A DNA stretch of 33,535 bases, taken from an uncultured delta proteobacterium. GTDB taxonomy: Bacteria; Desulfobacterota; Binatia; UBA9968. The translations under genes and the position numbers were made by a program. This document shows, in pieces, positions 1 through 33,535 of the stretch. The stretch is taken from assembly GCA_963804165.1 (NCBI GenBank), contig CAWDPO010000026.1, forward strand, positions 1 through 33,535, written 5' to 3'. Within the stretch, counting starts at the first letter, position 1, and the number at the start of each line of letters is the position of its first letter. The notes under the pieces are model-generated. The model did not search any database. It was not told where the DNA came from and worked only from the letters and a program-made list of their open reading frames with translations.

Positions 1-70
1 TGGATTCTGCGCCATTTTTCACTTATAGCGTCGATCTCGCGCTGGTAGAAATGAGAAATCATGGACCGCC

Positions 71-313
71 TTATTTTGGCTGTCGAAAAATCCTTGCGAT
101 CTCGTTACGTAGATCGGTCGGAAGACGCGTGGTCAGCTCGATCAGCCGTTTCACATCCTCCGTGTCGCAGAGGACCTCGACGATCCGCTCGATTTTGTCG
201 GGGTTCTGGCGTGACGCAGGCAGCCATCAGGATGTAATACTCGGCCGAGTCCCGGCTCGGAGCCGGAGCAATTCGTCATATTGGTCCGCGGGCGGCTCAA
301 TCCGAACTCTCAT
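71..313 (-). pseudogene. Small hypothetical protein, apparently frameshifted
   Basis: ATG at 313 (MRVRIEPPADQYDELL...) and a protein-like 3' frame (DKIERIVEVLCDTEDVKRLIELTTRL...TAA at 71-73) are in different frames. Confidence 0.3.
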
Positions 314-432
314 GGAAAAAGTCCGGCGCGGGACGGCTCAGAACGACGAAAACGGGCCCTACTTCTTTGCTAGTGTGGCGTCTCAGAAGTTCGTTTAAAA
401 AGTCCAAACGATGGCAGCCACTGAAGTTGAAC

Positions 433-525
433 TCAAATCCCCCTTTGTCCCCCTTTTTTCAAAGGGGGAATTTTCTCCGTGCAATTCTCACCCCTCTTTG
501 CCAAAGAGGGGAAGGGGAGATTTTC
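433..525. repeat. Pair of REP-like palindromes
   Basis: CCCCCTTTTTTCAAAGGGGG and CCCCTCTTTGCCAAAGAGGGG hairpins with flanking AAATCCCCC / GGGGAGATTT inverted ends. Confidence 0.7.
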
Positions 526-653
526 CGACGGAATGACGCGAGAATTATGTCGCGAACTTCTGAGACAAGACACCAGTTCGCCGTACGCTATCGCCGCAAG
601 AGCCGGAGACCGACGATCACAACCAAGCAAGCCACGGCAATCGAGAAGAACAG

Positions 654-688
654 ATTGAAGATGTTGTCGTGGTCCGACCCGGACTAAC
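654..688 (-). repeat. Truncated copy of the RAYT-upstream end module
   Basis: AAGATGTTGTCGTGGTCCGACCCGGACTAAC nearly identical to 13430-13460 and similar to 5265-5297. Confidence 0.8.
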
Positions 689-739
689 CTCTTCGCAGAA
701 CGGCGAAGAAGATTATGCTACTTTTGGATGATGATCGAA

Positions 740-2675
740 CTACCTTCGATCGCATCCGCCGAGCTTCAGCGACATCGACGCAATTTCCGGGATAGGGCGG
801 ATAGCCGACAACCGGCTCTCGTTTGACAGCGTTCCTTGACTTTTGGCAATCACAGCGGCCATCTCCGCAACCGTGGGTGAATCCAGCAGGAACTTTATAG
901 GCAGTTCTAGTTTGAACTCCATGACGATTCTCGAGATGACCTGAGTAGCCGCCAGCGAATGGCCGCCGAGGTCGAAAAAAGTGTCGTGGATGCCCACCTG
1001 TTTCAACCCCAACACCTCCGCCCAGATTTTTGCTAGTTTCTCTTCAATGGGATTTCTAGGCGGGACGTACAAGTTATCCAGTGCAGGCCGCGAATCATCC
1101 GGCACCGGAAGCCCGTGGCGATCCAACTTACCGGCAGGCGTCGTCGGCATTGCCGCCAGCATCACAAAGGCCGAAGGAATCATGTATTCGGGCAGCGTTT
1201 TGCGAAGCCATCGGCGCAACTCGCTTACGGTGATCCCGGGCCATTTATGCGGCACGCAATAAGCCACCAGCCGCCTTTCCCCGGCGTGATCCGCTTGACC
1301 GATGACAATGGCTTCCTTGACGCCGTCATGCCGCAGCGAAACCCGCACTATCTCGGCGATCTCAACCTGAACCCCTGATTTTTATTTGCGAATCCTTGCG
1401 CCCCCCGTGGAACAGACACCCATCGTCGGTGAGCCAGCCTAGATCGCCGCTCAAATAGGTTCTTTCATCCCCGCCGTTCGGATCGGACAAGAATCTGATC
1501 GGTCATCACGCGCATGCGCCAGTAGCCCGGTGAAAGAAAGCGGCTTCTGATGGCGATCTCCCCGATCGCGCCTGCTTTGGCTGGTTCTCCGTCATCATCG
1601 AGTATAAGGATTTGCAAATCCTCATGTGCATAACCCACAGGCACATCGTTGTTTTGAATTTCTGTCTCTTGTCGATCATGTAGTGGCTCACCTTCCCCGC
1701 TTCGCCGCAACCCAACCTCCCAACCAATATACACTCGTCGGCGAAATGCTTTTTATAGATTTCCACATCGTTCGCATAAACCGGTTCGCCTCCGATGCAA
1801 AGCAGGCGCAGGTGCGGGAAGCTCTCGCCGGAAAGAGCCCGCGAAGTGCCGGAAAGAGGATGACACGGAATCGAAAACGGTAATCTCTTCATGAATCAAC
1901 CAAGCAGCGAGACGAACGAATCCGTCCTTTGCGACGCTATACGGATAAACAGCGGCGCCGTTGAGCAAGCCGTCAAACAAATCAGCGATGGACCCGGAAG
2001 TGCTCGGTGATCGAAGCAGCGCCATTCGGTCGCGCGGTGAAAAATGAGCCGCAAGGGTATCCCGTAATAGGGTGTGGAGAATATTTCGGTGCGTCTGCAT
2101 GACACCCTTGGGCTGGCCGGTCGAACCGGACGTATAAATCAAAGCGGCAAGACTGTCCGGAGATAAGCATAGATCGAGATTTTCACCGCCGGAACTGCTT
2201 TCAAGTTCATCGATGTTGATGAGGCAAGTCCCCTCTTGAAGATTAGCTTTTGCGAACGGTAGAGTCGCATTGCCGGCGATCAGCCAGCGCGCCTGCGAAT
2301 CAGCCAGCAAGTATTTGATTCTTTCCTTGGGAAAGGACGGTCGATAACAACGAAGATCTTGCCTGCTTTCAGGATGCCGAGCATAGCCGGGATAACCGGC
2401 CCGCCATGCTCCAGGAAGATCGCTACCGGCTCATTTCCCTCGCCTTGTCGATCTATTATTGCCCTAGCCAAACGATTGGCGGTCCGATTGAGTTCGTCAT
2501 AGGTCAGCGCGCAACCGCTCATACTGACCGCTGGCCACTCCGGATACATCCAAACGATCTTTTGAAACCGTTCGGGGATCGACGATTCAACGTCAGCTAC
2601 AGGAAACTCGACGAATATCCCCGACGGGTGAAAGCACTAAGCTCGTATACCCTCTTGTTCCGGCGGTAACTTCAT
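740..2675 (-). pseudogene. Stand-alone NRPS-like adenylation + carrier (A-T) protein, disrupted
   Basis: Starts MKLPPEQEGIRA*CFHPSG (in-frame TAG 2637-2639); fragments in several frames carry TYDELN, LIYTSGSTGQPKG, IGGEP, GEIAIRSRFLSPGYW, PEYMIP/GKLDR and carrier motif FFDLGGHSL; several frameshifts. Confidence 0.88.
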
Positions 2676-2901
2676 ACTGCTGGCAGCACTCCCGAAATCT
2701 TCTCTGTGCCGATTGGACAGCATTCTAGCCCCGCGCGAGACTAAAGGGCAAGGTGGTTGTGTTGCTAAGCGCCACTAACACTAGTCGACGCCGGGCCAGA
2801 CTTCTCTGGGTTGATAAAACTGAAGTCTTGAAGGTCGCCACGTGCTCTCTGATCGTCATGAAGTGAGCGACGCGATGGCCGTCAGGGGAGCGTGTACGGT
2901 C

Positions 2902-3735
2902 TCATTCCTCGACGGCGATGAAACGGCAAGGCGATGCGCCGCCTTCTTTGATCAATAGAGGAAGGATGATCATCTTCACCCGAAGCTTCGAGATTTTGTC
3001 GCATTCGACGAGGCACTTGCAACCTGCGATGGATTTTCTGATCAGTGCGCCATAGCTGCTCGCATGCGGGCTGCCGTGCCGGTGAGCACCCAGATCAAGC
3101 ACCCGTTCCCGTGCTTCGGCGGAAGGCCAGGGCTTGGGGTGGGGAATCATCGGACTTTCACCGCGAAACCAGTTGTTGCCTTGGACTCTGGGCGGATTGA
3201 CCAAGCCGCAATCGGTCATAAAAATGCCGCTCCCCATCTCGTCCATTTTCTTCGCCAAGAGCGCGGCCGCGTCAAAATGGATGCTCGGAGTTCTCTTGTA
3301 GTAGTCGAGCCCGAGTCGTAGGCTCGCGCGCGCGTGCCCCAACCGGTGCGAATCAGCACCTCGTCTCCTTTTCGGAAATCGGCGTCCTTGATCGCCTTGT
3401 CCATCTCGTCACCCGTAATCTCGTCTGTTCCGGCGCTCTGATATCCAGGATCACCGTGTCTCTGAGAATCAGTCGATCGAGCGGGATCTGGTCGAGCGTC
3501 CATGAAAACTTGGGGTCCGGTTGCAAAGGCGTGGTGTCGAAGGGCATGCGCTGATGCGGCACCATGAAGGGACTGCCGGTTTCGCCGTCGAGTTTCATGC
3601 GCGTCATCCTGAGGCCGTGCTTGTTATAATACATATACTCCCAAAGCCGCACGGAAGAGTTGGTAAAGGGCAAAATCTCTCCGTAGCCCGCGCCTTCCAA
3701 ATCGGCATGGTCAAGTCGATCATTTTCATGGTCAT
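2902..3735 (-). pseudogene. Cyclase/kynurenine-formamidase-fold protein, three apparent frameshifts
   Basis: Joined frames give MKMIDLTMPIW..., IPLDRLILRDTVILDI, GDEVLIRTGW, P.I..DAA..L, ILPLLIKEGGASPCRFIAVEE; start overlaps upstream stop (ATGA). Confidence 0.75.
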
Positions 3736-4499
3736 TCCTCCACGGCGACAACTCTGCAACTCGAAGCGACACCTCGGACAATGTTCAACGGGGACACCAA
3801 CAGCTTGATCCGCTGACTTTTGATCTGGCCGCACTGAACCAGCTTTCGCACGGTCGTAATACCCAAGCGGGCAAATTCCATCTCGACGGCGAAATCCTTT
3901 TTGGCTTTCTCGCTGTCGTATAGATGCAGATACATGCGCGCTTCAGCCGACTCGGCAGACGGAGGCGGGAGCATTGAGAACCATTCCGGAATCATATGGC
4001 TTTTCGGCAGTCCGAGCCCTGCAGTGTCGGCCAACAGTAAGTCATTTTGGTTGTCGTGTAGCGCTTGTGCCAAAAATCGCGCAGCCTCAAACGAGAAATG
4101 AGGGCTGCCAAGGATGTACTTGGTTCCCTCCGCCTGATGGTGCGGTTTATCGCCCCAACCCGTGACGATCAGAAATGCATCCCCATTGGCTGGACGGGCG
4201 TCCTTAAACGCCTTCTCGACGTCCGACTGGCTGATTTCTTCTCCATCCCCTTTGTTGATGTGAACCACCACAGCCGGCCGCAAGAACAATTTCTCGACGG
4301 GTACCTGGTCCAGTCGCGTCGTCTTGCGAAACTCGGCGAACAGCGAAGGCAGCGCCAGGCTTGTTCCCGAATCGCTCCCGACGACCATGCCTTTTTCTTG
4401 ATGGTCCTTGGGCCCGAGGAAAAATTTGATTGCCGACGGCAAACCCTCATCCGGCATCCAGCGATGGTTTAACGGCATTGTCAGATCGACAAAGTTCAT
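3732..4499 (-). CDS. Cyclase/kynurenine-formamidase-fold protein (atypical, lacks HxGTHxD)
   Basis: FVDLTMPL, LDQVPVEKL, GDAFLIVTGW, SPHFSFEAARFL, PLNIVRGVASSCRVVA; GGAGG RBS upstream. Confidence 0.8.
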   Translation of the reverse strand: MNFVDLTMPLNHRWMPDEGLPSAIKFFLGPKDHQEKGMVVGSDSGTSLALPSLFAEFRKTTRLDQVPVEKLFLRPAVVVHINKGDGEEISQSDVEKAFKDARPANGDAFLIVTGWGDKPHHQAEGTKYILGSPHFSFEAARFLAQALHDNQNDLLLADTAGLGLPKSHMIPEWFSMLPPPSAESAEARMYLHLYDSEKAKKDFAVEMEFARLGITTVRKLVQCGQIKSQRIKLLVSPLNIVRGVASSCRVVAVEE

Positions 4500-4567
4500 A
4501 ATCCCTCCACTTTTCCCGGCGTCGCGGATTTATTTATCGAGCGGCAGGGGGCTCCGCCGGGAAGAAA

Positions 4568-4951
4568 TTAATCAGGCATGCAAGCTGTGACGGTTATCTC
4601 CACAAGGAGCTCGGGGAAGTTCAACATCGCTTCCACCGTGGTCCTGGCTGGTTTGTTGGTCGGGAAAAACTTGGCGTACTCCTCGTTGTAGGCTGCAAGG
4701 TCGTCACGTTGGGTCAGATGCGTCAATACCGTCAGAACATTATCGAGAGAGGTCCCCGCGGTTGCCAAAATCATCTTGATCCGTTCGATGGCGTACCGAG
4801 TCTGCTCGCGAACGTCTCTGCCGGCCTCCCCGGTAATTGGGTGCCGGCCGGTTTGACCGGCGACGAACACCAGATCTCCAAATCGCGTGGCTGGTGAGAG
4901 ATTCGGATTCGCCGCAGCAAGATTCACCTGAATAACTTCTTTCTTAGGCAT
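4568..4951 (-). CDS. RidA/YjgF/UK114 family protein
   Basis: SPATRFGDLVFVAGQTG, EQT, AGTSLDNV, N..Y..FF, PART, LVEITVTA; AGGAG RBS. Confidence 0.92.
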   Translation of the reverse strand: MPKKEVIQVNLAAANPNLSPATRFGDLVFVAGQTGRHPITGEAGRDVREQTRYAIERIKMILATAGTSLDNVLTVLTHLTQRDDLAAYNEEYAKFFPTNKPARTTVEAMLNFPELLVEITVTACMPD

Positions 4952-5091
4952 CTGGTCTCCTGAATGAAAGTTCGTTCACCGCCAGGGTCGTGCTGGGTCG
5001 CACTAGGCTATCTTCTTGCCAACCTGCCAACCGCAATGGCTTCAGATCAGCGCTCATCGGGTAGAGGTCGTTGGTGTTCCCTTCTAGAACG

Positions 5092-5297
5092 TTTTGAACG
5101 GACCCCGGACTTGATCCGGGGGATTGAACGACTGGAACGATTGGAACTGGCTGCAGTATTGCTGGGCGCGTGGCATCGTTTTCTTAGAGGTCGCTTTTCG
5201 GCTTTCAAAACCCACCGCGAAGCTCTCTAAACGATGCTTTCTACGCTATGTTCTATTGTCAACTCAAGCTGTTGTCGTCGTCCGAGCCGGACTAACC
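5092..5297. repeat. Composite repeat: 9-bp TTGAACG array + CCCCGGA/TCCGGGG hairpin + RAYT-upstream module
   Basis: 5165-5297 aligns with 13328-13460; on the minus strand it ends in ATGCCACGCGCC (MPRA), the start of the RAYT relic at 20422; hairpin repeated at 15635-15655. Confidence 0.85.
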
Positions 5298-5383
5298 TCA
5301 CCCCCCAACAATTGTTCTCAACCCCAATTTTTCCCTCAGCCGCGTGTTTAGCAAAAAGACACATTCGTGGCATACTGCGTTTC

Positions 5384-5944
5384 ATGTTTTTATCACATCA
5401 AACAATTGAGAAGTACATTGATGAAGGCAAAATCCTTATCGAGCCTGACTTTGATAAGAAAAATATACGCCCCGTCGGTATCCGTATCCATCTAGCCAAA
5501 CATCTGCTTCTACCCGAGCCTAATCAGGTTGTAAGTCTAACGGTGGCGCAGGAACTCAAATATAGGGAAATCGATCTGACGACAGAGGACTTTCTATTGG
5601 AACCAGGGCAATTTGTTCTTGGAGCAAGTTATGAAGCGATACAAACTCCGCCAAACGTATTGGCCATTTTAGATGGGAGAAGCACGGTAGCTCGTCTCGG
5701 TCTTACCATTCATATAACCGCTTCTGTGATTGACGGAACATTCGAGACGCCACACGTCGCGGTGTTAGAAATCAAAAACCTGGGGAACTTTAAAATCAGA
5801 TTAAATTTTAAAGATCCAGTAGCCATGATGCTTTTTGCAGAGTTAAAGGATCCTGTAACGCAAAAATTACAGACCCAATACGGTGGTGGTCAAAGCAAAG
5901 CAACTCCCCCGAATTTACGATTTAGAACCGGCGATGATAAATAA
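5384..5944 (+). CDS. dcd: dCTP deaminase
   Basis: MFLS start, LEPGQFVLG.S.E, DGRSTVARLGL, ID, VLEIKNLG, QYG; ATG 5384 preferred since the longer ORF runs through a repeat; AT-richer than neighbours. Confidence 0.88.
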   Translation: MFLSHQTIEKYIDEGKILIEPDFDKKNIRPVGIRIHLAKHLLLPEPNQVVSLTVAQELKYREIDLTTEDFLLEPGQFVLGASYEAIQTPPNVLAILDGRSTVARLGLTIHITASVIDGTFETPHVAVLEIKNLGNFKIRLNFKDPVAMMLFAELKDPVTQKLQTQYGGGQSKATPPNLRFRTGDDK

Positions 5945-6214
5945 GTCATCTCGGTCACTCGAACGGAACGAAGCACATGGCACCTTGAGACAAAACTTTC
6001 CACCTTCGTCGCCGGTGCTCCGAAATAACCTTGCTCCTTCCATCCCCCCATCTAAGTTAGTCCAGCTAGTCAACAACGTCCCTAACCCGCGCCCGTGATT
6101 TTCAAGTGCTGGGCTTACGGATGGCTGAGAGAACCTTGACATCCTAATAGGTTCAGCAGTACTGTCGGTCGAAAAATTCATTCAAAACCTATCCTCAACC
6201 GAAGGAGTCCCATC

Positions 6215-6682
6215 ATGATGAACGCCAGAGCAGTCGCGCTGATTACGGCAGTGCTCTTGTCGTCGCCTCTTCTGGTATCGACGGCTCATGCAATCGACCC
6301 AGAGACGCAACGTATCTACTCCAACATCGAAAGCACCGGATTGTGTGGGACCGATTCCCAGAGCCCGACCGACTTCCCTCCCAGTCCATGCACAGTCCCG
6401 TCTGGACGACGCCTGATAATCGAGCACGTCTCCGGTTATGTTTTTCTCCCCACCTCGGCAAACACCACCACGACCGGAGTGTCGATCGTGATAACGGACC
6501 CCGGACTCGGACTCAGTAGTGCCGCCTTCCACAACTTTGTGGCCACAAAGACCTTCCCGGGCCCAGTGTCGGATACCTTTTCCTTCTCCATTCCATTCAA
6601 GATGATGTTGAATGCCGGAGCGACCTTCTATTTCAGCCCGTCGGATAACGTCGCCGTGTCCGGATACCTGGTGCGGCAGTGA
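6215..6682 (+). CDS. Secreted hypothetical protein
   Basis: AAGGAG RBS; signal peptide ending AHA; beta-rich domain with TVPSGRRLIIEHVS and VSGYLV. Confidence 0.8.
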   Translation: MMNARAVALITAVLLSSPLLVSTAHAIDPETQRIYSNIESTGLCGTDSQSPTDFPPSPCTVPSGRRLIIEHVSGYVFLPTSANTTTTGVSIVITDPGLGLSSAAFHNFVATKTFPGPVSDTFSFSIPFKMMLNAGATFYFSPSDNVAVSGYLVRQ

Positions 6683-6874
6683 GCAAGACGTGATATTCCG
6701 CCGCTGACAGCCACTGTTAAAGTTCTGTTGAGGTTCTATTCGCAGACGGACGCAAAAATGCGTACAGGCGTGGATAGGGGATAGGTGCTTTCTTCTTCTA
6801 GTTTATGCTTCGGTATGATGCTGTATCCGATATGACAACGTGACTTAAGGATTAAACACGAAAACGGAAAACGA

Positions 6875-7930
6875 CTATTTTCCGTAACAGCTCTGGACTT
6901 CCATCTCACGGCCCGCGCTGACGGCTTCGAATTTCTTCCGGAACGATTCATCGATCTTCTTAGACTCAGCGTTCTGTGTGCCCGTCCGGTAGCGGCTCAG
7001 CTGCCGGGGGCCGCCATTGTAAGCCGAGTAGGTCGCCCGTGCGAGGTCGCCGCCCGGTTGTTTGTCCTCGTTTTTTTTCATCGCAAAACGGGTCAAGTAA
7101 TAAAGCGAAATTTCCGCGCCGGCATTGCCGTTGTATTCGATATCGGCTCCCAACTGTTTCAGGTCATAAAGGTTTCGCCACGTATGAGGACTTATTTGCA
7201 TCAAACCTAAAGCGCCGCTGGCCGAGGCGATCGGCATCAGGAGCTTCCCCTTTTTAATGAACTGGCGCCAGCAAGTCTCCTGCCACCCCACGGCAAATAT
7301 GATTTGCCGCGCGAGAGACTCATACTCTTCCGCCATTCGGTATTTTGCCGCGAGTTTTTGACTCACCACCGCCAGCAAACTCCTGACGGCGAGAAGATAA
7401 GACTCAAGGTCACCGTCCTCGGGCACGCGTTCATTCAACTTGTGTCGGTCAGGCTCCGTCGCCAACGCGACACCGAATCCGGGCGAAGGCACAGAGCCTT
7501 CTCGGATTTTGGCAAAGGAGCGAAAACCCGGCTGCCAGCTCTGTTTTGTACCCGGAGGTGGGGCGGCCATCGCAGCGCCGAGGCCGAGTAGATCGCGCAG
7601 CGCGTTATCGACCTCGAGGGTGTACCCGATCGGATCTCCGGTTGCGGCGGGCTCCAACATCCGCGCCAGTCCTCGCAGCGCGTCGGGCGACAATTGCAGG
7701 AAGCCCAGCTGAGATCCTTGTGCCAGCGTCACCCATTGATCCAGCACGTCGATGAAGTTCGCGTACCGGTCGGCGCTCTCCTTCGGCAACCCAGGCAGCG
7801 CTTGCTTCAGGATCGGCGACAATCGCCTCCAGCCGTCCTGGAGCAGCTGCGGAACCGGGTTCTGTCCGGCGGATGCCAGCGCCACGACATCCGTCAACTC
7901 GTAACGCAAGTCGAGAAACGTCTCGGCCAA
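6875..7930 (-). CDS. Lytic transglycosylase (SLT domain) protein, probably 5'-truncated
   Basis: AVGWQETCW (catalytic Glu position), GALGLMQI, AYNGG; no signal peptide or clear start; 5' end abuts an orphan IS right end. Confidence 0.8.
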   Translation of the reverse strand: MAETFLDLRYELTDVVALASAGQNPVPQLLQDGWRRLSPILKQALPGLPKESADRYANFIDVLDQWVTLAQGSQLGFLQLSPDALRGLARMLEPAATGDPIGYTLEVDNALRDLLGLGAAMAAPPPGTKQSWQPGFRSFAKIREGSVPSPGFGVALATEPDRHKLNERVPEDGDLESYLLAVRSLLAVVSQKLAAKYRMAEEYESLARQIIFAVGWQETCWRQFIKKGKLLMPIASASGALGLMQISPHTWRNLYDLKQLGADIEYNGNAGAEISLYYLTRFAMKKNEDKQPGGDLARATYSAYNGGPRQLSRYRTGTQNAESKKIDESFRKKFEAVSAGREMEVQSCYGK

Positions 7931-7964
7931 CGATTCTCTAAGATCCGGAGGAATTTCCTGGCAA

Positions 7965-8021
7965 CAAAAGATTTCTCCCTTGGAAGGTTTGTGCCTACTT
8001 GACCGACCGGCTAATGGGTGA
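7965..8021 (+). mobile_element. Orphan right end of IS1111-type element
   Basis: GGAAGGTTTGTGCCTACTTGACCGACCGGCTAATGGGTGA|CCC matches 26743-26782|CCC. Confidence 0.85.
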
Positions 8022-8118
8022 CCCTAAAACCTTCTATTTTTATGCTAGCTTATGTTGTTAAATTAAGAGATTGCCCTGGGCCGACCGGGGAAGGCTCCCG
8101 TCAAGCATTTAAAAAAGC

Positions 8119-9006
8119 ATGAGACAAAAATTTCTTCTATTTTTTATCTCTCTGAGCGTCGGCTTATTTTGCCTCCACCATTCCCATGCGCAGACGGGTG
8201 GCGTGCTTGCTTCTTATGATTTTGAGAGTGGCATTGTTCCAACCAATTGGTCGACTGCCTATTCGGCTTTCAAAGTCAAAGTGCCCATACAAGTCGTCAA
8301 AGAGTCTAACGGCAACCATTTCGTCCGCATCACGGCAACCGCACAAGACCTTACCAGCACCGGCGGGCAGTCTTCCATCAGAGTGCGTTCCCAGGCTGCG
8401 GTTGGAAACTTTTCTGCGAAAGAAGGGGAAATTGTTACCTACAGTTTTTCCATACGCTTAGGCAATAATGCCCCATCATCTTCCGTTCTTATGCAGCTTT
8501 ACCAGTACGGAGACGAAAACCTTGGTTACGGAGCTACGGGAGATGGTACAGGGCCTACGGTGTGGATATCCAGCCGAAATACCAATGAATTAAATTTGAG
8601 AAATTATTACGATTGTGAAAACAAATTTCAGAGTAAAAGTTTGGGGACCATTCCTTTGAATAAGTTCGTAAATGTCGTCGTTACCATTTACTGGAGCCTG
8701 GATTCCTCCAAGGGAACAGTGGATGTCTGGTTAGACGAGGAGCATGTGGCAAGTTTAAGCGGCGCGCCGACTACGCAATGTCCCCTATCCAAACCCACTA
8801 CTCAGATGGACATTGGCACTTACGGCGATGGCGCAGTAGGAGTAGTTGATTTCGACAATATCGTAGTAAAGAAAGGTGCCGGAGAAACCGTGGCGCCAAA
8901 TCCTACTCCAACTCCACCAGCTTCCGGCATTTCCTGCCATCCCTTGGACTCGACAAAAGCGGTTCCTGCAGCTTCAACTTATTCTCAACAGCCAAGGAAC
9001 TGCTGA
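8119..9006 (+). CDS. Secreted polysaccharide-lyase-like (jelly-roll) protein
   Basis: Signal peptide ending SHA; DFESG, VRSQ, YSFSIRL, LMQL, W...G.VDVWLD, IGTYG, VDFDNIVV pattern; Pro/Thr linker then abrupt end. Confidence 0.62.
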   Translation: MRQKFLLFFISLSVGLFCLHHSHAQTGGVLASYDFESGIVPTNWSTAYSAFKVKVPIQVVKESNGNHFVRITATAQDLTSTGGQSSIRVRSQAAVGNFSAKEGEIVTYSFSIRLGNNAPSSSVLMQLYQYGDENLGYGATGDGTGPTVWISSRNTNELNLRNYYDCENKFQSKSLGTIPLNKFVNVVVTIYWSLDSSKGTVDVWLDEEHVASLSGAPTTQCPLSKPTTQMDIGTYGDGAVGVVDFDNIVVKKGAGETVAPNPTPTPPASGISCHPLDSTKAVPAASTYSQQPRNC

Positions 9007-9235
9007 GCTGGAGAGTTTTTCAGGTTTTTCAGCGTCGGACCACGGTATGTCTCCGCCGGGTAGCTGGTCGATGTGAGGATCAACGCGACGGCGGAAACTT
9101 TTCTGCAGCAATGCATTTCGCCACAGAGTACAGTGTGATGAACGAAGTTCGATCCCAGTGGATTTTCAAGATAGTCGGGTCATAGAAGTCCGACCCTAAA
9201 ACTCTCATAATTCAACGCTTTGAATGGTTCCGAGC

Positions 9236-9445
9236 CACGTTGAACTTTGAACCGGTTCTTTTTGACTGTTGCCTGTTGCCTAATGGCTGTTGCTTATTCA
9301 ATGGTTCACGCGGCGCATAACTGCCATTTGCCTCTATAACATCTCGATGTGAGGCAATGACACCGAGCTGATTCTTGACGTTCTAAATATCTGAAACGTC
9401 TTGAACAGAGCGCAGCGGTTGAACGGCTTGAACGATTGGAACAAG
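9236..9445. repeat. Short tandem repeats (TTGAAC[C/T] and TGTTGCC heptamers; 9-bp TTGAACG array)
   Basis: TTGAACTTTGAACC, TGTTGCCTGTTGCC..TGTTGC, TTGAACAGAGCGCAGCGGTTGAACGGCTTGAACGATTGGAAC. Confidence 0.75.
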
Positions 9446-9497
9446 TTTTTCGTCGTTGGAAAGCGCTTCTACCAAGCGCGCCGTCGGCTTTTCAATG

Positions 9498-9519
9498 CAA
9501 AAGTAGCCTGTCCCCTTTT
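9498..9519 (+). repeat. Left copy of 22-bp inverted repeat
   Basis: CAAAAGTAGCCTGTCCCCTTTT; 20/22 match to reverse complement of 12229-12250. Confidence 0.75.
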
Positions 9520-9629
9520 CTCCCCCTTCTCCCCTCATCCTTTTTTTATCGCTGATACTGACTCGCGATTGACCTGATTTCCGCGCCGGAGATATGCTCG
9601 CTGCCAGAGATACTGAAAGGGGTTCGAGC

Positions 9630-10394
9630 ATGGCAACAAACCATTCGGTTCACGCGATGATGGTCGGGATGAGCGAAAGCTGGTGGCGGTCGGGGATCAT
9701 GCCTTGTTTGCGCAGCGACGTGGATCGCGACAAACCCGTGGCGTATATCTTCTGGCTCATCGAAGGACCCCACGGACCCATTGTTGTCGACACCGGCTAT
9801 CATCCTGATTACGTGGCGCCCGAGTGGGCACAGGGTAAACAGTTCATCGAGCCGCCGAAGCTGCTCGCCGAGGTCGGCATCCAGTCCGACGAGGTCAAAA
9901 CGGTCATCGTCACCCACTTCCATCAAGACCATTTCACCGGCTTCGACTATTTTCCCAAAGCCAAGTTCGTCATTCAGCGCGCCGAATTGGAATTTTGGAC
10001 CGGGCCGCGCATGCGCTATAAGGTCTTGGATAGCCAAATTCGTCCGAAAGTGCGCCCCGGATTGGATCGGCTAAAACAGGAAGGACGGATCGAACTGATC
10101 GACGGCGATCACGAACTCTATGCCGGACTCGATCTACTGAAAGCCGGCGGCCACACCCCCGGTTCGCAAATGATCGCGCTCCAAACCGCCGCAGGCAAAG
10201 CCGTCCTCTGCGGTGACATCGCCTATACCTTGAAAAATATCCGCGACCATCACCCGGTGGGCTGGTACTACGACTTAGGCGATACCGTCGCCGCGCTCGA
10301 CCGGGCGCTGGCCACGGCGACGCGGCCTGATTTGGCTTTTCCCAATCACGATGCGGAGATCATGCAAGGCAAGCGCGTGGCGCGAGCTATTTGA
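9630..10394 (+). CDS. Metallo-beta-lactamase-fold hydrolase, N-acyl-homoserine-lactonase family
   Basis: IVVDTG, THFHQDHFTG (HxHxDH), GHTPGSQ, LCGD, PNHD. Confidence 0.9.
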   Translation: MATNHSVHAMMVGMSESWWRSGIMPCLRSDVDRDKPVAYIFWLIEGPHGPIVVDTGYHPDYVAPEWAQGKQFIEPPKLLAEVGIQSDEVKTVIVTHFHQDHFTGFDYFPKAKFVIQRAELEFWTGPRMRYKVLDSQIRPKVRPGLDRLKQEGRIELIDGDHELYAGLDLLKAGGHTPGSQMIALQTAAGKAVLCGDIAYTLKNIRDHHPVGWYYDLGDTVAALDRALATATRPDLAFPNHDAEIMQGKRVARAI

Positions 10395-10558
10395 GAATTT
10401 CGGAGTTGGCGGGGTACTCTAACCGAATCGTTGTGAACGAGCGTATTGTCATGTTGTCAAACTCTGGGCCGTCCACCAGGTTCAACCAATTCCCTTCAAA
10501 GGAGCTTGAACGGAGTGGGACGGTTGAACAAGTTCTTTCCCGCCAAGGAGCACAAAAT

Positions 10559-11608
10559 ATGAAAGAGATTTTCACCGTTCTGCTTTTTCTCGTTACCTAT
10601 TTTGGATCTGGCAATCAGGTCGCTCTCTCCCAGGCTACTTTTTATCAAGACAAAACGATTACGGTTATTTTGGGAGGTCCTCCCGGAGGAACCGCGGACC
10701 TGAGGACAAAGGCCGTTACTTCTCTTCTCCGCAAGCATCTTCCCGGAAACCCGACGATCGTCATGGAGTACATGGAAGCGGGGGGAGGCCGGCAGGCGGC
10801 CAACCACATCTACACAAGGGCAAAGGCGGATGGCCTTACGATCGGCAGCATGGGTCCTGCGCTAATCGCCAATGCCGTTCTTGGCGCCATCGGTGTTCAA
10901 TACGACCTTGCCAAGTTGATCTACCTCGGGAGCCCCAATAGCGCCACGCAATATCTTTTTCTCACGCACAAGGAGGCCGGGCTGGTCAATCTGGAAAAGT
11001 TGCGCTCCACGCCTGGGGTACGGATCGGCGCGCAATCCGTGGGGCATCCGATTTACATCACCGGCCGGATCTTCGCACACCTGCTCGGCATGAAGGATCC
11101 TAAATTCGTTACCGGATACAGCGGCCCGGAAGTCGATATGGCTCTCATGCGCCGTGAAATCGACGCCAGGGTGAACATCGCGGAAACGATTTTTCAACGG
11201 TCGTCCGAGTGGATTGAAAAGGACCTGGTGAACTTTCACGCCGGCATCGAAATTCCCAAAGGGGACAAACACCCGCGCTTCGCTCATTTGCCGGAGCTCG
11301 AGAGTCTAGTAAAAGGAAGCACGGAGAGAAAACTTTTGGAGATGTTTCGCGCCTTCAATCCCGCCGGCCAGAACTTCTTTCTGCCGCCGGGAACGCCCAA
11401 AGAACGGGTGCAGATTTTAAGGGAGGCGATGCACAAGACTTTTACCGATCCCGAGTTCGCCAAACAATATCGAAAACTCACGGGAGACGAGGTCTTGCCG
11501 CTCATGCCTGAAGCGGTCGAGAAAGCGATCAGGGAACTGCCGCGCGAGGCCGCGGTCGTGGAGCTGTTCAACAAGCTCGCCGGCGCGGATCCCCTGCCGT
11601 CCCATTAA
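10559..11608 (+). CDS. Tripartite tricarboxylate transporter substrate-binding protein (TctC/Bug-like)
   Basis: AAGGAG RBS before ATG 10559; signal peptide; FYQDKTI, PPGGTAD, PGNPTIV, ADGLTIG, PPGTPKERV. Confidence 0.88.
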   Translation: MKEIFTVLLFLVTYFGSGNQVALSQATFYQDKTITVILGGPPGGTADLRTKAVTSLLRKHLPGNPTIVMEYMEAGGGRQAANHIYTRAKADGLTIGSMGPALIANAVLGAIGVQYDLAKLIYLGSPNSATQYLFLTHKEAGLVNLEKLRSTPGVRIGAQSVGHPIYITGRIFAHLLGMKDPKFVTGYSGPEVDMALMRREIDARVNIAETIFQRSSEWIEKDLVNFHAGIEIPKGDKHPRFAHLPELESLVKGSTERKLLEMFRAFNPAGQNFFLPPGTPKERVQILREAMHKTFTDPEFAKQYRKLTGDEVLPLMPEAVEKAIRELPREAAVVELFNKLAGADPLPSH

Positions 11609-11653
11609 GGTTTTATTCTCATCGAAGAATCTCATCGTCGGGAGGGAGCAGCA

Positions 11654-12193
11654 ATGTGGGCTCTTCTGATATTTGCCGTCGCAATAACGTGTCTCGCGCC
11701 TCAGGCAGCCGCCCAAATTCCCATGGAGTGCTATAACCGCTGCTATGTCAATTACGGGCGATGTCAGAACGTCCTGCAGTGTGAGGCGGCCCAGAACCAG
11801 TGCCTCGAAAACTGTGCGCTGGAAGCAGGCCGTCCGCCCCGCGGACCCGCCAAGCCGCCGCCCGGCGGCTACGGTGCCGATGCGTTGTCAAGTGACGGCA
11901 TGATCCTCGGGCACGCCAAAAACTGGGATACCGCCGAGGGTGCGCGCTCCGGGGCGGTCAAGAGCTGCGCCAAGGGCGGGCATGAGGGGTGTCGGGCCCT
12001 CTACCACTATCGCCACCAGTGCGTCGCGCTGGCGTGGAGCAAATCGGGACGGATGACGCCCAACGGGTCGTGGTTTGTGGCTGGCGCCCAGGTCGCCTCG
12101 GCGGCCAAGTCCGACGCCCTGGCGGCTTGCTCCGCCGGAGGTTTCAAGGATTGTTATCTCAGAAGTTTCAGCTGCAGCGGACGGGCTTGGTAA
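11654..12193 (+). CDS. Secreted Cys-rich DUF4189-like protein
   Basis: GGAGG RBS; signal peptide; YGA.A, A...A...C...G...C, QCVALA, A...AL..C...G..DC pattern. Confidence 0.75.
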   Translation: MWALLIFAVAITCLAPQAAAQIPMECYNRCYVNYGRCQNVLQCEAAQNQCLENCALEAGRPPRGPAKPPPGGYGADALSSDGMILGHAKNWDTAEGARSGAVKSCAKGGHEGCRALYHYRHQCVALAWSKSGRMTPNGSWFVAGAQVASAAKSDALAACSAGGFKDCYLRSFSCSGRAW

Positions 12194-12228
12194 TCGTAAA
12201 AGCAATTTTTATCCTCAATCACAAGACA

Positions 12229-12250
12229 AAAATGGGACAAGCTACTTTTG
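12229..12250 (-). repeat. Right copy of 22-bp inverted repeat
   Basis: AAAATGGGACAAGCTACTTTTG, inverted relative to 9498-9519. Confidence 0.75.
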
Positions 12251-12409
12251 GTCGTACTTCGTGGCCGTCCGCGCGGCCGCCCATCACTAATCCAATCGAA
12301 TCGTCAAGAATAGAAAGCGTGACCCCCTAATCACCTGCACATTTCGACATTTCGGGAATTATCGAAACGTGGAAGGTGCTATCGGAATGTTTTCCCCAGA
12401 GTCTTGCGC

Positions 12410-12550
12410 TGAGCGAAGCAGTTGAACGGCTGGAACAACTGCAACGCCTGAAACATTTGGAACGAGTTTCTTCAGAAACCTTGAACCTTGAACTTTGAAC
12501 GACCGTTTATCTGAAACGTCTTGAACGGAACAGAGTGAACGTTTTGAAGG
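12410..12550. repeat. 9-bp and 7-bp TTGAAC tandem arrays
   Basis: GTTGAACGGCTGGAACAACTGCAACGCCTGAAACATTTGGAACG; CCTTGAACCTTGAACTTTGAAC; ATCTGAAACGTCTTGAAC shared with 9389-9406. Confidence 0.75.
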
Positions 12551-12646
12551 GGCTGCAGTATTCGATAGCGGTTAAACGACCGGCGCTTTCGATGGTTTCG
12601 AGCTGCCGCGTAACAAATGGCTAGATTGCTGTAAGGCCTTCCGCTA

Positions 12647-12674
12647 GAGGGTCCGCCATGATTGGCGGACCCTC
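12647..12674. terminator. Perfect 12-bp hairpin downstream of 12697-13059 gene
   Basis: GAGGGTCCGCCA-TGAT-TGGCGGACCCTC; no U-tract. Confidence 0.5.
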
Positions 12675-12696
12675 CCACGCAACAGCAAGTCAGAAA

Positions 12697-13059
12697 TCAG
12701 TCATAGTAATGATCGCGATCACGGTCACGACGCGACCAACCGTAGTTACGGCCCCACCACCCGTCGTCCCGACCCCACCAACCGTAGTTATCCCCGTATA
12801 GCTCCCGCCGGTCTCTCTGGATCTCCCTTCGCTGATCGCGAATCTTCTCTTCGTACTCACGGGCCTCGCGTCTATCGCCCTGGCGAAGCTCCCGGTTGCG
12901 TTGGTTTCTTAGTCGCTCGAGCCGCTGGAGATCTTCACGCAGCTCCTGGCGCTGCCTGTGATTGCCCGGCGGGTCGTCTCCGGCATAGCCGCGTCCGATC
13001 GGGATCATCAGAGAAACCGTCAGTAAACTCATACAGACTATTGATAGTGATTTTCGCAT
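12697..13059 (-). CDS. Small secreted R/E/D-rich protein
   Basis: AAGGAGG RBS; signal peptide; charged helical segment; C-terminal GWWGR repeats. Confidence 0.8.
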   Translation of the reverse strand: MRKSLSIVCMSLLTVSLMIPIGRGYAGDDPPGNHRQRQELREDLQRLERLRNQRNRELRQGDRREAREYEEKIRDQRREIQRDRRELYGDNYGWWGRDDGWWGRNYGWSRRDRDRDHYYD

Positions 13060-13092
13060 TGCGTATTTCCTCCTTCCCTGTAGAGAAGAAAC

Positions 13093-13107
13093 GCAAGCCC
13101 CATACCA
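13093..13107 (-). promoter_or_regulatory. Putative sigma-54 (-24/-12) promoter
   Basis: Minus strand TGGTAT-GGGGC-TTGC fits TGGCAC-N5-TTGC, 34 bp upstream of ATG 13059. Confidence 0.6.
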
Positions 13108-13237
13108 GGTCGTAAGAGTTGAATTATCTTGGATTTACGTAAATGCGGAAGGAAATCGAGGAGGGAAATTTAGTGCGGACCTTGGAGAAATTTCGCCCGT
13201 TGCATCAACAACTACAATTTCGCAAATCAGGGACCTC

Positions 13238-13460
13238 AACGGCTTGAACGGAGCGCAGCGATTGAACGATTGGAACTCTTGCTTCCGGACTGTTGCCTGT
13301 TGCCTCGCGCCTCATGCCTATTTTTGTTGGCGCGTGGCATCGTTTTTCTTAGAGGTCGCTTTTCGGCTTGAAAAACCCACCGCTAGGCTCTTAAGCGATG
13401 CTTTCTACACTATGTTCTATTGTCAAATCAAGATGTTGTCGTGGTCCGACCTGGACTAAC
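13238..13460. repeat. Composite repeat: 9-bp array + heptamers + RAYT-upstream module
   Basis: Same order as 5092-5297 and 15620-15873; minus strand retains MPRAN codons; ends GGTCCGACCTGGACTAAC. Confidence 0.85.
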
Positions 13461-13478
13461 ACTTTTGCCGTGGCATGG

Positions 13479-13949
13479 TCAGTAAATACTTGGGCCATGG
13501 GCGCCTCCGCGTACCGCCCACGCGTAATTCAATCCCGCGCTGACATTGGCGTCGTTGACCTCGATCGGTGCATCGCTGCCGGCAACGTATAGAAAATTCA
13601 CAACCAGCGCGAAGCCCGGCTCCTCCGCAAAGGAGGTTGCCGACCAGTATGATGCTGGTTGCACGTTCACAAAGGGATGGCGCGCCGGAAGTCTCGGGGC
13701 GTTCGGCTTTTTGATGCTGGGATCCACTAAACTCGTCAATTCGTTGAACGTCGGCAGCCGCCACCCGCCCCGCCCGGCAATCGCTTTCTGCGCGCACATA
13801 AGTCGCGCGTTAGGCCACAGCACGGCCTCTTTATTTGGACTTCGCTCCCAGATAAGCCCAGTTTCTCGGTCCAGCACCGCTTCATTGTCGAACGCTTTTA
13901 GAACCCGAAACCGTAGTCGCACGTTAGCTATTTTTCTGTCCCAAGCCAT
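13479..13949 (-). CDS. DUF1566 (Lcl C-terminal-like) domain protein
   Basis: VLDRETGLIWE, A...C, GGWRLPTFNELTSLVD, YWSAT, AWAVRGG; GGAG RBS. Confidence 0.85.
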   Translation of the reverse strand: MAWDRKIANVRLRFRVLKAFDNEAVLDRETGLIWERSPNKEAVLWPNARLMCAQKAIAGRGGWRLPTFNELTSLVDPSIKKPNAPRLPARHPFVNVQPASYWSATSFAEEPGFALVVNFLYVAGSDAPIEVNDANVSAGLNYAWAVRGGAHGPSIY

Positions 13950-14238
13950 ATTTGCGCTCCTAGACTAAATTTCATCGCGACGAGACGCTTTGATAATCGT
14001 CGATTCTTTCACGAGCGGCACCAAAATCAATCTCTATCCCTGGAAGAGAGTTGTTCGGTGTACTGCACATAAGCAGTTGTTTGGGGCGACGGCTTTTTCG
14101 TGAGAGTTTTGCCAGAGAGAGCGTAGATCTGCCGTTGATGGCGGAAGCGCCGATGAGATGAGCATACCATTTATCTTATCCGGGTCGGACCAAGCTATGT
14201 GCTGGCTCTGGAACTTGAACGAGTTCTTTTCTTACTGC

Positions 14239-15354
14239 TTATTCGAGGGCGCCGAGCAATTGGAATTCATAGACGCCAACGGAACTGAAGCCGTGAGAAG
14301 ATATGACCTTAACTTTCAGATACCGTGCTTTCACGGGCGGGAACTTGAACTCCTGATAGGGTTCTTTGAAAAACCGGACGTTCTGCGTCTGAAACTTGCC
14401 GATGGGCTCGAATTTTCCCGTCGCGGAATCATTTCCCGCCAGCAGCTCGAACTCTTTCAAATTCCAGCTCTCCGTGCCAAGAATCAGCACCTTGAATGTA
14501 TCGAAGCTTGCCGGCTTATCATTTTTGAATCCGTAAACTGCCCAACTGCCGACAACTCCGATGTCGATGTACTGCCAATTTTTCTCGTCACCGTCGATGG
14601 CGTAGGGCCACCGATCGTTGGTGGCAACAACAACGTGGCCGCCGTTTTCTGCAGAAAGCACATTCATGCCAGATCGAGCTTGTGTCGAAGGCGCCGGCTT
14701 GGCTGCTGAGGCAGCCTGCTCTTCCGTCCCTCCGGGGCCAGGTTTTGTCGGAGCCGGGGCAATATTCGTCGTCGATGGAGTCGACTGCACCTGGTTTTGC
14801 GATTGAGGATGTGGCTTTTCGAAAAAGCCGGTTTGCTGAAGCACAGCAAGCGAACCAATTACGCCAGCTACGACTCCCGCCAAAACACCCCACATGGCCT
14901 TCGACCAATGCCGCGACCGCACTTCGGTATCGGTTGGGATCTGTCTTGGTTGGACCGGGGCACTGCCATCCATCATGCCGGCGACGGTCCGCACTAATTG
15001 ATCGCACTCACGATGCGAAGAATCACCCTGCCAATCGGAGAGATCTGCTGCTTCGATTCTCTTGAACTCAAGGGGAATTTTGACGTTATCGATCAACGCC
15101 GGCACGAGAATTCCTCGCTCCGCACCCTCGGCTGCTTCCGTTTTCACCCAACGGGAAGACACGGAGGTTTTGGACCAGAGAACAACCACACAGCGGGCCG
15201 AGCTCAACGCATTCTCGATCGTCTCGTCAAACGACTTGCCGGGCGGAATCTCTCGGTCCCACCAAACAGACCAACCCTTCCGCGTAAATGCATTCGCAAG
15301 CAGCTCAGCTTTCTCCTTATCTGCTCTCGCATAGCTGATAAAAATATCACTCAT
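14239..15354 (-). CDS. TIR domain - transmembrane helix - discoidin (F5/8 type C)-like protein, copy 1
   Basis: DIFISYARAD, VWWDREIPPG, VVVLWSKTSVSSRWVKTEA (TIR_2); hydrophobic AMWGVLAGVVAGVIGSLAVL; Pro-rich linker; AIDGD...W, ARYLKVKV, VYEFQLLG. Confidence 0.88.
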   Translation of the reverse strand: MSDIFISYARADKEKAELLANAFTRKGWSVWWDREIPPGKSFDETIENALSSARCVVVLWSKTSVSSRWVKTEAAEGAERGILVPALIDNVKIPLEFKRIEAADLSDWQGDSSHRECDQLVRTVAGMMDGSAPVQPRQIPTDTEVRSRHWSKAMWGVLAGVVAGVIGSLAVLQQTGFFEKPHPQSQNQVQSTPSTTNIAPAPTKPGPGGTEEQAASAAKPAPSTQARSGMNVLSAENGGHVVVATNDRWPYAIDGDEKNWQYIDIGVVGSWAVYGFKNDKPASFDTFKVLILGTESWNLKEFELLAGNDSATGKFEPIGKFQTQNVRFFKEPYQEFKFPPVKARYLKVKVISSHGFSSVGVYEFQLLGALE

Positions 15355-15390
15355 GGGGGTCATGATGATTCCATGCCGAACGGAATGCAA

Positions 15391-15572
15391 TCACTCCTGC
15401 GCGGTGCGCCCAGCGATGAGCTGCACGCTCTCGGCGATAACATTTGGCCTGGTGTCTTTGACCAAGAGGTGGATGTGATTCGCCGTCACGATGTAATCGA
15501 GCACGCAAAGACCGAAACGCTTCTTGGCTTGGAACACCCAGTGCAGATAACGACGACGATCACGGGCAAACG
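15391..15572 (-). pseudogene. Internal fragment of HUH/Y1 REP-associated tyrosine transposase (RAYT-like)
   Basis: FARDRRRYLHWVFQAKKRFGLCVLDYIVTANHIHLLVKDT...GRTAQE*; HUH motif HIH. Confidence 0.85.
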
Positions 15573-15619
15573 TTCGAAGGATTCTTGACCCTAAGTTTAT
15601 TGACCGAAGCGCCGGGTTC

Positions 15620-15873
15620 TAACGATTTGAACGGACCCCGGACTTCATCCGGGGGATTGAACGACTCAACAGACGAGTCTTGGTTCGGGACTGTTGCCTG
15701 TTGCCTCATGCCTCATGCCTATTTGATGGTGCCAGCCATGACCTGGCAGAAAGTAGCAGGTGGTCTCCTTAAAGGCGGCTCTTCTGCGTCAAAAAGCTAC
15801 CTCTAAGCCTTTAAACGATGCCTTTTATGCTACCTTCAGTTGTGAAATCAACAGCTTCCCTTGGTCCGACCCG
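15620..15873. repeat. Composite repeat (9-bp array, hairpin, heptamers, diverged RAYT-upstream module)
   Basis: TTGAACGGACCCCGGACTTCATCCGGGGGATTGAACG as at 5094-5130; CTGTTGCCTGTTGCCTC..GCCTCATGCCTA as at 13290; ends GGTCCGACCC 15863-15872. Confidence 0.8.
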
Positions 15874-15898
15874 CGACCCGATCGCGACCCTCGGCGTT

Positions 15899-17737
15899 TC
15901 AATCGAACGGCAGGCGGTCGCCCTTTTCTCTCCCGAGCGCTTGTACCCGCAACGCGAGATCGTAGACCGTTGGCGCTGCGAAAACGCTGCTGATCGGCAA
16001 CGCGATTTTAAAGACGTCTTGAATTCGCGAGATCATCCGCGTGGCCATCAGGGAATCGCCGCCCAACTCAAAGAAGTTGTCGTGAGTGCCGATCTGATCC
16101 AGTGAAAAGATTTCGATCCAGATCTGCGCAAGCCGATGCTCCAGTCCGGTCTTAGGCGGGACGTACGCCGTATCCAACTCGGGGCGATTTTGCGGTGGAT
16201 CCGGAAGCGCGTTCCGATCCAGTTTTCCATTGGCCGATATCGGGAGGCGTTCCAAAAACATGAAGATTGAAGGAATCATGTACGAGGGCAGAGTCAAAGA
16301 GAGCTGTTCGCGGAGATTCTTGATGGAGACTGTGATCGCCGGCTCTTTCTCGATGTAGGCGACGATCCGCGTTGAGTCTTCACTACCCCATGCGACGCTA
16401 GCCGCCGCCCTGACGCCATCTAAAGACCCCAGAGCGTTCTCGATCTCGGTTAGATTGATTCGATATCCCCGGACCTTCACCTGAAAATCTTTTCGGCCGA
16501 GATGAAACAGACAGCCGTCGGCGCCGATCCGGCCGAGATCGCCGGTCCGAAAGACATCGGCCGTGCCGCGGGCCGGACCAGTCAAAAAATGTTTGCGCGT
16601 AAGCGACGGGTCGCGCCAGTACCCCGGCGAAAGATAGTTCGAGCGCACGGCGATTTCCCCGTCTTGCCCTGCAGCGACGACCACGCCATGCTCATCGAGC
16701 AAAAATACCTCCGTGTCGGCGACTGGATAACCCACTGGATACAAAGAAGCCGGCGACTCCGCCGCCGGACTCGATAAATTCACAAGCTGGTGCGTTATGA
16801 TACCCGCTTCCGTCGAGCCGTAGTCGTAGATAACACGGCAGCCATCGGGCAGGACTCGCGCGCAGCGCGCGACGTCCTGCGCGCGCAAAGTTTCACCGCC
16901 GGTGTAAATCAATCGCAGTTCGGGCAACCGAACTCTTTCATCGAACGACTGCGTTACCTGGCGTAAGAGGGAAACAATCAACTGCGCGACCGTGATCTTT
17001 TCTTTGTCCAGCGTCTCGACGAAGGCTGCGACGGAATCCAGCGCGGTGAAAACAAACGCCGCGCCGTTCATCAACGCCGCGAGCAAAGCCCATAGGGTTC
17101 CCGTGTAAGCCGGGGATGTCGGGCTGGTGATGCGATCCGTGGGACCGACGCCGAGATCGCGATGATAGAGCATCGCGACGTGAAGCAGGTTTTGCTGGCG
17201 CTGCATGATTCCCTTTGGACTTCCCGTCGAGCCGGAGGTGTAGAGCACGTAGGCCAGTGAGTCGGGGGAAACAGGCAAGCCCGGGTTTTTTTCCGAAAGG
17301 CCGGATCGCAGATCATCGACGATCACGACGGAGCCGCGCTCATAGCCCAATCCTAGCGCCGATTCTAAGGTCTCGAGCTCGGCCACCACCAGGCGGGCAG
17401 CGGAGTCCGCGGTAATTTGTCGTTGGCGCGCCACCGGAAAAGACACATCGACTGGAACGCAGGCCCTGCCGGTTTTAACAACGCCGAGTTGAGCGACGAC
17501 ATGATGGATCGGATCGCGCAGTAGCAGGAGGATCGTGGCATCCTGGCCGGTGAGTTGCCCGAGGAGCGCATGCGCCAACCGGTTCGATTGCCTATTCAGC
17601 TCGTCGTACATCACGCTGCGAGCACCATGGCGCAGCGCCAGCCGGCCGGGCGCCTCCCGGGCAATTTCCTCGAACCGGGCGGCGAGCGATTGCGCGCAAG
17701 CTTGTCTAGGGAAATCGAAACTATGCGGTTCCGCCAT
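15899..17737 (-). CDS. Stand-alone NRPS-like adenylation-thiolation (A-T) didomain
   Basis: YDELN, LAYVLYTSGSTGSPKG, GGE, YGSTE, FRTGD, GRKDFQVKVRGYRI, LPISANGKLDR, carrier FFELGGDSL; intact 612 aa; no C or TE domain. Confidence 0.93.
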   Translation of the reverse strand: MAEPHSFDFPRQACAQSLAARFEEIAREAPGRLALRHGARSVMYDELNRQSNRLAHALLGQLTGQDATILLLLRDPIHHVVAQLGVVKTGRACVPVDVSFPVARQRQITADSAARLVVAELETLESALGLGYERGSVVIVDDLRSGLSEKNPGLPVSPDSLAYVLYTSGSTGSPKGIMQRQQNLLHVAMLYHRDLGVGPTDRITSPTSPAYTGTLWALLAALMNGAAFVFTALDSVAAFVETLDKEKITVAQLIVSLLRQVTQSFDERVRLPELRLIYTGGETLRAQDVARCARVLPDGCRVIYDYGSTEAGIITHQLVNLSSPAAESPASLYPVGYPVADTEVFLLDEHGVVVAAGQDGEIAVRSNYLSPGYWRDPSLTRKHFLTGPARGTADVFRTGDLGRIGADGCLFHLGRKDFQVKVRGYRINLTEIENALGSLDGVRAAASVAWGSEDSTRIVAYIEKEPAITVSIKNLREQLSLTLPSYMIPSIFMFLERLPISANGKLDRNALPDPPQNRPELDTAYVPPKTGLEHRLAQIWIEIFSLDQIGTHDNFFELGGDSLMATRMISRIQDVFKIALPISSVFAAPTVYDLALRVQALGREKGDRLPFD

Positions 17738-17793
17738 GGTCGCTACTCGTCGCGCTCAGACGCATAAAATTTCGCCGGGCGTTCGGGCCGCCG

Positions 17794-18945
17794 TCACGGC
17801 AGCGGGGCCGATTTGCCGCGCAGCAATCGCTTCGCTTCTTTGCCGAAGACCTCGCTGATGACGCCGAGATTCGGCGCCAGATTGGGGTTGAGGCGATCAT
17901 CCACTGCGGCGACGGCCTGAGCGACCTTGGGGAACAGCCGCGGCAGGTCTATGCCGATAACCCGCGCCGCGCCGAGCGAGTCTCTGATCACTTTTCTGAC
18001 CACGTTGCCGCGCCCCTTCGCGCCGGGCCGTCCGCCATCGGCGATGAGATGCGCGCTCGCCCGCGCATGGTCGACAACGACTCGCAGCGCTTTGCTCTTG
18101 GCTTCGCTGTGCAGGTTGCCGGCGCAAGTCGATCGCACAACATCGGCAATGACTCGAAGCTTCGGCGTATCGTGAACACTCAGTCTTCCCGCTACCACCA
18201 TTTCGAGCCGCTCCATGCCCAGGGCCAACTCTACGAGCGGCTGCGGCAGCGGCGCCAGTCCGTTGTTCGGACCCGAACGGGTGCGATGAGTGATGGTGAC
18301 GATGTTCGACACCTCTATAAATCGGCTTGGCTGAGTGATCGGATTGGCGTCGACGGCGGCCTCGCTGGTGGGCGCGGCGTCGAAAAACAGCTCGCTGTGG
18401 GGCCCGCAGATGCCGCTTCGCTCGGTGCCGGAATTGGCCCCCTCGAACCAAACGTTGGTGGAATGATCGCCCTGCCAAATTTGCCGCGGGTCGATTCCCG
18501 CCGCCAGATAGCCGTCGCGCGCTTCGAAGTCAGGGTGCAGAAATTCGCCGGCGACATTCCCACCGCCGAAATAGGTGACGTGAAGTCGGCCGATCGGCAA
18601 ATCGCAATCCTGCACCAGATATCGGACCAGCGGCGTGATCAAATCCGCCGTGCGCCATCCGCTACAGCGCAGCGCTCCCGCCATCTCGAATAACGAAAGA
18701 TGCGTTTCATCGGAAACCCGATCCATGTCGAAATGCCGAAAACATCGCTGCACCGTTGCGGCGCCGTCCAGGTGAACGGACTTGCCGGCAATCGCATCCA
18801 AAACGTCGACAAAGCCGACACTGAAAAGAAAAGATGTTTTTATGGTCGGTTGCAGCAATGAAAGGGCGGGTGAGCGCTGAAATCCAGCCGCGCCGAACGC
18901 ATCAAGGAATCGCTCTCTGATGTCCCCGTGAACGCCTTGTAACAT
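17794..18945 (-). CDS. Truncated, divergent alanyl-tRNA synthetase-like protein (catalytic + partial helical domain)
   Basis: DIRERFLDAF, QRCFR, HLSLFEMAG, RLHVTY, CGPHSELFFD, FIEVSNIV, LGMERL, LRVVVDHARA..LIADG, RG.V.R; 383 aa, no editing/C-Ala domains. Confidence 0.88.
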   Translation of the reverse strand: MLQGVHGDIRERFLDAFGAAGFQRSPALSLLQPTIKTSFLFSVGFVDVLDAIAGKSVHLDGAATVQRCFRHFDMDRVSDETHLSLFEMAGALRCSGWRTADLITPLVRYLVQDCDLPIGRLHVTYFGGGNVAGEFLHPDFEARDGYLAAGIDPRQIWQGDHSTNVWFEGANSGTERSGICGPHSELFFDAAPTSEAAVDANPITQPSRFIEVSNIVTITHRTRSGPNNGLAPLPQPLVELALGMERLEMVVAGRLSVHDTPKLRVIADVVRSTCAGNLHSEAKSKALRVVVDHARASAHLIADGGRPGAKGRGNVVRKVIRDSLGAARVIGIDLPRLFPKVAQAVAAVDDRLNPNLAPNLGVISEVFGKEAKRLLRGKSAPLP

Positions 18946-19209
18946 AATCCAAAAAGCCGCCGCTGATCAATTGTGGCATTGTGGCATATCAGCCGATTGC
19001 GAACAACGACTGAAATGGCGCTCGCACAGCCGCGTCACAATCGTTTTTTAATCAACGCGGAGCCGCTAGTTCGTTCGGGTTGGCGTCGAACGCCTTTTAC
19101 GAACCGCACAGACCCCACAATCTGCACAATCCGTGTGCGTCTGCTTGACAGCTTTCGCTGTGATCGATTATTCCGAAGCTCAGGAGATTGTACTGGAGGG
19201 AGGGCAGGC

Positions 19210-20193
19210 ATGCTGGCTCGAATTGAGTATTTTTTCTTTGTGCTGTTCGTTCTTCTCGCCTTCACGGCCGACGCGCGGAGCCAAGGCAACGTCGCTTCGG
19301 ACAGGGTCGTCGTCAGTTATCCGAGCAAGTCCATCACTAGTTTTCCGATCCTCGAAACGGCGCAGCGCCGCGGTTTCTTTCGCAGAGAGAATCTTGACGT
19401 GAGCGCTGTCTATATGCGCGGCGGCATCGATATCAAAGCCGTCCTTACCGGCGACGCCGATTTCGGCACCGGGTCGACCACCGCCGTCACCGCATTCGTC
19501 GCCGGCGCGCCTCTGCGTGTCGTTATGAGCCTCAACTCCTACGTCGATCAGGCGCTCTATGCTCAACCGAAGTACCGCACTCTGGCCGAGCTCAAAGGCC
19601 AATCCATCGGCTCGCTCAATCCCGGCGGGCTGGTCGATACGTTGCTGCGAAAAGTCATCGTTCAAAACGGGCTATCGCCCGAACGCGATTTTATTCTGCT
19701 CAATATGGGCGGCACGCCGGAACGATACGCCGCGTTGAAGGCGGGCACCCTGGCCGCCTCGATGCTGAGCGCGCCGCACAGTTTGCACGCGGAGAAAGAA
19801 GGATTCACCAAGATCGCCGCTACCCGAGACTATGTGGATGTCCCTGGCACCGCGCTGGTCGCGCATGTTGACAAAATCAAAAAACAACCGGAGATGATCA
19901 AGCGATTTTTGCGCGCCACGTTGCGCTCGATGAGTTACATCCGCGAAAATCGCGCCGATACGATGCAGATGATTGCCCGCGAATTCGCCATGGCCCCTGA
20001 CATCGCCGCCCTGGCTTACGATAAGCTCGTGGAGTTACTGAGCGTGAACGGCAAGATTCGCGTCGACGGATATCAACTGCTGCTCGACTTCGCCCGCGCG
20101 GCGCAAAAAATCGAGCGGCCGATCAACGCCGCCCAGCTCGTCGACGACAGGCTGCTCGATGAAGTGGTCCGTGAAACCGGCATCAAGCGTTAG
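19210..20193 (+). CDS. NitT/TauT (SsuA/THI5-like) ABC substrate-binding protein
   Basis: GGAGG upstream, signal peptide, GFFRRENLDV, ELKGQSIG, ALKAG, FLRA; no permease/ATPase nearby. Confidence 0.88.
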   Translation: MLARIEYFFFVLFVLLAFTADARSQGNVASDRVVVSYPSKSITSFPILETAQRRGFFRRENLDVSAVYMRGGIDIKAVLTGDADFGTGSTTAVTAFVAGAPLRVVMSLNSYVDQALYAQPKYRTLAELKGQSIGSLNPGGLVDTLLRKVIVQNGLSPERDFILLNMGGTPERYAALKAGTLAASMLSAPHSLHAEKEGFTKIAATRDYVDVPGTALVAHVDKIKKQPEMIKRFLRATLRSMSYIRENRADTMQMIAREFAMAPDIAALAYDKLVELLSVNGKIRVDGYQLLLDFARAAQKIERPINAAQLVDDRLLDEVVRETGIKR

Positions 20194-20262
20194 GCAGGTC
20201 CATACTCTCTCTAACCGCCGCCTATGGCGGCGAAGATCGCGTACATCATTCTTTCACAGTCC

Positions 20263-20422
20263 GTAATCGAGCACGCAGAGATCAAAGCGCTTCTTCGCCT
20301 CGAATACCGAATGCCGGTAGCGGCGTCGATGCGGGCAAACTTTAATAAGAATTTCTTTGATGGCAGCGGCGAGTGATGTGCCAAATGCGGCCCGGTAGAA
20401 AGTGGCGGTTTGCGCGCGGCAT
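20263..20422 (-). pseudogene. 5' fragment of RAYT-like HUH transposase (frameshifted)
   Basis: MPRANRHFLPGRIWHITRRCHQR...FEAKKRFDLCVLDY, overlapping in content with the 15391-15572 fragment. Confidence 0.85.
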
Positions 20423-20536
20423 CGTTTTCCTTAGAGGCCGCTTTCTCGCATCAAAAAGCCACCTTTAAGCGCTGCAATGACATCTTTTATTCTATCTTAA
20501 CTTGTTGAATCAAGATGTTGCTTTGGTCCGACCCGG
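20423..20536 (-). repeat. RAYT-upstream module with GGTCCGACCC end
   Basis: Aligns with 5175-5297, 13340-13460 and 15765-15873; directly precedes the RAYT ATG. Confidence 0.8.
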
Positions 20537-20578
20537 AGTATCTAGTCGACTCTTAAGACAGTTGCTATTGCCCCGCAC

Positions 20579-21697
20579 CTATTCGAGCGCACCGAGCAAT
20601 TGGAATTCATAGACACCAACAGAACTAAAGCCGTGAGAAGATATGACCTTAACTTTCAGATACCGTGCTTTGACGGGCGGGAACTTGAACTCCTGATAGG
20701 GTTCTTTGAAAAACCGGATGTTCTGCGTCTGAAACTTGCCGATCGACTCGAATTTTCCCGTAGCAGAATCATTTCCCGCCAGCAGCTCGAACTCTTTCAA
20801 ATTCTAGCTCTCCGTACCAAGGATCAGTACCTTGAATGTATCGAAGCTTGCTGGCTTATCATTTTTGAATCCGTAAACGGCCCAACTGCCGACAACACCG
20901 ATGTCGATGTACTGCCAATTTTTCTCATCACCGTCGATGGCGTAAGGCCACCGATCGTTGGTGGCAACAACAACGTGGCCGCCGTTTTCTGCAGAAAGCA
21001 CATTCATGACAGATGATCGAGGTTGTGTCGAAGGCGCCGGCTTGGCTACTGAGGCAGCCTGCTCTTCCGTCCCTCCGGGGCCAGGTTTTGTCGGAGCGGG
21101 GGCAATATTCGTCGTCGATGGAGTCGACTGCACCTGGTTTTGCGATTGAGGATGTTGCTTTTCGAAAAAACCGGTTTGGTGAAGCACAGCAAGCGAACCA
21201 ATTACGCCAGCTACGACTCCCGCCAAAACACCCCACATTGCCTTCGACCAATGCCGCGACCGCACTTCGGTATCGGTTGGGATCTGTCTTGGTTGAACCG
21301 GGGCACTGCCATCCACCATGCCGGCGACGATCCGCATTAATTGATCGAACTCACGATGAGAAGACTCACCCTGCCAATCGGAGAGATCTGCTGCTTCGAT
21401 TCTCTTGAACTCGAGGGGAATTTTGACGTTATCGATCAACGCCGGCACGAGAATTCCTCGCTCCGCACCCTCAGCTGCTTCCGTTTTCACCCAACGGGAC
21501 GACACCGAGGTTTTAGACCAGAGAACAACCACACAGCGGGCCGAGCTCAACGCATTCTCGATCGTCTCGTCAAACGACTTGCCGGGCGGAATCTCTCGGT
21601 CCCACCAAACAGACCAACCCTTCTGCGAAAATGCATTCGCAAGCAGCTCAGCTTTCTCCTTATCTGCTCTCGCATAGCTGATAAAAATATCACTCAT
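20579..21697 (-). pseudogene. TIR-TM-F5/8C protein, copy 2, with premature stop
   Basis: Collinear with 14239-15354; TGG->TAG at 20804-20806; frame continues to LLGALE*. Confidence 0.88.
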
Positions 21698-21733
21698 GGG
21701 GGTCATGATGATTCCATGCCGAACGGAATGCAA

Positions 21734-21886
21734 TCACTCCTGCGCGGTGCGCCCCGCGTTGAGCTGCATGCTCTCGGCGATAACGTTTGGACCTGTGTCT
21801 TTGACCAGTAGGTGAACGTGGTTGGACGTGACCATGTAGTTCAGCACGGAAAGACCGAAGCGCTTCTTCGCCTCAAATACCCAATG
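21734..21886 (-). pseudogene. Internal RAYT-like fragment
   Basis: HWVFEAKKRFGLSVLNYMVTSNHVHLLVKDTGPNVIAESMQLNAGRTAQE*; same 3' junction as 15391. Confidence 0.85.
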
Positions 21887-21929
21887 ATCGCGAATTTTGC
21901 AGCTACAGATTGTCGAGAAATAAAAGTCC
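21885..21929 (+). repeat. 45-bp direct repeat, copy 1
   Basis: TGATCGCGAATTTTGCAGCTACAGATTGTCGAGAAATAAAAGTCC vs 23553-23597. Confidence 0.85.
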
Positions 21930-22039
21930 TGCAAATTGACATCCGTTCAGGTAATCAGATAATTCTGAGCGATCGGAAGGCCTTGCTGCGCAGCCGGGTC
22001 GCGTTCATTTTTGATAAAGGTTGGGGGAGAGTTTAGGAA

Positions 22040-23479
22040 ATGCCTATACGTCGAGGAGAAGAATTTCTCGAAAGCCTCAGGGATGGGCGCCGCGTCTGGC
22101 TACGAGGTGAATTGGTCGAAGATGTCACCGCACATCCCAGTTTGAAAGGCTGCGCCCGAAGCGTTGCCGCGGTTTATGACCTTCAACACGTCCCAGCCCA
22201 TCGGGACCTGCTGACCATGCCTTCCCCGGTTACGGCGCAGCCGGTAAGCCTGGCCTATCTTTTGCCCCATTCGGTCGAAGATCTGACCCGCCAGCGAAAG
22301 ATGTATGAGTTCCTCGTGCGTCGTGCTGGAGGCGTGGCGGCTCGCCTACCCCAGCACCTGGCTACCGTTGTTTTGGGGCTGCACGACGTTCGTGACATCC
22401 TGGGCAAAGAAAATTCGGCCTTCGCGGGGAACGTTACCCGCTACTTCGAGTATTGCCGCGAAAACGATTTGGCCATCGCCACGATTTTCAACGACCCATT
22501 TCATCACCGAAGCCATCCGCAGTCCAAGCAAGAATACTTGAGGGTGGTTGAGAGGCGGGCCGATGGCATTGTGGTGAGAGGTGCCAAAGGAGTGGGAACG
22601 CAGGCACCCTACGCCAATGACATCCTGTGTCTAACCCAACCACGACCTGACCTCCAGCCCGAGGAGGTGTTGTATTTCGCCGTGCCTGTGAACTCTCCAG
22701 GCCTCCAGCTCATCTGCCGGCAGCCCCTGGCGCCACCCAACCCTGAGGATCATCCCTTAAGTCCGCACTGGGACGAGATGGACGCCATGGTGCTGTTCGA
22801 CAACGTGTTCATACCCTGGGATCGAGTATTCTATTTGCGTCAATCCGATCCCGAAGACCCGAGTCTATACGCGCGGCTTTTCCAAGGAGCCATGGGTATT
22901 GGGCCCTGGTATGTTTTAGTGCGGATGGCGGTCAAGGCGGAGGTGTTGCTGGGCATCTGCGCGGCGATGGCCGAATATCTCGGCACCACTAAACAACCTC
23001 ATGTACAGATGGCCCTGGCCGACGCCATAGTCTACCTGGAGACGATGAGGGCCTTCATCCATAGCGCTGAAACGAACCCTGTCCGCTCTCAATCGGGGCT
23101 CACCCTGCCCAACTGGATCCCGGCGCAAGCAGCCCGCATCTTCTCGATAGAGGGCTATCCCCAGATGCTACAGATGATACGCGAACTGTGTGGCTCCGGT
23201 ATCCTGATGTCGCCGAACGAAACTGATATGAATAATTCCGAGGTCGGCCACCAAATCCGGCGCTTTTTTGTGGGGGAGAACGAGCGCACGCAAGAATGCT
23301 TTCGCATGCTGAAGCTGGCGTGGGAATATGCCTGCGACTCTTTCGGCTCCCGCCAACTACTCTTCGAAATGTACAACGTCGCCAGCCTGGCCACCAACAA
23401 ACAGAGGCTCGTGAATAGCTACGATCTGAGCCCCTTCGTCCGCCTGGCTAAAGAATTGGCAGGCATTAACGAACGCTAG
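22040..23479 (+). CDS. 4-hydroxyphenylacetate 3-monooxygenase (HpaB)-family flavin-dependent oxygenase
   Basis: GEEFLESLRDGR.VW..GE.VEDV..HP, LRVVERRADGIVVRGAK, DHPLS..DEMDA...FDNVFIPWDRVF, LKLAW....FGSRQ.LFE; substrate unknown; no reductase gene in window. Confidence 0.92.
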   Translation: MPIRRGEEFLESLRDGRRVWLRGELVEDVTAHPSLKGCARSVAAVYDLQHVPAHRDLLTMPSPVTAQPVSLAYLLPHSVEDLTRQRKMYEFLVRRAGGVAARLPQHLATVVLGLHDVRDILGKENSAFAGNVTRYFEYCRENDLAIATIFNDPFHHRSHPQSKQEYLRVVERRADGIVVRGAKGVGTQAPYANDILCLTQPRPDLQPEEVLYFAVPVNSPGLQLICRQPLAPPNPEDHPLSPHWDEMDAMVLFDNVFIPWDRVFYLRQSDPEDPSLYARLFQGAMGIGPWYVLVRMAVKAEVLLGICAAMAEYLGTTKQPHVQMALADAIVYLETMRAFIHSAETNPVRSQSGLTLPNWIPAQAARIFSIEGYPQMLQMIRELCGSGILMSPNETDMNNSEVGHQIRRFFVGENERTQECFRMLKLAWEYACDSFGSRQLLFEMYNVASLATNKQRLVNSYDLSPFVRLAKELAGINER

Positions 23480-23552
23480 ATTAAAAATATTTTAGAAAAC
23501 CTCTTGCCCCTTATGGAGGAGACTCGGAGTGAAGCAAAACGTTGCTCTGCTC

Positions 23553-23597
23553 TGATCGCGAATTTTGCGGATACAGATTGTTGAGAAATAAAAGACC
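23553..23597 (+). repeat. 45-bp direct repeat, copy 2
   Basis: TGATCGCGAATTTTGCGGATACAGATTGTTGAGAAATAAAAGACC. Confidence 0.85.
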
Positions 23598-23611
23598 CCA
23601 ATCACCATCCC

Positions 23612-23701
23612 CGGCGTCAAAAACACTCTCTGGCGTGCGCTGCCGCGCCGCGTCAGATGATCAATCGCACTGGAAAATTCTAACCGTAGGAGTCTCGCCA
23701 T
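23612..23701 (-). pseudogene. Degenerate 5' fragment of a second RAYT-like family
   Basis: MARLLRLEFSSAIDHLTRRGSARQRVF, homologous to 25080-25193. Confidence 0.75.
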
Positions 23702-24080
23702 CCTGTCTAGATTTTTCAAGAAATGTCGTACTGCAGGCTACTTTTTTTCTCGCTTCGCGGCCGGCCACGCGGTCGCAACGTGCTTCCAAGCCCGAACGTT
23801 GCCGCCAAAATCTTTGTGTTGGACTAAGGTCCAATATAAAGTTTCTTTTTGCTCCAATAGATCTGTCCGCAAAGGAGATCCTTGTGGATTAATCAGGGCG
23901 ACCAGTAATTGTCGCTGCCTACGGCGAGCTCACTTAATCGTTAGCTCTCAGAAATCGCATACGCCAAACAAAGGAGACCAAGAACACGGCACCCGCCCCT
24001 GTTGTACTGACATCTTCAAACTGGTAGAGCGCTGCTCATGGATTTCGACCAAGGCAATTAACCCCGGCGGAGGGGTCTAA

Positions 24081-24917
24081 ATGGAAGCGAAGAAAACAGT
24101 TCATATCACTTGGGAGGACGCCCATCGGGCAGAGACGGAGCGAGACAAGGCGAGACAGACATGCTGCCGATCCATACCGCCAAATCGATTGAAACTTACC
24201 ACCGTTTACGTTTCTAAAGACCTCCGTAAACTAAAGGCTTATAAACAAGCCGCTACTGCGAAACTGCTGGAAGAGAAAAAACTGGCTCAGAGTTTCCAAC
24301 TCCGTGTGGAGACGTCGACGGAAACCAACGTGGCAGAGACAAATTCTCAACCGTTGGGGAACCGACATAAAGCCAAGGCGGAGGAAGCCCAACGAACGCG
24401 ATTCGGAGAGGATGAGCTTCGAGAGATTTGTTTTAAGCGTGGCTTGACGAAATCGGCAGTCGGGATATTCCTGGGGGTCATTTTACTGGCCGGTGTCGGG
24501 ACGGTGTCCTATTCGCAACAGAGCAAAAGCTATTTGTCCCATCTAGCTGTGAAGTGGGGAGCTATCGCTCAGCGCGCCGTACGCCATACTTCTGACCTAG
24601 AGGTGATGGTTGAGAGCTCGAAGGCGCAACCCGTCGAGCCGCGACTCTCTTCAACAAATCAGGAACCTGTTCAACCTGACGATCGAGAAAGCACGGCGAC
24701 AAGACCGCGGGACTATTTGGGTAACTTTGAAGTCGTCGACGATTCCTTCGTTCGCGATAACCCTCAACCGAATGCCACCGTCATCGCGACTCTCCCGCCC
24801 GGCACGCAGGTTAGGGTAGAAAGCAAAACAGGAGAGTATTTCCGTATCCGCTCATTGCACGATCCGGAGGTTATCGGTTATGTGCATAAAGAAGACGCCT
24901 TCTTTCAACCGCATTAA
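24081..24917 (+). CDS. Membrane-anchored protein with C-terminal bacterial SH3-like domain
   Basis: One hydrophobic segment (AVGIFLGVILLAGVGTV); VRDNP...A.VIATLPPGTQV.V....GEYFRI...GYV. Confidence 0.7.
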   Translation: MEAKKTVHITWEDAHRAETERDKARQTCCRSIPPNRLKLTTVYVSKDLRKLKAYKQAATAKLLEEKKLAQSFQLRVETSTETNVAETNSQPLGNRHKAKAEEAQRTRFGEDELREICFKRGLTKSAVGIFLGVILLAGVGTVSYSQQSKSYLSHLAVKWGAIAQRAVRHTSDLEVMVESSKAQPVEPRLSSTNQEPVQPDDRESTATRPRDYLGNFEVVDDSFVRDNPQPNATVIATLPPGTQVRVESKTGEYFRIRSLHDPEVIGYVHKEDAFFQPH

Positions 24918-25079
24918 ATGAGGATACATTTCCGTCGAGTTGACGGTTAAAGGAAGAAATGTTTTTGTTGGTTGATTTTGCGCTTATTGAGATTGCATTG
25001 AATTCTCCATCAATTCATTTCAGTGAATATGAAATTCGAGATTGGCTAGATTAGAAAGCCTGCCCCCCTGGTTTCCCCC

Positions 25080-25193
25080 CTTGAGAAACAATTCGCGATC
25101 GCCGGCGGTAAAAAACACCTTCTGGCGCGCGTTGCCGCGGCTCGTCAGATGATAGATCGCACCGGGAAACTCTAATCGCAGAGGGCGCGCCGT
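25080..25193 (-). pseudogene. 5' fragment of RAYT-like transposase (second family)
   Basis: (ACG)ARPLRLEFPGAIYHLTSRGNARQKVFFTAGDRELFL. Confidence 0.85.
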
Positions 25194-25303
25194 TGTTATC
25201 GGACGAAATGTGTTATTGCAAGACCTGATAATCATCTAGCCGGTTTCTCCAGTAGGCCGTAAGTTTGAGCGATCAAACTTTAGTGTCGAAGGAGGAGACG
25301 GAG

Positions 25304-26319
25304 ATGAAGTTGTACGGAGCGATCGATCTGCACTCGAATAACAACGTGACGGTGTTGATCGATGAACAAGATCAGGTTGTGTATCAAAAGCGGCTGCCCA
25401 ACGATCTGCCATTGATCGTCCAGCAGCTCTCAGGCTATCAGGACGCGCTCCAAGGCATTGTCGTGGAGTCGACCTTCAACTGGTACTGGCTGGTCGACGG
25501 CCTGATGGACCACGGACATCGTGTTCATCTGGCCAACACTGCCGCGATCCAACAATACGAGGGACTGAAGTACACCGACGATCATTCCGACGCCCGCTGG
25601 CTCGCCCACATTCTGAGATTGGGAGTATTGCCGCAGGGCTCCATCTATCCGAAAGAAGAGCGAGCGGTACGCGATCTGCTGCGCAAGCGCGGCCAGATGG
25701 TCCATCAAAGAACCACCAACCTGCTAAGCCTACAGAATCTGATCACGCGTAACACTGGGAGTTCGATCCGGTCCAATCGAATCAAGATGCTCGATAGCGA
25801 AACGGTCGACGCTCTTTTGCCCAATCAGGATTTAGCCCTGGCGGTCAAAGCCAACCTAGCCATGATCCAGTGTGCCGATGAACAGATCGATATCTTAGAG
25901 AGGACCGTCACCGAGAGGATAAAACTGAGAGCGGCGTTCAGCTTTCTTAAGACCGTGCCGGGCATCGGGCAGATTCTGGCGCTCACGATCATGCTGGAGA
26001 CCGGAGAGATAAGAGATTTCCCACGGTGGGAGACTTTGCTTCGTACTGCCGCTGTGTCGGGAGCCAGAAGTTAAGCAACGGCAAGAAGAAAGGCAGCGGC
26101 AATACCAAGAACGGCAACAAGTATTTGGCTTGGGCGTTTGTCGAAGCGGCCAACTTTGCCATCCGATACAATGCCAGGATCAAAAGCTTCTATCAGAGAA
26201 AGAAGGCCAAGAGCCATGGGGTGTTGGCAATCAAGGCGGTAGCGCACAAGTTGTGTCGTGCCTGTTACTACATCATGAAAGAACAGGTGGCCTTCGATGT
26301 CGCCAAGGCGTTTGCCTGA
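25304..26319 (+). pseudogene. IS110-family DEDD transposase/recombinase, one frameshift near 26020
   Basis: AAGGAGG RBS; AIDLH, VVES, KYTDDHSDA; L.TVPGIG; second frame FASYC...SNGK...KNGNKYL..AFVEAA, AVAHKL. Confidence 0.92.
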
Positions 26320-26334
26320 CCGAAAGGTTTCACG

Positions 26335-26640
26335 GCTGGGATGGGGCAGTGAGCTCGTGTAGAGGGTTGGTTCAAAACCACGAGGCCTGATTAGCCGCTG
26401 CTCCATCCCTGAAAACTAGACAACTCGGAGATGATTTGATCAGATGGTACGCCCACGCCGTGAGCCACACTTGGGTTGGACGCCCGAAAGGGTGAGCCAG
26501 GGGATCTGTGAATCCCATAACCTTGGACACGGCGTGGTACCGACAGTTTTCTGGGGCAAGAATTGTTGCCAGGGGCGGGGAAGAAATCTTTTTTAAGAAT
26601 TCTCCTATGCCTTGATCCTGATGGGTGACTGGTGCGGACC
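26335..26640 (+). ncRNA. Predicted bridge/seek RNA of the IS1111-type element
   Basis: Stem 26338-26349/26398-26409; segments matching target (GTAGAGGG, AGGCCTGA) and donor (AGATGATT, ATGGGTGA); boundaries approximate. Confidence 0.72.
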
Positions 26641-26789
26641 AAAATCCGATACCGACCGATTGAAAACAGGGGCGCGTGACCTAGACGACCAAACGCTGAC
26701 GAGTTGATACGATGGGAGAAGAAAAAGAAATTCTTCTCCGCGGGAAGGTCTGTGCCTACTTGACCTGCCGGCTAATGGGTGACCCCCCT

Positions 26790-26843
26790 GCTAACGATTG
26801 GAACGACTTGAACGGAGCGGAGCGGTGGAACGTTTGGAACGAC
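26790..26843. repeat. 9-bp TTGAACG/TGGAACG array
   Basis: AACGATTGGAACGACTTGAACGGAGCGGAGCGGTGGAACGTTTGGAACGAC. Confidence 0.75.
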
Positions 26844-26895
26844 TCCACGTCAATGCCTCTTGGGGCGGGTTCCAAACGGAATGAGCTGCTGATTA

Positions 26896-27701
26896 TTATT
26901 TGATCGGGATCATCCCACGATTAACCAGTATCTTATGCGCCTCGGCGCTAGCGAGATAGTCTAAGAAGCGTTTTACGGCTCCCTGAGGTACGCCCAGAGT
27001 GACGATTCCCTTCTCACTGTAGAATTTATACTTTCCCGTCTGTACCATCTCGGGCGTTGGAGATACCCCGTCAATCGCGACCGTCTTTAAATTTTGCCGA
27101 TCGGTCATATCTGCATCGACGTTGACCAGCGAAATGGTGTTAGGCCGTCCATTGATAGCATCCAAAACGTCACCTCCCCGAGCTAACGGGATTGCGTTCG
27201 GGGTTAGTTGGAGATTTCTAAAGCAAGCCATTTTTTCCCGAAAGGCCCGAATATTCGCATCTTCTCGTTGGCGGGTTACCACGAGAATTTTGCCATCGCC
27301 GCCGCCGATTTCCCTCCAAGACGTGATCTTTCCGCTGAAAACGTCACAGATCTGAGCTGTGCTCAAGTTGCTGATCGGAGTCAACTTGTTGAGCGCCACA
27401 GCCGCCGGCGTTCGACCGATGATTTTGTACATCAATTTGTCCTTAACGGCCCCTTTCGGCTCTTCGGTCACCAAGCCAATGTTGAACCGACCGATCTTGG
27501 TTGCTTCCATGCCGCCCGTGTTGCGCCCATAGCTTCCACGATAACCTGGACCGATTCTGATGGATGTTTCACCATATAGGCTTTGGCCAGTTCGATCATC
27601 CCGTCGGTCATCGATCCCGATCCTCCGAGAACGACCTTGTCCTGCGCGGCGGCAATGCCGATGCCCCAGAGCAAGAATATTGCTGACGCTAAGGCTTTCA
27701 T
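26896..27701 (-). pseudogene. PstS-like (PBP) substrate-binding protein, frameshift near 27510
   Basis: Signal peptide, GGSGS, LSTAQI.DVFSGKITSW.EIGG.D..I.VVTR, AIDGVSPT, GKY, FLDYL.S. Confidence 0.82.
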
Positions 27702-28169
27702 GCCTTCACCTTCCATTTGGCGTTTTGGTCATAGCAACCATCAGTCGAGTGTTTGGCGGCAGGGAGTTCTCTGCTACAGAGATCGGGCTTTGCGTCGATT
27801 TCTTTACCGGCAGTAGTTCAAAACGTCCGACGGCAGAACCCGGCTCAAGGCCCACTGTGGTGGAAAGCTCAGAAAGGTGGCGATGGTCAAATCTTTTGTT
27901 GGCAACTGCGACGGATGTTACCCATGCGATCGCGAAACTTTGCGTAATTTTTCTGGGCCGCCGAGTCTCGTCGGGGGTCGGACCGGCGTAACGTCTGATT
28001 CACTGCGAAACGCTGCGAGCGCTACCTTATATTGTAGGCATGATCCGTGAGGCGAGGGGCGAGGCAAAGCGCATGGCGCAAAGAGCAGAGTCCGGGACGT
28101 TCAAAGTTCAAGGTGAGCTGGCTTTTTCCCAACGTTCCAGGTTTTCCAAAAGAACGTGTTTTGAGGTCT

Positions 28170-28430
28170 TAGAGATTCATTTTCAGCGGCAAATTTTGAG
28201 GTCGTAAGGTTCCGCCGGTTCGCGGAGCGCGTAACTTCCATCTGTTTCGATGACGCCGCGATGTGCGGCCTTGAAGCCAAGCTCATTCTTGACACTCTCC
28301 ACAAACGTTAAGCTTCCAACTGCAATCGCTTCAGACCAGCGAGCGTCGCGTACCGCGAAGCCGTTCTCCAGACCTTGTTCTACCCACTGGCGATGTGCTC
28401 TTTGAAAATCTATAACGTCCGCCTGGAACG
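28170..28430 (-). pseudogene. Probable 3' fragment of RAYT-like transposase
   Basis: FQRAHRQWVEQGL...RDARWSEAIAVGSLTFVESVKNELG...YALRE resembles the C-terminal extension of MPRAN-type Y1 transposases (recognition from memory). Confidence 0.65.
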
Positions 28431-28469
28431 GCATCAGAAGTTGCGCCTGGGGATTTGCGGAGACGAGCT

Positions 28470-28693
28470 CTTTGGCATGTTAAGTTTGCCAAGGGCGGAA
28501 AGAAATTCTCTTGGAGAATTTTCCTTTACGCCTTGTGACTGGTGCGGACCCAGTTCTGACACCGACCGAAAAGAAAACAGGGGCGCGTCACTTAGACGAT
28601 CAAGCGCTGAGAGGTTCATTCAACCGGAGATGAAGGAAGATTCTTTTCTGCCGGAATGTTTGTGCCCACTTGAAACGGCCGGCTAATGGGTGA
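28470..28693 (+). mobile_element. Orphan 3' non-coding end of IS1111-type element
   Basis: Aligns with ~26550-26782 (GTGACTGGTGCGGACC, ACCGACCGA, GAAAACAGGGGCGCGT, CCGGCTAATGGGTGA|CCCC). Confidence 0.88.
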
Positions 28694-28726
28694 CCCCTAC
28701 GTTGCTCAAAAACAGGTTAGCCGGTG

Positions 28727-29731
28727 TTAAAGCGAGAGGATTGCGTTGATGATGTATTTGGCTGCGAAATTCCCTACCAACAGCAACCAGTGCTCCTGCT
28801 GGCGCACCATCCGTCTCCAGAAGAAGGCGAACTCGGGCCGATCGCTGAGATATTTCGAGTACAAGCGCCCGAATCCTCGCATGATCTCCGCCCTTGACGG
28901 CGCTAGAGCGGCGTGGATCTCGATAAGCAGCCTTCCCCGTTCATCGCAGAAAGCGAAACACGGAAGGACCGGGGCTTGCAGAATTTCCAGGATTTGAAAG
29001 GTAGCCGGATCAAGAAAGAATCTTTTGTAGAAGAAGTCGATTTCAAGTTCAGATTTGCCGTTGGGGAAACCCCTAACCAGAAGATGAAGGACCTCATTTC
29101 TCCTTATGACGGAACGCATACGCTGCAGCGCCTGCATGTGTTCCGGTACATCACGTCCCAAAGTGATATAAGATAGGTTTTCAGAAGGCGATCCTTGACC
29201 GACTCTCCTGCTTTGGTCATGTCTACGGAGCCGCACAACCCTGTTGTATTTGTAGCCCTTTTGACTGAGCACCGGCGCAACCATGTCCGTGAATCCGTGC
29301 GCATGACCGGATAACAGGACGGCACCCTTGCCGTCGGACAACGCGCTCGCAAGATGATCTTCGCCTTCTATCTGAACGTATCTTTGGTGGCGTATCTCCC
29401 AATGGGCCCATCCGTGAAACAAAGCGAGCTGCCACTTCCTATTGCGAATATTTCTTTTGATTATGGCTGGAAGCTCGGAGCTTGGAAATTTTGCCTCAAT
29501 GGCTCGTCGCATATATCGCACGCGCCGGCGGTCGGGCGGGTAGACGTAATAGGCTATTCCAGCTACCGCTTGGATCCAGTTGAAGTAGGCTGCCGGGCCG
29601 ATTCGTTCGGCCAGCCAACGCAGTCCCGGCATTCTATGAAGGAGGTACGAGGACCGAATCCAAGAAAGCTTTTCGTTTATTCTCATGCGCTGTTTCGACC
29701 TACTCGCTGCGTCCGGGAGCACGGTGCTCAC
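28727..29731 (-). CDS. Lysophospholipid acyltransferase superfamily protein (LpxL/HtrB-like)
   Basis: VQIEGEDHL..AL..GKGAVLLSGH, V.FF, APVLP.F, Y....P..W pattern; catalytic motif atypical (HAHGFTD). Confidence 0.72.
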   Translation of the reverse strand: MSTVLPDAASRSKQRMRINEKLSWIRSSYLLHRMPGLRWLAERIGPAAYFNWIQAVAGIAYYVYPPDRRRVRYMRRAIEAKFPSSELPAIIKRNIRNRKWQLALFHGWAHWEIRHQRYVQIEGEDHLASALSDGKGAVLLSGHAHGFTDMVAPVLSQKGYKYNRVVRLRRHDQSRRVGQGSPSENLSYITLGRDVPEHMQALQRMRSVIRRNEVLHLLVRGFPNGKSELEIDFFYKRFFLDPATFQILEILQAPVLPCFAFCDERGRLLIEIHAALAPSRAEIMRGFGRLYSKYLSDRPEFAFFWRRMVRQQEHWLLLVGNFAAKYIINAILSL

Positions 29732-30104
29732 TCAGAGACATTTGTAGCTCGTCAGGCAACCCGGATCGTCCTCGCAGTCGGACAAAGAATCAGCATGAGT
29801 CGTCTCAGGCGCTTCCCGGATCAGAACAAGATCACGGGACAAGGATTGTCGAGTCCAGAGCGTCCGGAGTCGTGGATCTGGCCCGTTTGACCGCGGGGTC
29901 TTGACTGATTGGGTTGCAAAGGCACAATTGCTCGCTATAAGGTTTCAGCTCCTGGATGCCTCTCCCTCAGTTCATGAACGATTGGCTCGGGATCGAATTG
30001 GAACACGGCCAGCAAGAGGGTCGGTTGATGTGGTTAAGGCACCGCAAAGTTAGCTCGTAGCCCTGAACATGTTTGTACGTTGATGCAAAGATAGCTTGAA
30101 TTCT

Positions 30105-31628
30105 ATGACTGAAGGTCCATCCGCGCAAACCGTTGCTCAAGCGGATCCGAACCGAGCCGGTTGTGGAACCCTTTTTTCCATTCTTCGAGACGCCGCTGCA
30201 ACTTCGCCTGAGCAAGCGGCGCTGGTTCATGACGGCCAGAGTTTGCGCTACCGAGACCTTTATTCCGCCGCCGAGACGCTCGCATGTGAATTGAAAAAGG
30301 CGGGCGTTAGCGCCGGAGACCTAGTGGGCCTCATCGCTGCGAGCACCGCGGCATACATGACTATGTTCTTCGCCGTCGCGCGCATCGGCGCGATCGCTGT
30401 TCCTATTCCGCGCGGCTCAAAGCCGAGTGAGGTCGCTGATTTGGCGGATCAAATAAACTTAAATGTCTTTTGTTATTCCCGGAAGTTTGCGTCGCTCATT
30501 CCTGATGGCCCTATGGAAGGGGCCGTGGAACTGACGCCGGAATTGGCGGATCGCGAAGCTCTCTCGATAAGGCGACACGGCATCGGAGAAACCCTCGACG
30601 CCAAGCGCGAGATGCTCTTAAAGGCGTCGGTCGGCATGATTCGTTTCAGTTCCGGCACGACAGGCAAGTCCAAAGGGATTATGCTGTCGACACCTGCGAT
30701 CTTGGCGCGCGCGAAAGCGTTTTCTTTTGCCTACAGTCTCACGAAGAGCTCGTGCATGCTTCATCTTCTTTCGGCAGAACTCGCTACTCCCACTTTGTTG
30801 GGTTGTATGTTACAAGCAGCAACCGTTGTCTTAGAAGACATTCACAGGCTGGAGTCGATTGCCCAGTTGATTCGAATGCATGGAGTCACTCACATCCATG
30901 CTTCACCGCTGTTTTACGGAATGATTGTCGGCAGCGGGGCGATTAACGCCGATGATCTTCGCGGCGTGAGATATGTCATCAGCACCGGAGCGCCGCTAGC
31001 TGTCCCGGTCGCAACGGCTTTTAGTGACAAATTTGCTCGTGAAATATTTCAGTATTATGCATTGGCGGAATGTGGCACTGTCTTCGCCAATACTAGCCGA
31101 GACGTGGCCAAGCGAGGGACCTCAGGTGTGCTTGTGCCTGGGTCCGACGTCAAGCTGGTGAATTCGACAGGATCTGGCGTTTATGAATTCGGCGAGCTCC
31201 TGGTTAAGGGTTCGGGGCTTTTCGAAGGTTACTACCGGCCGTGGAGGTTGGGAAACGAAGTTCTGGAGGACGGGTGGTTCAGAACCGGTGATGTCGCTAG
31301 GCGGGACGCGGATGGGTATTACTGGATTGTCGGCCGCACGAAGGATGTGATCAATGTGGGCGCCGTCAAAGTATTCCCGGATGAAATCGAGGAAGTGCTC
31401 CTGAGTCATCCCGCAGTGGGAGAGGCTGTAGTCTTCGGGGCTTCAGATCCCAGGTTTGGAGAGGTCCCCAGGGCAAAAGTAGTTCTGGATCCCGGCTCAA
31501 CCTGCACGGAGAAGGAGTTGATCGACTTCAGCAATCAGAGATTGTCCGTGTTCAAGAGGCTGCGGTCCATTGAGATCGTTCTCGAACTCCCGAAGACGGC
31601 CACGGGGAAATTGAAACGTAGCGTTTGA
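30105..31628 (+). CDS. Class I adenylate-forming enzyme (acyl-CoA/acyl-ACP ligase family)
   Basis: FSSGTTGKSKG, STGAPL, YALAE, GELLVKG, GWFRTGD, GRTKDVI, LPKTATGK. Confidence 0.92.
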   Translation: MTEGPSAQTVAQADPNRAGCGTLFSILRDAAATSPEQAALVHDGQSLRYRDLYSAAETLACELKKAGVSAGDLVGLIAASTAAYMTMFFAVARIGAIAVPIPRGSKPSEVADLADQINLNVFCYSRKFASLIPDGPMEGAVELTPELADREALSIRRHGIGETLDAKREMLLKASVGMIRFSSGTTGKSKGIMLSTPAILARAKAFSFAYSLTKSSCMLHLLSAELATPTLLGCMLQAATVVLEDIHRLESIAQLIRMHGVTHIHASPLFYGMIVGSGAINADDLRGVRYVISTGAPLAVPVATAFSDKFAREIFQYYALAECGTVFANTSRDVAKRGTSGVLVPGSDVKLVNSTGSGVYEFGELLVKGSGLFEGYYRPWRLGNEVLEDGWFRTGDVARRDADGYYWIVGRTKDVINVGAVKVFPDEIEEVLLSHPAVGEAVVFGASDPRFGEVPRAKVVLDPGSTCTEKELIDFSNQRLSVFKRLRSIEIVLELPKTATGKLKRSV

Positions 31629-31647
31629 TCGTTCTAGCAAGGGAGGC

Positions 31648-31881
31648 ATGGACCGACGCATGTCGAGAGAGCGAGTGCTGAGAGTGGTCGAGTCGATTTT
31701 AGGCCCCGACCATAATGGGGATGGAGCGAGCCTCGAACTGGAGTCTATGAAAATGCTCGAGTTGGTCGTGGCAATCGAGCAGGAGTTCGGAATACAGATT
31801 CCTGATGACGCTACAATAGCCGATATCATGTCATCGGTCGACACGATCGTCACATACCTTGATAACAACCGTATCGGATAG
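31648..31881 (+). CDS. Acyl carrier protein
   Basis: GGAGG RBS; LELESMKMLELVVAIEQEFGIQIPDD with Ser at phosphopantetheine position (ES rather than DS). Confidence 0.85.
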   Translation: MDRRMSRERVLRVVESILGPDHNGDGASLELESMKMLELVVAIEQEFGIQIPDDATIADIMSSVDTIVTYLDNNRIG

Positions 31882-31959
31882 CTCTCACCGCCTCTACACG
31901 TGATATGTAGGAGTAGCCACGAAGTAGCCACGAAGGGTCTACCATCGGAATTTAGCAGG

Positions 31960-32160
31960 TAGCAGGATCTAAAAGAATCCTGTAAAGAAATTCTTGACGA
32001 GGGTGTGGCTCTTGGGGTCAGTGGCCTGTTCATTCAGGCTCACCCAGTCTGAAATGCCGCCCTCGTCACCTGCATCATCCGAGGGTCGACCGGGATGGTG
32101 CCATATTCTCTTACCAGAATACGTGGCTCTGTAAGTAGACGAGACCGAAGGATGATGAAA
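31960..32160 (+). ncRNA. Predicted bridge RNA (5' stem-loop, target-binding loop, donor-binding loop)
   Basis: CAGGAT/ATCCTG hairpin; stem 31995-32005/32058-32068; stem 32073-32087/32143-32157; guides CGGGATG-GT and CGTGGCT match the element's own ends. Confidence 0.82.
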
Positions 32161-32185
32161 ACTCGATCTACGAAGGAGGAGCTAC

Positions 32186-33469
32186 GTGTCAGAAGAAAAG
32201 CCTTTAGAACTGAGAGTCAGTGTGGACGTGGGATACCGTCGTCACAGTGTAGCGATGGGGTTATCCAGCGGCGAGGTGCTCGAAGAGTTCGAAGTCGATC
32301 ACCGGATCGAGGGTTTTCAAGAGTTCTTTTCTCGTATCGAGAGGCAACGTAAGACAAGGAACTGTCCGGTAGCCGTAGCCATGGAAGGTTACAACGGCTA
32401 CGCGCGGCCACTGGATAGCATGGTCCGTCAACGGGGCTACCGGCTTTATAATCTCAATAACTTAAAGTTTGCCCGGTTCAAGGAGATCTTTCCCGCAGCC
32501 GCCAAAAGTGACCGTATCGATGCGCGCAAGGGATTGGAGCTGTTTCAGTTGAGCGATCATCTGCCGTTGGCCAAAGAAGTGCTTCAGGAAGTCACTGGGA
32601 CACCGCCCGAGAATGAAGTCCTCAAACGATTAACGCGGCGCCGGCGACGATTAGTCAACGAGCGGGTGCGAGTGGTGAACAGTCTACAGGCCGATCTGCA
32701 AGCGGTGTGCCCTGGTTTGTTAGAGATCACTGGAGAAGCGAGCAATCAGTGGTTTTTAAATTTTCTTCTCAGCGCGGACACCCTGCCTCAGCTGGCCCGG
32801 TTACGGCGCAGCACAGTGCTGAAGATCCCCTCGGTGGGAGTGAAGTGTGCTGCCACTATCGAGGCCTGGCAGAAGCGTGCCCATTTTAGCCAAGAGGTTA
32901 AGTGGGTCGGCGAGATGATCCAAGAAGATGCCAAGCGGTGTCTCGAACTCGATGAAAAGATCAAACGGTTGGAAACCAAGATCGCCGAGGTTGCTAAGAA
33001 CTCCAAGATCGCCAAGATTTTACGATCGATTCCAGGGTTTGGTGCCGTGTGTACTTCAGAGTTGGCCGGAGAGATTGGAACCATTGAGCGGTTTGCCTCC
33101 GAAGGAAGTATTTCGTTGTATCTCGGCATGTCCACGTTGGACAACAGCTCGGGGAAGTATCAGGGAACTAAAGCACCCAAGCACGTGAACACTCGCGCCA
33201 AGGCAGCGATGATGATCGCCTTGGATCGGCATCGAAAGTACGTGCCGGAGTCGCAAAGATACTATGAAAAGAAGCGCAGCGAGGGAAAGAAACACAACCA
33301 GGCGATTCGAGCTCTAGGTCGGCACTTGTCCCGGATCATTTACAAAATGCTCACCGAAGAACGCGAGTACCAGATACGCCCCGAAAAAGGGAATACCAAG
33401 GCCAAGGTCAAATCGAGAGCGTTCGTTAAAACGCAAATACGGAGGCCGAAACTCTCGGCGAAGTCTTAA
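32186..33469 (+). CDS. IS110-family DEDD transposase/recombinase
   Basis: AAGGAGG RBS, GTG start; VSVDVG, VAMEG, KSDRIDA, LRSIPGFG, SSGK, ALGRHL; intact 427 aa. Confidence 0.95.
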   Translation: MSEEKPLELRVSVDVGYRRHSVAMGLSSGEVLEEFEVDHRIEGFQEFFSRIERQRKTRNCPVAVAMEGYNGYARPLDSMVRQRGYRLYNLNNLKFARFKEIFPAAAKSDRIDARKGLELFQLSDHLPLAKEVLQEVTGTPPENEVLKRLTRRRRRLVNERVRVVNSLQADLQAVCPGLLEITGEASNQWFLNFLLSADTLPQLARLRRSTVLKIPSVGVKCAATIEAWQKRAHFSQEVKWVGEMIQEDAKRCLELDEKIKRLETKIAEVAKNSKIAKILRSIPGFGAVCTSELAGEIGTIERFASEGSISLYLGMSTLDNSSGKYQGTKAPKHVNTRAKAAMMIALDRHRKYVPESQRYYEKKRSEGKKHNQAIRALGRHLSRIIYKMLTEEREYQIRPEKGNTKAKVKSRAFVKTQIRRPKLSAKS

Positions 33470-33535
33470 AGTCGAAAGTCTACGAGCAGAATACCGAAAA
33501 ATCGGCTCCATCCGCTTGAAATTTTCAGCGGGATG

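Follow-up and report, generated by a model that had tools for sequence, protein, structure and literature searches.

Paralogs of aminoacyl-tRNA synthetases (aaRS) that act outside translation are known to have given rise to new chemistry; among them are MshC, PoxA, the cyclodipeptide synthases, the aa:CP (amino acid:carrier protein) ligases and AcmF. The known SerRS-derived aa:CP ligases act together with carrier proteins that stand alone, and PacB is a further example of the aminoacyl-tRNA-dependent type of transferase. Excerpts of PMC9437257 describe the aa:CP ligases as zinc-dependent and derived from an atypical SerRS, and MshC, PoxA/EpmA, AsnA and GluQRS as aaRS-derived ligases with non-tRNA acceptors. 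For the AlaRS fold, our literature search turned up AcmF as the only characterized catalytic-core paralog that does not charge tRNA. In ascamycin biosynthesis, AcmF serves as an AlaRS-like alanyl transferase; according to its description (PMC12945691, in part), it takes Ala-tRNA from a dedicated AlaRS (AcmD), acylates a nucleoside sulfamate, has lost most of the residues for ATP binding and activation, has Gln in place of an Asn, and requires E232, the Glu that replaces Asp. The initial annotation of the DNA studied here had counted this ascamycin enzyme among tRNA-independent ligases, which is contradicted by its description in the same source as aminoacyl-tRNA-dependent.

The window we analyzed is a stretch of 33,535 nucleotides (contig CAWDPO010000026.1) from an uncultured delta proteobacterium; it encodes an AlaRS-like protein next to an adenylation-thiolation (A-T) protein of the non-ribosomal peptide synthetase (NRPS) type. 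Like AcmF as published, the AlaRS-like protein comprises an aminoacylation domain and a partial tRNA-recognition domain, carries the Asp to Glu change, lacks the Asn and Asp readers of G3:U70 and appears to belong to secondary metabolism. Unlike AcmF, with which the comparison was by published description only (PMC12945691, in part), it has preserved both the Asn and the residues that bind ATP, lies near no dedicated AlaRS and is linked to an A-T protein of the NRPS type. With the aa:CP ligases, as the excerpts of PMC9437257 present them, it has in common a class II aaRS core apparently without tRNA binding, a phosphopantetheinyl carrier and a link between aaRS and NRPS chemistry, whereas its fold is that of AlaRS (its sole Pfam match being PF01411, with no homology to atypical SerRS) and the carrier belongs to the same polypeptide as an A domain. 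MshC, PoxA/EpmA, AsnA and GluQRS resemble what we propose below in that an aaRS core passes an aminoacyl-adenylate to the amine or hydroxyl of a non-tRNA acceptor, but they involve other aaRS families and acceptors, and those excerpts report an NRPS A-T partner for none of them. Canonical AlaRS (alaS, TIGR00344) shares the fold, the motif 2 and motif 3 arginines, the adenine-stacking Phe and the pocket Trp, Asn and Val; it is, however, ~870 residues long versus 383, and the window protein differs from it in lacking the editing and C-Ala domains, in its Asp to Glu and Gly to Ala changes, in a changed Asn reader, in a 6–7-residue insertion after Trp166 and in the loss of the SFGDYFK-type motif.

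Layout and conservation of the gene pair

The features of the locus are as follows (coordinates in the window; evidence in brackets).

17794..18945, minus strand: AlaRS-like catalytic-core paralog, 383 aa (ORF call, Pfam, NCBIfam, family alignment)
17738..17793, minus strand: spacer of 56 bp between the AlaRS-like and A-T genes
15899..17737, minus strand: stand-alone NRPS-type A-T protein, 612 aa (ORF call, Pfam, NCBIfam)
16616..17674, minus strand: large subdomain of the A domain (AMP-binding, residues 22-374; Pfam)
16223..16447, minus strand: small C-terminal subdomain of the A domain (AMP-binding_C, residues 431-505; Pfam)
15953..16135, minus strand: thiolation domain (PP-binding, residues 535-595; Pfam)
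18946..19108, no strand assigned: upstream non-coding stretch (homology blocks among near-identical contigs)
15881..19108, minus strand: whole conserved unit, ~3.2 kb (homology blocks among near-identical contigs)

The two genes are co-directional with the AlaRS-like gene 5' of the A-T gene, and these coordinates agree with the initial annotation, which had placed a 383-aa AlaRS-like ORF ~56 bp upstream of the A-T ORF. A scan of the spacer found no terminator-like hairpin. The ~3.2-kb unit was common to near-identical metagenome contigs with unlike flanks (L009, L014, L016, L017, L019, L020, and L021), and the homology blocks across near-identical contigs stopped at position 19108 or 19026. 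The stretch 18946..19108, which near-identical strain variants carry along with the cassette, is the presumed promoter region; a promoter scan of it found no sigma-70 consensus.

The initial annotation had also raised the question of adjacency to A-T genes among homologs. We counted this over the loci in which the AlaRS-like gene is uninterrupted and is followed by downstream DNA (n=20), and an A-T gene was directly downstream in every one. These loci represent six lineages that are 49–66% identical and whose metagenome sources include Verrucomicrobia and Bryobacterales; comparison of the divergent loci found no further ORF in common besides the pair. In two relatives (L024 and L028) the AlaRS-like and A-T ORFs overlap by 4 nt, and a natural fusion, P0201 (1022 aa; one protein on one contig), has domains that run PF01411, AMP-binding, AMP-binding_C, PP-binding, so the paralog occupies the place that the condensation (C) domain has in a C-A-T module. 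The hosts of the cassette are rare soil bacteria. The AlaRS-like and A-T genes may together be a two-enzyme module that is self-contained and moves horizontally, a view we hold tentatively and at less than even odds.

The AlaRS-like protein and its family

The AlaRS-like protein consists of the aminoacylation domain and the initial helical portion of the domain for tRNA recognition, and PF01411 (tRNA-synt_2c) matched it with E 4e-38 over positions 1-358 of the model's 552; the editing domain (tRNA_SAD) and the C-terminal C-Ala domain are absent. Its motifs and key residues (R70, F86, W166, E211, N214, V216, L233, E239, A241, R246, and A309) were compared by alignment to solved AlaRS structures, including the 435-aa AlaRS fragment 9jc7, with residue roles taken from PMC12143591 (in part). 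R70, F86, and R246 aligned to R68, F89, and R232 of 9jc7; by these roles R70 is at the position of the alpha-phosphate Arg, F86 and R246 are at those of the adenine-stacking pair, and V216 is at the position contacting the Ala methyl. All four, together with N214, were invariant in the family alignment. The ATP site of class II synthetases, with its motif 2 and motif 3 arginines and its adenine-stacking Phe, is present, as the initial annotation had read from the sequence. When we compared 78 Asp-type AlaRS matches with 32 family members, 37 of the 57 conserved AlaRS columns (at least 90% in the Asp-type set) had an unchanged consensus in the family, among them Q66, R70, D73, H82, F86, M88, N164, W166, E185, E211, N214, V216, G243, E245, and R246.

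The motif changes previously noted by eye (FTNAGM to LFSVGF, EIWN to EVSN, DTGMGLER to ELALGMER, and PSN.GRGY to PGAKGRGN) were all found in the alignment to solved AlaRS. In the third of these, Glu239 is at the position of the amine-binding Asp (Asp235 of E. coli AlaRS) and Ala241 is at the Gly position of the DTG motif; Glu was at the amine-binding position in 32/32 family members. The claim of an altered amino-acid pocket is accordingly right as to this Asp to Glu239 change but needs tempering, as the Asp is conservatively replaced and not lost, and Asn214, Val216, and Trp166 are kept. We infer that this paralog, with its class II adenylate-forming site preserved, would be capable of adenylation.

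Judged from its sequence, the protein appears to have lost the parts required to recognize and charge tRNA-Ala. The G3:U70 readers are N303 and D400 in E. coli AlaRS numbering. The column of the Asn reader, 91% Asn in Asp-type AlaRS, is variable in the family (consensus Pro) and Ala309 in the window protein, which stops near residue 356 of the 435-aa 9jc7, before the segment with the second reader and before the editing domain; the readers and the editing domain had been called replaced or missing at the outset, and the alignment bears this out. The protein was below the alaS cut-off of TIGR00344 (135.9 bits vs 457.05) and that of NF002436 (107.1 vs 529). The helical tRNA-recognition subdomain (residues ~250-383) is kept and is very basic in the window copy (pI 11.1), a charge that is not conserved in the family (median +3.5, range -4 to +11). 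The search for alaS elsewhere in the genome that the initial annotation had suggested found a separate canonical locus with an editing-domain motif on contig C13; PF07973 matches in the genome were on C13 and C20, with none in the AlaRS-like gene. Canonical alaS was also found in 2/3 other host genomes.

In our tree the family of ~380-aa proteins was a distinct clade (32/32 members together, support 0.954) separate from the Asp-type AlaRS sequences and nested in a larger uncharacterized group of truncated Asp to Glu AlaRS-like proteins; having its own clade, it is an old, separate lineage and no recent truncation of a host alaS. A search of 400 other sampled genomes of the same phylum did not find the protein. 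Distant Glu-type relatives (P0032, P0033, P0068, and P0071) have tandem domains and fusions to GAF and histidine-kinase ATPase domains; the fused relatives, each of whose domains scores ~230-270 bits with the family profile, fall outside the family clade and hint at a possible sensor use of the AlaRS-like fold.

The A-T protein

The A-T protein matched AMP-binding, AMP-binding_C, and PP-binding with the A-domain core motifs intact, in keeping with its first description as an intact adenylation-carrier protein, and was just under the TIGR01733 cut-off (306.9 vs 317.4). In the ortholog alignment (n=20), T167-G176, E310, D400, K505, and S562 were invariant, Lys505 being the A10 position of the A domain and Ser562, within LGGDSL, the phosphopantetheine (Ppant) attachment serine. 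The residue of A domains that binds the substrate alpha-amino group is Asp235 in GrsA numbering. At this position the alignment set Thr212 against the Asp of the FD motif in each of the two LgrA modules, and Thr was found in 20/20 orthologs, so the absence of the FD-motif Asp noticed in the initial annotation is a feature of the whole set; the A-domain pocket positions are conserved across phyla. The domain search of the A-T protein found no C, TE, or R domain, and PF00668 (condensation domain) had no match in the AlaRS-like protein, the A-T protein, or the fusion P0201. A transferase of the Sfp/AcpS type (PF01648) was not found in the window genome, which is 81% complete.

A proposed ligase, its alternatives and its meaning

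Functional coupling of the AlaRS-like gene to the A-T gene is strongly supported by the 20/20 adjacency with no other common neighbor, the one natural fusion, the separate alaS, and a catalytic site that is kept while the tRNA readers are missing. The reading that we prefer, to which we give a probability of roughly 0.35, is that the paralog is a ligase, dependent on ATP but not on tRNA, which joins a small amino acid to a carrier-tethered acyl group and so stands in for a condensation domain. The A domain would activate a carboxylic acid without an alpha-amino group and load it as a thioester onto its own T domain; the AlaRS-derived protein, taking the condensation-domain place of a C-A-T module, would make a small aminoacyl-adenylate (of alanine, or of a close analogue, e.g., glycine or serine) and transfer the aminoacyl group to a nucleophile of the T-tethered acyl group. 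As the A-domain substrate would have no alpha-amine, this nucleophile, a hydroxyl or distal amine, is hypothetical. Starter condensation (C-A-T) modules are alike in that the fused form is X-A-T and in the proposed joining of a second acyl unit to a T-tethered substrate; X is here a class II aaRS core, proposed to be ATP-dependent, whereas a C domain is CoA- or carrier-dependent, and the likeness is one of function and not of family membership. It is possible, if doubtful, that the AlaRS core is the bond-forming catalyst of a minimal assembly line free of C domains, esterifying or amidating the T-held substrate, with a product that may release itself by cyclization; esterification would resemble the core's former esterification of the tRNA 3'-OH.

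Other roles for the paralog have to be weighed against this ligase. That it is a split half of, or an otherwise functional, alanyl-tRNA synthetase is very improbable: although it is clearly homologous to the aminoacylation domain of AlaRS, it scores 135.9 against a TIGR00344 cut-off of 457, its Asn reader is changed, it stops short of both the editing domain and the second reader, no gene for the missing half adjoins it in any locus examined, the genome has its separate alaS, the family clade is apart from Asp-type AlaRS, and the protein was not found in the 400 other sampled genomes of the phylum. The paralog might instead make Ala-AMP and put alanine on the T-domain Ppant thiol, as the SerRS-derived aa:CP ligases do, after which the A domain would activate a non-amino acid and N-acylate the alanine held there, or loading would alternate between the two enzymes. 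We consider this unlikely, as the T domain invariably comes joined to an A domain whose core motifs are intact, and since an A domain normally loads its own T thiol the two enzymes would compete, while the known aa:CP ligases use free-standing carrier proteins. To our knowledge there is also no precedent for an A domain N-acylating a tethered aminoacyl group, which counts further against it. In its favor, the paralog retains its site for ATP and amino acid but not the tRNA readers, the T domain is the only carrier of the unit and has an invariant serine, and class II aaRS homologues without tRNA binding that charge carrier Ppant are described in the excerpts of PMC9437257.

An aminoacyl-tRNA-dependent transferase like AcmF, which would bind Ala-tRNA made by the housekeeping AlaRS and hand its alanyl group on to the thiol or to T-tethered cargo with no ATP use of its own, also seems rather improbable. 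AcmF is truncated, readerless, and Asp to Glu and yet uses Ala-tRNA (PMC12945691, in part); the window protein likewise is truncated with its readers missing and the same Asp to Glu change, and keeps a helical subdomain that is basic in the window copy. AcmF, however, is described there as being without most ATP-binding residues, whereas R70, F86, R246, and N214 are invariant in the family, Gln is at the N214 position in 0/170 aligned domains, and the Asn/Gln-to-Glu spacing is 13 in AcmF (by published numbers) versus 25 in the window protein, which probably makes AcmF a different lineage; a complete adenylation site under purifying selection would be unexpected for a non-adenylating enzyme. 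We regard as a long shot that the AlaRS-like fold is a non-catalytic partner that binds alanine, ATP, or the adenylate and regulates or stabilizes the A-T protein as a sensor or chaperone-like subunit. The tandem Glu-type domains and their GAF and histidine-kinase ATPase fusions are an architecture typical of sensor modules, but they are a different subgroup outside the family clade, the full catalytic set including both arginines is invariant across 49–66% identical orthologs, and P0201 puts the paralog at a catalytic-domain position. Counting against the ligase reading itself are the Asp to Glu change in common with AcmF, which uses Ala-tRNA and not ATP (PMC12945691, in part), the retained helical subdomain, which in its basic window form would suit RNA binding, the cassette's lack of a release domain, the PF01648 transferase not found in the 81% complete genome, the sensor use hinted at by the kinase-fused relatives, and the single protein and contig behind the fusion. 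With AcmF, the sole characterized truncated Asp to Glu AlaRS-like enzyme, using Ala-tRNA, the tRNA-dependent route remains a candidate.

Our literature search, with subscription-journal papers and supplements outside it, found no account of such an AlaRS-like/A-T cassette. Here an AlaRS-core family is obligately paired with NRPS A-T proteins across phyla, and fused once, and the pairing suggests a new two-enzyme way to join two building blocks. This compact two-protein system makes directly testable whether an aaRS core can replace a condensation domain, and bears on the role of the universal Asp to Glu change in truncated AlaRS-like proteins. Should the ligase mechanism hold, it would provide a small ATP-driven coupling part for engineering and would flag a class of biosynthetic loci without C domains. 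If true, our proposal would represent a new logic for non-ribosomal chain extension and the first function for the large uncharacterized group of Asp to Glu AlaRS-like proteins.

The gene pair and the active site of the AlaRS-like protein

As the initial annotation had claimed, an alanyl-tRNA synthetase (AlaRS)-like gene and an adenylation-thiolation (A-T) gene lie co-directionally in the window, and the ORF coordinates place 56 bp between them:

17794..18945, minus strand: AlaRS-like paralog, 383 aa (ORF call, PF01411)
15899..17737, minus strand: A-T protein, 612 aa (ORF call; AMP-binding, AMP-binding_C and PP-binding)

No terminator-like hairpin was found in the 56-bp spacer, and the cassette formed by the two genes contains no C, TE or R domain. 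PF01411 (class II AlaRS) was the only Pfam match of the paralog (profile positions 1-358 of 552, E-value 4e-38), and because its score of 135.9 bits against the NCBIfam alaS equivalog is far under the cut-off of 457, we regard it as a relative of AlaRS and not as an alaS. A full-length alaS had been expected elsewhere in the host genome (G000; 81% complete, 5% contamination); a separate locus with the editing-domain tRNA_SAD motif is indeed present on contig C13, but several frameshifts break it in the assembly. This canonical alaS (G000:C13:105942-108029) runs over at least three reading frames with internal stops, which are probably indel errors of the metagenome-assembled genome (MAG), and the same errors may account for other split genes in the window. 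A canonical alaS co-occurs with the paralog in two of three other host genomes. NRPS genes are abundant elsewhere in G000 (18 condensation-domain and 40 PP-binding matches), and the assembly gave no match to PPTase (PF01648), which at 81% completeness does not argue that the enzyme is absent.

The closest solved structure to the paralog was 9jc7, an AlaRS fragment of 435 aa, whose numbering (R68, F89, V204, L219, D225, R232) agrees with that of Methylomonas AlaRS429 in PMC12143591. There, Phe89 and Arg232 are described as sandwiching the adenine, Arg68 as gripping the alpha-phosphate, Val204 as contacting the alanine methyl and Asp225 (E. coli Asp235) as binding the alpha-amino group. F89, R232, R68, V204 and D225 of 9jc7 align to F86, R246, R70, V216 and E239 of the paralog, Leu219 aligns to L233, and the Gly of the DTG motif to A241; the pocket residues Trp166, Asn214 and Val216 are retained. 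Every motif change reported from the sequence alone was found again in this alignment, but the amine-binding Asp, which had been thought lost, is conservatively exchanged for Glu239. We expect the Glu239/Ala241 pair to make the amino-acid pocket tighter or to shift it, and our guess is that alanine or glycine is the likeliest substrate. The residues that read G3:U70 of tRNA-Ala (N303 and D400 in E. coli numbering) are replaced or absent as proposed: Ala309 stands in the Asn column of PSN.GRGY, and the C-terminus, at about residue 356 of 9jc7, precedes the segment that holds the second reader. An alignment of 17 family sequences had a mean column identity of 62% and 66 invariant columns, including R70, F86, M88, W166, E185, E211, N214, V216, L233, E239, G243, E245 and R246. 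Taken together, the alignments establish a predicted class II adenylate site that is complete and under purifying selection, in a protein from which the elements predicted to confer tRNA-Ala specificity are gone.

A truncated family with Glu in the amino-acid pocket

A word-indexed search with the paralog returned 31 proteins, 29 of them close relatives (38-99% identity), of which 26 were 362-402 aa long and three were shorter fragments of 230-352 aa; one, from an Acidobacteriota MAG, was annotated as "alanine--tRNA ligase-related protein". When 1.84 billion representatives were searched with a profile, 8791 matches had E-values of 1e-3 or less. We aligned 170 sequences, comprising the window paralog and 169 domain hits that spanned at least 300 profile positions, with the shorter ones of 183 left out. 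These were divided into family A (32 sequences of at least 330 bits, the window paralog included), an Asp-type group (78 sequences with Asp in the E239 column, mainly full-length AlaRS) and a Glu-type group (the 59 remaining sequences with Glu there), so that the result for the E239 column itself is circular. Among 57 columns at least 90% conserved in the Asp-type, family A had the same consensus in 37, whereas the 20 changed columns fell in five clusters: the motif 1 region; the SFGDYFK-like motif downstream of motif 2; the surroundings of a conserved 6-7-residue insertion after Trp166 (NSGTERSG); the change of DTG to ELA; and the Asn and Tyr of PSN.GRGY. In a midpoint-rooted FastTree phylogeny family A was monophyletic (32/32 members, support 0.954), as were the Asp-type sequences (78/78, support 0.721), and the sister of family A was a set of eight Glu-type proteins of 331-379 aa (support 0.911), including P0038, P0048 and P0066. 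All Glu-type proteins were either truncated, with a median length of 403.5 aa, or joined to further domains.

Two features were discarded as clues. The lack of AGGK in the motif-2 loop (QRCFR-HFD) could not be read as a family-specific loss of contact with the tRNA 3' end, since many full-length Asp-type AlaRS (of the QKCFRT-TDI type) also lack it, and the charge of the C-terminal helical domain (+12 in the paralog; family median +3.5; canonical AlaRS 0) was set aside as an indication of a partner since it varies within the family (-4 to +11). Likewise, proteins P0032-P0034 appeared to be the closest relatives by score (491-497 bits), but each carries a pair of AlaRS-like domains that score about 230-270 bits apiece, and these proteins are members of a different subgroup rather than family A fusions. 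This separate Glu-type subgroup, at about 230-270 bits for each domain, has AlaRS-like domains in tandem, and fused to GAF repeats and a histidine-kinase ATPase domain (P0032, P0033, P0034, P0068, P0071). In P0032 and P0033 the tandem domains precede GAF and histidine-kinase ATPase domains, and in P0068 and P0071 a single AlaRS-like domain stands ahead of GAF repeats, with or without a kinase domain. These architectures suggest an uncharacterised signalling class with an aaRS-derived input module.

The paralog had no match at E-values of 1e-60 or less in 400 further genomes sampled from the phylum of the window (339 of them at least 90% complete), and sister-clade protein P0038 had none at 1e-45 or less in 400 other genomes from the phylum of genome G402.

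Linkage to the A-T gene and genomic setting

Pattern scans with the family alignment found three loci in species-representative genomes (Verrucomicrobia, Bryobacterales and Acidobacteriota MAGs), these three being the ones among 17 matched stretches of genome contigs that code for relatives, and 26 loci in metagenomes. When both window proteins were searched by tblastn against the 29 loci, the predicted adjacency to A-T genes proved conserved: a homologue lay directly downstream, on the same strand, in 20 of the 20 loci having DNA past an uninterrupted AlaRS-like gene. In eight others the contig stops within the AlaRS-like gene, and in one (L032) this gene is disrupted beyond about residue 164. 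In that locus (L032:1-6020) the near-identical gene loses its match at window position 18455 and is followed by about 5.4 kb of unrelated DNA, and the region upstream of the cassette recurs at the far end of the contig, suggesting either an insertion or a rearranged or circularly permuted contig. Fifteen of the 20 paired loci are at least 90% identical to the window and count as a single lineage. Six lineages are independent (the window type, L006, L007, L024, L027 and L028), between which the paralog is 49-66% and the A-T protein 42-59% identical. An overlap of 4 nt joins the paralog and A-T ORFs of L024 and of L028.

All-against-all ORF comparison and Pfam searches of the neighbours identified no third gene conserved across the divergent loci, the neighbours being TRAP transporter and sulfatase genes in L006, glycosyltransferase and adenylate cyclase in L027, phosphotransacetylase, methyltransferase and type VI secretion genes in L007, and NMT1-type binding protein and TIR-domain genes in the window. 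In L008 a C-A-T-C NRPS gene lies upstream of the cassette in divergent orientation. One protein from a single contig (P0201, 1022 aa), retrieved with the A-T protein as query, is a fusion with PF01411 (37-354), AMP-binding (423-780), AMP-binding_C and PP-binding, nearly free of linker and carrying the family A motifs; a search for longer paralog matches revealed no second such fusion (two proteins returned, the other with PF01411 only). Three more pairs of hits with the same source and equal-sized contigs (P0004/P0184, P0014/P0189, P0016/P0191) suggest further co-located genes. These comparisons establish that the paralog gene is inseparable from an A-T gene predicted to be active, and once fused ahead of it.

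As had been noted, the A domain lacks the Asp of the FD motif: in the alignment to both LgrA modules, the Phe-Asp of the A4 motif is matched by Tyr211-Thr212. The 20 cassette-type orthologs share Thr212 and Trp216 without exception, and Gly213 is at least 90% conserved among them; the T167-G176 loop, E310, D400, K505 and the carrier serine S562 are also invariant. The other pocket positions, assigned by eye from an alignment and the homologue listing against the GrsA motif positions, are Gln252, Ile/Val277, Thr279, Asp/Asn/Ser305, Ile313 and Ile/Met/Val314. Since pocket positions are conserved across lineages, the pattern argues for one common predicted substrate without an alpha-amino group; Gly213 and Trp216 resemble residues of A domains that activate keto acids, a likeness from which we predict no particular substrate. 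About 27 of the 120 homologues listed have this signature, and the remainder are a large, diverse set of stand-alone A-T proteins of 620-700 aa, likewise without Asp at the Asp235 position, whose sources (P0202-P0297) include Binatia, Tectomicrobia, Poribacteria, Chloroflexi and Methylomirabilis MAGs. The window has another stand-alone A-T gene (740-2609, minus strand), 31-46% identical to the cassette protein by tblastn; in this assembly it is split over several frames (AMP-binding at 1753-2310; AMP-binding_C and PP-binding at 740-1348), and it adjoins no AlaRS-like gene.

The window cassette is bracketed by two copies of a TIR-domain gene (94-97% identical), and fragments of an IS200/RAYT-like gene are also present. 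The surrounding features are:

14239-15390 and 20804-21733, minus strand: TIR-domain gene copies (repeats 14240-14971 / 20580-21314)
15493-15560, 20263-20330 and 21836-21903: 68-nt repeat, three copies, 62-78% alike
25265-26074 and 32186-33469, plus strand: IS110-family transposase genes, one partial
28727-29731, minus strand: lipid A-type acyltransferase gene
30096-31628: acyl-AMP ligase gene
31672-31857: small carrier protein

The TIR copies are 6.34 kb apart and enclose the cassette and an NMT1-type binding-protein gene; the protein has a transmembrane-like middle and a beta-rich C-terminal domain, and the second ORF is shorter (309 vs 383 aa) although the DNA similarity runs on. Translated by eye on the minus strand, the 68-nt repeats look like part of a tyrosine transposase of the IS200/RAYT type and may be mobile-element relics flanking the cassette. 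Near-identical metagenome contigs match only window 15881-19108 (or to 19026), with unlike flanks, and in L016 the DNA after the cassette matches window 31935-32127, immediately upstream of the second IS110 transposase. An HpaB-type 4-hydroxyphenylacetate 3-hydroxylase gene (22040-23479, plus strand) lies just past the second TIR copy, an adjacency not conserved in other loci, and the genes at 28727-31857 may form an acyl-lipid locus of their own.

Sixteen studies contained the stretch at least in part. Half or more of its sampled words occurred in 14 DNA runs, mostly soil metagenomes, and 15-25% in six RNA-library runs. Contigs from four of four RNA-library runs touched both genes (18, 11, 21 and 21 of 30 bins), with DNA carry-over possible, and a depth spike at 17223-17257 corresponds to the conserved A3 core motif from other organisms. 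No record in the four libraries had at least 31 letters in both genes; given this and the possible carry-over, the coverage does not establish transcription or co-transcription.

A possible role in carrier-protein chemistry

Because the adenylate site appears complete, the tRNA-Ala elements are gone and the A-T gene is inseparable or fused, we infer that the paralog is a tRNA-independent ligase. It would make a small aminoacyl-adenylate without tRNA and pass the aminoacyl group to an acceptor on the T domain. That acceptor may be a hydroxyl or distal amine of T-tethered cargo, a tentative reading to which we give a probability of roughly one in three; two features favour it, namely the presence of an A domain that can load the T domain and a fusion order that mimics C-A-T. 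That A domain also makes it doubtful that the paralog loads the T-domain thiol directly, as SerRS-derived amino acid:carrier protein ligases do, and we rate this below acylation of the cargo.

The main rival, itself unlikely, is that the paralog uses Ala-tRNA in the manner of AcmF, the AlaRS-like alanyl transferase of ascamycin biosynthesis. By its published description (PMC12945691), AcmF is truncated, lacks the readers and has an Asp-to-Glu change, as does the paralog, but it has reportedly lost ATP-binding residues and carries an Asn-to-Gln change, whereas family A keeps the residues at both places. A purely ligand-binding role is improbable: the GAF and kinase fusions would fit it, but they are its sole hint and come from a different subgroup. 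It is very unlikely that the paralog works as an AlaRS or as half of a split one, in view of its predicted loss of the tRNA-Ala elements.

In its Table 1 and section 12, a 2022 review (PMC9437257) has no functionally characterised paralog of AlaRS fold, and its "AlaRS" entry refers to SerRS-derived amino acid:carrier protein ligases that use alanine; AcmF was added by a 2026 review (PMC12945691). Full-text searches covering the main text of mostly open-access papers found no published description of an AlaRS-like/A-T cassette. The cassette would be an aaRS core recruited to carrier-protein chemistry, a known theme in a new form.

Follow-up and report, generated by a model that had tools for sequence, protein, structure and literature searches.

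The closest described systems are the IS1111 elements ISEc11, ISPa11 and ISKpn4, whose seekRNAs are encoded downstream of a DEDD transposase gene, in elements that have sub-terminal inverted repeats and insert site-specifically (Siddiquee et al. 2024, PMC11187229). In these seekRNAs a top-strand match lies 5' of a bottom-strand match, and the locus analysed here shares all of these properties. The paper also reports a longer RNA form, to which it assigns no role; these long seekRNAs measure 145-172 nt, whereas the conserved structured region at our locus is ~300 nt. Our locus has a second loop with target-type guides, and none is described in the main text of that paper, supplementary folds aside. 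In the literature searched, the term "long seekRNA" was confined to the same paper and its preprint.

The bridge RNA of IS621 (Durrant et al. 2024; Hiraizumi et al. 2024) is alike in having two stem, internal-loop and hairpin modules per RNA and left-type guides that include the core dinucleotide, and the across-core guide extensions at our locus resemble its handshake guides. However, as these reports describe it, the IS621 RNA lies upstream of the gene with the opposite guide order and its second loop is a donor loop that binds the IS ends, whereas the region studied here lies downstream with a right-before-left order, its second loop follows the flanks, and a separate single-stranded segment matches the right end. 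An IS621-like left-end guide was not found at our locus.

Two further systems bear on the comparison. In the "direct transfer" pathway described in the preprint on CazIS110-1, an IS110-type element, two target-binding loops meet in one synapse, with the resident flank and the new target (Sun et al., bioRxiv 10.1101/2025.10.25.684509); there a truncated TBL RNA and a full bridge RNA carry one target-binding loop each, whereas here both would be in one RNA. ISPpu9, an IS110-family element, is reported to have, in its ssr9 module, additional conserved non-coding sequence downstream of the transposase gene, with solo copies elsewhere (Pares-Guillen et al. 2025), as is the case here. No bridge RNA with two target-binding loops is described in the texts of this literature; figures and supplements of Durrant et al. 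(Extended Data Fig. 10c, Supplementary Table 5) and Siddiquee et al. (Supplementary Figs 6, 7 and 9) may already depict a second loop that matches the flanks. Bridge and seek RNAs are under development as programmable recombinases, with design rules taken almost wholly from IS621 and its one target loop and one donor loop.

An IS1111-like element with a long 3' non-coding region

The window is the whole stretch of DNA that was analysed, 33,535 nucleotides of contig CAWDPO010000026.1 from an uncultured member of the Binatia. Positions 25229-26782 of its forward strand are a 1554 bp IS1111-like insertion sequence with a frameshifted DEDD transposase of the IS110 family (Table 1). A copy on C28 is 91% identical, the sequence common to both stops at these limits, and the ends are the same in relatives. 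The transposase spans 1013 nt, compared with 1014 in relatives, and has 338 codons when the frameshift is read through. Pfam matches to PF01548 (E=2.4e-13) and, on both ORF pieces, to PF02371 place it in the IS110 family. NF033542 was also matched, each piece scoring below cut-off because the gene is split. Non-coding sequence amounts to 75 nt upstream and 463 nt downstream of the transposase gene, as in the IS1111 group, and the inverted repeats TAGCCGG and CCGGCTA fall in the 7-17 bp range of that group. In 54 relatives, LE+12..14 are complementary to RE-14..-12 in 91-94%, that is, the inverted repeat covaries. These domains, inverted repeats and non-coding lengths agree with a first-pass annotation, made from the letters of the DNA, that had assigned the element to the IS1111 type and placed an RNA guide region in its 3' non-coding region (NCR), and every 8-mer that it quoted was located where it had placed it.

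Table 1. Features of the element, its flanks and a nearby relic; positions are those of the window.
Feature	Position	Strand	Description
Left flank (left target half), AGACCTGA	25221-25228	+	core TG at 25226-25227
Left end	25229-25243	+	terminal extension TAATCATC, then sub-terminal inverted repeat TAGCCGG at 25237-25243
DEDD transposase pseudogene	25304-26319	+	1 base missing near 26010, from alignment to the C28 copy
Transposase ORF pieces	25265-26074 and 26026-26319	+	split by the frameshift
Loop 1 module (target-binding loop)	26338-26409	+	outer stem, internal loop, central hairpin
RTG1	26357-26367	+	complementary to right-flank top strand; T26367 pairs with the first post-core base
LTG1	26383-26391	+	same sequence as left flank, core TG and first 1-2 bases of left end
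Right donor guide of the first-pass annotation, AGATGATT	26429-26436	+	in variable linker
Loop 2 module (core of the former "insert")	26446-26541	+	closing stems 26454-26462/26528-26536 and 26465-66/26525-26
R-guide 2	26468-26476	+	complementary to first 4-6 bases of right flank
L-guide 2, GGGGATCTGT	26500-26509	+	same sequence as left flank plus core TG (26507-26508)
Two hairpins between loop 2 and internal right-end copy	26555-26613	+	close-clade consensus fold
Internal right-end copy, GATGGGTGA (LDG-like guide)	26620-26628	+	equals right end, core and first flank base
Terminal region	26631-26782	+	hairpin 26631-26654, variable part, invariant TTGACC at 26760-26765
Right-end parts	26768-26774; 26775-26782	+	CCGGCTA; terminal ATGGGTGA
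Right flank (right target half), CCCCCCTGCT	26783-26792	+	
Solo right-end relic of a related element	28486-28697	+	ends in CTAATGGGTGA, then CCCC

The transposase is collinear with that of IS4321, the sole IS1111-group comparison, to which it is a weak match (22% identity, pairwise E=0.003). A tblastn search of plasmids with the transposase gave 189 records at E<=1e-5, and classical IS1111 members were not among them. IS4321 itself, whose sequence was taken from plasmid R751 and which belongs to the classical IS1111 group, is alike in its inverted repeats and 3' NCR, in a right-flank guide (AAAACGG) 5' of a left-flank-like stretch, and in an internal 8-mer, ATAGATTC, that repeats its right end together with the first base of the flank. 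The IS4321 NCR is shorter, however, at 269 nt compared with 463 nt here. The element in the window is an ordinary IS copy, probably inactive because the transposase is frameshifted both here and in the assembly's only other copy. A genome scan for empty AGRYCTGACCCC sites found only five.

Left flanks across the family end in ..YTGA or ..YCGA, and either the flank or the left end could include A25228. To the left of the element is an open reading frame (25020-25235, reverse strand) for which Pfam and NCBIfam gave no match and which may resemble Y1/RAYT transposases.

Guides in loop 1 covary with the target flanks

Guide segments were compared with flanks and ends in a genome set of 73 relatives and in a held-out set of 80 metagenome loci. 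Identical guide/flank pairs were collapsed before permutation testing, n is the number after collapsing, and counts leave out loci whose contig ends before the feature.

In a consensus fold of 17 sequences the outer stem of loop 1 shows compensatory changes. The pairing CTCGTG/CACGAG, suggested earlier as a competing fold in the target loop, was missing from this fold. LTG follows the left flank (z=11, genome set; z=13.2, held-out set); these values, like all z-scores given here, are inflated because the permutation tests ignore sequence relatedness. Columns of LTG1 are identical to LF-8..-4 at frequencies of 0.74-0.95, and the alternation of TGAT and TGAA in LTG1 tracks the first bases of the left end. 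The match first noted between AGGCCTGA (26383-26390) and the left flank AGACCTGA is thus one that covaries in the 73 relatives and the 80 held-out loci alike.

RTG likewise follows the right flank (z=6.2 in the genome set, z=8.5 in the held-out set), with pairing of 10/10 in L068, 11/12 in L088, 10/10 in L041 and 9/9 in L188. The RTG of the window copy has one extra base, seen as an alignment gap, and in the family register its pairing with the flank is poorer than in the register of the first-pass annotation, a partial match. For GTAGAGGG (26359-26366), proposed to pair with the right flank, covariation with the flanks was upheld and the quality of pairing in this copy's register was not.

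RTG1 lies 5' of LTG1 with both covarying with the flanks, which is the order of IS1111 seekRNAs. The right-before-left order had been observed correctly; it is no oddity, because it is the norm reported for IS1111 seekRNAs (Siddiquee et al. 2024, PMC11187229). Its covariation marks loop 1 as a target-binding loop of the usual IS1111 kind, whose left guide crosses the core TG into the left end.

A second loop with the same scaffold follows the flanks

Downstream of loop 1, a ~170-nt structured insert had been described, possibly an accessory RNA domain. Its stems CCACGCCGTG/CACGGCGTGG, CGCCC-GAAA-GGGTG and GGGAT/ATCCC are all present in the sequence. The module was found by nhmmer in 56/80 distant genome loci and was present in 71/80 metagenome loci; it is a family-wide module across many phyla, and no insertion peculiar to this copy. 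Instead of an accessory domain it has at its core a second predicted guide loop, loop 2, with guides that track the target. Its scaffold, GAGCC-guide-TGG-hairpin-CCA-guide, mirrors that of loop 1, and the two loops occupy separate places in every locus checked. In an alignment of 70 of the 73 relatives, limited to distinct sequences of the loop-2 region of 85-135 nt, the closing stems of loop 2 show compensatory changes at 11/11 consensus pairs, in up to 30/70 sequences. LTG and the internal right-end copy are ~230 nt apart here and ~70 nt apart in IS4321, which agrees with the earlier impression of an elaborate RNA: the structured, conserved region is much longer than in this classical IS1111 member.

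Both guide segments of loop 2 match the flanks. L-guide 2 follows the left flank (z=5.6 in the genome set, z=10.2 in the held-out set) and also LTG1 (z=8.1 and z=8.6, respectively), and the control comparison with the right end was null in both sets. All seven positions match the flank in 7 loci and at least six of the seven in 23/54 held-out loci, the column of 26506 being identical to LF-4 at a frequency of 0.93; the window copy agrees with its flank at 5/7 positions. R-guide 2 follows the right flank (z=3.1 in the genome set, z=5.6 in the held-out set; examples are L068, L115, L144, L188 and L191), with a null control against the left end in both sets; this guide is short and pairs mostly with a near-constant CCCC. 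In elements with a CG core, TG is unchanged in both L-guide 2 and the internal right-end copy. By scaffold and covariation, loops 1 and 2 are structural paralogues, and both guide segments of loop 2 follow the flanks and not the element ends. An IS621-type second loop with LDG and RDG was not found, the guides of loop 2 matching flanks and its end controls being null.

Loop 2 might be a vestigial duplicate without function, resembling the flanks through shared ancestry or gene conversion with loop 1. The common scaffold would fit such an origin, as would the closest clade, in which L-guide 2 is almost invariant (GGATYTG) and the LF-4 match is the sole flank-following position, and the permutation tests ignore phylogeny. 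We consider this improbable, since the pairing of the closing stems has been kept through many compensatory changes across phyla, L-guide 2 differs in step with the flank among related elements that have other targets (L066, L067, L100, L123, L133, L149, L153 and L188), and the flank of L191 fits loop 2 better than loop 1.

We also considered whether loop 2 reads a tandem second copy of the target and rejected this as a general account: TGNCCC occurs within 60 nt in 9/53 unique right flanks, against 2.6 expected. Of the two hairpins that follow loop 2, the second is variable in sequence.

The right end has an internal copy and the left end no apparent conserved guide

The segment 26620-26628 is predicted to be single-stranded, with hairpins on both sides. 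The equality of ATGGGTGA at 26621-26628 with the right end at 26775-26782, pointed out in the first-pass annotation, is matched by covariation (z=4.1 in the genome set, z=6.8 in the held-out set) that includes the first flank base, with column 26628 identical to the post-core base at a frequency of 0.86 (n=63). The internal copy mirrors the right-end variants GGCTGA, GTGTGG, GAGTGT and GGGTGT/G/C.

No conserved left-end guide was detected by perfect 7-mers, by alignment of the linker or by mutual information over 14 and 40 end positions, and by these comparisons the family has no conserved guide for its left end. The first-pass annotation had proposed a donor loop made of AGATGATT (26429) as left-end guide, being the reverse complement of the left-end 8-mer AATCATCT (25230-25237), and ATGGGTGA (26621) as right-end guide, closed by GATCAG/TTGATC and enclosing the ~170-nt accessory domain. 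Both 8-mers are present, just 239/5000 shuffled NCRs contained an 8-mer complement of sequence within the left end's first 16 nt, and a similar complement occurs elsewhere in L036 and in a distant clade. Against this, AGATGATT is in place in only 3/73 relatives (L001, L002 and L098) despite a near-invariant left end, and complementary 7-mers are at chance level, found in 10/63 relatives, at three different places, compared with 973/5000 shuffles (19%). The consensus fold computed for 15 close relatives does not contain the closing stem, and the enclosed domain has flank-matching guides of its own. A donor loop bridged by the insert is accordingly unsupported, because its right donor guide is not conserved, and we regard this arrangement as unlikely; AGATGATT at 26429 probably matches the left end by chance or as a lineage-specific trait. 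The expectation that all four guides would covary with flanks or ends among homologs thus held for the target guides and the internal right-end copy and failed for the 26429 segment.

By eye, short wobble-tolerant matches to the left end were seen as GTGATT in relatives and as TGATTA beside LTG1, and are listed as candidates only.

Conservation with a relic at 28.5 kb, also noted earlier, was confirmed, 28486-28697 being 74.7% identical to 26566-26786. A modular element as in ISPpu9, in which the internal ATGGGTGA is an alternative right end at the DNA level and the last 154 nt are separately mobile, would explain many solo right-end fragments and has a reported precedent (Pares-Guillen et al. 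2025), with many solo 3' fragments that have no transposase, several BLAST matches beginning near query position 305-310 and L014 beginning exactly at the internal site; it is nevertheless very improbable, since the solo fragments are 5'-truncated at widely varying points with no common module boundary and no left-flank-like sequence before them, the internal site has no inverted repeat, CTGGTGCG after it is not target-like, full elements of different phyla almost always retain the block, and IS4321 carries its internal right-end copy without such modules.

A proposed guide RNA with two target-type loops

We think it likely that the 3' NCR encodes a seekRNA or bridge-type RNA of ~300 nt (26338 to ~26655) that comprises loop 1, the paralogous loop 2 and a single-stranded right-end copy, has no left-end guide, and loads two target-type loops on the transposase. 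A transposase tetramer carrying two such loops would allow the RNA to hold two target-like DNAs at once, which may be the flanks of the resident copy (for excision), a new target, or both. Recognition of the right end would fall to the internal copy; that of the left end would fall to the protein, via the sub-terminal inverted repeats. Our leading guess is that the two target loops serve flank-guided excision or a junction-to-target "direct transfer", and by analogy they may work as in CazIS110-1.

A broader proposal is offered tentatively, as a possibility for a widespread IS1111-like family: one guide RNA that combines two target-specific loops with a separate single-stranded right-end guide, in place of one target and one donor loop, would hard-wire a synapse of two target-like DNAs. 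Such a synapse would pair the resident flanks with a new site, or both flanks with each other during excision. IS1111 excision is reported to need matching donor flanks (Siddiquee et al. 2024, PMC11187229), and this need would then be explained. The arrangement would amount to a naturally occurring version, in cis, of the "direct transfer" route put forward for an IS110 element, and the unexplained "long seekRNA" would gain a candidate role. If the family reads its target twice and its own ends differently, the IS1111 branch would follow a different synapse logic, and both loops would have to be altered to re-program such systems.

Possible expression of the non-coding region

An Rfam scan, which the first-pass annotation had recommended, gave no match at gathering score in the window; the four matches in 26300-26800 (E>=2) were far below gathering. 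In the NCR of the integrated copy, no sigma-70-like promoter site and no terminator were found, the three terminator-like sites all lying outside it. Expression might instead come from a circle-junction promoter, with TTGACC in the right end as candidate -35 and GATAAT across the joint as -10. GATAAT needs a 15-nt spacer, and the other -10 option, TAATCA, is a poor hexamer. Contigs from four metatranscriptome runs, which derive from relatives and for which DNA carry-over is possible, overlap parts of the NCR, with neither uncovered stretches nor contig ends taken as informative, and one of them (308 nt, with 27 differences) spans 26323-26624.

The element and its relatives

The IS1111-like element is an unremarkable IS copy and probably inactive. 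Its limits were fixed by alignment with a second copy on contig C28 of the same assembly (91% identity over 25221-26786). Both copies have the same left limit (..AG(A/G)CCTGA outside, TAATCATCTAGCCGG.. inside) and the same right limit (..CCGGCTAATGGGTGA inside, CCCC outside), and differ in the sequence beyond. The DEDD transposase domains PF01548 and PF02371 are spread over two overlapping ORFs, which also give a match to NF033542 ('IS110 family RNA-guided transposase'). The coding span is 1014 nt in most relatives and 1013 nt in each of these two copies; pairwise alignment placed the missing base near 26010 in the window copy and near 25897 in the C28 copy, so both are frameshifted pseudogenes. 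The transposase is collinear with IS4321 Tnp at 22% identity, and gives only a 48-aa local match to an IS110-type transposase at 32186-33469 (427 aa, NF033542 176 bits), which reaches near the window end. Inverted repeats, a downstream non-coding region (NCR) and the IS1111 guide order fit a distant subfamily within the IS1111 group.

When 61 related genomes were searched at the DNA level with the NCR, 28 gave matches, with a full or near-full NCR at seven loci; many other matches were solo 3' fragments that lacked a transposase within 1.5 kb. Scanning genome contigs from a protein seed yielded 80 loci from many phyla, with transposases 50-84% identical, and a profile of 26437-26620 built on 8 close sequences matched 56 of them. 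Once loci had been oriented and element ends located, the family showed a near-constant left end, (T/A)AATCAT(C/A)TAG, and right end, CTAATGGGTG plus one base, the left flank being ..YTGA and the right flank mostly CCCC... The dinucleotide TG (CG in one clade) is shared ahead of both joints, and we read it as the core.

The left flank TTGCAAGACCTGA (25205-25228) recurs nearly letter for letter at distant insertion sites (L044, L051, L052, L054, L056), so the element targets a sequence that is itself widely conserved. In the window it lies just upstream of a minus-strand ORF (25020-25235) with no match in Pfam or NCBIfam. Three of five empty target-like sites in the source genome (contigs C6, C17 and C43) have the common context (T)AGAATCCAG(A/G)(T/C)TCAGGCCTGACCCC, which hints that the natural target is a repeated host element.

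Features of the element, with held-out permutation results for those compared
Feature	Position	Compared with	z	n
Element (+)	25229-26782
First ORF	25265-26074
Second ORF	26026-26319
Loop 1	26338-26409
RTG1	26357-26367	right flank	8.5	39
LTG1	26383-26391	left flank	13.2	37
Proposed right donor guide	26429-26436
Loop 2	26446-26541
Loop 2 closing stems	26454-26462/26528-26536; 26465-66/26525-26
R-guide 2	26468-26476	right flank	5.6	47
L-guide 2	26500-26509	left flank	10.2	54
L-guide 2	26500-26509	LTG1	8.6	45
Internal right-end copy	26620-26628	right end	6.8	18 unique of 57
Hairpin	26631-26654
TTGACC	26760-26765

Loop 1 is a target loop in the usual IS1111 order

A MAFFT alignment of 73 NCRs was the basis for comparing columns with flanks. 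Columns 26383-26387 carried the same bases as left-flank positions -8 to -4 in 74-95% of some 60 sequences, and these were the strongest non-trivial mutual-information pairs. LTG1 runs on beyond the core to take in the opening bases of the left end (TGAT with an AT start, TGAA with an AA start). The RTG segment, just ahead of the central TGG, can pair with the right flank, with clear retargeted cases in L068 (10/10), L088 (11/12), L041 (10/10) and L064 (9/9). When flanks were permuted among elements, z was 11 for LTG and 6.2 for RTG, the observed value being reached in 0/5000 shuffles; the outer stem of the loop carries compensatory changes. The first-pass annotation had regarded the right-before-left order as a reversal. 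However, passages of Siddiquee et al. (2024, PMC11187229) describe IS1111-type elements as having a long NCR downstream of tnp, and a seekRNA whose top-strand-complementary segment lies 5' of the bottom-strand-complementary one, opposite to IS110 types, so this order is the family norm.

The conserved domain downstream is a second target-type loop

The domain described in the first-pass annotation as an insert within the donor loop is real and conserved. When 70 distinct sequences were folded to a consensus, its closing stems showed compensatory changes at 11/11 pairs (in up to 30/70 sequences at one pair). The interior starts with GAGCC(A) and a variable stretch that has GGG(T/A) at its end; TGG, a sequence-variable hairpin and CCA come next, and the last stretch ends in TG-T. 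It is built like the scaffold of loop 1 (GAGCT, RTG, TGG, hairpin, CCA, LTG). Column 26506 of L-guide 2 equals left-flank position -4 in 93%, and this guide varies in step with the target among related elements (CCAATG, GAATG, TTATG, GGTCTG, AAACTG, AGACCTG). R-guide 2 is complementary to the first 4-6 bases of the right flank, including the clade-specific first base. Permutation in the genome set gave z=5.6 for L-guide 2 against the flank, 8.1 against LTG1 and 3.1 for R-guide 2, and control comparisons with either element end were null. The guides of this domain track target flanks.

We repeated these comparisons on 80 held-out metagenome loci, fetched with the transposase of L066, whose clade retargets often; guides were extracted by profiles made from the first set alone. 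The loop-2 profile matched 71/80 loci, all guide comparisons were replicated (Table), and both controls were null. L-guide 2 matched the flank at 7/7 positions in 7 loci and at 6/7 or more in 23 of 54 loci, which had 38 distinct flank 5-mers. The z-scores overstate significance because the shuffles keep no phylogeny; replication and single retargeted elements carry more weight. In eight inspected loci the loops were separate, starting a median of 11 nt (loop 1) and 102 nt (loop 2) after the stop codon. At L191 the left flank TTGGCTGA is unmatched by the loop-1 left guide TCCTCTGA and matched by the loop-2 guide ATGGCTG, suggesting that the two loops can diverge in specificity.

At the level of sequence, these comparisons show loops 1 and 2 to be paralogous, with the guides of both following the target; on the same footing, they show no conserved left-end guide, and a right-end copy separate from both loops. 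Of all these features, the second loop, with its target-type guides, most deserves further attention. The IS621-type definition, with a second loop binding donor, does not describe this element.

Candidate donor guides

The proposed pairing of AGATGATT with the left end was not supported. This string lies in a linker that could not be aligned family-wide, and occurs there in only 3/73 rows (L001, L002, L098), while the C28 copy has a mutated form; where close relatives share the same left end, they have AGGGGTTG or CGGTGCTG. Only 10/63 elements contained any 7-mer perfectly complementary to the first 14 bases of the left end, at three different places, and shuffled NCRs gave 7-mers in 973/5000 and 8-mers in 239/5000. 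We treat the match as chance or lineage-specific. The bridging stem GATCAG/TTGATC is absent from the close-clade consensus fold, and a donor loop carrying an insert does not hold. Every string quoted in the first-pass annotation was where it had been placed.

The internal right-end match was borne out. ATGGGTGA belongs to the NCR block with the highest conservation (..CTTGATCCTGATGGGTGACTGGTGCG..), and variants of it are matched by those of the true right end: GGCTGA in L045 and L048, GTGTGG in L068. The post-core base in the internal copy is A, T or G according to clade (identity 0.86, n=63; permutation z=4.1). The copy comprises the right end and one further base, the first of the flank, in parallel to LTG1, which comprises left flank plus first left-end bases; each spans a joint, so both left-type guides fit the junctions of the integrated element. 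A comparable internal string, ATAGATTC, occurs in IS4321 (R751) about 70 nt past the target loop of that element, a single example that we take as a lead. In the close-clade consensus fold, two hairpins follow loop 2, the internal copy is unpaired, and a further hairpin is present (Table).

Possible roles of two target-type loops

In Siddiquee et al. (2024, PMC11187229), parts of the account state that an 82-96-nt RNA suffices for ISEc11 movement, that the role of a 145-170-nt 'long seekRNA' is not known, and that an IS1111 donor needs the correct target as flank. According to Durrant et al. (2024), the bridge RNA of IS1111 elements is located in the right end, and its donor-binding nucleotides are often within a multi-loop. 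A preprint on CazIS110-1 (bioRxiv 10.1101/2025.10.25.684509) proposes that a truncated target-loop RNA and a bridge RNA cooperate, with the junction moved directly to a new target. Because IS1111 donors need target flanks and two-RNA cooperation has been proposed for CazIS110-1, it is plausible that the transposase tetramer bears two target-type loops. With both target loops in cis, one RNA might then hold the flank of the resident copy and a new site, or both flanks during excision, a tentative reading that we consider rather less likely than not. The core change to CG is not followed by the internal right-end copy: in CG-core elements (L005, L006, L034, L035, L076, L160, L167, L176) LTG1 has CG, and the internal copy and L-guide 2 retain TG. 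The two-target-loop model does not explain this.

Expression and terminal sequences

A scan of the integrated copy's NCR found no promoter-like site and no terminator. The terminal 150 nt are conserved among relatives and solo fragments; TTGACC is invariant in close relatives, and distant ones have TTGAC at equal distance from the end. A circle joint with the left end would set TTGACC against GATAAT (15-nt spacer) or TAATCA (17-nt spacer), and may form a junction promoter as described for ISEc11. Four metatranscriptome runs from four studies held contigs covering element parts at 85% likeness or more: cover of 26362-26529 (4 differences), a single 308-nt contig over 26323-26624 (27 differences), and further cover of 26613-26777. 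These are a weak hint of NCR expression, as the contigs come from relatives, RNA ends are invisible in contigs, and DNA carry-over is possible.

The genus has many solo 3' fragments, whose 5' ends vary, and in some of them (L008, L010, L033) the last 12-16 bases are duplicated in tandem. In the window, a solo right-end relic at 28486-28697 (75% identity to 26566-26786) ends in CTAATGGGTGA followed by CCCC, and relative to the element lacks 11 bases, including most of the internal right-end copy. Another terminal fragment lies at 7973-8024 (88% identity over 52 bases to 26734-26785). To the right of the element, a repeat of about 45 bases (26798-26845) has copies of 85-89% identity on contigs C34, C12, C11, C2 and C9.

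Follow-up and report, generated by a model that had tools for sequence, protein, structure and literature searches.

The window analysed here is an entire contig of 33,535 nt (CAWDPO010000026.1, assembly GCA_963804165.1) from an uncultured delta proteobacterium of the lineage Binatia, and its right-hand edge is occupied by an insertion sequence of the IS110 type. The question raised by this locus is whether the element carries a bridge RNA of its own and, if so, which DNA sequences the guides of that RNA address. An earlier note on the same DNA had proposed a donor, a target and a GT core. The window element proves to be an unexceptional IS110-group member with a bridge RNA of its own, a conclusion that is real and well supported. 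Taken as a whole, the best explanation, and very probably the correct one, combines an IS110-group element, a DEDD/serine recombinase, a bridge RNA of ∼200 nt in the left end and a revised map of the guides.

Element boundaries and copies

One copy of the insertion sequence, whose full length is ∼1599 bp, occupies positions 31938–33535 of the window on the forward strand. The contig stops at this point, so the window copy is missing ∼3 nt, namely its last base and the right copy of the core; the window being the whole contig, the assembly does not contain the bases after 33535. A sister copy on contig C12 is 99.9% identical from 31936 to 33535, with one mismatch in 1600 positions, and the identity of the window with C12 and C18 begins at the first bases of the element (TACCATCG, 31940–31947, forward strand), which form the right donor. 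The homologue set comprises 178 relatives in species-representative genomes, 80 of which were fetched. The sister copy, an orthologous empty site on contig L104 and ∼60 homologues set the left end at ...GGG-TC-TACCAT (31938–40), the boundary falling between TC and TACCAT; GTCTACCAT at this end is almost invariant across 44 homologues. In run X1, contigs with other left flanks part from the window at 31934.

As the right junction of the window copy is not assembled, the core repeat was sought around the sister copy. The empty site on L104 reads ...GGCGAGA-TC-AGACTTTC..., and the occupied site on C12 reads ...AGCGAGG-TC-[TACC...GGGATGT-TC]-AGACTTTC.... The empty site thus has one TC and the C12 insertion is bordered by two, which places the left core copy of the window element at 31938–31939 on the forward strand. 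Before TC the empty site has A, the left junction of C12 has G and its right junction has T; L104 belongs to a diverged strain, which bears on its A as opposed to the G of the occupied site. No orthologous empty locus was found in 40 relatives of the genome when the left flank of the window and the right flank of C12 served as queries, short repeats being the only matches, and the left flank of the window copy had no match in a metagenome scan.

The non-coding left end (31940–32185, 246 nt) is longer than the right end (33470–33536, ∼67 nt). The part of the right end contained in the window (33470–33535, forward strand) includes TTGAAA at 33516–21 and CGGGATG at 33529–35, the last base lying beyond the contig. 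After CGGGATG the sister copy reads TTC, and GT follows the right end in one of 66 distinct right junctions. As a separate observation, the reverse complement of contig C5 begins GTCTGAC... and could be the right flank of the window copy, giving GT. One 746-nt contig of run X1 extends 562 nt beyond the end of the window.

The recombinase

The left end is followed by a 427-aa reading frame on the forward strand (32186–33469), with a GTG start and GAAGGAGG upstream at 32172–79. The protein matches PF01548 (E = 8e-19) and PF02371 (E = 4e-13) in Pfam, corresponding to a DEDD RuvC-like domain and a Tnp domain, and reaches 176 bits with the model NF033542, 'IS110 family RNA-guided transposase', whose cut-off is 140. 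Residues D14, E67, D109, D112 and S322, which make up the catalytic D-E-D-D set and the serine, are invariant in 59 distinct homologues. HMMER pairs E67, D109, D112 and S322 with E60, D102, D105 and S241 of IS621, in a numbering that includes a chain offset of +2 deduced in this analysis; the roles of these IS621 residues are described in PMC11208158. D14 is placed by the start of the Pfam domain alone. With all the catalytic residues present, this DEDD/Ser frame is the intact recombinase that the earlier note had supposed.

Fold of the bridge RNA

The left end encodes a bridge RNA of ∼200 nt, as judged from its sequence and predicted fold. The minimum free energy structure of this RNA has a z score of −4.2. 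A closing helix, GCAGGT/ACCTGC, pairs 31955–60 with 32068–73 (span 31955–32073, forward strand) and encloses a 5' stem-loop (∼31962–31983) together with a target-binding stem-loop; homologues carry the compensatory variants GCAGAT/ATCTGC, GTGGAT/ATCCAC, GTAGGT/ACCTAC and ACAGGT/GCCTGT. The target-binding stem-loop (31996–32067, forward strand) consists of an outer stem, 31996–32009/32056–32067, and an inner hairpin, 32022–26/32037–42; both partners have changed in 6 of the 12 pairs of the outer stem and in 4 of the 5 of the inner hairpin. It is followed by a donor-binding stem-loop (32075–32155, forward strand) built on the stems 32075–80/32150–55, 32084–87/32143–46 and 32100–02/32125–27.

When homologous leaders were aligned with MAFFT, the 30 pairs of the fold were 96.5% paired over 44 homologues and 18 of them showed two-sided changes. 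None of 500 shuffles reached these values, and slid controls were 35–52% paired. Pairs internal to the guides that RNAalifold proposed, all of them invariant, were excluded from the count (columns 107–109/143–145, 192–193/242–243 and 229–232/238–241). The 5' stem-loop as well as both stem-loops with internal loops are conserved in relatives; the loops are much more conserved than the protein, and the second is nearly unchanged down to 50% protein identity. The order proposed in the earlier note for this IS110-type element, namely 5' stem-loop, target-binding loop and donor-binding loop, is borne out by the fold and its compensatory changes. The same note had described a parallel layout of the two loops: the strings are there, but the likeness is partly superficial, as the conserved and variable bases differ between the loops. 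In loop 1, CTGA is variable guide sequence, with TTGA, CCGA or GCGA in its place among homologues; loop 2 keeps CTCTG unchanged and varies in the following 3 nt.

Guides for target and donor

The size of the natural data set, with its 178 relatives, made it possible to fix guide positions by covariation. The left target guide (LTG), CTTGGGG plus the core TC, lies at 32011–32019 on the forward strand and runs in the sense of the left flank, which in homologues terminates in ...GGG(G)TC. Identity between LTG and left flank at positions 3–5 is 0.44, 0.51 and 0.74 for cognate pairs versus 0.31, 0.35 and 0.54 for non-cognate ones, counts that retain the mis-anchored rows L051, L041, L061 and L066 and the register of L072–78. 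Clear cases of covariation are L030, L039, L067, L036, L082 and L042; the left flanks of the window (6/10) and of C12 (5/10) match their own LTG poorly. The right target guide (RTG), AGTCT plus GA, occupies 32046–32052 on the forward strand and is complementary to the right flank, GA pairing with the core TC. The right flank of C12, TC-AGACT, pairs with it at 7 of 7 positions. Over 60 cognate pairs, pairing at positions 4, 5 and 7 amounts to 0.93, 0.80 and 0.65, versus 0.72, 0.65 and 0.48 over 3456 non-cognate pairings, with the mis-anchored rows L028 and L055 retained in the counts. Perfect or near-perfect RTG matches occur in L026, L066, L020, L021, L039, L051, L069 and the L072–78 group, and the pairing, 7 nt long in the window element, reaches 11 in homologues.

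The first loop thus has a pairing partner on each side of the target and varies in step with both, and the target read from its sequence is CTTGGGG-TC-AGACT. The host genome contains one perfect, unoccupied 14/14 site for it, versus 0.06 expected. Natural targets form a conserved intergenic motif; of 61 distinct insertions, 6 have this motif immediately upstream of a Y1_Tnp (IS200-like) gene.

In the second loop, the left donor guide (LDG), CGGGATG-G-T, lies at 32091–32099 on the forward strand. T32099 matches the T of the core, and G32098, which is A in some homologues, faces the T after CGGGATG in a constant mismatch. CGGGATG itself is identical to the right end at 33529–33535, as the earlier note had seen, and stands at the right end in all 66 distinct right junctions parsed with an anchor that tolerated one mismatch. 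The 7-mer occurs five times in the window versus 6.25 expected, and the match is meaningful only because of its position in the 5' arm of loop 2 and its conservation at the element end in every homologue parsed. The right donor guide (RDG; 32130–32139, forward strand) is discontiguous: TG (32130–31) is separated by a 3-nt bulge from GTA-GA (32135–39), and the whole is complementary to TC-TAC-CA at 31938–44. A G/A change in the RDG accompanies a C/T change at the left end, GTAGAC-TCTACC being replaced by ATAGAC-TCTATC in L012, L013, L014, L016 and L025, and GTAGAA accompanies a T-TC left junction in the L072–78 group. Save for the one constant LDG mismatch, the second loop pairs with the junction of right and left ends. 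Covariation of the donor loop involves one left-end position and the handshake position, and independent events are few because both ends and loop 2 are nearly invariant in the subfamily.

The core dinucleotide and the bases beside it

The reading that comes closest to the preferred one retains the same element and the same bridge RNA and moves the crossover one base to the left, to a dinucleotide xT (31937–38; GT on the left, TT on the right) cut after T as in IS621. Right donor and right target would then each begin with the C that follows, and the GT of the earlier note would be half right. The precedent is that the second core base of IS621 is a near-invariant T and that the top strand is cut immediately 3' of it, according to PMC11208158. 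In keeping with such a core, CGGGATG-GT (32091–99) and GTAGAC (32135–40) fit a junction CGGGATG-GT-CTAC perfectly, the LTG ends in ...GGGGTT but the junction in GGGGTC in L066, L069, L079, L083 and L084, and 61 of 67 left junctions have G before TC, also where the left flank is otherwise unmatched to the guide. What makes this placement unlikely is that TC is the dinucleotide that is single or duplicated, while no two of the three sites agree in the preceding base; that T or A, not G, stands at this position in 62 of 66 right junctions; and that the RTG of nearly all homologues ends in GA, complementary to TC. Moreover, if TC is the core, the additional A and C that follow the right guides fall exactly at the positions of the IS621 handshake guides.

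A heteroduplex at the base before TC (G on the left, T/A on the right) was considered and rejected, as it does not yield the observed G and T from the A of L104.

With TC as the core, the last target base is the G of those 61 left junctions and the last donor base is T in 58 of 66 right junctions. On one possible reading, neither would be read by the left guides, because the LDG carries its obligatory mismatch there. They may instead be read by C32140 on the RDG side and A32053 on the RTG side (both forward strand), candidate handshake bases lying opposite the last target G and the last donor T, respectively, in what would be a minimal handshake.

Two less probable readings

It is very improbable that the left-end structure is a mere 5' untranslated or regulatory leader of the recombinase gene, with incidental matches to ends and flanks. 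Rfam 15 contains no matching family at E ≤ 1, which would agree with such a leader; on the other side stand the covariation of the loops with flanking DNA outside the element, their conservation well above that of the protein, loop 2 in particular, and the RNA-guided designation of model NF033542.

Least credible of all is the original map, with donor CGGGATG-GT-AGCCACG, an element starting after GT at 31924–25, RDG CGTGGCT and target GGGGTCA-GT-RYTGG: the complementarity of its 7-mers is genuine and occurs twice in the flank, but to the left of 31936 C12, C18, L006–L010 and L035 bear no likeness to the window. Its strings are all present upon rechecking (CGGGATG-GT, 32091–32099; CGGGATG, 33529–33535; CGTGGCT, 32122–32128; GT-AGCCACG, 31924–31932; GGGGTCA-GT, 32014–32022; ACCCAGT, 32042–32048), and it is their interpretation that changes: three of its four guides were misread. 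The copies, the homologues and the empty site shift the left end 14 nt rightwards, to the TC-TACCAT boundary at 31938–31940, and replace GT, which the sister copy lacks after its right end, by TC as the core. AGCCACG consequently lies outside the element, so that of the claimed donor matches to both ends only that to the right end survives. In C12, L006–L010 and L035 its position is taken by unrelated sequence. Nor is it rare: the window holds seven matches, where 4.4 are expected, and this number is attained in 14 of 100 shuffles. GTAGCCACG is also present at 31913–31921, as the flank is formed by a tandem repeat of 11 nt. As for the proposed RDG, GTGGCTCTG is kept in 44 of 44 homologues whatever the flank, and part of it is stem, 32125–32127 pairing with 32100–32102 with a compensatory change from C-G to U-A in 5 of the 44 sequences. 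It is the revised RTG, LTG and RDG that vary together with flanks and ends from homologue to homologue. The proposed target has no exact match in the host genome, whereas the revised one has its single perfect site.

Proposed mechanism

By analogy with IS621, the element would excise as a circle, with an expected junction ...CAGCGGGATG-T-TC-TACCATCGG.... Joining of right and left ends (RE-LE) would create a promoter, TTGAAA-17 bp-TACCAT, from which the bridge RNA would be transcribed, starting at ∼31954 and ending near ∼32160. Read from the sequence of the two ends, the −35-like hexamer stands at 33516–21 and the −10-like one at 31940–45, so the promoter is predicted to be complete only across the circle junction. 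The spacing between the −35-like hexamer and the right end is constant: an exact TTGAAA occurs in 37 of 50 distinct tails, and the remaining 13 differ from it at one or two bases or are displaced by one base. No RE-LE joint was found in the Logan contigs of the runs examined. Within the recombinase tetramer, the circle junction ...GGGATGT-TC-TACCAT... would be bound by loop 2 and a target resembling CTTGGGG-TC-AGACT by loop 1, with strand exchange at TC, again as in IS621. After exchange, A32053 would be in position to pair with the last donor T, and C32140 with the last target G.

Comparison with known systems and implications

The architecture follows that of IS621, the E. coli bridge recombinase with its bridge RNA, as described by Durrant et al. 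2024 (PMC11208160) and Hiraizumi et al. 2024 (PMC11208158). Common features are a DEDD RuvC-like domain with a Tnp domain bearing the catalytic serine; an RNA encoded in a left end longer than the right end; a 5' stem-loop followed by a variable target loop and a conserved donor loop; left guides in the sense of the DNA and complementary right guides, all of them containing the core; a right donor guide interrupted by a 3-nt bulge; and single bases 3' of the right guides at the handshake-guide positions. A promoter split over the RE-LE junction, as in IS621, is predicted here as well. The element is not a close orthologue of IS621: the protein is distant (phmmer E = 8.4e-5, in the C-terminal part only) and exceeds the 328-residue PDB chain by ∼100 aa, TC instead of CT is duplicated, the RTG is longer and the LDG has a constant one-base mismatch. 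The transposase of ISCro4 (PDB 9t56), an IS110-family recombinase of solved structure, matches the same C-terminal region more weakly than IS621 (E = 5.4e-4), a comparison of proteins alone. Members of the IS1111 group share a DEDD recombinase and RNA guidance; their RNA lies in a long right end and they have 7–17-bp subterminal inverted repeats (PMC11208160), whereas here the right end measures ∼67 nt and the RNA lies in the left end.

As bridge RNAs have been predicted for 85.7% of the IS110-group elements in ISfinder, according to PMC11208160, the finding is real yet unsurprising, and the subfamily may already figure in the supplementary orthologue and guide tables of that study. Its practical value lies in a recombinase and bridge RNA pair distant from IS621, with a TC core and a long RTG. 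Reprogramming built on the donor (...GT-AGCCACG) and target of the earlier note would carry a wrong left end and wrong guide registers. A further reading, possible if on balance doubtful, is that this widespread subfamily uses a fixed one-base asymmetry beside the TC core, read by a hard-wired handshake. If true, the asymmetry could favour insertion over excision, and reprogramming would need to respect it. Independently of this, the insertions upstream of Y1_Tnp genes suggest that one family of mobile elements may home to the 5' flank of another.

Recombinase gene and genomic setting

The window comprises the entire contig C26 and ends at 33535. An ORF at 32186–33469 encodes a 427 aa recombinase harbouring PF01548 and PF02371, the two IS110 recombinase domains, and scores 176 bits against NCBIfam NF033542 ('IS110 family RNA-guided transposase'; cut-off 140). 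Residues D14, E67, D109, D112 and S322 are invariant across 59 distinct homologues. In a HMMER alignment, E67, D109, D112 and S322 lie opposite residues of IS621, the bridge RNA element of Escherichia coli, whose roles are given in PMC11208158; this correspondence employs a +2 chain offset deduced in the present analysis. The gene looks intact.

Directly to the left of the element, at 30096–31881, are genes for an AMP-binding enzyme of 510 aa and a phosphopantetheine carrier protein of 77 aa. The carrier gene ends 56 nt before the element, and both genes are left uninterrupted by the insertion.

Boundaries of the element

A second copy on host contig C12 differs from the window element by one mismatch in 1600. 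Identity between the two begins at 31936 and extends rightwards only: to the left of this position C12 reads ...GGAAAAGCGAG and the window ...GTAGCCACGAAG. Six homologues (80–85% protein identity) are alignable exactly from GTCTACCAT on, and public contigs of sequencing run X1 contain other left flanks, which depart from the window sequence at 31934. The C12 locus is also represented by the metagenome contig L104, in which the element is missing. This empty site reads ...GGCGAGA-TC-AGACTTTCATTTC..., and the occupied locus on C12 has the left junction ...AGCGAGG-TC-TACCATCGG... and the right junction ...AGCGGGATGT-TC-AGACTTTCATTTC.... As TC is present once in the empty site and twice once the site is occupied, it is the dinucleotide duplicated on insertion. 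On these sequence comparisons the element spans from TC (31938–39) to ...CGGGATG (33535) plus one further base, approximately 1599 bp.

Every string quoted in the earlier note is found where it was placed. However, the left end that it proposed, at the GT of 31924–25, and the AGCCACG taken as the element end both sit in flanking DNA found only at this insertion. Two tandem direct copies of the 11-nt unit GTAGCCACGAA make up this flank at 31913–31934, adjoining the insertion on its left, and the complement of CGTGGCT accordingly occurs in it two times. Within the window neither of the two 7-mers is a rare string (AGCCACG, 7 matches versus 4.4 expected; CGGGATG, 5 versus 6.25), so their meaning must rest on position and conservation. 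The GT predicted to follow CGGGATG is TTC in the C12 copy; across 66 distinct right junctions, from homologues and the host's own copies, the bases at this point are TTC in 58, ATC in four, TCG in three and GTC in one, so that GT follows in a single case. The prediction thus fails for the sister copy on C12 and for the family.

Short tandem repeats resembling repeated target halves (GGGGTC...) also lie left of the insertion in the homologous loci L007, L009 and L010, and host contig C11 has one beside an unoccupied motif. The same element family has left relics elsewhere in the host genome: a degraded copy on C18 (84%, 56499–58101) whose reading frame is fragmented, a 70-nt remnant of the left end on C40 (122739–122808), and a right-end-like stretch (...ATCCGCTTCGGGGGAAAGGGATGA) on C34 (~117700–117740) abutting a TCAGAC target motif.

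RNA fold

The segment 31955–32165 folds with z = −4.2. Conservation of the fold was assessed in a 44-sequence alignment, including homologues down to ~50% protein identity, for a structure of 30 pairs. In this alignment 96.5% of cells are paired and 18 of the pairs show changes on both sides; none of 500 shuffles matches the observed pairing values, and slid controls reach 35–52%. Compensatory variants are present in the closing helix (31955–60 with 32068–73) too. In the inner stem of loop 2, 32125–27 pair with 32100–02, and C-G becomes U-A in 5 of the 44 sequences. The CGTGGCT (32122–28) previously read as the right donor guide overlaps this stem, and every one of the 44 sequences retains GTGGCTCTG, irrespective of its flank.

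Donor guides

The left donor guide, CGGGATG at 32091–97, equals the last seven bases of the window. G32098, opposite the T that follows CGGGATG in C12, is a constant mismatch, and T32099 matches the core T. The right donor guide, GTA-GA at 32135–39, is complementary to TC-TAC (31938–42); after a 3-nt bulge, TG (32130–31) is complementary to CA (31943–44), a discontiguity that resembles the discontiguous guide of IS621.

Covariation on the donor side is limited in extent but clean. Five homologues (L012, L013, L014, L016, L025) combine the left end TCTATC with the guide ATAGA. The L072–78 group joins a CCCT-TC left junction to the guide GTAGA-A, whereas elsewhere GGGG-TC accompanies GTAGA-C. 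This pattern places C32140 and A32053 at the position of the handshake guides described for IS621 in PMC11208158: C32140 would lie opposite the last target base (G) and A32053 opposite the last donor base (T).

Target guides and insertion sites

According to the IS621 rules, as set out in PMC11208160, left guides have the top-strand sense, right guides are complementary, and each contains the core. The left target guide is CTTGGGG-TC (32011–19), and homologues have left flanks ending ...GGGGTC. Across 61 distinct junctions its identity to the left flank at positions 3–5 is 0.44, 0.51 and 0.74 for cognate pairs versus 0.31, 0.35 and 0.54 for non-cognate ones. Telling cases are L030 (AGCGG-TC, guide and flank alike), L039 (CTCTG-TC) and L067 (CTGAGGG-TC), and agreement is 10/10 in L082 and L042; with their own left flanks the window (6/10) and C12 (5/10) match poorly. 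The right target guide, AGTCT-GA (32046–52), pairs 7/7 with the C12 right flank TC-AGACT. In 60 distinct junctions positions 4, 5 and 7 pair at frequencies of 0.93, 0.80 and 0.65, versus 0.72, 0.65 and 0.48 in 3456 non-cognate pairings; L007, L009 and L010 have G:U pairs.

The target proposed earlier, GGGGTCA-GT-RYTGG, has no exact match in the host genome. The revised 14-nt target, CTTGGGGTCAGACT, has one perfect match (C34, ~158398) versus 0.06 expected, in a member of an intergenic motif family GGGG-TCAG-N-CTTTCTAWTCT.... The earlier note recognised the element type and the left donor guide correctly, but misread the other three guides and misplaced the left end and the target.

The intergenic motif GGGG-TCAG-N-CTTTCTAWTCTWGMCAATCT (TTGACA in some copies) is repeated across many host contigs, and the insertion sites of the element are of this type. 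Minus-strand copies lie in the window at ~12298–12322 and ~25039–25063, with about a dozen more sites in the host genome. Six of the 61 distinct right flanks (L005, L009, L010, L013, L018, L052) have an ORF starting MARP.R.E.PG..YHV whose first codon lies within ~30–170 nt of the insertion; that of L009 (2329–3285) encodes Y1_Tnp (IS200-like) and a DnaA_C helix-turn-helix. Motif copies on C24, C2, C34, C23 and C35 run on into remnants of such a gene. A different repeat of ~50–100 nt lies 90–200 nt right of the C12 insertion (~1300–1410 of locus L002) and at 5087–5139 and 15621–15666 of the window, with many copies in host and same-genus genomes.

Register of the core

A core of the form xT, with the cut following its T as in IS621, would fit both donor guides perfectly and suit some left target guides reading GGGGTT. 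It is nevertheless unlikely, as the duplicated dinucleotide is TC, the empty site favours TC, and the right target guide ends in GA. With TC as the preferred core, the preceding base is G at 61 of 67 left junctions, T or A at 62 of 66 right junctions, and A in the empty site. As L104 derives from a diverged strain, this A/G/T difference may be polymorphic or may have been left by the mechanism.

Possible junction promoter, and relationship to IS621

A −35-like TTGAAA (33516–21) ends 14 nt before the window end, 17 bp from TACCAT (31940–45) when the missing T and TC are counted. The position of this hexamer is conserved: of 50 distinct right-end tails, 37 have TTGAAA unchanged and the other 13 have close variants. 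In IS621 a promoter is formed at the joined ends, as described in PMC11208160, and by analogy TTGAAA and TACCAT may constitute a similar junction promoter.

The protein similarity to IS621 is distant (E = 8.4e-5), the core is TC rather than CT, and an extra closing helix and a longer right target guide are present here. The element would work like IS621, and in recombinase domains, catalytic residues, duplicated core dinucleotide, RNA-bearing left end and the two guide loops its sequence agrees with the IS110 group; it is best regarded as an IS110-type member that is not close to IS621.
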